A stretch of 64,000 nucleotides of DNA from NCBI GenBank assembly GCA_002269645.1, contig NIVC01000069.1, positions 62,001-126,000 on the forward strand. Reading direction: 5' to 3'. The DNA comes from Macrostomum lignano (Eukaryota). The notes beneath the pieces are model-generated. The model was given only the letters and a program-made list of their open reading frames with translations, did not search any database and was not told the origin of the DNA. Shown here one piece after another: positions 1 through 64,000 of this stretch. Made by a program: the position numbers and the translations under genes. Within the stretch, counting starts at the first letter, position 1. The number at the start of each line of letters is the position of its first letter.

Positions 1-255
1 TAAGGGACAGGGGCGCCAACTAAGAGACAGGGGCGCCAACTAAGAGACAGGGTCGCCAACTAAGGGACAGGGGCGCCAACTAAGGGACAGGGGCGCCAAC
101 TAAGGGACAGGGGCGCCAACTAAGAGACAGGGGCGCCAACTAAGAGACAGGGGCGCCAACTAAGGGACAGGGGCGCCAACTAAGGGACATGGTCGCCAAC
201 TAAGGGACAGGGGCGCCAACTAAGGGACAGGGGCGCCAACTAAGAGACAGGGGCC
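1..255. repeat. 20-bp minisatellite (TAAGRGACAGGGGCGCCAAC)n, intronic; runs off the window start
   Basis: About 12 tandem units visible directly; the reverse complement of the unit forms the array at ~48030-48470. Confidence 0.95.
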
Positions 256-491
256 TTAACTATGAGCGCATGGCGCCCTTCTGCCATGAGACAGAGACAG
301 GGGCGCCTACCAAGAGCCATCACTACCACAAGTACACAGCACTTAGCTTCATTTTAGCTTTGGAAGTCCAGCTGAGATATACGGTACATTGTGAATTTAA
401 TGTTGAAATACTGGAAACTTCCTTTAAAGTGAAAAATGGACTACAGTATACTTTTTGCCAACAACCAATGCAAATTAGCTGTCTACCAAAG

Positions 492-935
492 CAGACACGA
501 CCCATTGCCTCCATCGCAGACGCCTACGCCCACGTGCAGCTGAGCACACTCACTCCACACAGCTGCACAGCTCTCAACAAGAGAACCAACTTGGCCAAGG
601 TGTGTAAACAACCGATCGAATCCAGCAACGCAGACTCCGCAGCATCCGCTGTTGAATGGAACCAAGCGCTCACGTTTTCCCTAACTGACTCGAGCATGCT
701 GAAAGCCCAGTTGGACATCTGCCTGTTCGCGAGAGCCAAGCACGACTGGCGCAACTTGTCGCTGCGACGGTGGCTGAGCCAGCAAGACAAGAAGCTGCTG
801 GTTGGCTGTCTGAGGCTCAGCGCAGAGGCTGGAATCAACCAGCTGTGCCGCAGGCACTGGACGGCTGCGCGAGACAACGGCGGCCAGACGGCGGTGACCA
901 TGTGGCACCAGCTCAGTGACCCACCTTGGCACTGA
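492..935 (+). CDS. Terminal exon of a synaptotagmin-like gene (C2B-type domain); upstream exons lie outside the window
   Basis: Translation shows C2 hallmarks: DAYAHVQL, KRT, EWNQALTFSL, LDICLF, VGCLRL, HW...WHQL, then TGA at 933-935. In-frame AG acceptors end at 491 or 494. Loop-3 acidic residues appear replaced (FARAKHD). Confidence 0.75.
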   Translation, partial: QTRPIASIADAYAHVQLSTLTPHSCTALNKRTNLAKVCKQPIESSNADSAASAVEWNQALTFSLTDSSMLKAQLDICLFARAKHDWRNLSLRRWLSQQDKKLLVGCLRLSAEAGINQLCRRHWTAARDNGGQTAVTMWHQLSDPPWH

Positions 936-1039
936 TGTGTGACTCGCAATTGCAAATACTCAACACTTATACTGACAGCATTAGTAGTGAGCTTCGCTTT
1001 TATAGTTAGACTATAGACACTACTGTCGAGTTGCAGACT

Positions 1040-1500
1040 AGCTGACTGTCTGACTGACTGTCTGACTGGCTGACTGTCTGACTGACTGTCTGACTGTCTG
1101 ACTGACTGTCTGACTGACTGGCTGACTGTCTGACTGACTGGCTGACTGACTGACTGTCTGACTGTCTGACTGTCTGACTGACTGTCTGACTGGCTGACTG
1201 TCTGACTGACTGACTGTCTGACTGACTGTCTGACTGACTGACTGACTGACTGTCTGACTAACTGACTGACTGTCTGACTGACTGGCTGACTGACTGACAC
1301 TGACTGACTGACTGACTGACTGACTGACTGACTGACTGTCTGACTGACTGACTGACTGACTGACTGCCTGACTGACTGACTGCCTGACTGACTGACTGAC
1401 TGACTGACTGGCTGACTGACTGACACTGACTGACTGACTGAGTGACTGACTGACTGACTGACTGACTGACTGACTGACTGACTGACTGACTGACTGACTG
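1040..1500. repeat. (GACT)n / (CTGA)n tetranucleotide microsatellite
   Basis: Direct reading; explains the SVSQ-repeat ORFs. Confidence 0.97.
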
Positions 1501-2094
1501 ATCAGCTGAGCGACTAGTTAAGTGAATGATGGACGGACAAAAAGCTTTGCTTTGAGACACTGAAGCAAAACTTTATCTAAACCTTAACTATTCAAAGCAC
1601 GAGGTTTAAGGAGTAAAATAAACAATTGCATAGCAGCAACAAAAATGATCAAATAGTTTCGTGTTAAGCGTCGAGGTACAGATGATGAATAAGATTTGAC
1701 AAGCGGCTTGTTACAGACAAATTTATTTCGCGATAACACATGTAATGAATTAACCAAAGTATGCTCATACAATGAGAACTTGCTCATGCAATTTTAAACT
1801 TGGAAAAATGAATCGTTTGAAATTTTTTAAAGTGAAAAAAGGAAGGCAGAAATACCATAACAGAATGGACTGATGAATATAAGCAGTGAATGCCTAAACC
1901 ATACTACTGAAAGTAGGTGGAAATTATATCAGAAATTTACAATTACGAGCTTATGTTAGTTATGGCATTATATAAATGAACAGTTTATAACTGACAAGTT
2001 TGTATTGACACTCAAAAATGTTTTATCGTTACCTTCAATAGCATTAATTGTGTGGGCAATTTATATTATCTCATCTGGCTTTCCAGTAATTTAG

Positions 2095-3260
2095 GGATTT
2101 TTAAGAACGGTTTTTACAGATTTTTAAGAATGGCTTGGCTTTAGGACTTTCTAAGAATGGTTTTAGGGCAATTTCTAAGAATGGTATTAGGGCGATTTCT
2201 AAGAATGGTATTAGGGCGATTTCTAAGAATGGTATTAGGGCGATTTCTAAGAATGGTTTTAGGGCGATTTCTAAAAATGGTATTAGGGCGATTTCTAAGA
2301 ACGGTTTTAGGGCGATTTCTAAGAATGGTTTTAGGGCGATTTCTAAGAATGGTTTTAGGGCGATTTCTAAGAATGGTTTTAGGGCGATTTCTAAAAATGG
2401 TATTAGGGCGATTTCTAAGAACGGTTTTAGGGCGATTTCTAAGAATGGTTTTAGGGCGATTTCTAAGAATGGTTTTAGGGCGATTTCTAAGAATGGTTTT
2501 AGGGCGATTTCTAAAAATGGTATTAGGGCGATTTCTAAGAACGGTTTTAGGGCGATTTCTAAGAATGGTATTGAGGCGATTTCTAAGAATGGTTTTAGGG
2601 CGATTTCTAAGAATGGTTTAGGGCGATTTCTAAGAATGGTTTTAGGGCGATTTCTAAGAACGATTTTAGGGCGATTTCTAAGAACGGTTTTAGGGCGATT
2701 TCTAAGAATGGTATTGAGGCGATTTCTAAGAATGGTTTTAGGGCGATTTCTAAGAACGGTTTTAGGGCGATTTCTAAGAACGGTTTTAGGGCGATTTCTA
2801 AGAATGGTTTTAGGGCAATTTCTAAGAATGGTATTAGGGCGATTTCTAAGAATGGTTTTAGGGCAATTTCTAAGAATGGTATTAGGGCAATTTCTAAGAA
2901 TGGTATTAGGGCGATTTCTAAGAATGGTTTAGGGCTTTCTAAGAATGGAAATCAACAATTCTAAGAATGGTTTTAGGGCGATTTCTAAGAATGGTTTTAG
3001 GGCAATTTCTAAGAATGGTATTAGGGCAATTTCTAAGAATGGTATTAGGGCGATTTCTAAGAATGGTTTAGGGCTTTCTAAGAATGGAAATCAACAATTC
3101 TAAGAATGGTTTTAGGGCAATTTCTAAGAATGGTTTTAGGGCAATTTCTAAGAATGGTATTGAGGCGATTTCTAAGAGTGATTTTAAGACGATTTCTAAG
3201 AATGGCTTTAGGGCTTTGGGGCTAAGAATGGAAATTAACAATTCTAAGAATGGTTTTAGG
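2095..3260. repeat. 24-bp minisatellite (GGTTTTAGGGCGATTTCTAAGAAT)n
   Basis: Dozens of tandem units; produces the GFRAISKN/VLGRFLRM repeat ORFs. Confidence 0.97.
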
Positions 3261-3463
3261 GTTAAAGCTGTTAAGGAAATACAAAATTTGATGAGCCCCA
3301 CTGTCTAAATGCAATTACAAGTATGCTGTTATATTATTGTAACACACAAATTGGCCCTTATTTACAAGTTGTTAAAAGGAAAATCATAGAAAATATGACA
3401 GCATGACGTGATTAGGTAAGCATGACAGTTTAATTAGTGACTGAACACACTGACAACACAGAG

Positions 3464-5570
3464 TCACAGGTCCTCCTTGCTCCACTGAGACCTCTTGTCC
3501 GTGAGCGGCACGTAGATCACGCCCATCAGACTCTCGCGCCTCACCGATCCGTCTGGCAGTTTGTCGATTTGCATTAGCGACTGACTGCCGCCGGCGGGAC
3601 CTTCGGGACAAACTAGCCTGCCGCCAGCCTTCAGCTGATCAATCAGGGCCTTTGGAAATTGTTGAATAAAGTTTCAGCATGAAATCTGAGCCAGTTTTGA
3701 ATAGCTGTTAGCAAGAGTTAAGAGAACATAAGTATTGCTACTTTGTTTTGAAATTACAGCGACTACAGATAATGACGCTACAGATTTTAGATAATGGCAC
3801 TACAGATTTTAGATAATGGCATGGCACTCTAGGTTTTAGATAATGGCACTACAGATTTTAGATAATGGCATGGCACTCTAGGTTTTAGATAATGGCACTA
3901 CAGATTTTAGATAATGGCATGGCACTCTAGATTTTAGATAATGGCACTCCAGATTTTAGATATTGGCATGCCACTCTAGATTTTAGATAATGGCACTCCA
4001 GATTTTAGATAATGGCACTCTAGGTTTTAGATAATGGCACTCCAGATTTCAGATAATGGCACTCTAGATTTTAGATAATGGCACTACAGATTTTAGATAA
4101 TGGCACTCCAGATTTTAGATAATGGCACTCCAGATTTTAGATAATGGCACTACAGATTTTAGATAATGGCACTACAGATTTCAGATAATGGCATGGCACT
4201 CTAGATTTTAGATAATGGCACTCCAGATTTCAGATAATGGCACTCTAGATTTTAGATAATGGCACTACAGATTTTAGATAATGGCACTCCAGATTTTAGA
4301 TAATGGCACTACAGATTTTAGATAATGGCACTCCAGATTTTAGATAATGGCACTCCAGATTTTAGATAATGGCACTACAGATTTTAGATAATGGCACTAC
4401 AGATTTTAGATAATGGCACTACAGATTTTAGATAATGGCATGGCACTCTAGATTTTAGATAATGGCACTCCAGATTTTAGATAATGGCATGGCACTCTAG
4501 GTTTTAGATAATGGCACTCCAGATTTTAGATAATGGCACTCTAGGTTTTAGATAATGGCACTTCAGATTTCAGATAATGGCACTCCAGATTTCAGGTAAT
4601 GGCACTCCAGATTTTAGAAAATGGCACTCCCGATTTTAGATAAAGGCACTTCAGATTTTAGATAATGACATTACAGGTTTCAGATAATGGCACTACAGGT
4701 TTCAGATAATGGCACTACAGGTTTCAGATAATGGCAATCTAGGTTTTAGATAATGGCTCTCCAGATTTTAGAAAATGGCACTCTAGGTTTTAGAAAATGG
4801 CACTCTAGATTTTTTATAGTAGCAATCTAAGTTATTCGACATTGTAAACTAAAATTTCAAAGCAGATTCTACCATTAAAATATAAAAAATCAGCTTGTCT
4901 CCACTCCAAACCTGTGGAATCGGATTGGCCGCTGCACCGACGTGAATCGCATCGTAGGGACCGGCCTCCGGGTAGCCCAATCGGCCGTCACCCGTAACCA
5001 TGGTGATAATGCCGTCGTCAAGGCGACGCGACGTAAGCGGAGATTTTCGCAGATTTTCAACTGATTGTCGTACCTGCCAGAAATTATAAATTTCTTGCGT
5101 CATTTTTAACAGATCTAAGTAAATAATTCCTTCAGTGTGCTAATATTGCTACTTTAAGTAAGCTAAAAGATGCAGAGTTGATTTTTAAAAGCAAAATTTA
5201 AATTCAAACGAACCAGAGATTCAATATGATCGATGCCGACAACTTTTCCGCCAGACTCTGCAACCAGCTCAGCCATGCAAGCGGTTAAATAGCCGGAGCC
5301 GGAGCCAACATCGAGTACCCGAGCTGAAGGTTTAGTCAGCTGGTGCGACAGAACCTCGAGAGCGTGGGCGTGCATGTGCGGAGCAGAGATGGTCACCCCA
5401 TAGCCAATGCCCTGTGGCGAATCTTCGTAGGCTTTTGTGCCGGGTAGGACAAAATTTGCTCGATCGACTCGACGCATCGCGGCTTCAACAGCTGGCGAAC
5501 GGAGGATGCCATTTTTTGCTAGCCGACTGATCAACTGCTCGTGAGAGCTGCCGGAGCTGCGCCAGGCCAT
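3464..5570 (-). CDS. PCMT1: Protein-L-isoaspartate(D-aspartate) O-methyltransferase, 3 exons (5570-5214, 5073-4912, 3649-3464)
   Basis: MAWRSSG start, [22 protein letters not shown] motif, [36 protein letters not shown]. All junctions are GT-AG and in frame. Confidence 0.96.
3770..4812. repeat. 22-bp minisatellite (CAGATTTTAGATAATGGCACTA)n with 27-bp variants, filling PCMT1 intron 2
   Basis: Direct reading. Confidence 0.95.
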
Positions 5571-5763
5571 GGCAACTGGTGCTGCTGTTTGCCAAGTAGA
5601 AATAGTAACAATCCCAAATTGAGCTACTGTTAGTAGCCAGTACAGTGTAGTGGCGAATTTATTTATACCAATTATTGACAGTGACAGTGGTAGACTCAGC
5701 GAAATCATGAAGTATTTTGGGGAAGAAGCAAACTGGTAGAGTTAGTAGATTATTAAATATTAA

Positions 5764-6178
5764 ATAATATAGCATTTCCCGGTCAATTTGGTCCTAGAAT
5801 TACTCAATTTAATCTGCAATAGATAATCCTATTCATTCCGCCATCACTAGAGATATGTCTATGGCCAAATATGATGTTTTGTTCCACTCAATTTAATCCG
5901 GGTGGGGGTGCACTTATTTTGCATATTTCTTTTTCTGATTTCCTTCTCTGTCAGCAGTGACAAAGCTGGCACAACTTTCTGAGTCACTCATTCTTGCTTA
6001 TTAATGGCTTTTAAAGTAAATACGTGAAACAAGTGCCCCCAGGATTAAATTGAGTGGAATGAAACAGCATATTTGGCCATAGACATATCTCTAGTGATGG
6101 TGGAATGAATTGGAATTCTCTATTGCGGATTAAATTGAGTGATTCTAAGACCAAATTGACCGGGAAATGCTATATTAT
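5764..6178. mobile_element. Foldback / MITE-like element with ~160-bp imperfect inverted arms
   Basis: 5764 ATAATATAGCATTTCCCGGTCAATTTGGTC... is the reverse complement of ...GACCAAATTGACCGGGAAATGCTATATTAT 6178; the inner arms CCATCACTAGAGATATGTCTATGGCCAAATAT also pair. Confidence 0.8.
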
Positions 6179-7515
6179 ACTGTGGCTATCCAGAAAGTTG
6201 AGATTAATTGAGCAAGAAAGAAGCAAATTATTGACATGGCACATATATAATCTCAATAATAACTCATATTTCTATGGTAAAAATTTTTGTCCTTCTAATA
6301 ACAAAATTAAGGGCAAGGGTAATCCTTAAATATCAAGTGCTCAATACAAATTTAATGCAGTGAATAGTGATCAAGCGTGCAAATTTTGATAATGATTTTT
6401 TTTAAATCAGACTAACTTTATAGAAGTTTGAGAAATAACAGTTCATGAATTTTTTCACTAAAGATTTGCACTTTCAAAAAGTTTCTGCTATCTGGGTTCC
6501 CTATATTTTCTCTTAGGAGAACAAATTTGTAAGCTTTTTTTTACAATAAGGGCATAGAAAAACATGTTCAACAAGTACAAGGAAGACAATGAAATATAGA
6601 TATACATTAACAACATTAGCATGAATTAAAACAATAAGTACTAGCTTGGCCAAGGAGATCATAGTGAAGTTTGAAAAGCTGCATTGCAGTAGGCTAAAGG
6701 CCTTAACAAAAACTGCTTAAAAAGAAAGGTTTAGTAACTTATTGACTTTTGTCAAGCTATAATCAATGCAAAAGAAGATCACATTTGCCAATTAATATTA
6801 TTATTAATATTATATTATATAGTATATTTTCTAATAGTTTTGACTACTTTTTTAAAAGAAATTTTTTTTCAAAACATTCTAGATAGCCAAAGAATTATAA
6901 TTTAGAAGTTGCTATTATTATAAGTAAAAATATTCAAAAAAACAGGGTCTGCAGTACACTATTTTAGTCTCTATGCTAAATATATAAGTTAAAAATCAAG
7001 TGACCCAGTCTATTGGGCCATTAGGCATCAGGCCTTCTATCCCCTTCCCCCTAAGTCTATTGACTATATTAACCCTAGTCTATTAGAGGTGCTAGTGCTA
7101 CCTTTTTTCTGCTAAGGCCTAGCTTGTCTAATAGATATTTATTAATGACTTATCCCCTTCTATATATTGCACAAATTAGAAACCTACTGAACTTTACTTG
7201 TCTCTTTAGCATGGAGTATATAAGCCAAAATATTTGTATGTAAGCAAAATAATAACTTTTTATTTTACTATACGTAAAATTTTATAAATTATGTATATAT
7301 ACTATATTTTTAATATTTAGGCCTAGTGACCTAAGTCTAAGTCCTAATAGTCTATAAAAAACAGACTAATATTAGCAAAAGTTAAAAGCTTTTAAAAAGC
7401 TTAAGTTAAGTAAGTTAAAAAGTAAGTTAAAAAGTTAAAAGTAAGTTAAAAAGCTTTTAATATTTTTTTATGTTACCTAAAATGGCCCTAGGAATCTTCT
7501 TAGTTGGGCAGTTGG

Positions 7516-7789
7516 CATACATGCGCAACCTCCAAAATTCGGTCGGCCGTGCGACTTAGTTTTAACAAAAATGCGACTTACATGTAAAAAAACCCTAAAG
7601 CAAAATTAACGCAACTTTGGGTAAACGGCAGGAGTAACTATGACTGTCTTATTAAGCCAAAATGCCTCGTCAGCTACTTAGTGCTACTACTTGGGTGTTT
7701 TTTCGGGTGGGCATTTTTGCGACTTCCTTGGTTGGCCACCAAATCAGTTGGCCGGATCGGCCGACTTGGCCGACTGTTGCGCATGTATG
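7516..7789. mobile_element. hAT-type MITE (274 bp)
   Basis: Perfect 14-bp TIR CATACATGCGCAAC and perfect 8-bp TSD GCAGTTGG (7508-7515 and 7790-7797). An 8-bp TSD with CA-starting TIRs is characteristic of hAT. Confidence 0.88.
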
Positions 7790-9488
7790 GCAGTTGGGCT
7801 TGCTCAAATGGTATATTTTCACATATTATAGGCCTAGCTTATTCCAGGCCTAAAAAGATGTTGATTTTTATTAGTTATAAAATAAGGTCAAGTTAAACTT
7901 GACCTGGTCAAGCAGTAGAAATCCAATATTTAATACAAATAATATTTGTATTATACAAATTTAATTTTACAAATTTACAATTTACATTATTTTTACAAAT
8001 TTACAATTTTACAAATTTACACAAAAATTAAATATATCCTGTTGCCATGTACTGACATTGAGAATTGTCACATTATCTGAATATATTTTGTTGCATCGAT
8101 TTATACACTTCGTCCGCCATATTTGCTGCAATTGACCTCCCAGCGTACTCCGTAAAGAGATATTCAATTTACTTCTTATAAAAGTAAACAATTAAACCGA
8201 GAAAAACACTATATTTAATTTGCTTAATATTCTATAGGTATTATTAGCTTACACTTATAATAGCTTTAAAAAAGTGTAAGCTGTTATACACTGTACTCTT
8301 TTGTTTTTTTTCTGTTTTTTTGTTATACAGGTAATTAGTTTTACATTAAAAAGATACAATTTCAAAAAATCTTAAAATATCGCGCGGGCGAAGCAGTGAG
8401 GTGAAGGTTTCGCCGCCGTTCAGGACTTCCGAGCCACGGGCACGGAGGACTTAAAAGTATTACTTTTGCAGATATACAGAGTGGAGTTTAGGCTTCTTAC
8501 AGAATGTACGCAGCTCATTTGACCTTAGTCAAGTTTGTTATTGTTTCATTAAGCCATATGCCATGATTTAATAAGATAAGACCTCTGCGATAGCGATAGG
8601 CGCAACCAAACATCGAAAAATTGATTGTTTTGCGTCACCCGTACGAGAACCTAAGAGTTTTCCTGTCGAAAAATAAAGAGCTATTTGTCAGCTAATTTTG
8701 ACACAGCAAAATCTTATTTTCTTTATTATATCAATGGTATCATGTGTTTAAATGGTGTATTATGTAATGATAATGTTATGTTATGTATATTCAGGATATG
8801 GATCCCACATTTTTAGGTTGTAAAACAGTAATGAAAGAGACTGGTGCAAGTAACTGCAAGTAATAAGGCTATAATGTTTTCAAATTTTCGCCATCGAAAA
8901 TATGTCAAATGTATTTCACTTTAGTTGATATCAATCTGCTATATCTTTGCTATCATAACTTGTATCTTAAGATTGTTGCTGACTTGGAAACTTGAATAAC
9001 GAAATCCTTTTGCAAGTTAGGATTAAAGAAAAAAATTGTAGAATAAATAGCTTTTCAAGATTTTTCTTGCTTAATTGTTTTTTATTTTATCAACTTATGC
9101 TGGCACTATTATGAACATGTAGGATAATAACCTAATTCATTATTTATCTAGCAGGTATTAGCTAGACTAATAATAAAAAAGCTTAATCTGATTTTATAGC
9201 GACTAAAAATCTTAAATCTTTATTTTTTGTCAAATAAATCTCAAGGCAATTTACAATTGCATTACAAACTATTTACACAGTCTTTTCATTACCTTCAAAT
9301 GACCACTTGACCATTGCAATGTTAAGACTTTTATTCACTTCAAAGATAAATAACGTTCATTTCAAGGCTAGCACACTCACTGCTTCTTATCTCAAAGCTT
9401 TACAGTCAATTGTATATTCACTTTTTATCTTGATCTGTAAAGCTTCAGAAAAATATACAAAGTATATATTGCAATTGAACTAAACGAA

Positions 9489-9510
9489 CGAACTATCAAT
9501 TTATTGCATG
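9489..9510 (+). other. Sequence resembling the 3' end of the flatworm (Macrostomum) spliced leader
   Basis: CGAActaTCAATTTATTGCATG versus the recalled SL 3' end CGAAGACTCAATTTATTGCATG (19/22, last 15 nt exact); 43 nt upstream of the AMPD ATG. The SL consensus is from memory and must be verified. Confidence 0.5.
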
Positions 9511-9553
9511 ATATCAGCTTCTATCATCAAAATCCTACACAATAGACAGTCCA

Positions 9554-12500
9554 ATGGAACTCGAAGAAGCTGACTCGGCAGCGTTGGACAATGACTCAAC
9601 TCTGGAGCTGCAGCAGCTGCAGTCGCTTGGATCGGAAATAATGCACAAGTATGCCAACTCTGATGGCTCTAAAATTGACTTCAATATTGGCAAGTTTCCA
9701 ATTCAAAAGATCGAAAGTGAGCAGCACAAAATCATGCACGAACGAGCTGCAGGCGTCGGGCCTCTGGAGGCGCCGGAGGCTGCTCCAGCTGTTGATGCAC
9801 ATTCGATGAAAAATTCAGCAATGGAAGATGCAGTGGCAGCCGAGATTGCTGCCGCCAAATTGACTGCATCTGTTGGTGCGCCGGAGCCTGTGGCAGCCAC
9901 TTCCGCCCCCGTGGCAGGGTGGGCCGCGTACGATCCTGTGGGTCGACAAATCAGGAAAATTCCATTCCAACGTGTGAAGATTAGCGGTGACGTTGAGTGC
10001 CACATGCAGGTTGGTTTAGCGCTGGACTTGCGACTTTGCGTATTGAAAATTGCTAACTTCATTATTGTGGGGTCACATTTTCTGTAGCTTGTTGGTGCAC
10101 GTGTCTTCGGCGTGTTTAGTGTTCTTCATTTTGCGTTTAGTTTGTGTGTAACAATTTTTGGCTTAGTTTGTGTGTCACATATTGTCTAGATTGTGTCACA
10201 TATTGTCTAGATTGTGTCACATATTGTCTAGATTGTGTCACATATTGTCTAGATTGTGTCACATATTGTCTAGATTGTATCACATATTGTCTAGATTGTT
10301 TCACGTATTGTCTAGATTGTTTCACACATTGTCTAGATTGTGTCACATATTGGCTAGTTTGTGATAGTGTCACATATTGGCTAGCTTGTGTGGGGCACAT
10401 ATTGGCTAGTTTGTGATAGTGTCACATATTGGCTGGCTTGTGTGTGTCACATATTGGCTAATTTGTAATAGTGTCACATATTGGCTAGCTTGTGTGCGTC
10501 ACAGGCAACTATATTCGGCTGTTGCTAAATAATAAAAATTTTATATTTTAATTATTTGACAGCAGAATTGTCAAACAGTAGCAAGCAGAACTTTTACAAG
10601 AAGCTTTTAGCTATAAGGCGTAAATGCTTAGAACAAATTTGAAGATAAAAGAATATTTTAGCACCACCTGCTCAAAATGACATGACATTGTAGATTCTTA
10701 ACCAAAGGCACTCAGAGTTTGTGCAGCACGCTTCAACTAGAATCAACTTAGATTAGATTACTGCAAACACTTCTGCCCTGGCCCTGCTACGGTTGGGTCG
10801 TTTTCTTAGTAGAAGTAATCTAAAAACTTCTGCAGAGCTATACTGTTGACGCTTTAGAAACTGTTTATTTTACTACAAGTTAATTCATTAATTCTAAGCG
10901 TAGCCACGCCTGGCACTTGAAACAGTAAAGCGCTGTAAAAATACGATTACCCACTTTAAAAACACGATTAACCCACTTTAATAACACGATTACCCACTTT
11001 AAAAACACGATTAACCCACTTTAATAACACGATTACCCACTTTAAAAACACGATTACCCACTTTAAAAACACGATTACCCACTTTAATAACACGATTACC
11101 CACTTTAAAAACACGATTAACCCACTTTAATAACACGATTACCCACTTTAAAAACACGATTAACCCACTTTAATAACACGATTACCCACTTTAAAAACAC
11201 GATTAACCCACTTTACAAACGGTACGGTTGCCTGACTTCAAAGTACGGTTGCCTGACTTTAAATTACGGTTGCCTGACTTCAAATTACGGTTGCCTGACT
11301 TCAAATTACGGTTGCCTGACTTCAAATTACGGTTGCCTGACTTCAAATTACGGTTGCCTGACTTCAAATTACGGTTGCCTGACTTCAAATTACGGTTGCC
11401 TGACTTCAAATTACGGTTGCCTGACTTCAAATTACGGTTGCCTGACTTCAAATTACGGTTGCCTGACTTCAAATTACGGTTGCCTGACTTCAAAGTACGG
11501 TTGCCTGACTTCAAATTACGGTTGCCTGACTTCAAATTACGGTTGCCTGACTTCAAAGAACGGTTGCCTGACTTCAAAGAACGGTTGCCTGACTTCAAAG
11601 AACGGTTGCCTGACTTCAAAGAACGGTTGCCTGACTTCAAATTACGGTTGCCTGACTTCAAAGAACGGTTGCCTGACTTCAAAGAACGGTTGCCTGACTT
11701 CAAAGAACGGTTGCCTGACTTCAAAGTATGGTTTCCTTCTTGAATACGTAGGAGCCAAAATTGCGACGCGTTTCTGCACACACAGATGAATTCTCTTACA
11801 TAATCCCCTGCGCCCTTCCAACAACACCAGGGCGTGTTCTCCGACGAAGACGTCGGGTCAGCTTGCGAATGCCTGATGGTGGCTATGCGGCTCCGACGGC
11901 GCTACATGCTCAGCGCCAATCAGGGTTTTTGTTCCACCGCCGCGCGCTACATGGACCGGGCGACCGCGGCTGCCGCCTCCGCTGCCCACGGCGACGGGGC
12001 CGACTACTGGGAGAAGCTGCAGCAGCACCAGCAGCACAGCGCGGACAATCACGACAGCCATCCATACGATCATCCGCCGGAGACTGACCCGCTGAGCACA
12101 GCGAATCTGCCGCCAACCCTGCCGATCAAATTCGCCATGGTAGATGGCGTTGCCACATTTCAAGTCGCCGACGGTCAGTCGCCGCCAGCGGAGCTGACCG
12201 CTGCTCTTGAGGCGGCGTCGGCGGCGTCAGTGAGTCGCGACACGTTTCTGCGCGATCACAACACCATGGTGGCGCTCATTTCGAATGGACCGTTGAAGAG
12301 TTTCACATTTCGCCGGCTGACCTACTTGCAGTCGAAGTATCAGCTGCACAGCCTGCTGAACGAGTTCAGAGAGAGCGCCGAGCAGAAGTCTGTGCCACAC
12401 AGGGACTTCTACAACATTCGCAAGGTTGACAATCACATTCATGGATCGTCCGCGATGAACCAGAAGCACCTGCTAAGGTTTATCAAGAGGAGTTTGAAGA

Positions 12501-15500
12501 GCCATTCCGATAGGAAGGTGAGAAGACTTCAAAGTTCATTTGAACTTCTGTCGCAATTTCAGAAACTAATGGCTTAGTATTGTGAGCTTTTGCAAACTAA
12601 AATTTGGAATTAGAACATAAGGCTAACTTGTGAGATGTCTCTAATCCACAGTTCATATTGGATTCCGATCTAACTAAGCAAAATAACGTTTAGAACGTTC
12701 GCCTAAAATGTATCCTATAGGCCCCACTTGCTGGCGGGAAAAAAACGGGTACAACTTGATTTTAGGCATAATAAGAATTGTTAAATAGATACATTTCTAC
12801 CGAAACTAGAATGCTTGGCATGGAACTTTCACAGGACAGGGCGTGAATGATGCTTGCATTATTGATCTTGGACTTGAGTTGACTTGACTGCCGAACGCAT
12901 GCTTTGCTTACCTAGCGTTGTCCCAATCTGATGCTAAAGATCCTTCTCTGTGTCCCACCTATCCCAACGCAGGTGTACGTGGACAGGTCCGGCAGGCAGA
13001 TGTCCTTAGCGGAGATATTCGAGGAAATGAAGATAACGGCCTACGACCTCAACATCGACATGCTGGACGTTCACGCGGATCGCAACACCTTTCAACGATT
13101 TGACAAATTCAACTCCAAGTACAACCCGTTGGGTCAGAATCACCTGCGCGAAGTGTTTCTAAAGACTGACAATTATATTCAGGGCGAATTCTTTGCCGAC
13201 ATCATCAAGGAGGTCATGAACGAGATCAACGAGTCCAAGTATCAGCAGGCGGAGCTGAGGCTGTCCATCTACGGGCGCAGCCGCAGCGAGTGGGACAACC
13301 TTGCCAAGTGAGGTTTCTACAGTGACCTTGACCCTGATTAGCTCTTATATTGACCTTGCTCACCATTTTGGACTACTAGTGAACCTTGATCAATGTTATA
13401 GTGATTTTGACCCTGGCTACAACGATCTTGACCCTGCTTCTAGGGACCTTGACCCTAGATATCGAGCTAGTCCGGTGACCTTGACCCTAGAAATCGAGCT
13501 AGTCCGGTGACCTTGACCCTAGATATCGAGCTAGTCCGGTGACCTTGACCCTATATATCGAGCTAGTCCGGTGACCTTGACCCTATGTATCGAGCTAGTC
13601 CGGTGACCTTGAATCTAAATATCGAGCTAGTCCGGTGACCTTGACCCTAGATATCGAGCTAGTCCGGTGACCTAGACCCTAGATATCGAGCTAGTCCGGT
13701 GACCTTGACCCTAGAGCCCCGAGTTTAGTGACCTTTAGTCCAGATCCTAACTCCATTTTTTAATTATAAGTTTAAGTTCTAAAACCGACTTGTTCTGAAT
13801 TGCACTACCAGGTGGGCGGTTAAGCACAAGGTTTACTCCGAAAACGTTCGCTGGCTGATTCAAATTCCGCGTCTATTCGACGTGTACAACAGCAAGAGGC
13901 AGCTAGCAAATTTCGAAGAGTTTCTAGCCAACCTATTCCTGCCGATGATGGAAGCCACTGCCGATCCTGAAGGTCATCCTGAGCTGTTCGCCTTCTTGAA
14001 GTACGTGGTTGCGCTGGACTCTGTGGATGACGAGTCCAAGCCGGAGACTCTGGCGTTCGATGCCGCCTCGCCGATGCCGGGTGAGCCATCGGTCGATGCT
14101 TTGAATATGCTTGAATAACAGGCTACTGGTTAGAAGGCAGACAGGAGCTAGACAAGAAAAGTTCAAAATAGTCGTAGAAACACTCGGTCACTCACCGAGA
14201 AAGACGTTGTTGAGAGATGCTAAGACAGAACTTAATTCTAGACAGGTGCTTACTGCTTAGGCCAACCTAACACAAGGACGTGCGCTGAGACACACCAATG
14301 CAGATGCTGGGACAAACACACACCAACACAGATGCTGGGACAAACACACACCAACACAGATGCTGGGACAAACACACACCAACACAGATGCTGAGACAAA
14401 CACACACCAACACAGATGCTGAGACAAACACACACCAGCACAGATGCTGGGACAAACACACACCAGCACAGATGCTGAGACAAACACACACCAGCACAGA
14501 TGCTGGGACAAACACACACCAACACAGATGCTGGGACAAACACACACCAACACAGATGCTGGGACAAACACACACCAACACAGATGCTGGGACAAACACA
14601 CACCAACACAGATGCTGGGACAAACACACACCAACACAGATGCTGGGACAAACACACATCAACACAGATGCTAAGCCACGCACACTGACCATCATTAGCG
14701 TCCCCACCATTCCTCGCAGGTGACTGGACCGATGCAACGAACCCGCCCTACATGTACTACCTGTACTACATGTACGCCAACCTGGCCACGTTGAATCACC
14801 TGCGCAAGGCTCGCGGCCTTCAACCAATTACGCTGCGACCGCACTGTGGCGAGGCCGGACCCGTGCACCACCTGGTGACGGCTTTCCTGCTGGCGGACAA
14901 TATTAGCCACGGCCTACTGCTCAGGAAGGTGGGAAAGAATGGGCGTGCATGTACTACTGAGCTATAAATTTTTAAGTTGCATGCATAGCTGAAAGCTCAT
15001 AAACTTGGTTTAAAACTTACTTGTACGCTCGTAGCGAAGGCTATGAATTTTTAACTTCAATCAGTCGTCGGACGGCTCTCGTTTTTCTGTTTGAATATAA
15101 ATTGAGTATTCAATACTATTGGTACCTGCATATAATAAGCTACTCGACGTATGGCTAACAACAGGGGGCCGTATCCTAGTGGTCTTGCGCGGCTGCCAGC
15201 GGCCCAGGCTCGATTCCAAGTGCAGTTGCATTAATTTGGGTTTAAATTAGAATCTCGGCTTGGCTCTGCTCGTGCAATTAACGGTCTTGAGGGCCAACCC
15301 CCAAGGCGCAGTGAAGTGTACATGCCTAACGATAAAATAAAGTCAGGGCCGCTGTACACTCCTGTGTGAGTGTGTGCCTGTATGACTGCGTACGTATCCG
15401 CGCGCTTGTGTGCCTGCTCAGGGGAGTCGGCGGAATGGGCGCAGTAATATGTCTAGGATGCACACAGCCCCCTGCCTCCAACAACATTTTACCTGTAATT

Positions 15501-16000
15501 TCCAGGCACCGGCCCTGCAGTACCTGTACTACCTGTGCCAGATTCCCATGGCCATGTCGCCATTGTCGAACAACAGCCTGTTCCTGTCGTACAACCGGAG
15601 CCCTCTGCCGGAATTCCTAGCCAAAGGCCTGCGAGTAACTCTGAGCACAGACGATCCATTGATGTTTCATTTTACTCGCGAGCCACTAATGGAAGAGTAC
15701 TCAATCGCTGCTCAGGTTTGGAAGCTCACTAATACAGACATGTGCGAGCTGGCTAGGAATTCTGTGCTCATGTCCGGCTTCTCGCACGAGGTGAAGCAGC
15801 ACTGGCTGGGGCCGGCCTATCAACGCGAAGGACCGTTGGGCAACGATATCAAACGAACGAACGTGCCGAACGTGAGGCTGGCTTACAGATACGAGAATCT
15901 GATTGGCGAGCTAAGCCTTGTTGCCGGGGCTTATGCTCACGTGAGGCAGCAGTTGCTCCACCGATCTAGATCTCAGAGCACTGCTCAGCAGCATCAGTAG
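9554..16000 (+). CDS. AMPD2: AMP deaminase (AMPD2-like), 6 exons: 9554-10009, 11831-12517, 12973-13307, 13812-14080, 14720-14928, 15506-16000
   Basis: [23 protein letters not shown] (Zn ligands), [79 protein letters not shown]. All junctions are GT-AG with consistent phases. Confidence 0.97.
10165..10500. repeat. 21-bp minisatellite (GTGTCACATATTGTCTAGATT)n in AMPD intron 1
   Basis: Direct reading; degenerates toward its 3' end. Confidence 0.93.
10935..11215. repeat. 21/22-bp minisatellite (ACACGATTACCCACTTTAAAA)n in AMPD intron 1
   Basis: Direct reading. Confidence 0.93.
11222..11730. repeat. 21-bp minisatellite (CGGTTGCCTGACTTCAAATTA)n in AMPD intron 1, abutting the previous array
   Basis: Direct reading; the TTA and GAA unit variants are clustered. 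Confidence 0.96.
13405..13735. repeat. 32-bp minisatellite (GTGACCTTGACCCTAGATATCGAGCTAGTCCG)n in AMPD intron 3
   Basis: Period of 32 checked (13501 to 13533); no spacers. Confidence 0.93.
14290..14672. repeat. 28-bp minisatellite (CACAGATGCTGGGACAAACACACACCAA)n in AMPD intron 4
   Basis: Direct reading. Confidence 0.95.
15164..15225 (+). mobile_element. Degenerate tRNA-like (Pol III A/B box) head, possibly a SINE relic, in AMPD intron 5
   Basis: GGGGCCGTATCCTAGTGG (A-box-like) followed by GGCTCGATTCC (B-box-like); no complete cloverleaf. Confidence 0.4.
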
Positions 16001-16084
16001 GTGGCTTTGCATATCCACCCGTCTTGATGGCTGGGTCTGATTTGTGCTAAGTAACATTGCCCGACCCGGAAGTTTGCCATGGAT

Positions 16085-16400
16085 TGTGAAGCTTGGGGAT
16101 TGTGAAGTTTGGGGATTGTGAATTTTGGGGATTGTGAAGTTTGAGGATTGTGAAGTTTGAGGATTGTGAAGTTTGAGGATTGTGAAGTCTGAGGATTGTG
16201 AAGTTTGATGATTGTGAAGTTTGAGGATTTTGAAGTCTGAGGATTGTGAAGTTTGAGGATTGTGAAGTTTGAGGATTGTGAAGTTTGAGGATTGTGAAGT
16301 CTGAGCATTGTGAAGTTTGAGGATTGTGAAGTTTGAGGATTGTGAAGTTTGAGGATTGTGAAGTTTGGGGATTGTGAAGACTGAGAATCGTGAAGTCTGA
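16085..16400. repeat. 16-bp minisatellite (GAGGATTGTGAAGTTT)n downstream of the AMPD stop
   Basis: Period of 16 checked. Confidence 0.95.
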
Positions 16401-16935
16401 TAATTATCAAGACAAAAATATTCCCTCAGTTATAAAATATTTAATTCAGTTCGTCAAAGTTATTGAAAAAGTGATCTATCATGAGAGCTCTCTCCATTCC
16501 CTAATTTTATCAGCTCTTTGCTTTTTATCCTACTTAGAGATAATTCCTATTTAGACAGATAATAAAAAAACACGTCAACGTGGCAACCGCTCCGAATTTA
16601 ACTTCGTCTGTTTCTTATAGCAATAATTCGATCAGCAATATTCATGGTGATTTTTTGTTGTCATTAGAAGAAATCATGGTTGTCTGTTCCTTTCATTTTA
16701 TGTTATGCTTTTGTTATCAAAACTACTTTCAGTAGCTGTACGAAACATTCTTCGTATTTTGCTGCTTTGTTAAAAATATAAGCATCACGCAGATTCGAGC
16801 CAGATTTCATTAAATATTCGTCTATGAGGAGAGTTTCAAAAGTAGCGGAGTTTTGTCTATGGTCTAGAGGCCTGGAAAGCAACTTCAAAGCTAAATATTT
16901 GCTAAGTTGCTGGGTTAACATTTCAGATTGATATA

Positions 16936-17569
16936 CACTCAGCAACATTTAAAACGCAACACTCTAACTAGAAGAAAAATCAACTCACTCAGAAGAGTCA
17001 AAGCGCATAGTCTATGGTTCAAATCGAGCTTCAGAAACGCGTGTAGCCTCCTCTCGCAAGTAACAGGGCGATGACTATGGACTGTTTTCAGATAGAGTGA
17101 TCCAGCTGAGAGAATGGTTCAACAGATGACAGACGCGGAAAGATGGCGAGCAGTCGGAATGTTGGAAGCAGGTTGTACTCTTCGAACAGTTGCGAACCAC
17201 TTCGGGAGGTCGCCTTCAACAGTTTTACGTCTGCTACAGAAGAGCAGAGCCACTGGAAGCGTGGCTCACGCGAGAAAAGGTACGGTGCTTCACCAACTTC
17301 GCAGTACAACAGCTGTTGTTCGAAGAGTACAACCTGCTTCCAACATTCCGACTGCTCGCCATCTTTCCGCGTCTGTCATCTGTTGAACCATTCTCTCAGC
17401 TGGATCACTCTATCTGAAAACAGTCCATAGTCATCGCCCTGTTACTTGCGAGAGGAGGCTGCACGCGTTTCTGAGGCTCGATTTGAACCATAGACTGTGC
17501 GCTTTGACTCTTCTGAGTGAGTTGATTTTTCTTCTAGTTAGAGTGTTGCGTTTTGAATGTTGCTGAGTG
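16936..17569 (+). mobile_element. Tc1/mariner non-autonomous derivative A: two inverted copies of the element's 5' end (253-bp arms) carrying the transposase N-terminal HTH
   Basis: TA TSDs at 16934-35 and 17570-71; the 135-bp TIR begins CACTCAGC; arms 16936-17188 and 17317-17569 are reverse complements; ORF from 17114 MTDAERWRAVGMLEAGCTLRTVANHFGRSPSTVLRLLQK resembles a paired-like HTH. Confidence 0.9.
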
Positions 17570-18620
17570 TATATTGCCCAATTCAATAGCTGGGACAAAA
17601 CTCTCGTTACTTTTTAAAAAACTTCTCATTTTTAATATAGATTTTTTATAGTTAGCCATTTATCGTCATTCCTGTTTACAGACTGTTGCTTTAAATTTCT
17701 TTTAATTTCCCTGAAATTCCATTATTTTTTTTATCTGAGCTGCATATAGCTGCATGTAATTGATTTTTGTCAATAAAGTTTTGTTATTCTGCACTGTTTA
17801 GCTTTGTTAATTATTTCGCTGACGTCGTCCTGTAGTTTGTTATTCCGCTTCAATAATGGCGCATTTTTAATTTTGAAATTTAATCTACGCCCTGACAGCC
17901 TTACAGTGCACTGCTTGAACTTTTTTGAGCACTTTTTAAGTATAATATCACTAATTCTTGTTACGGTGTCTGTCTGTATTGCTGTGCTTCAGTTGCTATG
18001 GTGTTTTTTTCATTTTTTCAAAGATTAACATGTAGCCACTTGGCAATTTTTTTCAGCAATATTATATCTACGCATGCTCTTAACGATTTTAGATTTTGAA
18101 GTTTTTATCACTTGCTTCATTCATTCAGTGTTTGTTTTTTTCTGCTAGGAACATTTTTGGTGTGCTTTCTTGCTATCGATTGATTAAAATCTAGATCACA
18201 GTTTTATTCTATTCAATTGTTTTATCTTTCTCTACGTCTCTTAATCTTAATCTGGCACCAATTTTATACATATTTATCCATACATTCATGTCCATGGTTT
18301 TCACTCCTTTCGGCAGTTGTTTGGCGACAGTTTCTGGCATATATACTGATGCCGGAGCTTTAGGTTGGTAAATCAAAAAGTTAGCTGAATAGTTTAACTT
18401 ATTATTATTCTACTTAATTAACTGTCGTCAAGCACTGCTGCTGAGTCAGGCATCTTTCATCATGCCTAATTCATACGTCTGATTTTAACGCAATACAAGC
18501 CATAGTAACCGAATCGATTATAACAAAAATATTTATTCAGTCTTTTTGTTTTTTTAATATCATATTATTTACATTTTAGTTTTATTGTATTGTACAGGAT
18601 TGTACATTCGTATCGTTATA

Positions 18621-19754
18621 CACTCAGCAACATTTAAAACGCAACACTCTAACTAGAAGAAAAATCAACTCACTCAGAAGAGTCAAAGCGCATAGTCTAT
18701 GGTTCAAATCGAGCTTCAGAAACGCGTGTAGCCTCCTCTCGCAAGTAACAGGGCGTTGACTCGACGTGGCATTCCCAGAACAAGGCGTCGAAAAAAGTCC
18801 TGGGGAATTTCCTGCCACGCGTTAGCAACAGCATTTCGCAGTTCAGCGACTGTCTGCGGCGGATTCTGCCGTTGAACACTCCGCTTGATAAAGTCCCAGA
18901 CATGTTCAATTGGGTTCATATCAGGGGATCTTGAAGGCCACCGAAGAGTACGCAGGTGCAGCTGGTCCTTGAGTTAGCTGACAGCTGCTGCCCGGTGCGC
19001 CGGTGCATTATCGTCCTGCAGTATGCAGTTTGCGACGCCACCAAAGTGGTTGTTAACAAAAGGGAGCAGATGCGTCTGCAGCAAACGAGCGTACTCATCG
19101 CCGTTCACGTTTGCGTCTAAGAAAACCAGCTGGGTCCTGCCTCGCATTGAAATCCCTGCCCACACGTGTACGGAGGGTCCCTGCCCATCGCAGCTTTGCA
19201 CGTGCTGCTGCAGAAGCTCTTGCCGTGGCTCACGCCAGACGCGAATTCGACCATCACTGCGAAAAAGACGAAACCGACTCTCGTCTGTAAAGATAACGCG
19301 CTGCCACTGTCCTTGCCGCCAGTGCGCCCGCTGCATGGCCCACAGTTCCCTGTTAGCGACATGTGCAGGACTCAGGCGCGGCCTCCTCCGCATTTTTCTT
19401 GACCGCAATCCTGCAGCGTGAAGCCCTGTTACTTGCGAGAGGAAGCTACACGCGTTTCTGAAGCTCGATTTGAACCATAGACTATGCGCTTTGACTCTTC
19501 TGGGTGAGTTGATTTTTCTTCTAGTTAGAGTGTTGTAGAGGAAGCTACACGCGTTTCTGAAGCTCGATTTGAACCATAGACTATGCGCTTTGACTCTTCT
19601 GGGTGAGTTGATTTTTCTTCTAGTTAGAGTGTTGTAGAGGAAGCTACACGCGTTTCTGAAGCTCGATTTGAACCATAGACTATGCGCTTTGACTCTTCTG
19701 AGTGAGTTGATTTTTCTTCTAGTTAGAGTGTTGCGTTTTAAATGTTGCTGAGTG
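18621..19754 (-). mobile_element. Tc1 (DD34E) derivative B: catalytic domain with one in-frame stop, N-terminus deleted, 99-bp TIR segment triplicated
   Basis: TA TSDs at both ends; same 135-bp TIR as element A; FTDES...QDDNAPAH...WPSRSPDMNPIEH with exactly 34 residues between the second D and E; in-frame TAA at 18974-76; repeat units start at 19442, 19541 and 19640. Confidence 0.93.
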
Positions 19755-19992
19755 TATGTGTACTTACACACGAGCGTATGTGGACAATTGAGCCCAGTAG
19801 CTTGCAGTGCAATCCTCAGTGGGAGATTCAAGCTTACCCTGAAGCTTACTGCTGTTTATTGTCTATGACCCAAAGGGGGTCTGTGGAGCAACCAGATTGA
19901 GAGAATTTGGGTGGCCATTCTACGCAGTTGTGCCAGCCTTGGACCATAGACAATCACATAACTCATCTGAAAAAATAGGTATGACAGGCAAA

Positions 19993-20163
19993 CTATTTAG
20001 TGACCATGCAGATCAGCCATCGATCGAGTAGAAAGCTGGCAGCGATTTGGAATGCGGTTGTTTTCTTGATTTGCAGGATTCTTGCAGCTCCTGCGATGGA
20101 TGACCCTTGTTCAATCGCATCAATCAGCCGCTGGCGATCTGCTACAGGAATTGGTGGCGCCAT
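19993..20163 (-). pseudogene. Short HTH remnant, probably the N-terminus of another DNA transposase
   Basis: MAPPIPVADRQRLIDAIEQGSSIAGAARILQIKKTTAFQI resembles Tc1/pogo-type N-terminal HTHs; no catalytic domain follows. Confidence 0.45.
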
Positions 20164-20924
20164 TGAATAGGGTCGCTTTCTGGCCAAAGACGAGCACACA
20201 GGGGAGGGAGGGACAGAGAGCTGTAAAATCTCAGTCCGATTCTCGTATTGAATGTCCAAAGTTATAGTCTATGGCCAAGTCTCCCTCAGTAGACTTTGCT
20301 AAACTGCTTAAGTCCATGACTAGGGTGAGATCTGTGGCCTGGCTTGAATGTCTTTGGCGTCCCGTTTTGATAGTCCGAATTCCCATTCAGATCGTCAAAA
20401 GCAATACATTTTGAAAACCACTCCGAAAAGCTATTTTATCAGTAAAATTGTGACTTTTTACATTTCAATTTAATAATTTTCAGGACTATCTGGAAGATAC
20501 TAAAGGCGACTGAAACCCTGCAATCCCATTATTTGACTTCATCATATTTTCCAGCACAGATGCCATTATATGCCAAATTTGTACATGTGATGAGGACGCA
20601 CCTTTTTTCAATCTTAGAACCGCACATTTTGCCTCGATGCGCTTTTCCCCTACTGTCAGTAGGCTAACTTAGGAATTGCTCTCCATTCTCTCATCTAGGC
20701 TAAGTTCTATACTAATTTATGCCATTACTATTAGTTATGTTAGAAACTCAATGTACTTCTCTTAGGATTCTAATTTTGGATTGTTTACGCACCTTTGAAG
20801 ATCAGACTGTCTGGGTTTGAGATGGATTGACCTCCAACAGTCTAGACAGGCGACACTAAGTCTGGGAGGAACGTTTTCAACCTCGTTCTGACCCCCAGAT
20901 TTGTGGCTTTTTTACTGTTCTCAG

Positions 20925-21307
20925 TGATTTATGGCCGTCTAGCTGTCACTTTTGGCTCCAGCCTGTCTGGGTCAAAGAGGTCTTTCCAGCTCTCTCCCCA
21001 CTCGCTCTGTTGCTTTCTCCTTTGATTTATGGGCGTTTTGCTGTCACTTTTGGCGCCAGGATGTCTAGACAAGTGACTTTTATTATGTTTTGCTTATGAT
21101 TTATGACCGCACCTGTCAACTTCCCTGGGGTCTGAAGGCCACCTGGTGGGGTGGGTTTTGGGGTCTTGAGCTCAGCCAATCAGAGTCGACCTGACTGCCC
21201 CCGGCTCGACCAATCAGAAAATTCGGCGCCTATTTTAACAAAAGCTCTCAGCCAATCGGAAAATTCGGCGTGCATTATAACAAATTGGCCGCGTGAGAGC
21301 TATAAAA
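20925..21307 (+). promoter_or_regulatory. LTR enhancer/promoter: three TGATTTATGR-(6-8)-CTGTCA composite sites, three CCAAT boxes and a TATA box
   Basis: Composite sites at 20925-20948, 21023-21046 and 21097-21118; CCAAT at 21176, 21210 and 21252; TATAAAA at 21301-21307. Confidence 0.65.
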
Positions 21308-21544
21308 GGCGGCAACTCGACCCGCGCTCGAGAAAACGCCAAACTGGAGAGCGGACCCTGGTCCTCCTCTTCTGGTCCTGCCGACCTGATCCCCCTTTCC
21401 CCGGCAGTTTCGGCTTCAACAGCTAAGTTCCCCCTGAGAAGCATCATCAACATCTCCCAGCAGTGATCTAAGAGCAGCAACGACTATCGGCAAGTGAAGA
21501 GCAGCGGCGGCAATCGTCAGTCAAGATCAGCAGCAGCATCCCAC

Positions 21545-24500
21545 TGTTCTGTTGTTGAATTAACGAACGCAGAAACAAGATAGATAATTATCCGGGCGCT
21601 CAGTGGCACCAAAAGAAGGGCTTGGCCAATAGGAGGGCGGCTCGTATATTTATGCACGCGGGGAAGGAAAGTTCTAGAAAGACCGGGGAAGGAAACTTCT
21701 GGAACTATGCGTAAACAAGTCCGCGGTGGAAGTTTCTAGAAACGCTGTCCCCGAACTACCCCTACGCCTCGCATGCCTTTGCAATACACAACATTCTTCC
21801 CCTCCTTCAAGGAGTCCAACAGTCCCCAAGCTTCACTTTAATCAGTCCCAGCGGCAGTTCATGAAGCGTATCGGCGGGTGCCTGGCTCGCTCAGATCGGC
21901 GGGGCGCTGCTGTTCTTGCCGGAGGCTCCGCCGCCGGTGCCGCCGGTGCCGCCGTGCCGGCTCCGGTCGTTGGCGCCGAGTCCACCAGTGGATCGAACCG
22001 CTCTCTCGGCTGCGCCGGGTGCGGTGTTCGGATCAGCCGCTGCTGGTTCCATCTGGTGCCGTCGCTGAGCTCGACCGCGTGGTGTCCCGCCTGACGGAGC
22101 ACTTGTAGTGGCCGTGAGAGGCGGGTACCCAGCTTGCCCTTCTTGGTGGGCCGTCGGATTCTCACCCAATCGCCGGGGTGGAACGTCTCGGGGCGGGCCC
22201 TTCGTCTGGCATCGGTGTAGGCCTTGATCCGCTGCTGCCGCGCCTCGATTTGCTGCCGCAGTGCCTGAGGCGTCGCCTCGGTCGTTGTCATTCCCCCTCC
22301 GGGAGACAGCATGGTGATCGCGGTGCGCCACTTCCGACCCAGCATGAGCTCGGCCGGTGACTTGCCCGTCAGGCTGTGCTTGGAGCTCCGGTAGGCGGAC
22401 AAGAAGTTGGTCACGGCGTCTTGAAACGGCCTGTTCTCCACCATGGCCGCTCTGATGCTGGCGAGTAGCGACCGATTGAGACGCTCCGTCTGGCCGTTGG
22501 TTTGCGGATGGTAGAGGCTGGTCTTGACGTGCCGGATGCCCTGCTCGGCCAAGAAGTCCGAGAACTCGCTGCCAAACTGCGGGCCGTTGTCCGTCAGCAC
22601 CTTCTCGCACAGCCCCCACCTTGCGAACAGGCTGCGCATCGCACGGCAGATGGTCTCCGTGGTGATGCTGGCCGTCGGGATGACCTCCGGCCACTTGCTG
22701 TGCAGGTCGGTCACGACGATGAGGTACCTGCTAGAGGCCGGCGCCGCCTGCAGTTCTCCGACGATGTCCACGGCGATCTCTGCCCATGGTGAATCTGGCC
22801 AGCGTATGGTCTTGAGCGGGGCCGGACTGACCTTAAAGTTCTTCTCGGCTGTCTCGCACGCTACGCAGTGTCGCACGAAGGTCTCGACCGCCTTGTCCAT
22901 GGCGGGCCACCAGACTGAGTCGCGGAGCGCCTGCTTGGTGCGCACGATGCCCTGGTGCCCTTCGTGAGCCTGCTCGAGAAGCTGGCCGCGGAGAGACTCC
23001 GGGATGACCGCTCTCTCCTGGAAGGCAAGGCATTCGCCGTTGTTCCAGACGCTTAGCTGTTCGCGCACCTTCCAGAGCGCCCGCAGCTCGACGTCGTCGA
23101 TGTCAGCTGGCCACCGGCCGCTAATGACGCTCCTGATGGCTGTCCTCAGTGTCTCGTCAGCTGCGGTCCCTGCGGTAAGTGCTTCCAGTGTGACCGCCTT
23201 GACTCTCGGGCCTGGAGTGTCGGGCAGGTGGATCAGGTTTAGCTCCGATCCGCTGCTCCACCGGGAAAGCAGATCGGCAACGTAGTTGCTGTTTCCTGGC
23301 AGGTAGTGCACGTGGAAGTCGTACTGCAGCAGCCGGTCGCACCACCTGTGGATCCGCAGTGGCCGGTGTCCCGTGCCGGTCGGTCCCAGAAGCAGCTGCT
23401 GCAGCGCCTGATGATCTGTGCGCAGCTCGAAGTGGCGACCGTAGAGGTAGAAATGCCACTTCTCCATCGCCCAGAGGCTAGCCAGTGCCTCGCGCTCGTT
23501 CGCGGCGTAGCGCTGTTCCGTCGTCGTCAGCGCTCGGGCGGCGAAGGCGACCGGTCGCTCGACGCCGTCCTGGATCTGCGACAGCTGGGCTCCGATGGCC
23601 TTGGCGCTGGCATCCGTGGTGACGATAGTGTCGGCCTTCGGGTCGAAGTGGGCGAGCGTCGGTGCCTTGCTGATGGCGTCCTTCACTGCTTCGAACGCCC
23701 GTTGGCACTCCGGCGTCCAGTCGAAGTTGGAGTCGGCCTTCAGGAGCCTTCGAAGCGGCTCTGTGATGTCGGCGTAGTGCGGCACGAAGCGCATCAGGAA
23801 GTTAGCGGCGCCTAGGAATGACTTCAACGCCTTCTGATCTCCGGGCTGCCGGATGTCCCTGATGGCCGCTGTGGCTGACTCCGTTGGCCGGATGCCGGCC
23901 TCCGAGATCACGAATCCGAAGAATTCGACCTCTTTCTGCTTGAAGGCGCACTTCTGCTTGTTCACCGTCATGCCCTTGTCCTCGAGGCGCTGGAGCAACT
24001 TCTCCAGTCGTCGATCGTGCTCCTCCTCGCTGCGCCCGTACACGATGAAGTCATCCAGGATGTGCTCCACTCCGTCGAGGTCGGCGGCCTGATCGTCGAG
24101 CATGCGCTGGAAAGCAGCTGGTGCCGATGCCAGGCCGAAGGGAACTCGACGATAGCGGAAGAGCCCCTTGTGCGTGATGAAGGCTGTCAGGTTGCGGCTC
24201 GATTCATGCAGCTGCATCTGCATGTAGCCCGACTTCAGATCAATCTTGCTGAACACTCGGCCACGGCCTTTCTTGATCTTCGAGGCAATCTCGTCCAGCT
24301 GTGGCATCGGGTGCTTGTCGACGATCAGTGCCTTGTTCGGCTCGCGAACGTCGACGCAGATTCGGATGCTGCCATCCTTCTTCGCCGTCACCACTAGATT
24401 GGAGACCCACTCGCTAGCGTTGACTCGCTCGATGATGCCGTTCTTCTCTATCTTATCGAGTTCGGCACCGACCTGCTCCTGTCGCATGAGGGGCAGGCGA

Positions 24501-26074
24501 CAGAGTGGCTGCTGGTCGGGTCGCACTGCTGGGTCGACCTTGGGCTGGTGTACAGCGCCGGCGCAGCATCCTATCGCACCGCTGAAGGTCGTTGGGTACC
24601 GCGCCTGCAAGTCCGCCGTCAAGTCGCTGACCTCCGCGATTCCGGGCGGCTGCCCGCTAAGGTCGACTCGGAAGCCCAGCTTCTCCATCAGGTCTCTACC
24701 GACGATGTTGTCGCCGCCTGGCGCAACGAAGAACCGGTGCTGCATCGCCTTGTCGCCGTAGCGCACCTCCAGCTCGGTGACACCACTTAGCTGGATCGGC
24801 AGTCCACCGTAGGCACGCAGCTTCGTCGTAGTGGGAGAGGTGACTGCACCTGAGATCCGATCGGCGGTCTGTCGGGACAGCAGCGACACCCTTGCGCCGC
24901 AGTCCACCATCAGGCTGACAGCGGTCCTGTCCGGTCCGAGTTCCAGCGTCGCCCGGACCTCCCTGTCGCCACCTGACACTGTGTAGACTGTGATCACCTC
25001 GTCCGCGGCATTGACAGCAGCCTGCTGGCTGCGACAGCAACTCCGGAAGTGGTTCTTCTTGCCACAGGCGTCGCATGTCTTGCCCTTGGCCGGACAGGGG
25101 GTCGTCGGTCCGTGGTCTCGCCCACAGCGTGTGCAGGCGCCGCCGGGTTTGGCCGTCCTGCCAGCTGGTGCTGGGCGGTGCCTCCCCTTTGCAGCGACCT
25201 TCTGGCCCCTCGGCTGTCGGATCGATTGGACGGCTGCCGTGCTCGAGGTTGATGGCGCCATCGCCTTGGCTTCTTTGGAGGCTTCCTCGATGGAGACCGC
25301 GATGCTGAGCGCTTTCGCCAGGTTGAGGTCCTCCACCTTCTCCGTCAGCAGCCTCTCTCGGATTCTGGGGTTACTGGTCTTCTCAGCCAGCTGGTCTCTG
25401 ATGAGATCGTCCTGTATCGCGCCGTAGTTGCACAGCTCCGTCAGCTCCCTCAGGGCTGCCACGAAGGTCTTGACGTCCTCGCCGGGTAGCTGCTGGCGCT
25501 GGCGGAAGCGATATCTGGCCACCATCACGTTGGGCTTCTCGCCGAAGATCTTCTCGAGCTCCGCCTTAGTTGCTGCGAACGTGTCGTTCTCCTTGATTGC
25601 TTGGCGTGCTCGAGCAACCCGCTGACCTTCGAATCCAAGCAGATGGAGCAGAAGGCTCCTCTTCAGCGGTTTCGCCTCTTCCTTCCCTTCGGGCTCTTTG
25701 AATTGGGCCGCCTCGTAATAAAATTCAAAGGCCTCAATCCATCGGCTCCATGGTACTGTCGGTGATCCGCAGTTCGCCAGGAAGGGCGTGGGTGCAGGGA
25801 TGCTAGCCGCCATCCTCGTCGCCAATGTTCTGTTGTTGAATTAACGAACGCAGAAACAAGATAGATAATTATCCGGGCGCTCAGTGGCACCAAAAGAAGG
25901 GCTTGGCCAATAGGAGGGCGGCTCGTATATTTATGCACGCGGGGAAGGAAAGTTCTAGAAAGACCGGGGAAGGAAACTTCTGGAACTATGCGTAAACAAG
26001 TCCGCGGTGGAAGTTTCTAGAAACGCTGTCCCCGAACTACCCCTACGCCTCGCATGCCTTTGCAATACACAACA
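21545..26074 (-). mobile_element. Full-length Ty3/Gypsy LTR retrotransposon, Mag-like clade (4530 bp)
   Basis: Two 249-bp LTRs (21545-21793, 25826-26074), identical by eye, TG...CA; 5-bp TSD CCCAC; PBS TGGCGACGAGGATGG (25824-25810) complementary to the tRNA-Ser(GCU) 3' end; PPT GAAGGAGGGGAAGAA next to the 3' LTR. Confidence 0.98.
21842..25813 (-). CDS. Uninterrupted Gag-Pol polyprotein (Gag with tandem Zn knuckles, PR, RT, RNase H, IN)
   Basis: ATG lies inside the PBS (MAASIP); CTRCGRDH...CDACGKKNHFRSCC; PR LMVDCGA; RT KIDLKSGY, PFGLASAP, ILDD; RH TDAS, EREAL, TDH; IN HEGH...CVAC, VD...TDNG...ERLN; no env or chromodomain seen. Confidence 0.97.
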   Translation of the reverse strand: MAASIPAPTPFLANCGSPTVPWSRWIEAFEFYYEAAQFKEPEGKEEAKPLKRSLLLHLLGFEGQRVARARQAIKENDTFAATKAELEKIFGEKPNVMVARYRFRQRQQLPGEDVKTFVAALRELTELCNYGAIQDDLIRDQLAEKTSNPRIRERLLTEKVEDLNLAKALSIAVSIEEASKEAKAMAPSTSSTAAVQSIRQPRGQKVAAKGRHRPAPAGRTAKPGGACTRCGRDHGPTTPCPAKGKTCDACGKKNHFRSCCRSQQAAVNAADEVITVYTVSGGDREVRATLELGPDRTAVSLMVDCGARVSLLSRQTADRISGAVTSPTTTKLRAYGGLPIQLSGVTELEVRYGDKAMQHRFFVAPGGDNIVGRDLMEKLGFRVDLSGQPPGIAEVSDLTADLQARYPTTFSGAIGCCAGAVHQPKVDPAVRPDQQPLCRLPLMRQEQVGAELDKIEKNGIIERVNASEWVSNLVVTAKKDGSIRICVDVREPNKALIVDKHPMPQLDEIASKIKKGRGRVFSKIDLKSGYMQMQLHESSRNLTAFITHKGLFRYRRVPFGLASAPAAFQRMLDDQAADLDGVEHILDDFIVYGRSEEEHDRRLEKLLQRLEDKGMTVNKQKCAFKQKEVEFFGFVISEAGIRPTESATAAIRDIRQPGDQKALKSFLGAANFLMRFVPHYADITEPLRRLLKADSNFDWTPECQRAFEAVKDAISKAPTLAHFDPKADTIVTTDASAKAIGAQLSQIQDGVERPVAFAARALTTTEQRYAANEREALASLWAMEKWHFYLYGRHFELRTDHQALQQLLLGPTGTGHRPLRIHRWCDRLLQYDFHVHYLPGNSNYVADLLSRWSSGSELNLIHLPDTPGPRVKAVTLEALTAGTAADETLRTAIRSVISGRWPADIDDVELRALWKVREQLSVWNNGECLAFQERAVIPESLRGQLLEQAHEGHQGIVRTKQALRDSVWWPAMDKAVETFVRHCVACETAEKNFKVSPAPLKTIRWPDSPWAEIAVDIVGELQAAPASSRYLIVVTDLHSKWPEVIPTASITTETICRAMRSLFARWGLCEKVLTDNGPQFGSEFSDFLAEQGIRHVKTSLYHPQTNGQTERLNRSLLASIRAAMVENRPFQDAVTNFLSAYRSSKHSLTGKSPAELMLGRKWRTAITMLSPGGGMTTTEATPQALRQQIEARQQRIKAYTDARRRARPETFHPGDWVRIRRPTKKGKLGTRLSRPLQVLRQAGHHAVELSDGTRWNQQRLIRTPHPAQPRERFDPLVDSAPTTGAGTAAPAAPAAEPPARTAAPRRSERARHPPIRFMNCRWD

Positions 26075-27484
26075 CCCACCTAAGCGCTTCGTCTCTGTGG
26101 ATTCCTTGGCTACCGGCAGATAGGTCCTCTGATTGGTTTGGTGAGAGGCTCTCTTGACCTGCTTAACTGGGTGCACCCTTTGTCTGACCCCTTCCTAGGT
26201 AGTCTGGTAGGATTTGCACTTTTGCTTACTTGCTTTTGTGTGCCAATCTCGAGGCAGAAGTGTTAGTTAATATTAAAAGTAGCCATTTGCTCTAACTTAA
26301 TCTAAAGTGTTAAGGATTGCGGATTAAGTGAGAAAGTTAAATTTGGAAGTTAAAGACTTAGCGTTTTCTTTCTTTTTCGCAATGCCAGCTGAGATGAGCA
26401 GCTAAATCTAGAGGCAGAGGTCACGGTGGACCGGAAGCGGCACAGTTCCCAGTCAATCAGTCAATCTCAGAAATCATTATGTTAAGCATGCAAATTAAGA
26501 GCCAGACTGGCGCTTTGGCGCGGTCACAGGCAGTTAAGTGGCTAAAGTAAGTTAAATATTAGTCTAAAGATCTCCGAAAGTGACAATGCATCTACATCAT
26601 CGCTATCTGTCGACGTGTTAACACATTTAGTGCCAAAAGCGTGCAGTTACATGTACTTATACATGTACTTCTGGGAATTTGGTAATGAAATAGTACATTT
26701 AGTAGTGTATAGAGGCTCGCCAGCGCAAGAACTCCCTGCAAAAGTCCTCTCTGTCCCTGCATGGCCAATGCGATCTTAGTCCCAGCAGCGTCCCTTCTAT
26801 TCGGCTATGACTTCGAGATGGACAGCTAAAAGACACTAGATGGCAGGTAAGTGCAGTGCCCCTCTAGTCGGAAGTCCGATTTCGATAGCTCCGGTTTGGT
26901 GAGCCCGGGGCGCACGGACTGGTGGCAGCGGGTTAGTTAATCTGCGGATTAGCTAATCTCTACCTTTCAAATTCTCCCTGCTTGTCTCTCGCTGTCTCCT
27001 CCTAGCTATAGGACCTTGCTGCTCGCCCACAATCTAGCTACCATGGGGCTGACCATCTGACAGGAGTGAGAGGCCAGAGTTCTAAGTGATTCATTTCTGA
27101 ATTCTGAGGCCCGAAGCTACAGGCTTAAAAGGCCGAACCCATCACATGCGGTAAATGTACGTTGGGTAGAAACACTGGGATATTGGCAAAACTAATCCCA
27201 ATTTTTCTGGGTGTCTATTCTAGGTAGGTCTAAACAATCTGATGGAGAGCTCAGGAGCAGGAGTTGCTGCACCATATTATTCTGCAAGTTACAGCGAATG
27301 AATGAGTACTAAATTCTAGACTTACATGCAGTTTATTTCTAGCACTCTTATCTGAATATCAACAACACAAAACACAATCACAAAATGGCATAGCTTTACT
27401 AGCCTACTGTAAGTAGTACTCTTTGTGTTTCAATTGGGAAGCAATACTTAATGAAACACGAAAACTTGCTTCTAACCCACAAAT

Positions 27485-27946
27485 AAGTATTGCTTTTGTC
27501 AGCCTAACTGAGAATAAAGCCATCCAAAGTGAGAATCCTGCCTACGCTGACTGCGAAGGGCCTGGCTGCGTGCAGCCTTAGTCTATGGGCCATAGACAAT
27601 AAAGGACAAGCAAAGTGATAAAAAGCCATCCAATGTGAGAATCGATTGGTCTATGCGTCGTATTCTTTTATTTTTATACCTTCTGAGCTTCTGAGCCATA
27701 TGACTAGCCAATCCTAGCTTATCCTTTATAGTCTATGGCTCATAGACTAGGCTGGACGCAGCTAGGCCCTTCGTATTCAGCGTAGGCAGGATTCTCATTG
27801 GATGGCTTTTTATCACTTTGCTTGTCCTTTATTGTCTATGGCCCATAGACTAAGGCTGCACGCAGCCAGGCCCTTCGCAGTCAGCGTAGGCAGGATTCTC
27901 ACTTTGGATGGCTTTATTCTCAGTTAGGCTGACAAAACCAATACTT
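27485..27946. mobile_element. Foldback element with ~150-bp near-perfect inverted arms and an internal partial third copy
   Basis: 27485 AAGTATTG...AAAAGCCATCCAATG pairs with CATTGGATGGCTTTT...CAATACTT 27946; no TSD identified. Confidence 0.85.
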
Positions 27947-28039
27947 GACCTAAGCTAAACAAAACGCGTAGGTAAACATGGCAATGTCAAAATCATGTCA
28001 CTGCTATTATGAATCGGTCGAGTTTTTACACTTTCATTT

Positions 28040-29120
28040 TTACGTAGAGAAGCTCGTTTCCACTTCGTTGGACTCCCCAGGTGCAGGTATTTTCATCCAG
28101 CTGCATACAGAATCTTTCTGCATCGTAGATTGCACCTGTTGAGCGTTTCGCCTAAGCTGTCGAGCTCTGGCCAGCTGCTGGTCCCGGTGAACCGTCGCGA
28201 TGAAGTGCATCGTCAGGCTTTGCATCTTTATAGCCAGGTCTGGCCGCGGGAAAGCAGCTGCGTGGCAAATGAAACGTGGCTGATGCTGCTGCTGCTGATC
28301 CTGAGTCTTGTCACTGATTTGCGTCGGCTGGTGTCTACTGAAGATGATTGTATAGCGATTTAGTGGACAAGAAAACGTTTTAAATGATCCACTAAAGACT
28401 GACCTTGGCATATTTCTACTTGAGTTTCTAAATCGACATAATTAGTTTTCAAAGTTTTAGAATGGCTTTTAACCTTGTAGCAACACATGCAGCTAGAGAA
28501 GCACTTTTTCGTATCTGCAAATCATTATCGAATGCTTTTGTTAGCTACCTTGCTGAAACTGCATGTGACTCGAACCGTTTCTGCTTCCCCTGCTTCGCTT
28601 GTCGGTACAGGTTTGACGACGCAGCCGCTGCAGGCTCTTGGGCCGATGTCGCATCAACTGAAGATGACGCTGACGCCCTCACAGCCTCCTTCACAGTTTC
28701 CTTCGCTTCCGTCTGTTCAACCCAAGCGAAAATTCTCGGATCAACATCCTCAACAATGCAGCAGCACGGAAGACGATGCAGCGGAGTGACGAATTTTCTC
28801 TCGTCACTGTCGGTTCCTTGCGTCCTCTTGCGCTGACACAGGTGCAACTTGATTCCCTCAGTTGTCACCACTATGTAGGCCTTACGCAACTGGGTCCCAG
28901 AGCTCGGAGCATTGCAGGCCTGCCAAAGATGTTTAGCAGGCAAATTCATTGAGAAGCCTGCTGTAGTTCTTCCCGCAGCTGTACTTGTAGTTGAGTTGGA
29001 ACAATCAGAAACTGATGATGAAGCGGTCTCATGATTGATTTCGCAGCTGCCAAGGTATTGCACTGTGAACACACTGGCAGAGCCACATAGTTCAGCTTTT
29101 CCAGTTTTGTTTGAAAGCAT
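28040..29120 (-). CDS. PTB/PID-domain adaptor-like protein, two visible exons (29120-28549, 28337-28040)
   Basis: FTVQYLGS, AYIVVTTEGIKL, PLHRLPCC...DPRIFAWV, FICHAAAF...LAIKMQSL fit the PID fold; phase-2 GT-AG junction is in frame; the ATG is directly preceded by an AG acceptor, so upstream exons or trans-splicing are possible. Confidence 0.7.
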
Positions 29121-30346
29121 CTGAATAAGCTTCCGAGACTCCGAGTTTTAGAATTGTTCGGAATGCTTTGTATATATAATATACATGCCGATCTCGCTGG
29201 CGTAGCCCCCGTATTAGCACGCAGCGTACACGCATGAAATCACGGGTATTAATAACTGCTAGTTGCTTGGCGTCTGATGTTCCGCTTCAGTGAATCCAGA
29301 GAGCAGATTCTCCTTTCTCCTAGCAGGAAATGTAACAGCTTGAAAACAGAAGCCGGGGTTTGTCACGATTATTTGGCGTAGCGGCTATGACCCTTAGAAG
29401 GGCCGTTTTACGAGAGTCGTCGTAAGTCGTAGTCCCAAAAATGAATCGAGTCAAGTCTTGAGAAGCGGATTGTGTAGCGGAGCACTTGGCGTACAAGGCA
29501 GGGAACTGCCGTAGTTGATTTATTGTTGAGATCAATATTCTAATTGGTTAATGTCAATACAGAACTTATTGCGCTTTGGGACACTGGCGGCTGCAACAAT
29601 GGTTTTGAATTGAAGGTGAGTTAGAAATTTCAGTCGAGTGGCAGGCGAGTGATGCAATGCGATGCAACGTGGTGAGTAACGGCGATGAGCACAGAAGAGG
29701 CAGATGCGTGGTGGTGAGATTGGCGTTAGCCGTGGCAGACAGTGGCAGGCAGTGTAAACAGGCTGGCCCAGACAGAGGAGCCGTGGCGAGAGATAAGGGG
29801 GGGCTCGAGGCAGCCCGAAACCAGACAGAAGGCAGAAGGGCCGAAGGGCCAGGCGGGGGGTGCTAATAAAGAGCGCAAAAGGGGGTAGCGCAAACACGGA
29901 GAGCCTTCATTGGCTGGCGAGAGAACTTGAAATTATCGATCGTGCCAAAATTCACAGACGAGCGCAAGGCCTACCAAATACACAGTGAATTAGCAATTGA
30001 TACAGATTATTTGCACGCTACTACAAGTAAACGTTAAAATAAACTATTGGAGAAATTAAAATGAGAAATAGCAAGGGAAACTATAGTCCAACGGCCCCTC
30101 TCGGGACCACTTAAACTAGCAACGTCACAGGGTTAGTTGCTACATGCACCTTGCTGCCTTCCTTGGCTTGGTACAGAGACTTTTTAAACTGCTTGATTTT
30201 AAAATTATTGAGAGTAGTTTTACGCAAATATAATGCTAAAAGTGCGACAATTGCTTAATTTATTTTTTCATATTTCTGGAAGCCGAATAAGCGAAAGTAC
30301 AGTATGCTCTCGAAATTCAGTTTATGCAGACTGCCTTGCATTCAAT

Positions 30347-30530
30347 GGAGCTGTAGCCTAGTGCCTGGTGGTTAGAGCATCGGACTCGCGGCTTGAAGGT
30401 CAGGGGTTCGATTCTCGATCCAGTCGGAACAATTTGTGCCCATCTGCATGAGCAAGACACTTATAAACTCTGCATTGATTCAGACCACCCAGCTGTAAAA
30501 TGGGTACAATTGAGGGTGTGTGTGTGAGGG
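30347..30530 (+). mobile_element. tRNA-derived CORE/Meta-type SINE, 3'-truncated copy
   Basis: A box TAGCCTAGTG, B box GGTTCGATTC, central GAGCAAGACACTT...CCCAGCTGTAAAATGGGT shared with three other copies. Confidence 0.8.
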
Positions 30531-31027
30531 AGAAGGTAAGAAAGTACATGTAAGGCCGGATACAACGATAAATTCTGCTCCTTGAAGAAAGCATTTCAAA
30601 TTATCTTTTTGTATTTATTTCTGCATGTAAGTAAGTCTGACACAATGATTTAGACTTGCCTGTAAATGTAAGACATAATTAGTGCATAATTACCCATATT
30701 TGAATTATTCACATCAATTGCTTTCCAACAGCTCAGAACGACGTGACTGCTAATATCCCGTTGACATACGTGTTAATTAATAAGCCCGAAAATGGATCTC
30801 ACACTAGCTGAGCCAGCAACAAGTGCAGAACAATCGAAGTAGCTATTTTGTCACTCTGGGCCGATCTGGGTATCCACCGATGGCCTAGTACGGAACAACT
30901 ATGAGATGCCTCAATATTTTTGGTGGGGAAAACCTGACCAATTATTAATTGCAGAAGGCTTTAGCTGTGCCCAAGCTGACATACGATCAAAGTTTTTACT
31001 TTTTTGCATAGCTGCATCAGGTAAAGG

Positions 31028-31283
31028 GTTGACAATGCTCACAGATCTCATGCATGAGGTATTGGATTGACAATGCTCACAGATCTCATGCATGAGGTAT
31101 TGGATTAACAATTCTCACAGATCTCATGCATGAGGTATTGGATTGACAATGCTCACAGATCTCATGCATGAGGTATTGGATTGACAATGCTCACAGATCT
31201 CATACATGAGGTATTGGATTGACAATTCTCACAGATCTCATGCATGAGGTATTGGATTGTCAATGCTCACAGATCTCATGCAT
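31028..31283. repeat. 38-bp minisatellite (GACAATGCTCACAGATCTCATGCATGAGGTATTGGATT)n
   Basis: Period of 38 checked; about 6-7 units, no spacers. Confidence 0.93.
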
Positions 31284-31293
31284 GTGCCTGCGG

Positions 31294-31850
31294 CTATCGA
31301 GGCTTCAGGCTCCACACTCTGACAAGGCAGCCAGTCTCATTTTTCTTTTCTCTGCTGCCGCATGCGCGCCTCGACATCCGAGTGAGCCATCCATACAACT
31401 GCCAGGTGTGCAGCGAATTATTCAGAAAACTCAGCGTGTAAATCATATCGAACTTGTTGACCGATTCGTCGAACGAGTTCGATATGATGGCAATGATGAA
31501 GTTCTGTACGTTGATGCCAACCACCAGAATGAAGAGTGTGTGCAGTACCACGCTGGTGAAGTCCTGCGCCGGACTGGCAATGTTCAGCAGCAAGCGCAGC
31601 GGTGAATAGAACACCGAGTACGGCTTCGCGAACTCCTTGCCGAGAACGTCTGTCATGTAGAACAGGCTGCCGAACACGATGTACGTCCACAGAATGAAGA
31701 GCGGCAGAACGCCGACAAATCTGGAAATGGCTCGTCGGAAGCTGATGCACAGAAAAGCCATGCTTCGGCATCCGCTCTCGTAATATAACTCGTAGAAGGT
31801 GCCGACGGCGTCGGGGTGATGACTGAATGCTTGACTGAGTATCTGAGGAT
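31294..31850 (-). pseudogene. TRP-like cation channel fragment (S4-S5 linker, S5, pore, S6); partial exon or pseudogene
   Basis: ...ISRFVGVLPLFILWTYIVFGSLFY...LHTLFILVVGINVQNFIIAIISNSFDESV resembles the TRP S6 pattern NLLIAMMSxTF; the frame is open upstream to ~31885; no N-terminal repeats or S1-S3 recognised. Confidence 0.55.
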
Positions 31851-33450
31851 GTCCAGCAGTTGATTTTTGCCCACTGTCGAGGCTTGATCAGCGAAACTAG
31901 AGAAATCCGCATCAGGGTGTCCATAGTCACCTGGTGCCACAGCTGTTGAGGGTCCAGAAGCTCCATCTGGGTGAAGGCTAGTGACCAACGAAGTCAGAAC
32001 TGATGCAGACACATGTGGTCGACGTGCTGATGAAATTTGGAGACTTGGCAAGGCTGCACTGAGGCGCAGTGCTGATTGGCGCACAGGGGTGTACTGAATA
32101 CACTAGCGCTTATGGGAAAAATCCGACCTTCTGGCAGAATCGTCGAATATCTCGACGGTCCGAAGGGCTGGCGACTTGATTCTTGTTTGAGAAGGTGCGC
32201 AACAAAAAGTTAGCTCGTGTTCTTGAATTTCGTGTGCCTGCGTTGCTCCGTTCCGGCGCAGCAAAAAAAATTGTCAGGGGGGGGAAATTTCCCCCCCCCC
32301 TTGGTAGTTCTACTGTTAATAAATACATAACAGCAAGGAGTAAATGATCAAAAAGGAAAACATTCATTAAAACTAAAGTACCAGCTATACGAAAATAGTT
32401 CATAATAAATGTCACAGCTTGTGCAGTTCATCAGTTTGTAGTCGAAATTTGACAATGTGAAAATCAATTTGTCACCCAAAGTGAAACATGCAGTTCTCAA
32501 AGCCGCAGTTCCCAAAGATGCTCGACACTTTAGCCTGATGATTTGGCACTGCAAAAGGAGTTGGCCTATTTTGAATGTTTTCTATAAAAGAGAAATAACA
32601 GGTGCTTAAGTATAGTTACCGAACTTACCATTTGAAAGATGCACGTCTTGGTTGGCTTGCGACTGATAAGCTTCGTCTGATGAGCTTCTTTGGTACCGCA
32701 GTATCCAAGCTGGGATTCTTTGGGACTGTCGGCTGCTCGACTAAATCTATTGGCCGCTTTGAGACATCGCTTATAGCCGTCGAAGCGTTGAAGACTGCAT
32801 GGTCGAGTTTTCTTCCTAGGTAGCGCCGCACGGTTCGTTCAGTCGTTGACAGGAAGATTTTTCCAATTAATAAGCGCGGCTGTTTGACGAGATGCACCAG
32901 CCATGGTTGTTTGACAAGACAAATAGCTTTTTCTCTTACTACTCGCTTTTCTGATTTCTTACAAGACGCAAGCGAAATCAGCACTCATCGCAGTGTGTCT
33001 ATGGTCAAACTAAGACACACAACTCAGTGGTCTATGGGTAAAATAACTCTTAAAACAGCCAATTGAAGCACGATAAAAAAGTGTGGAATAATGACAGCGA
33101 CAAAAGTGTGGATATAAGAGTGAAAGTATAAGTACAATGCACTTGTATAGTATTCAACTCAGTTGCATACTATACAATCTACCATTGTAAGGTTTCTGAA
33201 TGTAAAATAAAATATGGTTTACAGCATCCATCAGCGCGTTGAAACTACTGCCGAGGGCCCTTCGAAAATAGCTAGCTAAGTAACAGTCTTCAGGAACCCG
33301 CGACCCAGGGACAACCTTAGTAGAAGGACGCTGCACTCGAATTTCTTAGACGTGACTGGGTGCGGTAAGAAACGTATATTATTTCTTCTCGAAGTGAATC
33401 TTCAGAGAACGATTTTAACATTTCCACGTCAACAAAGTCCTTTAACTAAC

Positions 33451-33964
33451 CTTCTTTCTGCATGATGAAGCGAAACTCGTGCGTGAGTCCGGTCTCAACG
33501 GCGGCCAGAGTGTCCGACAGGGCCAGGGCTGGCTGGCCAAGCCGCGGTCGCTTCCACCCTGTGCTTGGATCCGCGTTGGCAATGTCGAATAACAGAAAGT
33601 TCAACTTGCAGTTGGTATCGCAGTTGAGCAGGGAGTTGAGTTCCGGTGCTGCCGAGCTGTCTGTGAGCTTGCTAATTGACAAAACGTCGTTTGGACAGAA
33701 GTACACATCCGGGAAGCGATAGGCCAGCGACGTGGTCAGGGTGGTAAGCAGCGGCAGGCTGAAGAACCTGTCGAACAGGGTGTACATGTGATAAGCAAAA
33801 CCGCTGTAGGTGCCAATTAGAAAGGCCAACCAAATGACGCGACCGTAGGCGCTGCTCTGCGAACGGAACCGACCAAGGCCGTGCGCCGTAGTGTACTGGC
33901 AGAACTGCTTCAAGGCATGGATCGGTGCAGTTGGCTGATGTGCTTGATGTGCCTTCCCTTTCAT
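33451..33964 (-). CDS. DEG/ENaC (ASIC-like) channel, first coding exon only
   Basis: FCQYTTAHG (pre-TM1 HG motif), TM1 VIWLAFLIG, FPDVYFCPN; donor G|GTTAGT at 33450. The following exon is interrupted by a stop, and no Cys-rich or TM2 (GGxxGL) region was found. Confidence 0.75.
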
Positions 33965-34274
33965 TTTTGAGGCCTGAAATTTGGCATGGTAGGGTCGATG
34001 GATGTCTGTGTTTTTATATAGTAAAACAAATTCATAATTCAGGCTCTCAGAAATCGCAAACCAAAAGCGCGGATTGGTTGCGGATTAATCTTTGACTCTA
34101 TCTCTCTCTCCCTTTCTCATAAACGTATTCGAGTATCTTCCCGTCGGTTTTCCTCATCGATAATTTAAGCTCAAATTTCCAGCTGGCTAGCCAACGCATC
34201 GATGTTTCTACTACTACTACAGTGTTAAGAGAAAGAATCGGCGAATGGACGGCTATAGCATTATGGATTATACT

Positions 34275-35174
34275 TGTAGTGACTGGCTGCTAACTAGCTA
34301 TTCAGCAGCATTCACTAGCTTTCCCTAAGAGCGCTGTGGTCCGCTGCACAGTGGCTCAGTCCACCTGATCTAAGGAGAGAGATACCCTGTGCTGGGCCTA
34401 AGTGTTTACTGCCCGATGACTCATCGCCTGAGCAGGCGTGGGCAGCCACACTCAAAGTCTTCCCACCCGCGCTGCGAGGCGTAGCAGGATGACTCATCAC
34501 CTGCGCGGAGTGTAATGGCTGCCTAGAGGGAGTAAACAGGATGACTCATCCGCCCAAGTTCTATTTTTAGCACAGAAAAGCACGTGACTGTGCACGCACC
34601 CGCGTGGCCACTGACCTTGAGTCACGCCACTGCTGCGTGACAGGGTTGCCTTATTTGGAAGTTGGCCTTGAATCACGCGTCGCTCGCATGATTTCAATGC
34701 CCAAATAAGGAAGTTTCACGCGCTCACCGCATGAAACTCACGTGACTTTTGGGGGTCCGCTCGGCTATAAATACGGAGCATCTGCGAGCCATTTTCTCCA
34801 GATCGCGTCGTCCTGCCTGGGTCCGACCGGAGCTGCCTCTCTGCCTCCGAGCTCTCCTCTCCCATTTCAGGTTTTTCAGGTTTTCAGGTTCGAGCAGCAT
34901 TCTACTAAGACGATCGACTGTCGAGACATTTTCAGATTTGCCTTTGCTCCGAGCGACTTTGTTATTTTTCTTTCAGGTGACGGATAGACAACTCTGCCGA
35001 CGCGTCGAGTCCGCACACCAAGGTGGCAGCAACCCTACCAAGTCGAGGCTAACTTTTAGGTTCATTTTCAGGCAAATCGATAGGTAGTACAACGGTGCTA
35101 TCTAGCTTCTTCAGGAGCAGCGGGTTTTATTTTCTAGGAACATCTTCAAGAACCCGAGAAGGAGAAGCGTAACA
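34275..35174 (+). mobile_element. Candidate 900-bp solo LTR
   Basis: TGTAG...TAACA termini flanked by 4-bp TACT (34271-74, 35175-78); internal enhancer cluster and TATA box; no ORF. Confidence 0.6.
34415..34772 (+). promoter_or_regulatory. Dense promoter: 4 AP-1 sites, 2 CArG boxes, 2 E-boxes, TATA
   Basis: GATGACTCATC at 34415, 34488 and 34540; TGAGTCA at 34618; CCTTATTTGG 34649-58 and CCAAATAAGG 34701-10; CACGTG at 34581 and 34739; TATAAAT at 34766. Confidence 0.7.
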
Positions 35175-35467
35175 TACTGAACTGTACTGGCCTATCCGTG
35201 ACAGTACAATGCATTAGGCCGAATTTTATCACTAGTAACAAACTACTTTTTCTTTTTTATGTATCGCATCTTAGCTAAAAGCAACGGAAAATCTCTGTTT
35301 TGACATAAAATCCGTAAAATACATTCTGTACGAATCTTTTTCATTCGATGCTGTTTTACCTGGTGAGTAGTTTGACTTACTGTGCGACTTTCATGATTTT
35401 GAACTAATAAGTCTACCTTTCAAAAAGCCTTGGCATAATATATAATAATAATTTAATTTATTACAAC

Positions 35468-35764
35468 TGTCCTAATTGGGCCAGATGTGCAACCGACAGC
35501 TCAGCCGCAGCTATTGCGCGGCGCATCTGAAGACTGCGTACGGCTGTTCAGTCCAAGGACTGGGGGGTCGCCACACACACCCTCAATTACCCCAGCTAAT
35601 GGTGGCACCCATTTTACAGCTGGGTGAAGTGAAGCAATGTATAGTTAAGTGTCTTTCTCAAGGACACACACTGTTCCAAGTGAGACGAGAATCGAACCCC
35701 TTCATGTCGGGAATCCGCGCTCTAACCACTAGCTTGCAACCCCTCTCACTAGGCTACAACCCCT
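35468..35764 (-). mobile_element. tRNA-derived CORE/Meta-type SINE, near full length
   Basis: Reverse complement matches the 60528-60830 copy across head, CORE and tail. Confidence 0.88.
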
Positions 35765-36343
35765 AATATACGGGATAACATATGTAGCATAGTTTATAAA
35801 GAGTTAGAAAGTTAACGTTTCTAAGAGTTTGCTACAGTAGAATATCCCGCGATTTAAAACATTGTACCTATAGCATATCCCTGGGTAGCTAATGGCCCTC
35901 TGGTCTTTCTTGGTTCTGGACTACGAATTCAGGAGATCACTGGTTGTATTGCACTAAACAATACATCGGCACTACTATAAAGTAGTATAGATGAAAAAAC
36001 CAAGATATTTCGGGTGATTAACCTTTGGATCAACGTGTAATGATAAAAATAACATGCCTAGTACTACTTGATTGCTAATACTTTTAAAATGCATTTTCAT
36101 GGACCTGTCACTCGTGAATGTATTTAATCAAGTCTGAATTTCTACCACTCTCTCAGTTGCTTCGAGCACCACCTCATTAATGCGGAGCATGCCCCGGGGA
36201 TGTAATACCCAAACAATTCTAAAACAACAATCTGGCTCTCTGTCCATATGTTTTCTATGTCAGGTTTTTATTAAACTCGGAATTAATAATTAAGTTCTTC
36301 AGAATGTGTCGAAGATGCAAACTTTTAAATAATGCTTAAATAT

Positions 36344-36366
36344 GCCGTAAAGACGGTCTCTGACTG
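36344..36366 (+). other. Sequence resembling the 5' stem-loop of the flatworm spliced leader (SL RNA fragment or pseudogene)
   Basis: GCCGTAAAGACGGTCTCTgACTG versus the recalled SL start GCCGTAAAGACGGTCTCTTACTG; CCGT/ACGG hairpin; the rest of the SL exon and the donor GT are absent. Consensus is from memory. Confidence 0.5.
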
Positions 36367-38044
36367 TTTTTACCCTGGCTGTCTCTCTGGCGGCACTTCT
36401 CGGGTTGTGCGCAATCCAATTGGCCTATAGTTCTATAGCCCAATCACTAAGTGTCCTTGCCGGAGGCAATGTACACATCTAAAAATAACCCTATCTTTTT
36501 GCATTCCAATTGTTTGGCCATCGGCCTTGGGTGAGGGGGGTGTACCTGGAGTGAGTTGGAATTCTGGACTACAGTGTGTCTAGAACAGGACTTGAGCCCC
36601 CCGGTCGCACCCGCACTGAAGGAACGACGACCTTTCATAAAAGTGTAACGGTAGAGCCCAGTTGATGCCAGCCCTGAGGCTGAGCCCCAGGTTTAGGGTT
36701 CAGGTGCTCCTCCCATTTTGTTTTTATCCCTTTGTGCTTTTATGCTTTTATCCTTTGTGTTTTATCTAGGCCCACTGAAGCCAACCAATATCTTGGAGTT
36801 ATGAGCTCTGCCCTCCCTGCCTGGTCCATCTTGCTTTGTCCATCTGCTGGTTCTTCTGGTTGTCTCCCTGCTTATTGTGTCTTGGCTCTCATCTCTGACA
36901 GTGGATTGGAGTCCTGGAGAATGAGTTCGTCCCGAATCGGGGAATACCGGCTGAGTCCGGGTTCCTATTGCTCCTAATTTTGCCCCTCTCCGACCCCTTG
37001 GCCCGGCCCCATTCCGGAGACAAGGATAATTCCTCTCTCGGACCTTATACATACTCCAATATTGTTTAGAGCTGGGTAGTGTAAACGCATTGAGGCTCGC
37101 AGCCCTATAGGATGTTCCGCCATACCATCTTAGCTCTAATCCGCCTCCTGATAGGAGCCTCGCCCTTGGTTAATAAGCTGCCCAGACTCACTCCTAAATT
37201 AAGCCTTTTCCGCAGACTTCGGGGTCTCCCCGCTCTCGGACCGCTTTCAGTAGCATTTCAAAAATTTTCCAATCTTTTTTCGCGCACTTCCGGGACTTGT
37301 CTGCTGGGTGGTGGCTTGGGTGGACTCGGTCCTAGCACCGTCCATGATTCCACTGTTGGTTGGCGGTGATGAGGACCGCGCTGCAGGCGAGACCGACGGA
37401 TCCCCCTGAGCGACACCACTTCAACGTAAGTCATTGGTCTCAAGCATGCGATTGAGTTTACTGGCCACCAAAGACTTCAGAGTGGAAAGTGGAGCGCAAC
37501 CCTAAGCGTTTCTTTCTACCAATCCTGACCAGTCTGTATCGGCATCAGAGAAATCACCTTCAGGTCTGAATAGTGATTTCGTCAAGAATACCAACCAATC
37601 GGCAAGGTCAACAAAGTTAACAAAAATACAACCCAAAACATATAAAGCTCGGGGTTATTGGCCTATAGGCCTATATGACAAAAATAAGAAAAAAGACCCG
37701 GTACGGACAACCGTACGATTTTGCTATCCCTAGACTAGACTAGTAAACGATGACAAGGCTTGGCCAGGGTTAATTTTAAACCCTGGCCATGACGTCAGGT
37801 CCCGATCTGGGCTGCTCGGGTTATATTCCCCTGGTAGATGTGCCCCCCCCCCCCCCTAGCGGCAGAGCCCTTCCCTGGGCTGATCCGCGGGAGCTCCTGG
37901 CTACCCACTCTCGTTTAACAACAACAAATATGCTTCATCGAGGTATACAGTGCTTGAAACAAGGAACTAGCAATAAGCTACCTACTAGCATGCATGTAGC
38001 TAGGTGCGGGTACTATTAAACGGAATTCAACAAATTTGTGACGC

Positions 38045-39412
38045 ACTCGGGCCACCCTGGCAACGAGTTGGCCGAAGGCCTGGCCAAGGCTGGCTCGACC
38101 GGTTCTTTTACAGGTCCCCTGCCCGTGGCCCCCACTCCCACCGCCGTTTTCACCACTCGGATCAACCAGTATGTGGATTCAAAGCACAGGGAAGGATGGG
38201 CTAACGCCCCCGACTGCCGGCAATCCCGCGCGGCTGTCCCCTGTCCTTCCTCCGCCCTGCGCAAGGACCTGCTTGGACTCAACCACAGAGACCTCAGGGC
38301 GGTGACCATGGCCCTCTCGGGTCATGGCTGTTTTGACAGGCATCGCCACCTCCAGGGAAAAATCCGTGGTGAGGAATGCCTATTCTGCATCTCCGGTGTC
38401 GAGAATGCGGATCACTGATCACTTCATCTGTGAATGCCCCGCCTTTACTCAGGACAGGCTCACCTACCTTGGCCCAAACCCGGACCTCTCCGACGTTTTC
38501 AGGCCAGAGAATCTCTGCCAGCTCGTCCGCTACCAAAGGGCTACCAGACGAGCGAAAATCCACCTCCTACACTCTCCGGAGGGGGACTTGACTTACTTGA
38601 CTTAGCTGCAGGGCGGTCCGAAGACGCAGCGGGGAGGCGAGCGTCGCCCATTCCGCTAATCCCTGAAAGACCCGCATAGGCTAGGGCGCGGGGCCGGTCA
38701 GGGAGGTCTGCCGGTCCTGTCTGCAGCGTTGTCTTCGGTGGGGAAGACGGAGGCTCGCTTGGTGGCCCGGAGGAACCGGATGAGCCGTGGGATGTTCTCG
38801 GGCCGGCAAACGTCGTCCAGGGACGGGTTGGGCCCGAGGTGGTTGAGCCGGTCTCGGTTGAAGGCCGGGCAGTAGCAGACGAAGTGCTTGGCGTCTTCGT
38901 TCTCGAGGTTGCAGAAAGGGCAGAGTTCACTCCGGCGAACACATCGGAGGAAGCAGTGCCTGGCAAAGCAACCGTGACCTGTGAAGGTCATAGTGAGAGC
39001 GCGGATATCTTTTCGATTTTGATTCAAAAGGATCCTCCGCAGCTTGAGGGACGGATTGGGCACTGCCGCACGAGATTGGCGGCAGTTGGAGATACCATCC
39101 CATCTGCGCAAGTGCAGGATGTCCGCCCAGTCGTTAATCTGACGATTAATATCTGTGGCGGGGATGGGGGCCAGGGGCACGGGGCCAAGGGGCGAGCCGG
39201 AACAGCCCGCCTTAGCGAGGGAGTCGGCGAGCTCGTTACCTTTGAAGCCGGCGTGTCCTGGAGGGGGACCACTTGCGGACACCGGCGCTACCGGAACTCT
39301 CTGCGCGACACCGCAGCACCAGCTGCCCGTGGTCGCTAGGGGTTAGCGAAATGTGCGCCTCCTCGCTGCATCCGGATGCACGGAGCCCCCTGCAGCTAAG
39401 ACAAGTAAGTAA
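38045..39412 (+). mobile_element. 5'-truncated RNase H-bearing non-LTR retrotransposon (I/R1 group) 3' end, copy X, interrupted by copy Y
   Basis: [15 protein letters not shown] (RNase H end), LSGHG, CLFC...[10 protein letters not shown] Zn knuckle; a 7-bp duplication (GATCACT) causes a frameshift; the 3' UTR and CTGCAGCTAAGACAAGTAAGT tail resume at ~39270-39412. Confidence 0.8.
38588..39259 (-). mobile_element. 5'-truncated RNase H-bearing non-LTR retrotransposon, copy Y (672 bp), inserted antisense into copy X
   Basis: GHAGFKGNELADSLAK...FTGHG...CPFC...AKHFVCYCPAF; tail CTAAGTCAAGTAAGTCAA; 10-bp TSD GGAGGGGGAC at 38578-87 and 39260-69. Confidence 0.87.
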
Positions 39413-39906
39413 AGACGCTACACTTGATTCCAAAGTTTAGAGGAATAACTACGAACTTATATTGAGCCCTTACATTCTGTTAAACCTACTAGATGTATTT
39501 CATGCAATATTACTCAATTTTACTGTTCATTTACTCGCTTCACTTTGTACACAAATTGGAATTCTTCGAATTCAAACAGCAGAAAATGAGAGCTAGAATA
39601 TTTGAATGCTTTGGATACTTGTAGCTCGTATAATATTTAGCTCTTTTTCTCTGTCGACAAAAATTTATTTGTCATTCGACCACAAAGTGTTGCTTATACG
39701 CTCTTAAAAGCAAATTACTGAAGAATTATAAAAGATTCAACGATAGGAAAAGAATTTTGTAAAGATTTTCATATTTTCAATGGAACAGTTAAAATAATGT
39801 AATAGCATTAACAAGTATCCCAATCAGTTCTCGAGTTATCGTGGTGCTTTGCTCTTTGATCATCTCCAGCTCATCGGTTAGATCCAGCAGCTCCAAGCCA
39901 AGCCTC

Positions 39907-40662
39907 TCAGGTCAGGCCGAACTTCACCCAGTCAGCGCTCGTCTCGATCGCCTCCTCCACCTGAGCGTCAGTGAAGTGCAGCAGGCGGCATTTCTTTTGC
40001 TTCTTATTGAACAGCACGTGCTGGCTGTCCTTCGATCTCATCGCCATGGCAACGCACTCGATAGCGCTGTCGATGTTGGTCAGGTCAGTGAAGCAGTACT
40101 CAGAGCTGGGATTGTAGCTGGACCGCTTGAACGGAGTTCGCCTCCACTGGCCGTTGAGTTGGGCCGCAATCGGAGCAGCTGCATCGAACTCGCACGCGAA
40201 TCCGAATTTGTCAGAGCAGGAGAGGTCGACGACATTAGTGGAGCTTTCAAAGGTGCCTACGCAGTCCTGTTTTTCATCTTTATTGTTTGGGTCACCGGCG
40301 AACCAAAGAGAGTCATCGAGAGGCAGCTGGCCTCTGCCGAACACCATCTGCCAGCCCTCCCTGCTGGTGTTTCTCTCATCCGCCATGTCGGTCACTCCGA
40401 GCCAGTATTTATTTCCAGTTTGAAAACTCGGCATGCTGGGCAGCAGCTGCAGCGAGCCGTACGAGTTGATGAGCTCGCCACCGATCGATGAGCACTGCCG
40501 ATTGGCCTCGCACCAGGTGAAGCTCTGGGATGGGTTCACGAATATGCACCTGCCGGCCTCGATGTAGAAGGGAGCGGGGCACTGAGCCAGCACCGGCAGC
40601 AGTGAGCAGAGCAAACTCAAAATAATTTGAATAAATATTCGCACTGCGACTGACCGTTGCAT
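39907..40662 (-). CDS. Secreted C-type lectin (signal peptide, CTLD, degenerate PAN/apple-like C-terminus), intronless, copy 1
   Basis: Hydrophobic leader; CP...GRC; TWCEANRQC...GGEL; YWLG; WFAGDPNN...DC; DLSC...FACE; C-terminal YCF...EC...CRLL. Confidence 0.88.
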   Translation of the reverse strand: MQRSVAVRIFIQIILSLLCSLLPVLAQCPAPFYIEAGRCIFVNPSQSFTWCEANRQCSSIGGELINSYGSLQLLPSMPSFQTGNKYWLGVTDMADERNTSREGWQMVFGRGQLPLDDSLWFAGDPNNKDEKQDCVGTFESSTNVVDLSCSDKFGFACEFDAAAPIAAQLNGQWRRTPFKRSSYNPSSEYCFTDLTNIDSAIECVAMAMRSKDSQHVLFNKKQKKCRLLHFTDAQVEEAIETSADWVKFGLT

Positions 40663-42380
40663 TCGGGTACAATTGCAGTTAGTCTGGTCTCGGTTATCGA
40701 GTTAGAAATTGGTATTTTTCATGGTGCTAAATTATTTGAGTCGTTTTTTTATTTATCGTTTATATTCGCTAGATTTTCGACCCAAAATATCCTCATTGGC
40801 GACTGGGAGGCCTGCCAATCAGAGCTGCCCTCGCTTTCCATCCCATTGCCTATAAATATTGCTTAAAAGCGTGTATCATCCTTACTTGTACACTGAAGTT
40901 GCCTGTGCAATGTATCGACTCGCTGTAAAAGTTGATGGAATTCCACTCCGGTATTTTTATTGTTTAAAATAAATGAGTAATAAAAATCGAGTAATTTTTA
41001 ATTGGACGCTTCCTGGATTCACTGGAGAGCCGGCGAATTAATCATTTATTTATTTATATTTAATTATATATTTAAAGTATTTTAACGTCTTTTGTAAAAA
41101 CTATGATTAACTGCATTCACTTGTTGGCTAAACCAAGGAATTTCTGACCAAGCTGATATTTCAGTTGTCATTCCAGTTGCTAGATTTAGAATTCCTTGGC
41201 TAAACCATTCGGCAGCAATGATTTTCAAAGCATAGTGAACGTGAAGCGTGGTGTCATGTCGTGTAAACTGAGTATACATTCGCTGTATTATTGTGATTAA
41301 CTTTACTGACTAATTATTCATTTGAGCGAGGTAACCCTTCCTCCCGGTATCATTGTCCGCGATGCTTTGCAGACACCCCGCTTTGCAGACACCCCGCTTT
41401 GCAGACATCCCGCTTTGCGGACATCGCTTTTCAGGTACGAGCGTAGGGAGATGCAGATACTGCTTTGGAGACACTGCTTTAGTGACTTCGATTTGAGAGA
41501 TGAGAGGCCTAGGCCTGATGGTAAAATTCAGCTGTATAATCCATATACTAAGAATGGTTTGTCGGTATCTACATGTGTCTAGGAGTAAAAGGTGAAATTA
41601 TTGAAGTCCATTTCCGACGTTGAAAGCTTCAATTGCCTTTGATGCGGCCGGCTCACTGACGTATGCAAAGCTGAAGGATTGAAGGCTATTCTCCATTAAG
41701 ATTGCTGGAGTTTTAAAGCGAGTTGGTAGCTCTTAGAAATCAAAAATAGAAATCGGTATTATCTCGTCTGTTTGAGCTTGCAACAGAGCCAACTAAAAAC
41801 TGAAAACGTATCCATCCCCATCACTGCATCCCCGTTGTCTGTCAAATATGACCGAACAAGCAAATAAAAGAAGACTAAACTGCAAGCAAGTTGACTCACC
41901 TAATGGCGAATTTTCGCTTAAATCCATGTCACATCATCGGTTGCTGCAGAATATTTACTTAAGTAGCAGACCACTGTCGCTCACTAGCTAACCTTAGCTC
42001 ACCTCCGACAAATTCCTGTCTTGCATGTTGGAACTCCCAACTGAGGGAACGAGACAGCTCTTCTGGACAGCTTCAATGTGCAAACAATTTCGATTTTTGA
42101 AAGTAAATTTTTAGACACATTAGTAATGAGCCTCTGCTTCAAATATTTACTTTTCTTTGCCTACTTGACTAAGCAACTGTCTGCATCCAATTTGACTACA
42201 TCCGGAACGCCGAAACAGTAAAATGCTGTTGCGAGGCACCGAAGCCTCTGCCACATTGGTCAGTTGAAATTCCCTGCATCTTTGTTATAGAGGCCCAATC
42301 CTTGTAACTGTGTAGGAATGGGTGCGCTGATGGTGGCGGGGGATCCCTAACGCCCAGTGCAATACCTAGCTACTTAGCTA

Positions 42381-44250
42381 GGCACAATCGAGCCCGTCAA
42401 CGTATATTTTATTGTAATACGAACACAAAAAATTAAACGCCGCGAGAACAAGCGATTTCAGCTCAAGGCGAGGCCTAAAAAGGCACAGAACACAACCACC
42501 CACCCCAACGCCGCAAACCCACCCCATGGGTGGAGCCAAACAACCCATCCCAGCCAATCGCAAACGTCGGTTAGCCCACGCCGTACAAGCCGGCTAGGCA
42601 AACCGGTCATTAGCTCTATGGCAGGAAGGGAGACAACGAAAAGCGCTTGGTGAGAAACACTGGTGGCACAATCGAGCCCAATGCCAAAACACGAAGACGA
42701 AAAACACGAAAGAAAACGAGTACGAAGCTAAAAAAAACACCGAACACGAAGACTAAGAGCGTAAAAACCAGGAAATAAAACATTAAAAAGCAAGCAAGGA
42801 GAGTAAAAGCAAAGGAAACCGACAAAGAAAAAGTTTCGAAAGAAAATTAGCAGAGGGTTCATGAGAAGCTAACACGCACAAAGAAACCATGAAATGGCTG
42901 AGTTAGCAAAGCCGCTGCACCGCCTGAGCCATTCTCTTGGCAGCTCGGAAGGATAAGTCACTCTCAGGTAGGTAGCACCGAACCGCGTCGCTGCACCAGT
43001 CACCGACAGCCTTGATCTCATCCTCTGCCAGCCCAGCTCGTAGGCACCACGTAGCGCCGCCCTGCCGCAGGCTGTGCGCAAAGTACAGCACACCAAGGCC
43101 CTCCCAATTCCAGCGCAGCGCAGGGAATTTTGGAGAAAGCGCACGAAATAGGAAGCTGACAGATTGACCCGCTTTGAGCCGCTTTGAGAGCGGGGTGGAC
43201 GGAGCCGAGATGCCATTGACACGAAGGTGCCGCATCATGGCTTCCGTCGAAAAGAGTGGGTGGCCACCGGACAGTTTCGGCAGCAGCACGCGGTGCACCC
43301 GGGCTCCGAACTGGTTGGTTTTGCTGTGCCTCAGGCTCAGGACCAGGCCGGATGACACTGCTGTCAGGTCCCTTCGCTGGAGCGCTTGCACTCCTGCTGA
43401 CTCGGGGAACAGGCTGGATTTGAGCAACATCGCCCACCAGCCGCACAGGATTTCCGCCCAGCATGCAACGCCTCGTGGGTCGCCCTCGTGAATGTTGCAA
43501 AGCAGGTCGTCAGGTGAGAGTGCCTGAGCTCGCCGTGGGGCGCCGCTGAGGTCGCGCCTGGAACCTCGAACCAGGAGGCGCACCAGGGGATGCTTCGTGA
43601 TGTCGACCGCACTGGCGGATCTTAGAAAAGCAGAGATTGCGCTGAGATGTACTCGGAGGCTACTGGGCGACCGAAGGCGAGTGGAGCACAGCTCCACCAG
43701 GTAGTTGAGCAGCGTGGCGACGGTAGAGTTGACCGGATCGGTGCCGACAGCCTGGCAATGCCGCAGCCAGGAGGCGACGGTGGATGACAGTGACCGCCTG
43801 GAGCTGCTAGCGTAGGCGAGACTCAGCAGGCGGCGGGCTTGGGGCCCGACGTGGCTGGCGGCCGCAGGAGGGAGGCGACCTGAAAATTGAGAAAGCGACG
43901 GGTGGCGGGGCAGAGGCAGTGGCTGCTGAACTCTTCAGCATCAACATCGAGAGTCCCATAGACCCGACACAGAAAATTCACAAGCTGACTGCGGCTATGC
44001 AACCGGATCGGCCAATAACTGAAAAGTTCCCGGGACGTGCAGCACCTTCAGATCGAGATCATTTTAAACACAGAGCAGAGCCAGTTGTTGCAACAGCCGG
44101 ATAATGATGGGTTCTCTAGACGAACCTTTATTAACAACAAACAACAAAGTACGCTGTCAGGTGGAAAAAAGCAGCGTCACAGGGCACGCTTCAGAGCCTG
44201 GGCGCGAACAAAGGCCGCACCGAGGACAGAGTCCGGGGCGCCAGCGTCGG
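42381..44250 (-). mobile_element. DIRS/Ngaro-like tyrosine-recombinase retrotransposon remnant (degraded RNase H, YR, 3' terminal region)
   Basis: Degraded RH at ~44200-43985 (VVNKGSSREP...LLQQLALLC*...LKVLHVPG...LADP); YR ORF downstream; 15-bp direct repeat GGCACAATCGAGCCC at 42381-95 and 42665-79, with AATAAA just before the distal copy. Confidence 0.75.
42903..43879 (-). pseudogene. Tyrosine recombinase, probably inactive
   Basis: Core-binding region (LAYASSS...WLRHC...LNYL...LSAI), SKTNQ, HSLRQGGAT, GDWCSDA, RCYL; the first catalytic Arg position reads MLLKSSL instead of LR; no ATG in frame, TTTTCAG acceptor at 43880. Confidence 0.85.
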
Positions 44251-44277
44251 CCAGCATGCAGTCGACGAAACGGGCGA

Positions 44278-44560
44278 TAGAGTGCCGCGTTAGTGATCCG
44301 CTCGTCGCTGATCTTGAAGGCGGCGCGCAGCAGGCCAGCGTGCGCCGCGTTGACTTGCTGTTCGAGCGAATCCGTCAGCGTCCAGGTCTCGGCGTTGTAC
44401 AACAGAACGGTCTCGACCACCGCCTGGAACAGCGCCGCCCTCTGGCGGTCAGGTAGGACCTCGGACTGCAGGACCGCCCTCACAGAGCGAAAGGCAGCCC
44501 AAGCGAGCCCGCGGCGACGCCGCTGATCTTCGCTGACGTCGGACAAAAGAGGCCCTGAAA
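44278..44560 (-). mobile_element. Non-LTR retrotransposon RT C-terminal fragment (RTE/CR1-like)
   Basis: RRRGLAWAAF...LFQAVVETVLLYNAETWTLT...LLRAAF...ITNAALY is typical of the post-RT region. Confidence 0.75.
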
Positions 44561-44984
44561 GGGAGCGGGGCGCCAACGTCAACGGTCAGACATTCGCTTT
44601 TCCCATAAAACATAAAGCATTCGTCATGGAACAGACGCAAAACGTGATGCAGTGCTTTAAGTAGTCTGTACTGCTTAAATAAATCCTTTGTTTTAGACTG
44701 ATACAGTCGGCCTGCGCAGCAAAGACTACGGGTAACTTTCCCAAATCTATTCCACTCAGAACTTACACGTGGAATAACTCCTAGCCTAAAGAAGCGCACT
44801 CGGACCTAAGAATTTTGAGCTTTTAATTGAAATTGGAACGCGATATACAGGTTTATTACAAGAGAGGAACACACAATCAATTTGTCTTCGTCGGTGATTA
44901 CACCTGAAGTTTTCCTGTTATGTGTTGAGTAGAAGACCAGAACTAGTAGTAAAAGAAAATTCAACACAGCTATAAGTTGTTAAA

Positions 44985-45212
44985 AGGGTTTGCAGCCTAG
45001 TGGTTAGAGCTCAAATGTCACGGTTTCGATTCTCGAATTTGTGTCCTTGAGCAAGACACTTAACTCTGCATTGCTTCAGTTCACCCAGCTGTAAAATGGG
45101 TGCCAGCATTAGCTGGGGTAATTGAGGGTGTGTGTGGCGACCCCCCAGTCCTTGGACTGAACAGCCGTACGCAGCCTTCATATGAGCCGCGCAATGGCTG
45201 GGCAGGTGTAAT
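44985..45212 (+). mobile_element. tRNA-derived CORE/Meta-type SINE with internal deletions
   Basis: GCCTAGTGGTTAGAGC...TTCGATTCTCG...GTGTCCTTGAGCAAGACACTTAAC...CTGTAAAATGGG...GGGCAGGTGTAATCA. Confidence 0.87.
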
Positions 45213-46232
45213 CAAAATCGGCTCTCATCCATGATGACGATATCCAGCCCCTCGACAGCTCTGACAATCGAGTCGAATTCCTTCTTGAAATAGTGCATCC
45301 ACGCGTGCCTGATGACTCAGTGAAGAGGATGCGCATCAGTGTGCCGCGATGTGGCCTGCAGCCGTTCAGCACCGGCTGCAACCGCAATAACAGCATCGGT
45401 TGAACAGCTTCGCAGCGCAGGACTTAAAGCAGATGCCTCGATGCTTTTTGTTTTGCCTGGCTTCTTAGAAAAAGCGACAATTTGAGCAGTGGTCCCATTC
45501 GTTCGGTGACTTCTCACCGAGGAGCACACGTTTCGTCAACTCCCTGGCCCTACAAGTGGTCATTCCAATCGGACCCAGCGCTTTCCCGTTCGTCAACTGT
45601 CTTGCAGCGAGGTTGCATGGCGACGTAGTAAACCATGTCGGGGAAGAACTCACGTGCAGCCCACAGCCGATTCCTGCTCTCGTCCGCAGTGTCGCCTGCA
45701 AAATTCAGTGAAATGCGCCGCTTTTGAACCGTCAGAATGTTGATTGCGGACCAAGTCGGCATCGGGGCCGGTGGCAGAAACTCTTTTGCTCTTTCACGCA
45801 GTACCCACAGTGACCATCTGACGCTTTAACCTCACAGCTCGTGTTTGTTTTGATTTTGTTTAAAATAACTGAAACCAGATTAACAACAATTTAGGAATGC
45901 AAGCTCAAATTTCGATAGTTTATTTGTCTTTTGATTCGAACAGGGTGAAAAACTTTTTACGCAAACTGTCTAAAATTGAAACGAAAAGTTATAATTTTTC
46001 ATATCTGGTTGAAGTTTATTGCACAGTTTAATATTAGAATACGAAGACATTTCCCCATTTGGAAATGGAACAGAAAAAACCCACAACAAAGACAGGTAAA
46101 AAATAATTCCACAATGTTTCTTAATATTCGGGTCAAAGTTGAAACGATCAAACCAGTTGTTAATTCTGTTCTCAGTCTGTTCTCATGGTGCTTTTATTGC
46201 GATTGCACAGACGGCTCTTCGGTCAAATCCAG

Positions 46233-46768
46233 GGGGGCGCTTCATAAGACCTAAATTTCACAACGCCTAAAGCACATGACTTCACATCACCTAAATTTCA
46301 TAACGCCTAAATTTCACAACGCCTAAAATCGAAAATGCAGCCTCCTTCACAACGCCTAAATTTCACATCGCCTAAATTTCACAACGCCTAAAATTTCTGT
46401 ACGCTCCTTCACATCGCCTAAATTTCATATCGCCTAAATTTCGTAACGCCTAAAACCGAAAATGCATCCTACTTCATATCGCCCAAATTTCACATCGCCT
46501 AAATTTCACAACGCCTAAAAATCTGCATGCTCTTTCATATCGCCTAAACTTCACATCGCCCAAATTTCACAACACCTAAAACTGAATGTGAAGGAGAGAA
46601 GCAAAGATTTTAGGCGTTGTGAAATTTAGGCGATATGAAATTTAGGCGATATGAAGTAGGATGCATTTTCGGTTTTAGGCGTTGTGAAATTTAGGCGATA
46701 TGAAATTTAGGCGTTCTGAAGTGTGGTGGTTTTAGGCGTTGTGAAATTTAGGTCTTATGAAAGCGTCC
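46233..46768. mobile_element. Foldback-type MITE with subterminal ~17-bp repeats (TTCACAACGCCTAAAT), inserted in the 3' UTR of lectin copy 2
   Basis: TIR GGG..CGCTTCATAAGACCTAAATTTCACAACGCCTAAA; 8-9-bp TSD (C)AAATCCAG at 46224-32 and 46769-77. G-starting TIRs suggest Mutator or Merlin type. Confidence 0.85.
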
Positions 46769-46796
46769 CAAATCCAGCAGCTCCAAGCCAAGCCTC

Positions 46797-47552
46797 TCAG
46801 GTCAGGCCGAACTTCACCCAGTCAGCGCTCGTCTCGATCGCCTCCTCCACCTGAGCGTCAGTGAAGTGCAGCAGGCGGCATTTCTTTTGCTTCTTATTGA
46901 ACAGCACGTGCTGGCTGTCCTTCGATCTCATCGCCATGGCAACGCACTCGATAGCGCTGTCGATGTTGGTCAGGTCAGTGAAGCAGTACTCAGAGCTGGG
47001 ATTGTAGCTGGACCGCTTGAACGGAGTTCGCCTCCACTGGCCGTTGAGTTGGGCCGCAATCGGAGCAGCTGCATCGAACTCGCACGCGAATCCGAATTTG
47101 TCAGAGCAGGAGAGGTCGACGACATTAGTGGAGCTTTCAAAGGTGCCTACGCAGTCCTGTTTTTCATCTTTATTGTTTGGGTCACCGGCGAACCAAAGAG
47201 AGTCATCGAGAGGCAGCTGGCCTCTGCCGAACACCATCTGCCAGCCCTCCCTGCTGGTGTTTCTCTCATCCGCCATGTCGGTCACTCCGAGCCAGTATTT
47301 ATTTCCAGTTTGAAAACTCGGCATGCTGGGCAGCAGCTGCAGCGAGCCGTACGAGTTGATGAGCTCGCCACCGATCGATGAGCACTGCCGATTGGCCTCG
47401 CACCAGGTGAAGCTCTGGGATGGGTTCACGAGTATGCACCTGCCGGCCTCCAGGTTAAACGGAGCGGGGCACTGAGCCAGGACCGGCAGCAGTGAGCAGA
47501 GCAAAATCAAAATTGCCCGAATAAAGATATGATATAGTGGTGGGTCTTGCAT
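46797..47552 (-). CDS. Secreted C-type lectin, intronless, copy 2
   Basis: 251 aa, identical to copy 1 from VNPSQSF onward; N-terminal ~40 codons diverged. Confidence 0.88.
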   Translation of the reverse strand: MQDPPLYHIFIRAILILLCSLLPVLAQCPAPFNLEAGRCILVNPSQSFTWCEANRQCSSIGGELINSYGSLQLLPSMPSFQTGNKYWLGVTDMADERNTSREGWQMVFGRGQLPLDDSLWFAGDPNNKDEKQDCVGTFESSTNVVDLSCSDKFGFACEFDAAAPIAAQLNGQWRRTPFKRSSYNPSSEYCFTDLTNIDSAIECVAMAMRSKDSQHVLFNKKQKKCRLLHFTDAQVEEAIETSADWVKFGLT

Positions 47553-48029
47553 TTAGAGCAGGCAATTACCCAATTACCTATTTTTGGTTTTGTTTTCAGT
47601 TCAGTTACGAAAATTTTTTAGTCAAGCCAGTTTGAATAAATTAGAGGTGTTTGGGTAACATCCAATGCAATTAAAGTTTTAACACCTTTAGTTATATGGA
47701 TTTGCTTGATTTCATAACGCAAGAATTCCTCATTGGCTGCTATTAGCACTGCCAATGGCGGCTCAGTCCCTCTACCGATCACCTTCTCTCACGGGTATCA
47801 TAGATCTCATATGTAGCAATGTGGCTGTACATCAATAAAATAGCCTTGCATTGCCGCATAATGCATGGGCATAACTGCATGTAAACACATTATAAATTAT
47901 ATGTGCTAAAAGACAAAAGCACAACTTTAATAGGCTATTAAAAACCGAGCTGCATAGGTAGGTTCGCACAGGAATTTTAATTGAAGAGGTCGCAACCTTA
48001 AGGGGCCCAATACGTGTGTTTGGTCTCTT

Positions 48030-48470
48030 AGCGGGCACCCCTGTCTCTTGGTTGGCGCCCCTGTCTCTTGGTTGGCGCCCCTGTCTCTTGGTGGGCGCCC
48101 CTGTCTCTTGGTTGGCGCCCCTGGCTCTTGGTTGGCGCCCCTGTCTCTTGGTTGGCGCCCCTGTCTCTTGGTTGGCGCCCCTGGCTCTTGGTTGGCGCCC
48201 CTGTCTCTTGGTTGGCGCCCCTGTCTCTTGGTTGGCGCCCCTGTCTCTTGGTTGGTGCCCCTGTCTCTTGGTTGGCGCCCCTGTCTCTTGGTTGGTGCCC
48301 CTGTCTCTTGGTTGGCGCCCCTGTCTCTTAGTTGGCGCCCCTGTCTCTTAGTTGGCGCCCCTGTCTCTTGGTTGGCGCCCCTGTCTGTTGGTTGGCGCCC
48401 CTGTCTCTTGGTTGGCGCCCCTGTCTCTTGGTTGGCGCCCCTGTCTCTTGGTTGGCGCCCCTGGCTCTTG
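48030..48470. repeat. 20-bp minisatellite (CTGTCTCTTGGTTGGCGCCC)n
   Basis: Reverse complement of the array at 1-255. Confidence 0.95.
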
Positions 48471-49019
48471 ATTCTCAGTTTCTTCGTAGTTTTTTGGGGC
48501 GATTCGGGGGGGCAGTTTTATGTTGCATTTCACATACTGCTTTCGCATCAATTCGGCTTGAGACGAAGTCGCTTGATGAGACACAAACTGGTTATTAAAG
48601 CAAAAGGACTCTGGGTTGTCTCCTCTGTAAGTTAAGGACCTCTAGAGTAGAATATTATGTTACTCAAGTAGTCCTTGGTTGCGATGTTTGACAGAGTCCA
48701 ACGATGGGCGCAAACCTCTTGTTGATTCGTGGAAAAATGCTTTCCACGAATTCCATGCTTCTTTAAATTGATGCATTTTGGGATGCAGTGGAGGAGGCGC
48801 AAAAACTGGGGAAACATGCAGTTGCTAGGAGGAAAGTTTTGGCATATATTGGGTGAGTTGATGGATAAACAAGTCTTTATGTCCATTAGGGTTGAGCGTC
48901 TATAGCATTAGCTATCGTTTTGGCTAGAATCCGGTGCAATTAGGGGCCTAATGGTGAAAAAGTAGCTCGCAGTTAGTTTTGGCTGCGGAGCATTCGATAA
49001 TTAACCATGTTGATGGAAG

Positions 49020-51005
49020 TGATGGGTTTCGACCTTCGGGCCCCTTGTTAGGAAGCCTTCGGGCCTCAGGCTCAGAAACAAATCACTTAGAGTCCTGGCC
49101 CCCCACTCCTGTCAGATGGTCAGCCCCATGGTAGCTTGATCGTGTGGCGAGCAGTCTAGGTCCTATAGCTAAGAGAGGGACAGCGAGAGACAAGCAGGGA
49201 GAATTTTGAAGGTAGAAATTAGCTCATCCGCAGACTAAGCTAACTCGCTGCCACCAGCCCGTGCGTCCTGGCTCACCACACCGGGACTCTCGAAATCGGG
49301 CTTCCGACTAGAAGGGGCTTTGCACTTACCTGCCAACTAGTGTCTTTTTGCTGTCAATCTCGAAGTCATAGCCGATGATAAGGGACACTGCTGGGACTAG
49401 ATCGCATTGGCCATGCAGGTACAGAGGGGACTTCTTGCAGTGGCGAGTCTATGGGGTAGCTACATGTACTATTACATTGCTAAATACGAAGATATGTACT
49501 TTTGGCCTTCAACGCGCCAACTAGCCTCTCATAGCGCTGATGATAGACTAACTCGAACTTCAGAGACCGCATAATTCATTACCCGAGCCGCTTGGCTAAC
49601 CTAGAGTGCACAAAGTACATCTCTGGCGCCGATTCTGCACTTCTGGCAGTTTTGCTCACTGATTTGATTGATTGATCGACTGAGAACCGCCTTGCCATTG
49701 GTCCACCGTGACCGGCGCCTACTAGCTTAGCTACTCATCTGAGCCATCGGCGAACAAAGAAATAAAACCTATAAAAATAACTGTCAGATTTAACCTTCTC
49801 CTTAGTTCACTTCACACTTCAGATTGAATTAGAGTTTTAGACAGCTAGCAGTATTATTGAATGATTTCTGCCTCAGCAACAGCACTACTGAACAAAATGA
49901 GCAAAAGTGTGCGCCTAATTCAGCTACTGAAACAGGGGACAGATAGGGAATCACCCAATCAAGCAAGTCTAGGTAGCCTCTCACCCAACCAATCAGAAAC
50001 TCAACAGCCGGAGACCAGGTAATCCACAGTGACCGAATCGGCTTGATGCTCTGCAGCTGTAGACTCGGGATGATGCTGTCACAATCTTCGCAGATAGCTA
50101 GCAGGTGGTGATCTTAACTTTGATGTTCGCTGCTGATGACCGGGGGACTCGTCCTTGATGATGATGGGGGGGAAGTCGCAATCCGGGGATCAAGAAACGA
50201 CGGTCGCGCTCCGGGATGTCCCAAGCTAGGCTAAGGTCCCAGGAGGTGAGCGCAAGTTGAGGTCCGAGCGGGCCAAAAACTCCGGTTTAAATAGCCGCCA
50301 ACTGGACCGCAGTTTGTTATAATGGAACACGTCGATTCTGATTGGCCGAGCCGTTTTGTTAAAATGAGCGCCGAATTTTCTGATTGGCTAAGCTTGTTGC
50401 TACCCAGAATCACGTGACCGAGAGATCCTATCAGTTCCCACAGGGTCGTAAAAATATGACAGGTGCGGCCATAAATCACTCAAAATCGCAACAAAATGAT
50501 TTATGACTTTTCGCGTAGGATTGACAGAAATTAATGAAAAAATATACATTAGAAAGCTCTTATTAAATAGAAAGTGAAGATAATGAAGAGAAATTGCTAA
50601 TCGCTAATCCCAAGGTACTTTTAGGGGTAAAACGCATAGCTGTCAAAGCTGTCACACGCTTGAGTGAATCCGAACAATAGGCTCTGACCTCATAAATCTT
50701 GATGACCTGTCAAAATGATGAGAAAAAAGCTACCGCCCGCATCCTCTCAGACCATCTGGCGCCCGTCTCAACACTGAGTGAGACGCAGGTGGCTGTCAGA
50801 CCAGCTTCGAAAGCGATGATTTATGACCCAAAAAGCTATGCCTATGTTATTATGACTACTAGTATGGCCAGACATTATATCTAGTATAGATTCTATGACA
50901 ATTTGCAGAAAAAGGATAAAAATGCCCCTTGCCCACTGTTAGTAGGCAAGTAAGTTTAGAGCCCATGTGCTAGCGCGGGATTTGGGAAAAAGTGCGTCCT
51001 CATCA
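49020..51005 (-). mobile_element. ~2.0-kb solo LTR (copy 2, 1986 bp) of the same family as 20588-27144
   Basis: TGATG...CATCA termini; 4-bp TSD GAAG (49016-19 and 51006-09); collinear blocks with copy 1 including CCAAT boxes, the TGATTTATGGCCGCACCTGTCA site (50478-50457) and a GGCAG|GTAAGTG donor. Confidence 0.88.
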
Positions 51006-51454
51006 GAAGATGGAAAACAAAAAAACTGCAATTTGCCCGCCTCGACCAGAGTGAGTTTGCGAACCTGCATGATCCCCCTTAATGCTGACTTTCTGGTAAA
51101 TTTTCTGTCAAAACCAACTGGTAGAGTAGAAGCTGTTGCAACAGCTCTGCTCCGAGATCTCACATGCTATACGTGTACGATGGTTAAGGCTTTAACTTGA
51201 ATATCTACTTACATGTTAAATGTTGTATGAAATCCACTGCAAAATGCACAACCGACATGTATACAATTTGCCAAGTGAAATCGTTCACCCGCTTTCAAAT
51301 TCTGCCCGCGGGGGGATTTCTATGAAAAGATACTGGCGGAAGATTGCAGTGTCCTGCAAACTGGATTGCAGTGTCCTGCAAAAAGATGCTAGCTCCATTT
51401 CAGTTCGTACTGATCCTGCACTGGCCTGAACTGCACACTAGCCTCCCTGACGAC

Positions 51455-51880
51455 TCCAACGGATTCAATTGCTCTGTCGCAGAACAAGCAGGCAACACCC
51501 CGATAAGCGACTCTCCGTTCTAGCGCTGCTGTCTGGCTCAGCTGAAAGAGCTCAACGCCTGCTAGACCGGCTGACGGCGGCGGCCGCTGTGATTGGACTG
51601 TCCGTGAACACCAAAAAGACAATGGTGCTGACCGTACCGACGGACCTCCCAGCTGAGTCGATAAACTGCCGCTGCACAAACGGGCAGGCGCGACATTGCT
51701 GCCTCGCTGCAAAGAGTTCGTCTACGTACTCTAGCTAGCTCGGCGGTCTGGTGCCAAGCATCACGGACGACATGGCACACGGCGCAGGGCGCTAGCTTGC
51801 CTGGGGCGCATTCCGCACCGTGCGGACTGTCCGCCCTGCCGGATCGGCTGAGAGGGCCGGGCGGCTGTTCCAGACATAGA
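51455..51880 (+). mobile_element. Degraded non-LTR RT fragment, related to 44278-44560
   Basis: LALLSGSAERAQRLLDRL...IGLSVNTKKT...LGGLVP...LAWGAFRTVR with stops and frameshifts. Confidence 0.75.
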
Positions 51881-53547
51881 ACATTAAATACATGTAACAT
51901 CGACAAAAATTGGACTTGGGATAGAGGAGAACAAGCAAGGGGGATAATTAGGGACTCTATTTATGAGCTTAAGTTTACATAATATTCATTTACAAGTCTA
52001 ATATTCGTCGCGTTTTTGCCAAACCCTGCTTCCTAGTGTCACTGTGAGCCGAATGACGTATTATTTGTGTACATAGTTTACTCGGGCTCCAGTTTATAAG
52101 CTTTAATTTGACGACAGGCCCTTTCTAAACCATGTACTCGGAATTACTCAGATTTTAGTGGCACATTCTGATTAAAAAACTCTGACCAGAAACTATAGAT
52201 TGCACGAGATTCCGAACCTCGTGTTCCGATTATTTGTTACAAGGAGAACTGACGCACAAAAGAACTTTAACTGCTTCTCCACAGTTGGTAATTTGGTAGT
52301 AAAACAAAATAAAAGTAAGGAACTTTGTTTTGGCGACGCAAAACGCTTTTTATTTTTTTTAAGACAGTTATTTAGGAACATTTACCTACATGTTGCATTT
52401 ACTCTAATAAATAAGTTTAAAAATAGAAGTTGTTAAGATATGATTTTGTCAATTCTGTTTATTTTTCTTGAGAGGAAGCGTTTTTTCTTTTACATGTTAC
52501 ATCAAGTCAGGAATATTATCTTAGCTTGCGTTAGCTATATTTTTTTAAATTTAGTCAGTGGAAGTAATAAAAATAAAGATATTTTTAAAGATATTATTTC
52601 GTGTTCTGAAAAATTTCGTTGCTAAAACATTCCCACTGGCCACTGACATCTTTCCCATTTTCAAGTGGGGTAGTTCTGGAATATAATATGGTATTTATAA
52701 TTTATGGTAGGCCTAGTTCTTTTTTTAAAAGTAAAGTTTCATTTAATCTTCTAGGCTCTATATAATATATTCTTTATGATAATATTTTAAGCGCTCAAAT
52801 CAACTACAAAAGGCTCAAATATTCTATATGCAATGCCTACAGGTCTATAATTATATAGTAAAGTCAATATTAAGAGTGTAGTCACTGTTGTTCTGTTACT
52901 ATCATTAGGGCATACTTTAATTAAAGAATGGACATCTACATCATTATCTTTAAATCATTGTTCTTTGATATCCTATACAAAGGATGGGTCTCAATTGTGT
53001 ATTAGTGTAAACTAGAACAAGAATCCTATCTTAGCTAAAAGTATACCAGTTGATGCCAGTCACCAATATATGCCAAAAAAACAAAAATTCCTAAAATGTA
53101 TGCCCAAAATTGCTATTTAAAAAGGCATTTGGTTTTTATGAGTTAAGTCTTCTAAGAAAAGTTTTTTATATGAAATTAATGATGTCAAAATTTATATTTT
53201 AGCAATACTTTTACTAATTTTATTTATTATTAAGTTAATTTATAAAAAAGAAAACAGTTTAGTACTAACTTTCTAGACTATATAAATTTTTCTTTATTTT
53301 ATATAAAAGGTTAATTTATACTATAAATTATAGGCCTGTTACAATTTTCATGCTTGGCATAAATTTATTCACCTAAATTTGTATATAAAAATTAGCATGA
53401 ATTTGTATGCCAAAATTTGTACTCCAACTCTGAAAGGGGTCATTTGTTTGCTAGAATAACTTTCTAGAGTCTGGATCCTATAACAACTTTGAATAAAATA
53501 ACTAAGGGTATTAAGTATTTCTCATAGGTGCATATATCATTTTTGTA

Positions 53548-53955
53548 ACAAGTTGTTTTGGTAACATTGAGAAGGAAAATTTATTTTTAAGGTTTAATAA
53601 AAATTAATGCCAAAAATTTGCTTATTTTAGTATTATCCTATTAGATAAGGCTAATAGGATTAATGCCAAAAATAAAAAAAAAATTAAAAAATTAAAAAAT
53701 AAAAATTAATGCCAAAAATTTGCTTATTTTAGTATTATCCTATTAGATAAGGCTATTATAACCTATAGCCTATAGCCTTATAGCACTAACCTATAGCCTT
53801 ATCTAATAGGATAATACTAAAATAAGCAAATCTAATAGGCTATTATTAATAGCCTTATCTAATAGGATAATACTAAAATAAGCAAATTTTTGGCATTAAT
53901 TTTTATTAAACCTTAAAAATAAATTTTCCTTCTCAATGTTACCAAAACAACTTGT
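53548..53955. repeat. AT-rich long inverted repeat (~110-bp perfect arms) with internal partial copies
   Basis: ACAAGTTGTTTTGGTAACATTGAGAAGG...TAGATAAGGC pairs with GCCTTATCTA...CCAAAACAACTTGT. Confidence 0.88.
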
Positions 53956-53959
53956 ATCC

Positions 53960-54020
53960 TTATTTGTATCCTTAAGTTATAGGATAATAGTATTATCCTA
54001 TAACTTAAGGATACAAATAA
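53960..54020. repeat. Perfect 30-bp-arm palindrome with a 1-nt loop
   Basis: TTATTTGTATCCTTAAGTTATAGGATAATA-G-TATTATCCTATAACTTAAGGATACAAATAA. Confidence 0.92.
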
Positions 54021-55439
54021 AAATTAAGAAAGTCCAAAAGCTTAATCTTGATCAAATCTTATATTGCATTGTCAAAAAATATTGAATCTCAAAAAGCTTA
54101 AAAATTTGTAATATCATTTGACCCTTAGCAAAATTATACATTATATTAAATATTAAATAATATATTATATTTATGGAAAATTAGGCCTACAAAGCTATAA
54201 TGCCAATGGGCATATGTTTTTATTTTTATATAGACCATTTTTTTATCTTGGGTTTATTTTTTGAGCCATATAGGATTTTTTGGCCTCTTGAAAATCTTAT
54301 TGGCAACTAGATTTTTGGCATAAGAGGCCAGTATGGCAACTTTATGGTTTTGTAAGTCTAATACAAGTGCCATATAAATCTAAGTTGTGGTAAATACTAA
54401 GTTGCAAAACTTGACAATGTCAATAACAAGTCCCAGACTGCAGTCATACAGTGCATACATGTTTAATAAGCCTTGGAAATATCTATCCTTAAGAATTCAG
54501 CTAGTTGCCAAAATGAGCAACCAAAATAGCCATTGGTAACTAGATTTTGAGCCCAAAGGGCTAGTTGGCAACTGGATTTCTAACCTTAAAAAATCCCTTA
54601 TTTTATCCCAAACATTGCTATGTAAATTTATAAGAATACCATAAAAATATCAAGCTTTAAAATAGTACTTGCCTTGTAAAACATTTAATAAAGTTTATAA
54701 TTTAAACAAATAATGTTGTTAGTGATTGGCAAATTCCCATAGTCTAAAAAGTAGCCTTTATATATTTAATAGAAAGTTCTAGTATGTTTTTTATTTTATA
54801 CTAATAATATTCATCTTTTGTACTAGGCCTAAGTTTTATTTTATATTATTTTGATATTTGTTGTTTTGCCCTTGGAAAGAATTAAATCTATGATAAAAAA
54901 CTGATAGTCGAAATAATTTGTTATAAATATTAATGAGTAATAAAGAACAATTAATTGGTAACAATTATTATAAATACTTTAATACTAAAATTAACTATTG
55001 CTAAAATGATTAGAATCCTACTTACTTTTTATATACCAATGTCTTGAATTATCTAGATGCATTTAAATGCAATAGGCTTGCTTTCCTTTTCCTATCTATT
55101 AACTTAGTTGCTAATATAATAGTTGCTATGCTAATATTGTCACTTATTTTTGTCTACTTCATATAAATGCTAATTTAATTTTAGTATATTTAACCACTTT
55201 TAGTATATGGATATATTTCTAGGGTTAGTATTTTTTCTAGATTTATTTGTGCTTCCGTGTAGTTCTTTGCAAACTAAAGATAACTATAAAGATTTTTTTG
55301 ACATACAGAGTTAACTGTGCTATAATATGTACTATATATATTTTATAACTTTAGTACAGATCCTTCCAAACGCCCTCCAAGCCTCAAAATTCGCAGAATT
55401 GCATCAAAATCTTCAGAACGATCTCAAACTTCTCGAAGT

Positions 55440-56400
55440 CGTTTTAAACTTCTCAAAGTCGCCTCAAACTGATCAGAATCATCTCAAACTAATCAGAATC
55501 ATCTCAAACTGATCAGAATCATCTCAAACTGATCAGAATCATCTCAAACTAATCAGAATCATCTCAAACTGATCAGAATCATCTCAGACTAATCAGAATC
55601 ATCTCAAACTGATCAGAATCATCTCAAACTGATCAGAATCATCTCAAACTGATCAGAATCATCTCAAACTAATCAGAATCATCTCAAACTGATCAGAATC
55701 ATCTCAGACTAATCAGAATCATCTCAAACTGATCAGAATCATCTCAAACTGATCAGAATCATCTCAAACTGATCAGAATCATCTCAAACTAATCAGAATC
55801 ATCTCAAACTAATCAGAATCATCTCAAACTGATCAGAATCATCTCAAACTGATCAGAATCATCTCAAACTAATCAGAATCATCACAAACTGATCAGAATC
55901 ATCTTAAACTGATCAGAATCATCTCAAACTAATCAGAATCATCTCAAACTGATCAAAATCATCTCAAACTGATCAGAATCGCCTCAAACTGATCAGAATC
56001 ATCTCAAACTGATCAGAATCATCTCAAACTGATCAGAATCATCTCAAACTAATCAGAATCATCTCAAACTGATCAGAATCATCTCAAACTAATCAGAATC
56101 ATCTCAAACTAATCAGAATCATCTCAAACTAATCAGAATCATCTCAAACTAATCAGAATCATCTCAAACTGATCAGAATCATCTCAAACTGATCAGAATC
56201 ATCTCAAACTGATCAGAATCATCTCAAACTGATCAGAATCATCTCAAACTGATCAGAATCATCTCAAACTAATCAGAATCATCTCAAACTGATCAGAATC
56301 ATCTCAAACTAATCAGAATCATCTCAAACTGATCAGAATCATCTCAAACTGATCAGAATCGCCTCAAACTGATCAGAATCATCTCAAACTAATCAGAATC
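55440..56400. repeat. 20-bp minisatellite (ATCTCAAACTGATCAGAATC)n
   Basis: Direct reading; about 45-50 units. Confidence 0.97.
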
Positions 56401-56954
56401 GCCTCAAACCCGCCACAATCGCCTGGAATAACACCGACCTTAGTCTGTCCGTCTCTGTAAGTGTATAAATATTTGCATAGAAATAATGACTTGCAGAGTT
56501 TTGCATAAAAATCCAATTCAGTGTGCAGTATTATTAGTAGTAGAGGTTCATGCTTTACCAGAGGACTGCTGAAGTGCGCATTGTTGGTCGGGAATCCTGA
56601 TGATCTGCGCTACACTGCCTGATGAATGACAAATGGCAAGCTTCCCTACAGCTCTGCTTTAACTTGTGCGTAAATTAATTAGAAAGGAAAATGAAAATAA
56701 GTTTGCTGAAAGAACTGCGCAGATTTAAATATCAACTGTATGCACCTTTAGCTCTTAAAAATTTGGCCGCGGGTCTCTAGGCTATTCTGCAGTTTATAGT
56801 TTTCTTATAATAAGTCAGTTAATGGTAAAAAAGACTATAAAAACATGAAATGGAGATGGATATAAAGTAGTTATTAACTTATATCTAGCTAGTTTATAAA
56901 CTAAGGGCTTAAGACTCTCGAGAATTAGCAAATGGTGTGATTCTAGAAGAAGCC

Positions 56955-57175
56955 AATTCCCATGAGGGGAATTTCTGAGAGGCCAATGCTCATTATAGGG
57001 GATTTCTGAGATGCCAACGCTTATGAGGGGAATTTCTGAAAGGCCATTTCTCATGAGGGGAATTTTTTAGATTTCAATGCTCATGAGGGGAATTTCTGAG
57101 AGGCCAATACTCATGAGGGGAATCTCTGAGATGCCAATACTCATTATGGGGAATTTCTGAGAAGCCAATGCTCAC
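56955..57175. repeat. Degenerate ~30-bp tandem repeat (GGGAATTTCTGAGAGGCCAATGCTCATGA) upstream of FMO
   Basis: About 7 imperfect units. Confidence 0.8.
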
Positions 57176-57285
57176 GGGGTAGAATTTGTCGCTGATAGGC
57201 CAAGCATCACATGGGAAAGCATCGGCTGAGGCCATGACTAAACTCAAATTATTTATATGCTAATTCTTCAGCCCCAGCCTGAGCC

Positions 57286-60200
57286 ATGCGGGTATGCATC
57301 ATAGGCGCAGGTGTCAGCGGTCTAGTCAGCATCAAAGCCTGCTTAGAAGAGGCTGAGCAATTTCAGCCAGTCTGTTTCGAGCGCACCAACGATATTGGCG
57401 GTTTGTGGCGATTTCGAGAAGACGATGGACAGGCATGCGTGATGCGGTCAACTGTGATCAACACTAGCAAGGAAATGATGGCTATCAGTGACTTTCCACC
57501 CAGCTCGTCTTATCCGAACTTTATGCACAACAGTCAGGTGCAGCAGTACCTGAGAGACTATGCCGACAAGTTCAATTTGAGGCAGTACATTCAGTTCCGT
57601 CATACTATTGAGAAGGTGGAGAAATGTCCAGATTTCAACTCTACCGGACAGTGGATTGTCACGGTGAAAGACGACCAGTCTGGTGTAAGTCGTACCGAGA
57701 CATTTGGCGCTGTGCTGGTGTGTGTCGGTCACCATGCCAACCCTCACGTGGCCAGCTTTGCTGGATTAGATGCGAACTTCCAAGGCCAGGTGTTCCATCC
57801 GCACAGTTATCGCGACTGCACAGGTGACAATTTCAAAGGCAAGCGCGTGCTCATTGTTGGGATTGGCAATTCGGGCGGCGATCTGGCTGTCGAATTGAGT
57901 CGGGTGGCCTCTCAGGTAGGTTGAAGTTTTGGTTCGGTTTCTTAGAAAATTATTTTTTGAAGGCTGGTTTTACATAAATATATAGATTAGCTAGAAAAAT
58001 GACAACATTGAGTTTGTTTGTTTGAATAGACACGCATGTATTTATATGGTATTTACTAAGGTATATGCTTTACAACGATCGACTGCTACAACTCAACTGC
58101 TTAACCTAACTATACCTAACCTAACCTAAACCCTACCTAAACCCTACCTTAAACCCTACTCTGAACCCTATTCTAAATCCTATCCTAAACCGTCACCTAA
58201 ATCCTATCCTAGAACCTGATTCCTAAACCCTACCCTAAATCCTATCCTAAACCCTACTCGTACCCTAAATCCTATCCTAAACCCTACCCTAAACCCTATC
58301 CTAAACCGTCACCTAAATCCTATCCTAAACCCTGATTCCTAAACTCTACCCTAAGCCCTATCTAAAGCCCTATCTTAAACCCAAATTCCTGAACTCACCT
58401 TAACACCTTAAACCGTATCCTAAACCCTACCAAAACGCTATCCTAAAGATTTAACATGCATTGTAATAAGAGATTCTGTTTTCGCGTTCGCATTAAAACC
58501 AGCCTTAATTATAAAGCTAGGTTAGGTTTCCACCATTCAACTAAAGCTTTGTCATGCTTTTTAAGTGTGGTCACCTAAATTGGTGGTCTGTGACACTATA
58601 TATATACATATAGGCTTGTGCATTGTCTGCAGCAATACTCATATACACTTTCCGTGCTCGCTCCACTTATGGTTAAGAACACTTCATTACTTTTTTTAAC
58701 AGCATCTGTGCCCCAGCTCAAATATGCTATTTTGCTTTTAGTTAGAAAACTATTTCCTGACGCTGTGCAATTTCTCTGCGAGTGCCTGCCTGTCTGTCTG
58801 TCTTTTTGTTTTCTTGACAGAGCAGCGTTAGGTTAGCTTTTCTTTCCACTGTTTTTTCAAGAAGTTTCCGACTCTGCATACACATGCACATGTATTGCTG
58901 TCGGGTATCTCGGATACGCTCACTTTCTATAACTGTACTATAAGTGCAGTTAGCATTTTATATAGAAACTTGTACAGTATTACTAGCCATCACAGAATGT
59001 CTATTGCAGTATAATTATTAGTGATCACCTCAGAGCATTACTCACCCTTCCTAACCTTTATGACCTGAATACATCTCAGATTCTCTCACCCCATATGACC
59101 TCTGAAACTGTCACCCTCGCTGCCCCCTCTCTGACCACTTCTCGCCCTCTCTGACCCCCTCTCACCCTCTCTGACCCCCTTTTAGCCTCTCTGACCCCCT
59201 CTCACCCTCTGACACCCTCTCTGACTCCCTTTCACCCTCTCTGACCTCTTCTCACCCCCTCTGACCCCTTTTACCCTCTCTGACACCCTCTCACCCTCTC
59301 TGACACCCTCTCTGACACCCTCTCACCCTCTCTGACACCCTCTCACCCTCTCTGACACCCTCTCTGACCCCCTCTCACTCTCTGACACCCTCTCTGAGCC
59401 TCTCCTTATAATTACCCACTCGTGTTTGGTTAGTGCATTGGATCTATAGCACCAACATCCTCTCTGTACAAACAGGTATTCTTAAGCACTCGCCGAGGCA
59501 CCTGGCTATTCAAAAGAATCCTAGACAATGGCTTGCCAATTGACTTGTTGATAACCAGGCGCTGGTTAATGAAACTGGCCTACTCTTTGCCGCAGTCATT
59601 GGTTAACGCCAAAATGTGCATGCTTGGGCGCAAACTAGGGATTCGCCCGGCCGTTTCTATTGGCGGCACACACATGTAAGTCGCTATTGGACAGAATATT
59701 GGTCACGTGACTGCTCTCAGCCAATAGCGACTTACATGTGTGTGTTGCCAGTGGAGACGGCCGGGTGATTCCCAAGGTTGCGCATGTATGAAAATGCGTA
59801 GCGATATTAATCACGTGATTGATCACCGGCTGTACTCACTGGAGCCCGAGCACGAGCCTATGGCCGCGCATCCTACGGTTAATGACGATTTGCCAAATAG
59901 AATTATCTGCGGCTCTGTTAAAGTGAAAACCGATGTTAAACAGTTCACAGGTTAGTAAAATGGCTTGTATTCGTAAAGTATCTTAGACACAAGTGAGACA
60001 CTCTGAGATGCATTTGAGACACTCTGAGATGCATTTGAGACACTTCTGAGATGCATTTGAGACACTCTGAGATGCATTTGAGACACTCTGAGATGCATTT
60101 GAGACACTCTGAGATGCATTTGAGACACTCTGAGATGCATTTGGAGACACTCTAAGATGCATTTAAGACACTCTGAGATGCATTTGAGACACTCTGAGAT

Positions 60201-62100
60201 GCATTTGAGACACTCTGAGATGCATTTGAGACACTCTGAGATGCATTTGAGACACTTCTGAGATGCATTTGAGACACTCTGAGATGCATTTGAGACACTC
60301 TGAGATGCATTTGAGACACTCTGAGATGCATTTGAGACACTCTGAGATGCATTTGGAGACACTCTAAGATGCATTTAAGACACTCTGAGATGCATTTGAG
60401 ACACTCTGAGATGCATTTGAGACACTCTGAGATGCATTTAAGACACTCTGAGATGCATTTGAGACACTCTGAGATGCGTTTGAGACAATTCTGAAAGCTG
60501 GAAAGTTTTTTAGTTTAAAAATTTCTGAGAGGGTTCTAGTCTAGTGGTTAGAGCGTCGGACCCACAACTGAAAGGTCGGGGGTTCGATTCTCGACCCACT
60601 CGGAACAATTGTGTCCTGAGCAAGACACTTAACTCTGCATTGCTTCAGCTCACCCAGCTGTAAAATGGGTGCCAGCATTAGCTGGGGTAATTGAGGGTGT
60701 GTGGCGACCCCCCAGTCCTTGGACCGAACAGCCGTACGCAGCGTTCAGATGACTGCGGCTATACGCTGCGCAATAGCTGCGGCTGAGCTGTCGGTTGCAC
60801 ATTTGGCCAAATTAGGGCAGGTGTAATCAGTTATGTAGCGTTATTAGTTTTTAAGCTAATCTTATCTCTTTAGTCTTTCATTGTAAATCTCAGGCCTAAT
60901 TTGGGGGGGGGGCTGCTACCCGAATATTAAAGCACGACTTCGCATCCTAATTGACTTGCACTTTCCAGCCACCGGCTGCGAATTCGTTGACGGCACCGTC
61001 GAGGACAATCTGGACGTTGTTACGAGTATCGTTGCCACCGGTTACAAATTCTCGTTTCCATTCCTGCCGGAAGATGTGATTTCGGTAGTTGACAACAGGC
61101 TGGACCTGTACAAGTACGTGTTTCCGCCCAAACTGGAACGGTCAACCCTGGCTTTTATTGGCTACGTGCAACCGCTTGGCGCTCTGCACCCGATCTCTGA
61201 GGGTCAGGCCAGATGGGCCGTCCAGGTGTTCAAAGGCATGGCACCGCTGCCAACTGCCGAAGCTATGCTAGCGGATGTGGAAGCTAAGCGAACGGCTATG
61301 GCTAGTCGATATGTGAAAAGTCCGAGGCATACTATTCAGGCAAATAGGTGTTATTTATTATTGACACTGTACAGAAGTTACCTTAGGCTTTGGCCGATAT
61401 TTAGCGTGAAAATCTTTATGCAATAAAGAAAGTAGTTCATATTTTGACTTCTTCAAATTTTGCCGATATGTAGTGTAACAATTTTCTTAAATTAAAAAGC
61501 CGTTCTTCATAAATTAATTTCTCACCGATATGTAGCGTAAAAATCTTTATGCATTGCAAAAAGCATTTCTCTTCGAGCTTCCGTTAATGTCGCCGATATG
61601 TAGCGTAAAAGGCTTTATGCATTGAAAAAAAGCCATTTCCTTCTCGAGCTTCCCTTAATGTCACCGATATGTATTCATAGTGTAAAAACTAAGTTGTGTA
61701 TATTGAAGAATTCCATTCGTATTCTCTGATTTCTCACCGATATGTTGAGTACCAATTATAACTGCCCGCATTCCAGGTGGACTGGGTTCCCTACATGGAC
61801 GAAATTCACGAGCAGTTTGGCGCCAGACCCAATATGCTGCGCCTGTGGCTCAGCGATCCCCGATTAGCCAGCAGTGTTTGGTTCGGTCCCTGCCTGCCCT
61901 ATCACTATCGGCTGGACGGTCCGCACGCTTGGCCGGGCGCCAGGGAGGCTATTCTTAACGTGTGGGACCGGGTTCGAGCCCCGCTAGCTACTAGGCCGCT
62001 GCCGCCGGCTCCTAGCGCTAATGGGTCGTTTGGCAGCATCCTCTGTTTAGTGGCGATTGCTGGAGTGCTGCTGGCAGTGCTTGTTCTGCTGTGGCGTTGA
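57286..62100 (+). CDS. FMO: Flavin-containing monooxygenase (FMO5-like). Exons 57286-57915, 59476-59950 (interrupted by a MITE at 59619-59790), 60969-61339, 61777-62100
   Basis: FAD motif IGAGVSG, FMO motif FQGQVFHPHSY, NADPH motif GIGNSG, STRRGTW, PTVNDDLPNRI, VATGY, QPLGA, HTIQ|VDWVPYMDE, C-terminal TM anchor; the last intron needs a GC donor. Confidence 0.92.
58105..58450. repeat. Degenerate telomere-like (CCCTAAA/CCTAA) tract in FMO intron 1
   Basis: CCTAACCTAACC grading into CCCTAAACCCTATCCTAAA variants. Confidence 0.75.
59090..59400. repeat. CT-rich low-complexity tandem repeat (CTCTCTGACACC)n
   Basis: Direct reading. Confidence 0.85.
59619..59790. mobile_element. hAT-type MITE (172 bp) inserted in FMO coding sequence
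   Basis: Right end is the reverse complement of CATACATGCGCAAC (same TIR as 7516-7789); left TIR degenerate; inner arms CACACATGTAAGTCGCTATTGG pair perfectly; 8-bp TSD AAAATGTG / AAAATGCG. Confidence 0.88.
59990..60490. repeat. 21-bp minisatellite (GAGACACTCTGAGATGCATTT)n in an FMO intron
   Basis: Direct reading. Confidence 0.95.
60528..60830 (+). mobile_element. tRNA-derived CORE/Meta-type SINE, near full length
   Basis: A box CTAGTGG, B box GGTTCGATTC, GAGCAAGACACTTAAC...CTGTAAAATGGG, tail ending GGGCAGGTGTAATCA. Confidence 0.9.
61385..61745. repeat. Degenerate tandem repeat built on CCGATATGTAGCGTAAAAATCTTTATGC in the last FMO intron
   Basis: About 5-6 recurrences of CCGATAT(G)TAG. Confidence 0.7.
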
Positions 62101-62134
62101 CTGCTGCTAGAATGATGCTGAGAGTGCTAAGCAG

Positions 62135-62620
62135 GGGTGAGATTTAGGGTGAGATGAGCTGAGATACTGTCTCATGCAGTGAGTTGTAGGTTGAGATTAA
62201 CAGATACTGTCTTATGGGGTGAGATTTGGATTGACATAAATAGAAATACTGTCTCATAGGGTGAGATCTAGGATGAGATGAACGGAGATACTGTCTCATT
62301 GTGGTGAGATCTAGGGTGAGATGAACGGAGATACTGTCTCATTGGGGTGAGATCTAGGGTGAGATGAACGGAGATACTGTCTCATTGGGGTGAGGTCTAG
62401 GGTGAGATGAACGGATATATTCGAATACTGTCTCATGCGGTGAGTTTAAGGGTGAGATGAACAGGGATACTGTTTTATAGGGGTGAGATCTAGGGTGAGA
62501 TGAAGGGAAGTACTAATCCAGGGGGAGATCTATGGTGAGATGAACAGAGATACTGTCTCATGGGATGAGATCTAGGGTGAGATGAACAGAGATGCTCTGT
62601 CATGCGGTGAGATTTCGGAA
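62135..62620. repeat. ~40-bp degenerate minisatellite (GGGTGAGATCTAGGGTGAGATGAACGGAGATACTGTCTCATT)n
   Basis: Direct reading. Confidence 0.85.
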
Positions 62621-63189
62621 TCTAGATTTTCGCATCAATGAAAAGTCAAATTCTTACACTTTGATTTCCGAAACGATTTTATCAATTCATACATAAGACA
62701 TAAAGTTTTGACACATGCGCTTATCATGCAGTTTAGAGAGAGATTTTTAGTATATGGGATATGTAGCATATAATAAATACATGATTTATTGATTATAATA
62801 GTTTTCAAATTTGTTCAATGTCCGGTGTGTTCCTGAGAGCTTTTAATTAGTTTGTTATATAATTATTGTTTCATAGGTGCTTTAAAATTATGATTGAAAT
62901 CTGCCAGCATCCTACGATTAAATTAAACTATTTGTTAAGAAATCCAATTAGATTTATCATTAATAGATTGTCAATTTTATTTTGTTTTCTTTCATGGTCT
63001 TAAATTGAATATAATTTAATATATATTCATTTAATAATATAATATAGTGAATATAATATTTGTGTTATTAGCAAATTTAATTATATTGCACACCCAACAG
63101 TCCTACATGCAAGACATACAGTAGTCTTCAGACTTTTCTCTTGACTCTTGTCCGTCCTATTCATACTATCTTGTTTCTCAGTCTTACTG

Positions 63190-64000
63190 CTACTGTCTCA
63201 TCTCACTCTATCACTCTCCTCATATCCCTCACTGTCTCCTCTCCTCGCCTCACCTCTCCTTTTCTCTGATCTCCCCTCTCACAGTGTCTCCTCTCCCATC
63301 TCACTCTCTCATTGTCTCTTCTCTCATCTCTCCCTCTCACTGTCTCTCTTCTCCCATCTCCCTCTCTCTGCCCCTTCCATCTCCCCCTCTCACTGTCTCG
63401 CATCTCCCTCTCACACTGTCTCTTCTCTCATCACTCCCTCTCACCGTCCCATCTCCCTTTCTCACTATCTCCCTCTCTCACTATCTCTCCCTATCACTGT
63501 TCTTCTCTCCCATCTCCCTTTCTCACTGTCTCTCCTCTCCCATCTCCCTTTCTCACTGTCTCTCCTCTCCCATCTCACTTTCTCACTGTCTCTTCTCCCA
63601 TCTCCCTCTCTCACTGTCTCTCGTCTCCCATCTCCCTTTCTCACTGTCTCTCCTCTCCCATCTCCCTCTCTCACTGTCTCTCCTCTCCCATCTCCCTTTC
63701 TCACTGTCTCTTCTCTCATCTCTCCCTCTCACTGTCTCTCGTCTCCCATCTCCCTTTCTCACTGTCTCTCCTCTCCCATCTCCCTCTCTCACTGTCTCTC
63801 CTCTCCCATCTCCCTTTCTCACTGTCTCTTCTCTCATCTCTCCCTCTCACTGTCTCTCGTCTCCCATCTCCCTTTCTCACTGTCTCTCCTCTCCCATCTC
63901 CCTTTCTCACTGTCTCTTCTCTCATCTCTCCCTCTCACTGTCTCTCGTCTCCCATCTCCCTTTCTCACTGTCTCTCCTCTCCCATCTCCCTCTCTCACTG
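63190..64000. repeat. CT-rich ~28-bp minisatellite (CTCCCATCTCCCTTTCTCACTGTCTCTC)n, runs off the window end
   Basis: Direct reading. Confidence 0.93.

Follow-up and report, generated by a model that had tools for sequence, protein, structure and literature searches.

Two solo LTRs at the locus

The window, a 64-kb stretch of the Macrostomum lignano genome, contains two long terminal repeats (LTRs) of a single Ty3/Gypsy family. A sequence-only reading had described two solo LTRs of about 2.0 kb, and this description holds: both copies have the ends TGATG...CATCA and a 4-bp target duplication, i.e., the TG...CA termini and short duplicated target of a Ty3/Gypsy solo LTR. Copy 1 is split by a nested 4.5-kb Gypsy element, a distantly related, intact, and young one, which encodes a single 1332-aa Gag-PR-RT-RH-IN frame (21842-25840). 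Once this insertion is taken out, copy 1 measures about 2.02 kb. The features of the two copies are as follows.

20588-27144, plus strand: solo LTR copy 1, TGATG...CATCA ends, target duplication CATG
20588..21544, plus strand: 5' part of copy 1 (U3 and core promoter), subfamily A, delimited by the ends and the CATG duplication
20925..20948, plus strand: module 1, TGATTTATGG + 8 nt + CTGTCA; halves intact in 18/20 and 19/20 A copies
21023..21046, plus strand: module 2, a local duplicate of module 1 with an 8-nt spacer; halves intact in 14/20 and 17/20 A copies
21097..21118, plus strand: module 3, promoter-proximal, 6-nt spacer; 21/22 bases common to subfamily B
21176..21307, plus strand: three CCAAT boxes and TATAAAA; the sole U3 block aligned by blastn between the window copies
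21545-26074, minus strand: nested Gypsy element inside copy 1, 5-bp target duplication, identical 249-bp LTRs
26080..27144, plus strand: 3' part of copy 1 (putative R/U5), ending in CATCA; 72% identical to copy 2 over about 1 kb
49020-51005, minus strand: solo LTR copy 2, subfamily B, TGATG...CATCA ends, target duplication GAAG
50457..50478, minus strand: proximal module of copy 2 by pattern match, TGATTTATGG + 6 nt + CTGTCA
50497..50527, plus strand: extra TGATTTATGA of copy 2, antisense to the LTR, with TGACAG 15 nt away
50640..50712, plus strand: three more CTGTCA sites in the copy 2 U3 and a AGATTTATG variant
50793..50826, plus strand: CTGTCA 18 nt upstream of the third TGATTTATGA of copy 2

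Relatives of the copy 1 5' part are 87 to 95% identical to it, in some cases along its entire length of 958 nt. Copy 2 represents the dominant LTR type, subfamily B, and is 94 to 95% identical to the LTRs of the Gag-type and Pol-type elements described below. The 3' halves of the two copies can be aligned, and blastn aligns their U3 regions in the CCAAT block alone.

The surrounding frames we take, by resemblance, to be an isoaspartyl methyltransferase exon (5163-5741, minus strand), AMP deaminase exons (11804-16000, plus), a Tc1 transposase (18974-19855, minus), a DEG/ENaC channel (33446-34084, minus), and a flavin monooxygenase (57283-61426, plus). A further frame (42903-43934, minus) is presumably a tyrosine recombinase, possibly of a DIRS-type element, and two near-identical frames (39907-40701 and 46797-47552, both minus) are presumably C-type-lectin-like; this pair represents a recent local duplication. 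Going by these assumed labels, no obvious patterning gene flanks either LTR.

Composite motifs in the U3 regions and their spread

Three TGATTTATGR-(6-8 nt)-CTGTCA modules, three CCAAT boxes, and a TATA box had been claimed for copy 1, and all of them were recovered: the modules begin at 20925, 21023, and 21097, the first two 98 bp apart, the CCAAT boxes lie at 21176, 21210, and 21252, and TATAAAA lies at 21301. The single module claimed for copy 2 is likewise present (50457-50478, minus strand), but that U3 holds more sites than had been noticed, namely, three TGATTTATG and six CTGTCA/TGACAG sites. Modules 1 and 2 are 86% identical over 44 bp and are not independent because they stem from a local duplication. 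Module 3 retains its 21 bases common to subfamilies A and B amid flanks that cannot be aligned, and its exact sequence occurs 646 times in the genome (control, 0). Most motif sites of copy 2 stand at positions without a counterpart in copy 1, among them two of its three TGATTTATG sites, both antisense; the third TGATTTATGA is matched by a site at a comparable position in a distant LTR lineage, E.

The composite pattern TGATTTATGR-N6-8-CTGTCA has four matches in the window, all within the two LTRs, and none in 100 shuffles; TGATTTATG was observed 3 and 3 times in the two U3 regions (0.003 and 0.016 expected) and CTGTCA/TGACAG 4 and 6 times (0.34 and 0.27 expected), with the shuffle and excess P values being optimistic since the motif was picked after inspection of the sequence. 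The positions of the sites and their turnover are evidence independent of that choice. Four control LTR stretches (the U3 of a sister family, the LTR of the nested element, and two further Gypsy LTR stretches) contain no TGATTTATG. Across the genome searched (764 Mb in 5,269 contigs), we counted 905 composite matches against 0 for a control pattern, 824 exact copies of the 14-base LTR start (control, 2), and 21 exact junctions between LTR and primer site, figures that overstate the number of insertions because the assembly is redundant and many loci have common flanks.

Eighty LTRs were sampled from the 824 starts, taken in contig order and with the two in the window left out. Sixty-five align to copy 2 in U3, and about six are of the copy 1 type. 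Both ends were found for 49 of the LTRs, and 31 of the 80 had no detectable end; a perfect 4-bp duplication flanks 37 of the 49, and a 5-bp duplication flanks none. The family consists mostly of solo LTRs, with the primer site following the LTR end in 1 of these 49. Distant LTR lineages, which were themselves found through the motif, have the composite with other spacers. Just two 9-mers, TGATTTATG and GATTTATGA, are common to six LTR lineages, in a comparison that is not independent insofar as three of the six lineages were found via the motif. Lineage D gave no blastn alignment to A or B, and its membership is uncertain. Lineage E, which also has the upstream antisense site, is present as three assembly copies with one flank and thus as a single insertion; the 27 other loci examined in its search matched just a piece of about 230 nt resembling a LINE end. 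In the three lineage E copies (L264-L266), this piece, which matches the terminus of a LINE-like repeat that is abundant, sits directly behind a TATA-like box.

Tests for selection on the motifs between lineages and after insertion

Among the 65 aligned copies, lineage variants (letters common to at least four copies) occur in 4 of 63 motif columns, compared to 94 of the 487 columns in the flanks (P = 0.0085). For TGATTTATG the figure is 0 of 27 columns against the same background (P = 0.008), and for the Meis half it is 4 of 36, which is not significantly protected (P = 0.27). Mutations private to individual copies were found at 32 of 4,051 motif sites (0.79%) and at 270 of 31,280 non-CpG flank sites (0.86%), without a significant difference (P = 0.72). 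CpG decay was ruled out as a source of motif conservation, as CpG and non-CpG flanks mutate alike. In the older B copies (n = 19), motif bases match at 0.94 versus 0.84 for random placement (P = 0.0017), and the young B copies (n = 46) show no clear motif excess (P = 0.058). The A copies have a motif identity of 0.982 versus 0.944 in the flanks (P = 0.0085), in a test that mixes lineage-level and copy-level change. Module 3 keeps an intact Meis half in just 2 of the 19 older B-type copies; older B copies have CTGTCG in place of the CTGTCA of this module and an added TTTTATGG. The TGATTTATG half is retained, and found repeatedly, in LTR lineages with U3 regions that can no longer be aligned.

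The comparison of motif bases with flanking LTR bases, proposed in the sequence-only reading, has a divided outcome: conservation is seen between lineages for TGATTTATG and not significantly for the Meis half, and it is not detected after insertion. Protection at the level of lineages together with no protection from copy-private mutations indicates that selection acted during element replication and not detectably after insertion. The motifs are real and were selected for the element; their use as host enhancers is unsupported in bulk.

Two incomplete internal types behind one LTR

A search for the full-length parent of the solo LTRs, which had been suggested, yielded two internal types behind the same LTR and no complete form. 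The 21 exact junctions lead into 14 Gag-type and 2 Pol-type interiors, and the remaining 5 break off before any gene. None of the 16 coding interiors combines protease with reverse transcriptase (RT), and none carries the complete autonomous Gypsy set of Gag, protease, RT, RNase H, and integrase.

Gag-type elements consist of a 2.5-kb leader, a Gag frame of about 460 codons, and a protease frame in the -1 phase. In all three copies checked, an in-phase GGAAAAC heptamer is located at the Gag stop. RT and integrase had no match in any of the 14 elements, 10 of which were followed through to the 3' LTR. This is the layout of semiautonomous GAG-Pro elements (Gag and protease, no RT or integrase), with the protease frame partly deleted in 1 of the 14, L062. 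That element runs from LTR through primer site, interior, and purine run to LTR between matching 4-bp flanks, and its primer site is presumably complementary to tRNA-Leu. Gag (dN/dS, 0.008/0.19) and protease (0.05/0.57-0.59) are under purifying selection. Contigs of four putative-RNA runs cover the LTR and the Gag interior; strand, start, and level are not readable from contigs.

Pol-type elements (L206 and L208, with different flanks) carry capsid-like and dUTPase-like parts together with RT, RNase H, and integrase, and Pfam recovered the Ty3/Gypsy order of RT, RNase H, and integrase on L208 and L218. Neither Pfam nor a purpose-built profile nor an alignment with canonical relatives revealed a protease in this type. 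The profile returned nothing at an E value of ≤10 in six frames of all nine Pol-type elements searched (two of the window-LTR family and seven of the sister family). It matches 6/6 Gag-type and 3/3 canonical elements, which are in or near its training set, and detects proteases outside the training set at E values of 1e-7 to 1e-15. A separate contig of 4,590 nt from run X9 spans the protease-less Pol interior with 1 mismatch and 1 gap. Both L206 and L208, as assembled, have a frame change in the capsid stretch, where the X9 contig differs, and this frame change may be an assembly error.

The best candidates searched included no complete autonomous partner for the Gag type, and all RT-bearing elements with the same LTR were without protease. 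The RT search, in which the best 111 of 4,729 candidates were scored on an assembly that is possibly incomplete, so that a complete partner could be missed, returned 2 copies at 99 to 100% identity, 10 sister-family places at 59 to 67%, and then nothing above 48%. The Gag type and Pol type are 98.7% alike in the leader (over 2,571 nt), 95.3% in the 3' region, and 96.0% in the LTR. The 5' and 3' LTRs are 99.5 to 99.7% alike in both types, indicating that both moved recently. Gag-type copies outnumber Pol-type copies by about 7:1 in this family and by about 5:1 in the sister family.

A sister family with the same split

A search with Gag and protease located the sister family at about 50 places with approximately 40% identity, in addition to the 10 places of the RT search. 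Five Gag/protease loci and seven RT loci were examined in full, with one contig-end Pol-type fragment lying outside the profile test. The split is the same: elements with Gag and protease and without RT stand against elements with a 1,553-codon capsid-to-integrase frame and without protease, and the LTR and leader of the two types are 97 to 98% alike. The slippery heptamer, here GGGAAAC, is in phase in one of two copies. The protease (L224:3863-4399) has DGG instead of DTG/DSG, which may point to low activity; its five copies score alike on the profile. The sister-family LTR is 2.2 kb long (L157:2073-4282), and its pyrimidine-rich U3 contains no Pbx-Hox or Meis motif. Because this family has the same split but not the motifs, the motifs are unnecessary for a two-part life. 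The motif-free LTR is also a natural negative control for the U3 motifs.

The N terminus of the sister Pol type, as folded in a model (pLDDT 73), matches the PNMA2 capsid and dUTPases, and the matches listed include no protease. The capsid trees place the four two-part rows in a single clade (100/100), within which the Pol-type capsids of both families are sisters (99/99) on long branches; grouping by family was rejected by the AU test (P = 0.007 and 0.005). This grouping of Pol-type capsids across families implies that the split is older than the two families. The noncoding parts, in contrast to this pattern, are homogenized within each family.

Outside the genome, the Gag of the Gag type found nothing at an E value of ≤0.001, and the hits of the Pol type were generic Gypsy proteins of 31 to 46% identity. 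Most hits of a profile search were canonical Gags, of which the long ones that were checked are protease-bearing or chimeric gene models; this shallow search turned up no relative without protease in any other species. Two UniRef gene models, P0128 and P0130, have Gag, protease, and integrase-like parts and no RT by Pfam; they may be model artifacts or another reduced layout.

Candidate factors for the U3 motifs

The motifs are very probably functional factor sites. Genes of the PBC (PF03792) and Meis/Prep (PF16493) families are present in the genome above the cutoff. The published syntax is a PBX-HOX site, TGATNNATKR, with a MEIS/PREP site, CTGTCA, within 40 bp (PMC4489388, PMC3261376), and TGATTTAT is described as an Exd-Hox dimer site (PMC6547607). 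The LTRs have TGATNNATKR with CTGTCA within this distance, so the pairing of Pbx/Exd-Hox with Meis/Hth claimed in the sequence-only reading fits. The Meis half of the LTR modules lies on the Hox side, that is, on the side opposite to the Exd side reported as favored for Hth in SELEX (bioRxiv 10.1101/706473); Meis sites occur on the Pbx side too in copy 2, and working enhancers are reported to vary in the side and orientation of the Meis site (PMC4489388). Like the enhancers described in these reports (PMC4489388, PMC3261376, PMC6023610, 10.1101/706473), the LTRs combine the two sites within 40 bp, cluster them, and have CCAAT nearby. The reports, however, concern host enhancers with tested activity, and the NF-Y pairing in that literature was demonstrated for DECA sites, which are absent from these LTRs. 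The claim that the family is driven by TALE-Hox input thus stands at the sequence level, with a match to the published syntax and with TGATTTATG protected in lineages, while the fixed composite is looser than claimed. That the sites are specifically Pbx-Hox with Meis/Prep sites seems rather probable. A Gfi1-type site is disfavored, as the base before TGAT varies.

Proposed explanation and alternatives

The two-part organization is the stronger finding, compared with the motif. On balance, we favor the explanation that the window holds solo LTRs of a Gypsy family with two incomplete, likely complementing forms, whose U3 motifs would be Pbx-Hox and Meis/Prep sites serving the family's own transcription. 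The Gag-protease and capsid-Pol forms are likely an old, mutually dependent pair, as their domain content and the capsid trees suggest. Both RNAs would arise from a common promoter within the same cells. The Gag type would yield Gag and, by a -1 shift at the in-phase slippery heptamer, Gag-protease; the capsid domain of the Pol type would deliver the enzymes to the particle, and there the protease of the partner would cleave them. Template switching between copackaged RNAs would keep LTR and leader 95 to 99% alike while the capsids drift to about 25%, and copackaging with such switching appears to be the simplest cause of the homogenized noncoding parts. TALE-Hox input and NF-Y at the CCAAT boxes could confine expression to a particular region of the body or a particular cell type, and a common, restricted promoter might help the two partners meet. 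Recombination between LTRs would have left hundreds of solo LTRs, followed by neutral decay. More tentatively, and with the balance tilting somewhat against so full a version, this could be a stably segmented animal LTR lineage of obligate partners that codiverged through at least one family split, with LTR and leader kept alike by copackaging and a Hox-TALE promoter for meeting.

The motifs could be functional through other factors, with TTTATG, TGACAG, and the CACCTG of module 3 being presumably Cdx/Abd-B-type monomer, TGIF or Prep (here acting alone), and Snail-type sites, respectively. The exchange of CTGTCA for CTGTCG and the gain of TTTTATGG in older B copies, as well as the variable spacing and orientation of the B sites, would suit this account, which is nevertheless unlikely: the whole of TGATTTATG is kept, including the Pbx half TGAT, TGATTTATG and GATTTATGA are the sole six-lineage 9-mers (three lineages being motif-found), and the variable base before TGAT speaks against the Gfi1-type variant. 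Co-option of the solo LTRs by the host, as enhancers for axial patterning or regeneration, we consider improbable. The suggestion that the family disperses axial enhancers stood insofar as the sites are dispersed, with the 905 composite matches against 0 for the control, and the slightly higher motif identity of the A copies, in which lineage and copy change are mixed, also points that way; bulk co-option left no sign in the private mutations of the 65 copies, in a test compatible with a few co-opted copies, nor in a clear excess among young B copies, and the window's neighbors, which we take to resemble metabolic, channel, and lectin genes, count against it. A chance origin of the motifs, with local duplication and transposition multiplying them, would account for the duplicate pair of modules 1 and 2 and for genome counts that reflect copying and redundant assembly, yet it is very improbable: in A and B, TGATTTATG occurs at nonhomologous positions and in either orientation, and it persists where the flanks cannot be aligned.

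One-way parasitism would explain the split differently: the Pol type would be independent, using a protease of the host or of a third element or remaining unprocessed, and the Gag-protease form would be a semiautonomous hitchhiker like Sabrina/WHAM of wheat. The Pol type does have its own capsid domain, many canonical protease-bearing elements reside in the same genome, the sister protease has the atypical DGG motif, and an excess such as that of the Gag type in both families is frequent in parasites. Strong purifying selection, however, acts on the protease of an element without its own Pol, the absence of a protease from the Pol type goes back to an old loss common to both families, and retroelement proteases normally act inside the particle; we regard this account as doubtful. 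Mutual dependence of the two forms remains our preferred reading.

Relation to known systems

A complementary element pair, "ADAM/EVE," is reportedly described in a plant preprint on chickpea. In wheat, RLG_Sabrina_SA and RLG_WHAM encode Gag and protease only, with RLG_Wilma as the RT/integrase partner, in what the report terms a "cooperative complex" (PMC9744471). As in Macrostomum, the wheat Gag-protease elements have the partner's primer site and termini (PMC9744471). Wilma, however, is described there as autonomous with a complete set, whereas the Macrostomum Pol partner is without protease and no complete form was found; the wheat partners have hardly any sequence homology, in contrast to the LTRs and leaders that are 95 to 99% alike here, in an animal host. 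The literature searched, outside which most subscription papers lay, contained neither a two-part LTR pair with a protease-less Pol partner nor a Pbx-Hox-Meis (Exd-Hox-Hth) module mapped in an LTR.

Drosophila 412 is reported to depend on abd-A. The cis-sequences of 412 and of ovarian endogenous retroviruses are described as confining expression to a gonadal cell type (PMC3364263, PMC12992720), which may be compared with the restricted promoter proposed for these LTRs. In M. lignano itself, LTRs with heat shock elements have been reported (PMC12801592), i.e., LTRs of the same species with host factor sites for their own transcription, through a factor that differs from the Hox-TALE reading; the reporter method works in this worm according to that study. 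Its LTR survey takes RT as the starting point and accepts a copy as complete if RT, RNase H, and integrase are present; by these rules, the Gag type or a missing protease would pass unnoticed, and the terms "Hox," "protease," and "non-autonomous" are absent from its main text (PMC12801592).

The autonomous/nonautonomous scheme presupposes one self-sufficient element. A mutually lacking pair that is stable across two diverged families would, if true, be the retroelement counterpart of a segmented virus and a natural test of dividing the Gag:Pol ratio, packaging, and protease action between genomes, a two-part organization that RT-first annotation misses. An LTR under lineage-level selection for near-consensus Pbx-Hox/Meis sites would be a ready TALE-Hox reporter in a transgenic regenerating worm, and the motif LTRs offer a clean case that separates selection for the element from host co-option.

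An additional frame behind the protease

Some Gag-type elements (L203:5922-7037, L205, L212, and L066) have an extra frame of 360 to 450 codons after the protease, which had no Pfam match and no Atlas match above 0.80. The sister family has such a frame as well (L225:6299-7660 and L227), about 24% identical to the version in the window-LTR family (E values of 1e-3 to 1e-5), and the frame is probably ancestral to both families.

What the first reader, a model, noticed from the sequence alone, without database searches (positions are those of the whole stretch)
59611..59802. hAT MITE inside an FMO exon that may be spliced out in frame: candidate newborn (introner-like) intron
Seen: removing the 172-bp element plus one TSD restores LVNAKMRSDINHVIDHRLYSLEPEH, collinear with the FMO5-type sequence as I recall it. 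Unspliced, the insert is in frame but contains TAA (59677-79). The left TSD differs from the right by one C>T (AAAATGCG vs AAAATGTG), creating a GT exactly at the boundary. Splicing AAAAT|GT...AG|C (59616-59801) is in frame and loses only 2 codons. A stronger GTAAGT donor inside the TIR arm (59676) is in the same phase and would add 20 TE-derived codons. The left TIR has decayed relative to the 7516 copy, while all flanking FMO exons remain open. Inference: the insertion is not brand new, and the gene may be rescued by intronization of a DNA transposon. Weak point: the acceptor lacks a polypyrimidine tract.
Basis: partly seen in the sequence, partly recalled or inferred. Interest (0 to 1): 0.82.

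Follow-up and report, generated by a model that had tools for sequence, protein, structure and literature searches.

The report
Transposon insertion breaking an FMO gene exon
A 172-base miniature transposon sits in the middle of a coding exon of an otherwise intact animal flavin monooxygenase gene; it is most likely a recent gene-breaking insertion, because the sequence gives little support for the idea that it is spliced out as a newborn intron.

Summary
A 172-bp palindromic element (59619-59790) with 8-bp target-site duplications (AAAATGTG/AAAATGCG) interrupts exon 2 of a four-exon FMO5-like gene. Removing it restores a 539-aa protein that matches Pfam FMO-like end to end.

The intron reading is not supported by the sequence, though it is not excluded.
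- Donor 59616 and acceptor 59801 score like random GT/AG, far below seven real introns in the window.
- The GTAAGT at 59676 is part of a repeated transposon motif and lies buried in an ~80-bp RNA stem.
- No branch-point-like motif precedes the acceptor.
- Most in-frame products change a mid-helix segment whose length is fixed in 101/101 homologues.

Some facts keep the idea alive. The coding sequence shows no decay. The duplications differ at one base. All 7 transitions between the arms form G·U pairs in the sense transcript.

Best reading: a recent, possibly polymorphic, loss-of-function insertion (~0.6). Functional intronization is ~0.2. RNA-seq or RT-PCR would decide. "hAT" rests on the 8-bp duplication alone.

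The parts
57286..57915 (+). FMO exon 1 (ATG to CAG|GTAGGT), 210 codons
   Evidence: tblastn with a recalled FMO5 sequence used as a lead. Sequence and model. Pfam FMO-like on the assembled protein.
59476..59610 (+). FMO exon 2, part upstream of the insertion (acceptor ACAG|GTA)
59611..59618 (+). Left target-site duplication AAAATGTG, carrying the C>T difference that makes a GT at 59616
59619..59790 (.). 172-bp palindromic miniature DNA transposon. Left TIR is degenerate and right TIR is intact. Arms are ~80-86% identical. Sense RNA forms an ~80-bp stem.
59677..59679 (+). First in-frame stop (TAA) inside the insert. It overlaps the GTAAGT donor-like motif at 59676-59681.
59725..59727 (+).
59791..59798 (+). 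Right target-site duplication AAAATGCG
59799..59950 (+). FMO exon 2, part downstream of the insertion (donor CAG|GTTAGT). The candidate acceptor GTAG|C ends at 59801.
60969..61339 (+). FMO exon 3. It ends at CAG|GCAAAT, so intron 3 is inferred to be GC-AG from exact collinearity with homologues.
61777..62100 (+). FMO exon 4, with the C-terminal hydrophobic helix and the TGA stop
7508..7797 (.). Second element of the same terminal family (7516-7789, 274 bp) with a perfect 8-bp duplication GCAGTTGG at 7508-15 and 7790-97. It lies in AT-rich non-coding DNA. It shares with the FMO copy only the 14-16-bp TIR and GCGACTT subterminal motifs.

Best explanation
A non-autonomous cut-and-paste DNA transposon has inserted into exon 2 of a single-copy (within this window) FMO5-like monooxygenase gene of an unidentified animal. 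The element is a 172-bp palindromic MITE that makes 8-bp target-site duplications. Its superfamily is unassigned; hAT is the commonest fit for 8 bp. The insertion lies in codons for the middle of an alpha-helix.

The allele in this assembly is most likely a recent, possibly polymorphic or heterozygous, loss-of-function allele. The primary transcript keeps the insert, translation stops at TAA 59677, and the message is probably degraded. Occasional cryptic splicing may occur, but it is not an evolved rescue.

Shown: the insertion, the duplications, the stops, the intact remainder of the gene, the weak splice signals and the RNA hairpin.
Inferred: that the insertion is recent, and the fate of the transcript.
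For: Transposon nature:
- Two independent copies have 8-bp duplications and share a 14-16-bp TIR.
- The GCGACTT motif occurs 5 times within the two elements, out of 14 occurrences in 64 kb.

Gene disruption:
- There are two in-frame stops.
- No second copy of exon 2 exists in the window.
- Skipping exon 2 (295 nt) would shift the frame.

Recency:
- The remaining 539 codons are open.
- The repaired protein matches Pfam FMO-like at 654 bits over residues 2-536.
- The AlphaFold model has pLDDT 91.
- It has 9 mismatches at columns conserved in >=95% of homologues. This is typical of equally isolated homologues, which have 6-15.

Against rescue by splicing:
- The candidate donor and acceptor score like random sites compared with 7 real introns in the window.
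- The only strong donor is inside the stem, with unpaired probability 0.0.
- The strongest internal pair, 59676-59751, shifts the frame.
- No branch-point motif is present.
- The -2 and +18 products change a segment that is length-invariant in 101/101 homologues and lies mid-helix.

Prior: introners were found in only two animal groups among 835 animal and plant genomes (PMC9860276).
Against: - The duplications differ at 1 of 8 positions and the left TIR carries 3 substitutions plus a 2-nt indel. If these arose after insertion, the insertion is not very young. Under neutrality, an intact 1617-nt ORF together with a duplication mismatch has joint probability of only ~2-4% at best.
- If the ~15% difference between the arms were post-insertional, a neutral ORF would almost certainly be broken (P about 1e-5 to 1e-8).
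- All 7 transitions between the stem arms form G·U pairs in the FMO-sense RNA (two-sided p = 0.016). The sense hairpin is 27 kcal/mol more stable than the antisense one.
- A GC-AG option of exactly 180 nt would preserve protein length, and the gene already uses one GC donor.
- No RNA or population data could be examined.
Confidence: 0.6

Rival explanations
1. Newborn intron. The element is removed from the pre-mRNA by the spliceosome using sites at or next to the duplications: 59622-59801 GC-AG (exact length), 59616-59801 GT-AG (-2 codons), or 59676-59801 (+18 codons). The long hairpin would bring the two ends together. The FMO would remain functional and under selection.
For: - In-frame options exist.
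- The ORF is intact and shows a normal level of conservation, despite a duplication mismatch and a decayed left TIR.
- 7 of 7 arm transitions are G·U in the sense RNA, as expected if the transcript's hairpin were being preserved.
- Transposon-derived introns, including ones whose inverted repeats pair to bring the ends together, are documented (PMC11282704; PMC12130899).
Against: - The donor and acceptor are indistinguishable from random GT/GC and AG in the locus. All 7 real introns in the window have much stronger sites and CAG acceptors.
- There is no polypyrimidine tract (6 of 16 pyrimidines) and no branch-point motif. The branch region lies inside the stem.
- The GTAAGT is a transposon motif occluded in double-stranded RNA.
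- Four transversions and an indel break pairing in the outer 25 bp, exactly where end-apposition would matter.
- No other copy sits in an intron-like position in the window.
- Introners are rare in animals.
Confidence: 0.2
2. Leaky null allele. Most transcripts are aberrant, but a minority are cryptically spliced using several sites in and around the element, as with maize Ds1 insertions. This gives residual or altered FMO without any selection for it.
For: - The locus offers several weak in-frame and out-of-frame GT/GC...AG pairs (50 in-frame combinations).
- Classical examples exist of Ds1, which I recall as a hAT-family element with 8-bp duplications, being spliced from exons. They are cited in the reference list of PMC3260210.
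Against: - The same weak-signal and hairpin arguments apply.
- The strongest donor/acceptor pair shifts the frame.
- There is no RNA evidence.
Confidence: 0.12
3. Old pseudogene next to an intact paralogue outside the window.
For: - FMO families are multi-copy in many invertebrates; several species have multiple hits.
- The arms differ by ~15%.
Against: - There are no stops or frameshifts in 539 codons. The expected number of disabling changes is 5-18 at 4-7% divergence.
- Conservation at invariant columns is normal.
- Splice sites of all three real introns are intact.
Confidence: 0.04
4. Assembly artefact or somatic insertion in the sequenced individual.
For: None specific.
Against: - The junctions are clean, with 8-bp duplications.
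- A duplication mismatch and a decayed TIR are not expected for an artefact or a somatic event.
Confidence: 0.03

Closest known systems
Ordinary exonic MITE / DNA-transposon insertion alleles (null or hypomorphic)
   Same: A short TIR element with target-site duplications interrupts a coding exon and introduces stop codons, and the rest of the gene is intact.
   Different: Nothing essential differs. Unusual details are the in-frame length (180 nt), one duplication mismatch, and the G·U-only transitions in the hairpin.
Maize Ds1/dSpm insertions spliced from exons (Dennis 1988 and Wessler 1991, as cited in PMC3260210)
   Same: A non-autonomous element with 8-bp duplications sits in an exon. Donor-like sequence lies in the element arms. 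Removal would be imprecise and would change a few codons.
   Different: Those cases were shown by cDNA; here no RNA evidence exists. This is an animal gene. The donor-like site is buried in an ~80-bp stem.
Introner elements (Micromonas, Aureococcus, dinoflagellates, fungi; PMC9860276, PMC12130899, review PMC11282704)
   Same: A MITE-like DNA transposon with TIR and duplication sits inside coding sequence. The idea is that the duplication contributes a splice site.
   Different: Introners occur as many similar copies that are verified introns. They carry one good splice site at an end and co-opt the other from the duplication, so that excision restores the ORF. Here there is a single exonic copy, both candidate sites are weak, no GT-AG removes exactly 180 nt, and only a weak GC-AG does.
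MITE-derived non-canonical introns of Fritillaria borealis and nonconventional introns of euglenids (PMC11282704)
   Same: Pairing of the inverted repeats would bring the two ends of the insert together in the RNA.
   Different: Those lineages have a changed or additional splicing system and many such introns. All 7 introns mapped in this window are conventional GT-AG or GC-AG.

Membership tests
Flavin-containing monooxygenase (Pfam PF00743, FMO5-like) | Full-length match to the family profile, with FAD and NADPH GxGxxG motifs and the FMO motif | tested here: met
   The repaired 539-aa protein scores 654 bits over residues 2-536 of profile positions 3-530/532. It is gap-free against AncFMO5 residues 211-308. 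The best homologues are ~55% identical. The model has pLDDT 91.
Class II MITE (non-autonomous TIR transposon) | Terminal inverted repeats, target-site duplication of fixed length, small size, no ORF, and more than one copy | tested here: met
   Two copies (172 and 274 bp) have 8-bp duplications and share a 14-16-bp TIR and GCGACTT subterminal motifs.
hAT superfamily | 8-bp target-site duplication | tested here: met
   AAAATG(T/C)G and GCAGTTGG. Other superfamilies also make 8-bp duplications (P, and some Mutator and Merlin; from my own knowledge).
hAT superfamily | Terminal consensus YARNG and target preference nTnnnnAn (both recalled from the literature) | tested here: not met
   The termini begin CATAC. 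Neither duplication has T at position 2 or A at position 7. The consensus is from memory, so this counts as a lead.
hAT superfamily | A related autonomous element encoding a hAT transposase | not testable with these tools
   The genome is not available. No hAT transposase appeared among the ten large ORFs scanned. Two metagenome scans for the family found nothing.
Introner / introner-like element | The element is removed from mature mRNA as a spliceosomal intron | not testable with these tools
   No transcript-derived or same-species protein was found among 5.8 billion clusters. Exact-protein look-ups were empty.
Introner / introner-like element | Many similar copies forming introns in unrelated genes | tested here: not met
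   This holds within the window only. The single other copy lies in AT-rich DNA where no coding exon was seen (not tested as an intron) and shares only the termini. A genome-wide test was not possible.
Introner / introner-like element | The element end plus the duplication supply competent splice sites, so that excision restores the reading frame | tested here: not met
   No GT-AG removes exactly 180 nt. The only exact option is a weak GC-AG, CAT|GCTTGG...GTAG|C. Site scores are far below those of 7 real introns. No branch-point motif is present.

The most novel reading that the evidence does not exclude
This could be a nascent spliceosomal intron in an animal gene, created by a palindromic MITE. 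The ~80-bp RNA hairpin would loop out the insert and bring together very weak sites in or beside the target-site duplications. An example is the exact-length GC-AG intron 59622-59801. The hairpin would be kept by selection in the sense transcript, which would explain why all 7 arm transitions are G·U-compatible while the FMO coding sequence stays intact.
Probability: 0.15. Interest if true: 0.8.

Novelty: new member of a known kind. Interest (0 to 1): 0.35.

Why it matters
If the insert is simply a null allele, this is routine: one more transposon-disrupted detoxification gene, useful mainly as a marker of a recently active MITE family.

If transcripts prove to remove it in frame, it would be a rare snapshot of intron birth from a DNA transposon in an animal. 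The published surveys read here found such elements in very few animal lineages. It would also give a testable case of an RNA hairpin substituting for splice-signal strength.

One inexpensive experiment separates the two readings: RT-PCR across exons 1-3, plus empty-site genotyping.

Tried and rejected
1. Looking for transcript-derived or annotated proteins of this gene.
- The exon-2 peptide found only one hit, at 61% identity.
- The full protein found nothing above ~60% identity.
- AMP-deaminase exons from the same window found nothing above 81%.
- The species is therefore absent from the database and could not be identified beyond 'metazoan, probably bilaterian'.

2. Exact-protein look-ups for the exon-1 ORF, a lectin ORF and the retrotransposon ORF were all empty.

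3. Two metagenome scans for the element family gave 0 hits. No family consensus could be built, so arm differences could not be polarised or dated.

I replaced it with tblastn using a recalled FMO5 sequence as a lead, and verified the result afterwards with Pfam and PDB.

5. CpG-decay explanation for the duplication C>T change. CpG observed/expected is 0.82-0.91, so hypermutable CpG is not a strong argument in this genome.

6. Rfam. There were no matches at gathering thresholds. The hairpin gives only sub-threshold generic miRNA-precursor hits.

7. U12-type signals: none.

8. Relaxed-constraint test. The apparent excess of mismatches (9 against a median of 2) disappears when compared with equally isolated homologues.

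9. A-to-I editing of both stops (UAA and UAG to UGG) in the long duplex was considered. I rejected it as a rescue because it would leave a 60-aa insert in a length-invariant helix. This is inference only.

Full report
**Observation**

The window holds a 172-bp element at 59619-59790. It is flanked by AAAATGTG (59611-18) and AAAATGCG (59791-98).
- Its right terminus is the exact reverse complement of CATACATGCGCAAC.
- That 14-mer occurs only three times in 64 kb, against 0.41 expected by chance. The other two occurrences are the two ends of a 274-bp element at 7516-7789, which has its own perfect 8-bp duplication GCAGTTGG.
- The two elements share the 14-16-bp termini and a subterminal heptamer, GCGACTT. 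That heptamer occurs five times within their 446 bp and only nine times in the rest of the window.

This is a genuine family of miniature cut-and-paste transposons that make 8-bp duplications.

Assignment to hAT rests on the 8-bp duplication alone. The termini begin CATAC, which does not fit the YARNG consensus I recall for hAT, and the two target sites do not fit nTnnnnAn. I therefore leave the superfamily open.

**The gene**

I located the exons by tblastn with a recalled FMO5 sequence, used only as a lead, and refined the model by reading the junctions.

| Exon | Coordinates | Boundary notes |
|---|---|---|
| 1 | 57286-57915 | ATG start; donor CAG\|GTAGGT |
| 2 | 59476-59950 | contains the insert; donor CAG\|GTTAGT |
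| 3 | 60969-61339 | donor CAG\|GCAAAT |
| 4 | 61777-62100 | TGA stop |

- Intron 3 is inferred to be GC-AG because only that junction keeps RHTIQ|VDW collinear with homologues.
- With the insert and one duplication removed, the gene encodes 539 aa.
- That protein matches Pfam FMO-like in one stretch (654 bits, residues 2-536).
- The repaired exon 2 aligns without gaps to ancestral FMO5 residues 211-308.
- The protein models with mean pLDDT 91.
- The best homologues, from molluscs, hemichordates and lancelets, are ~55% identical.
- No same-species protein exists in the databases searched (look-ups). The organism stays unidentified and no transcript evidence could be reached.

**What the insert does to the message**

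- The 180 nt are in frame but carry two stops, TAA 59677-79 and TAG 59725-27.
- No spare copy of exon 2 is present in the window.
- Skipping exon 2 would shift the frame.

**Can it be spliced out?**

I also found a 180-nt GC-AG option, 59622-59801. It would keep the length exactly and change KMRSD to KMCID.

The signals, however, are poor. I scored sites with a generic donor/acceptor matrix. The frequencies are recalled from published human data, so the absolute values are only a guide. As controls I used seven real introns mapped in this window, three from the FMO gene and four from the AMP deaminase gene.

| Site | Score | Comparison |
|---|---|---|
| Real donors (7) | 4.1 to 6.7 | controls |
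| Real acceptors (7) | -0.8 to +7.2 | all are CAG |
| Donor 59616 (AAT\|GTGCAT) | -1.7 | 21% of all GT in the locus score at least as well |
| GC donor 59622 (CAT\|GCTTGG) | -3.0 | scored on flanking positions only, ignoring +2 |
| Acceptor 59801 (GTAG\|C) | -9.9 | 84% of all AG score at least as well; 6 of 16 pyrimidines upstream |

Further points against splicing:
- No yUnAy branch-point motif lies 15-45 nt upstream of 59801.
- The GTAAGT at 59676 scores 5.3, but it is part of the transposon's GCGACTTAC motif.
- In the sense RNA that GTAAGT is fully paired with ACTTAC at 59730, inside an ~80-bp stem (-127 kcal/mol, z = -13.9, unpaired probability 0.0).
- The strongest donor/acceptor pair inside the element, 59676-59751, removes 76 nt and shifts the frame.

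**Would the products work?**

- The 15-residue segment VNAKMRSDINHVIDH has the same length in 101 of 101 full-length homologues.
- It lies in the middle of helix 250-264 of a confident model.
- The -2, +18 and +33 products would therefore be unprecedented in the family. Only the weak GC-AG option preserves the length.

**How old is the insertion?**

Three signs suggest some age:
- The duplications differ at 1 of 8 positions.
- The left terminus differs from the family terminus by three substitutions and a 2-nt indel, while the right terminus is perfect.
- The arms differ at 11 positions plus one indel over ~72 aligned stem positions.

Against any long period of decay:
- The coding sequence has no disabling change.
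- Its 9 departures from columns conserved in >=95% of homologues are typical of equally isolated homologues, which have 6-15.

I then used a neutral model with this coding sequence. In it, 3.5% of substitutions create stops, and I assumed an indel:substitution ratio of 0.05-0.12. The joint probability of an intact ORF together with at least one duplication mismatch peaks at about 2-4%, at 0.2-1% divergence. At 4-7% divergence an intact neutral ORF is essentially impossible.

So there is mild tension with a neutral pseudogene, but it is not decisive, for three reasons:
- A duplication mismatch can arise during gap repair at insertion.
- The arm differences may predate insertion.
- The left/right asymmetry of terminal decay fits uniform neutral decay poorly under either hypothesis.

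Without other family copies I could not polarise these changes. Two metagenome scans for the family found none.

**An unexplained detail**

- All seven transitions between the stem arms form G·U pairs in the FMO-sense RNA and A·C mismatches in the antisense RNA. The two-sided binomial p is 0.016, or 8 of 9 if two poorly aligned loop positions are counted.
- The sense hairpin is 27 kcal/mol more stable than the antisense one.
- The inner ~48 bp of the stem contain only such wobble changes. The four transversions and the indel are confined to the outer ~25 bp.
- Possible causes are transcription-associated C>T and A>G bias on the coding strand after insertion, selection to keep the hairpin in the transcript, or an intrinsic property of the source copy.
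- The first two causes would imply an older insertion, and therefore a gene still under selection. This is the main reason I keep the intron hypothesis at ~0.2 rather than lower.

**Comparison with known systems**

- Transposon-derived introns are well documented (PMC9860276, PMC12130899, review PMC11282704).
- They are defined by many similar copies that are verified introns. Typically one competent splice site is carried by the element and the other comes from the duplication.
- They were found in only two animal groups among 835 animal and plant genomes.
- The present case fails the criteria that can be tested here. The criterion of removal from mRNA cannot be tested.
- Hairpin-assisted apposition of the ends recalls Fritillaria and euglenid MITE-derived introns. 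All seven introns mapped in this window are conventional.

**Verdict**

It is a MITE in an FMO exon, and it may not be brand new. The case for a newborn intron is not supported by the sequence signals and remains untested.
- The most likely reading is a recent loss-of-function insertion allele (0.6). Functional intronization is at 0.2, leaky cryptic splicing at 0.12, and old pseudogene or artefact at under 0.1 together.
- RT-PCR or RNA-seq across exons 1-3 and empty-site genotyping would settle it.

Noticed in passing
window 61340-61776: FMO intron 3 appears to be a GC-AG intron (CAG|GCAAAT ... TTCCAG|G). Only this junction keeps RHTIQ|VDWVPY collinear with homologues. The intron also holds ~68-bp tandem repeats at 61522-61673.
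   Followed up: partly
window 59619-59790: All 7 transitions between the two arms of the palindromic element form G·U pairs in the FMO-sense RNA (sense -127 kcal/mol against antisense -100). Transversions and the indel are confined to the outer ~25 bp. The cause is unknown.
   Followed up: partly
window 21541-26074 (-): An apparently intact, young Ty3/gypsy-type LTR retrotransposon. It has a 1327-aa ORF with protease, RT, RNase H and integrase domains. Its LTRs at 21541-21793 and 25822-26074 are 99.6% identical.
   Followed up: partly
window 39882-40623 and 46772-47513 (-): Two 98.9%-identical copies of a 251-aa C-type-lectin-domain ORF lie ~6.9 kb apart, indicating a recent segmental duplication.
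   Followed up: partly
window 58120-58447 (FMO intron 1): A degenerate telomere-like array with CCCTAA-containing 12/24-bp units lies inside intron 1.
   Followed up: no
window 59994-60487, 59111-59404, 62134-62613, 63262-64000, 2090-3260, 3767-4833, 11203-11781, 14250-14830: The window has a very high density of minisatellites, for example a 21-bp unit repeated 23 times at 96% identity in FMO intron 2. Many of them create long spurious ORFs.
   Followed up: no
window 35460-35748 and 60526-60827: A ~300-bp dispersed repeat (84% identity, inverted) is shared between FMO intron 2 and a site 25 kb upstream. Another pair lies at 26736-27116 and 49057-49440. Both are probably other transposon families.
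   Followed up: no
window ~11834-16000 (+), 5163-5708 (-), 33446-33964 (-), 18974-19831 (-): Other genes and remnants in the window: an AMP deaminase gene (five exons and four GT-AG introns mapped), a PCMT (isoaspartyl methyltransferase) exon, an amiloride-sensitive sodium-channel (ASC) exon, and a weak, below-threshold Tc1/mariner-like transposase remnant.
   Followed up: partly
FMO residue 141 (window ~57706-57708): Gly replaces an Asp that is invariant in 101/101 homologues (FDAV becomes FGAV). The overall count of such departures is normal for an isolated lineage.
   Followed up: partly
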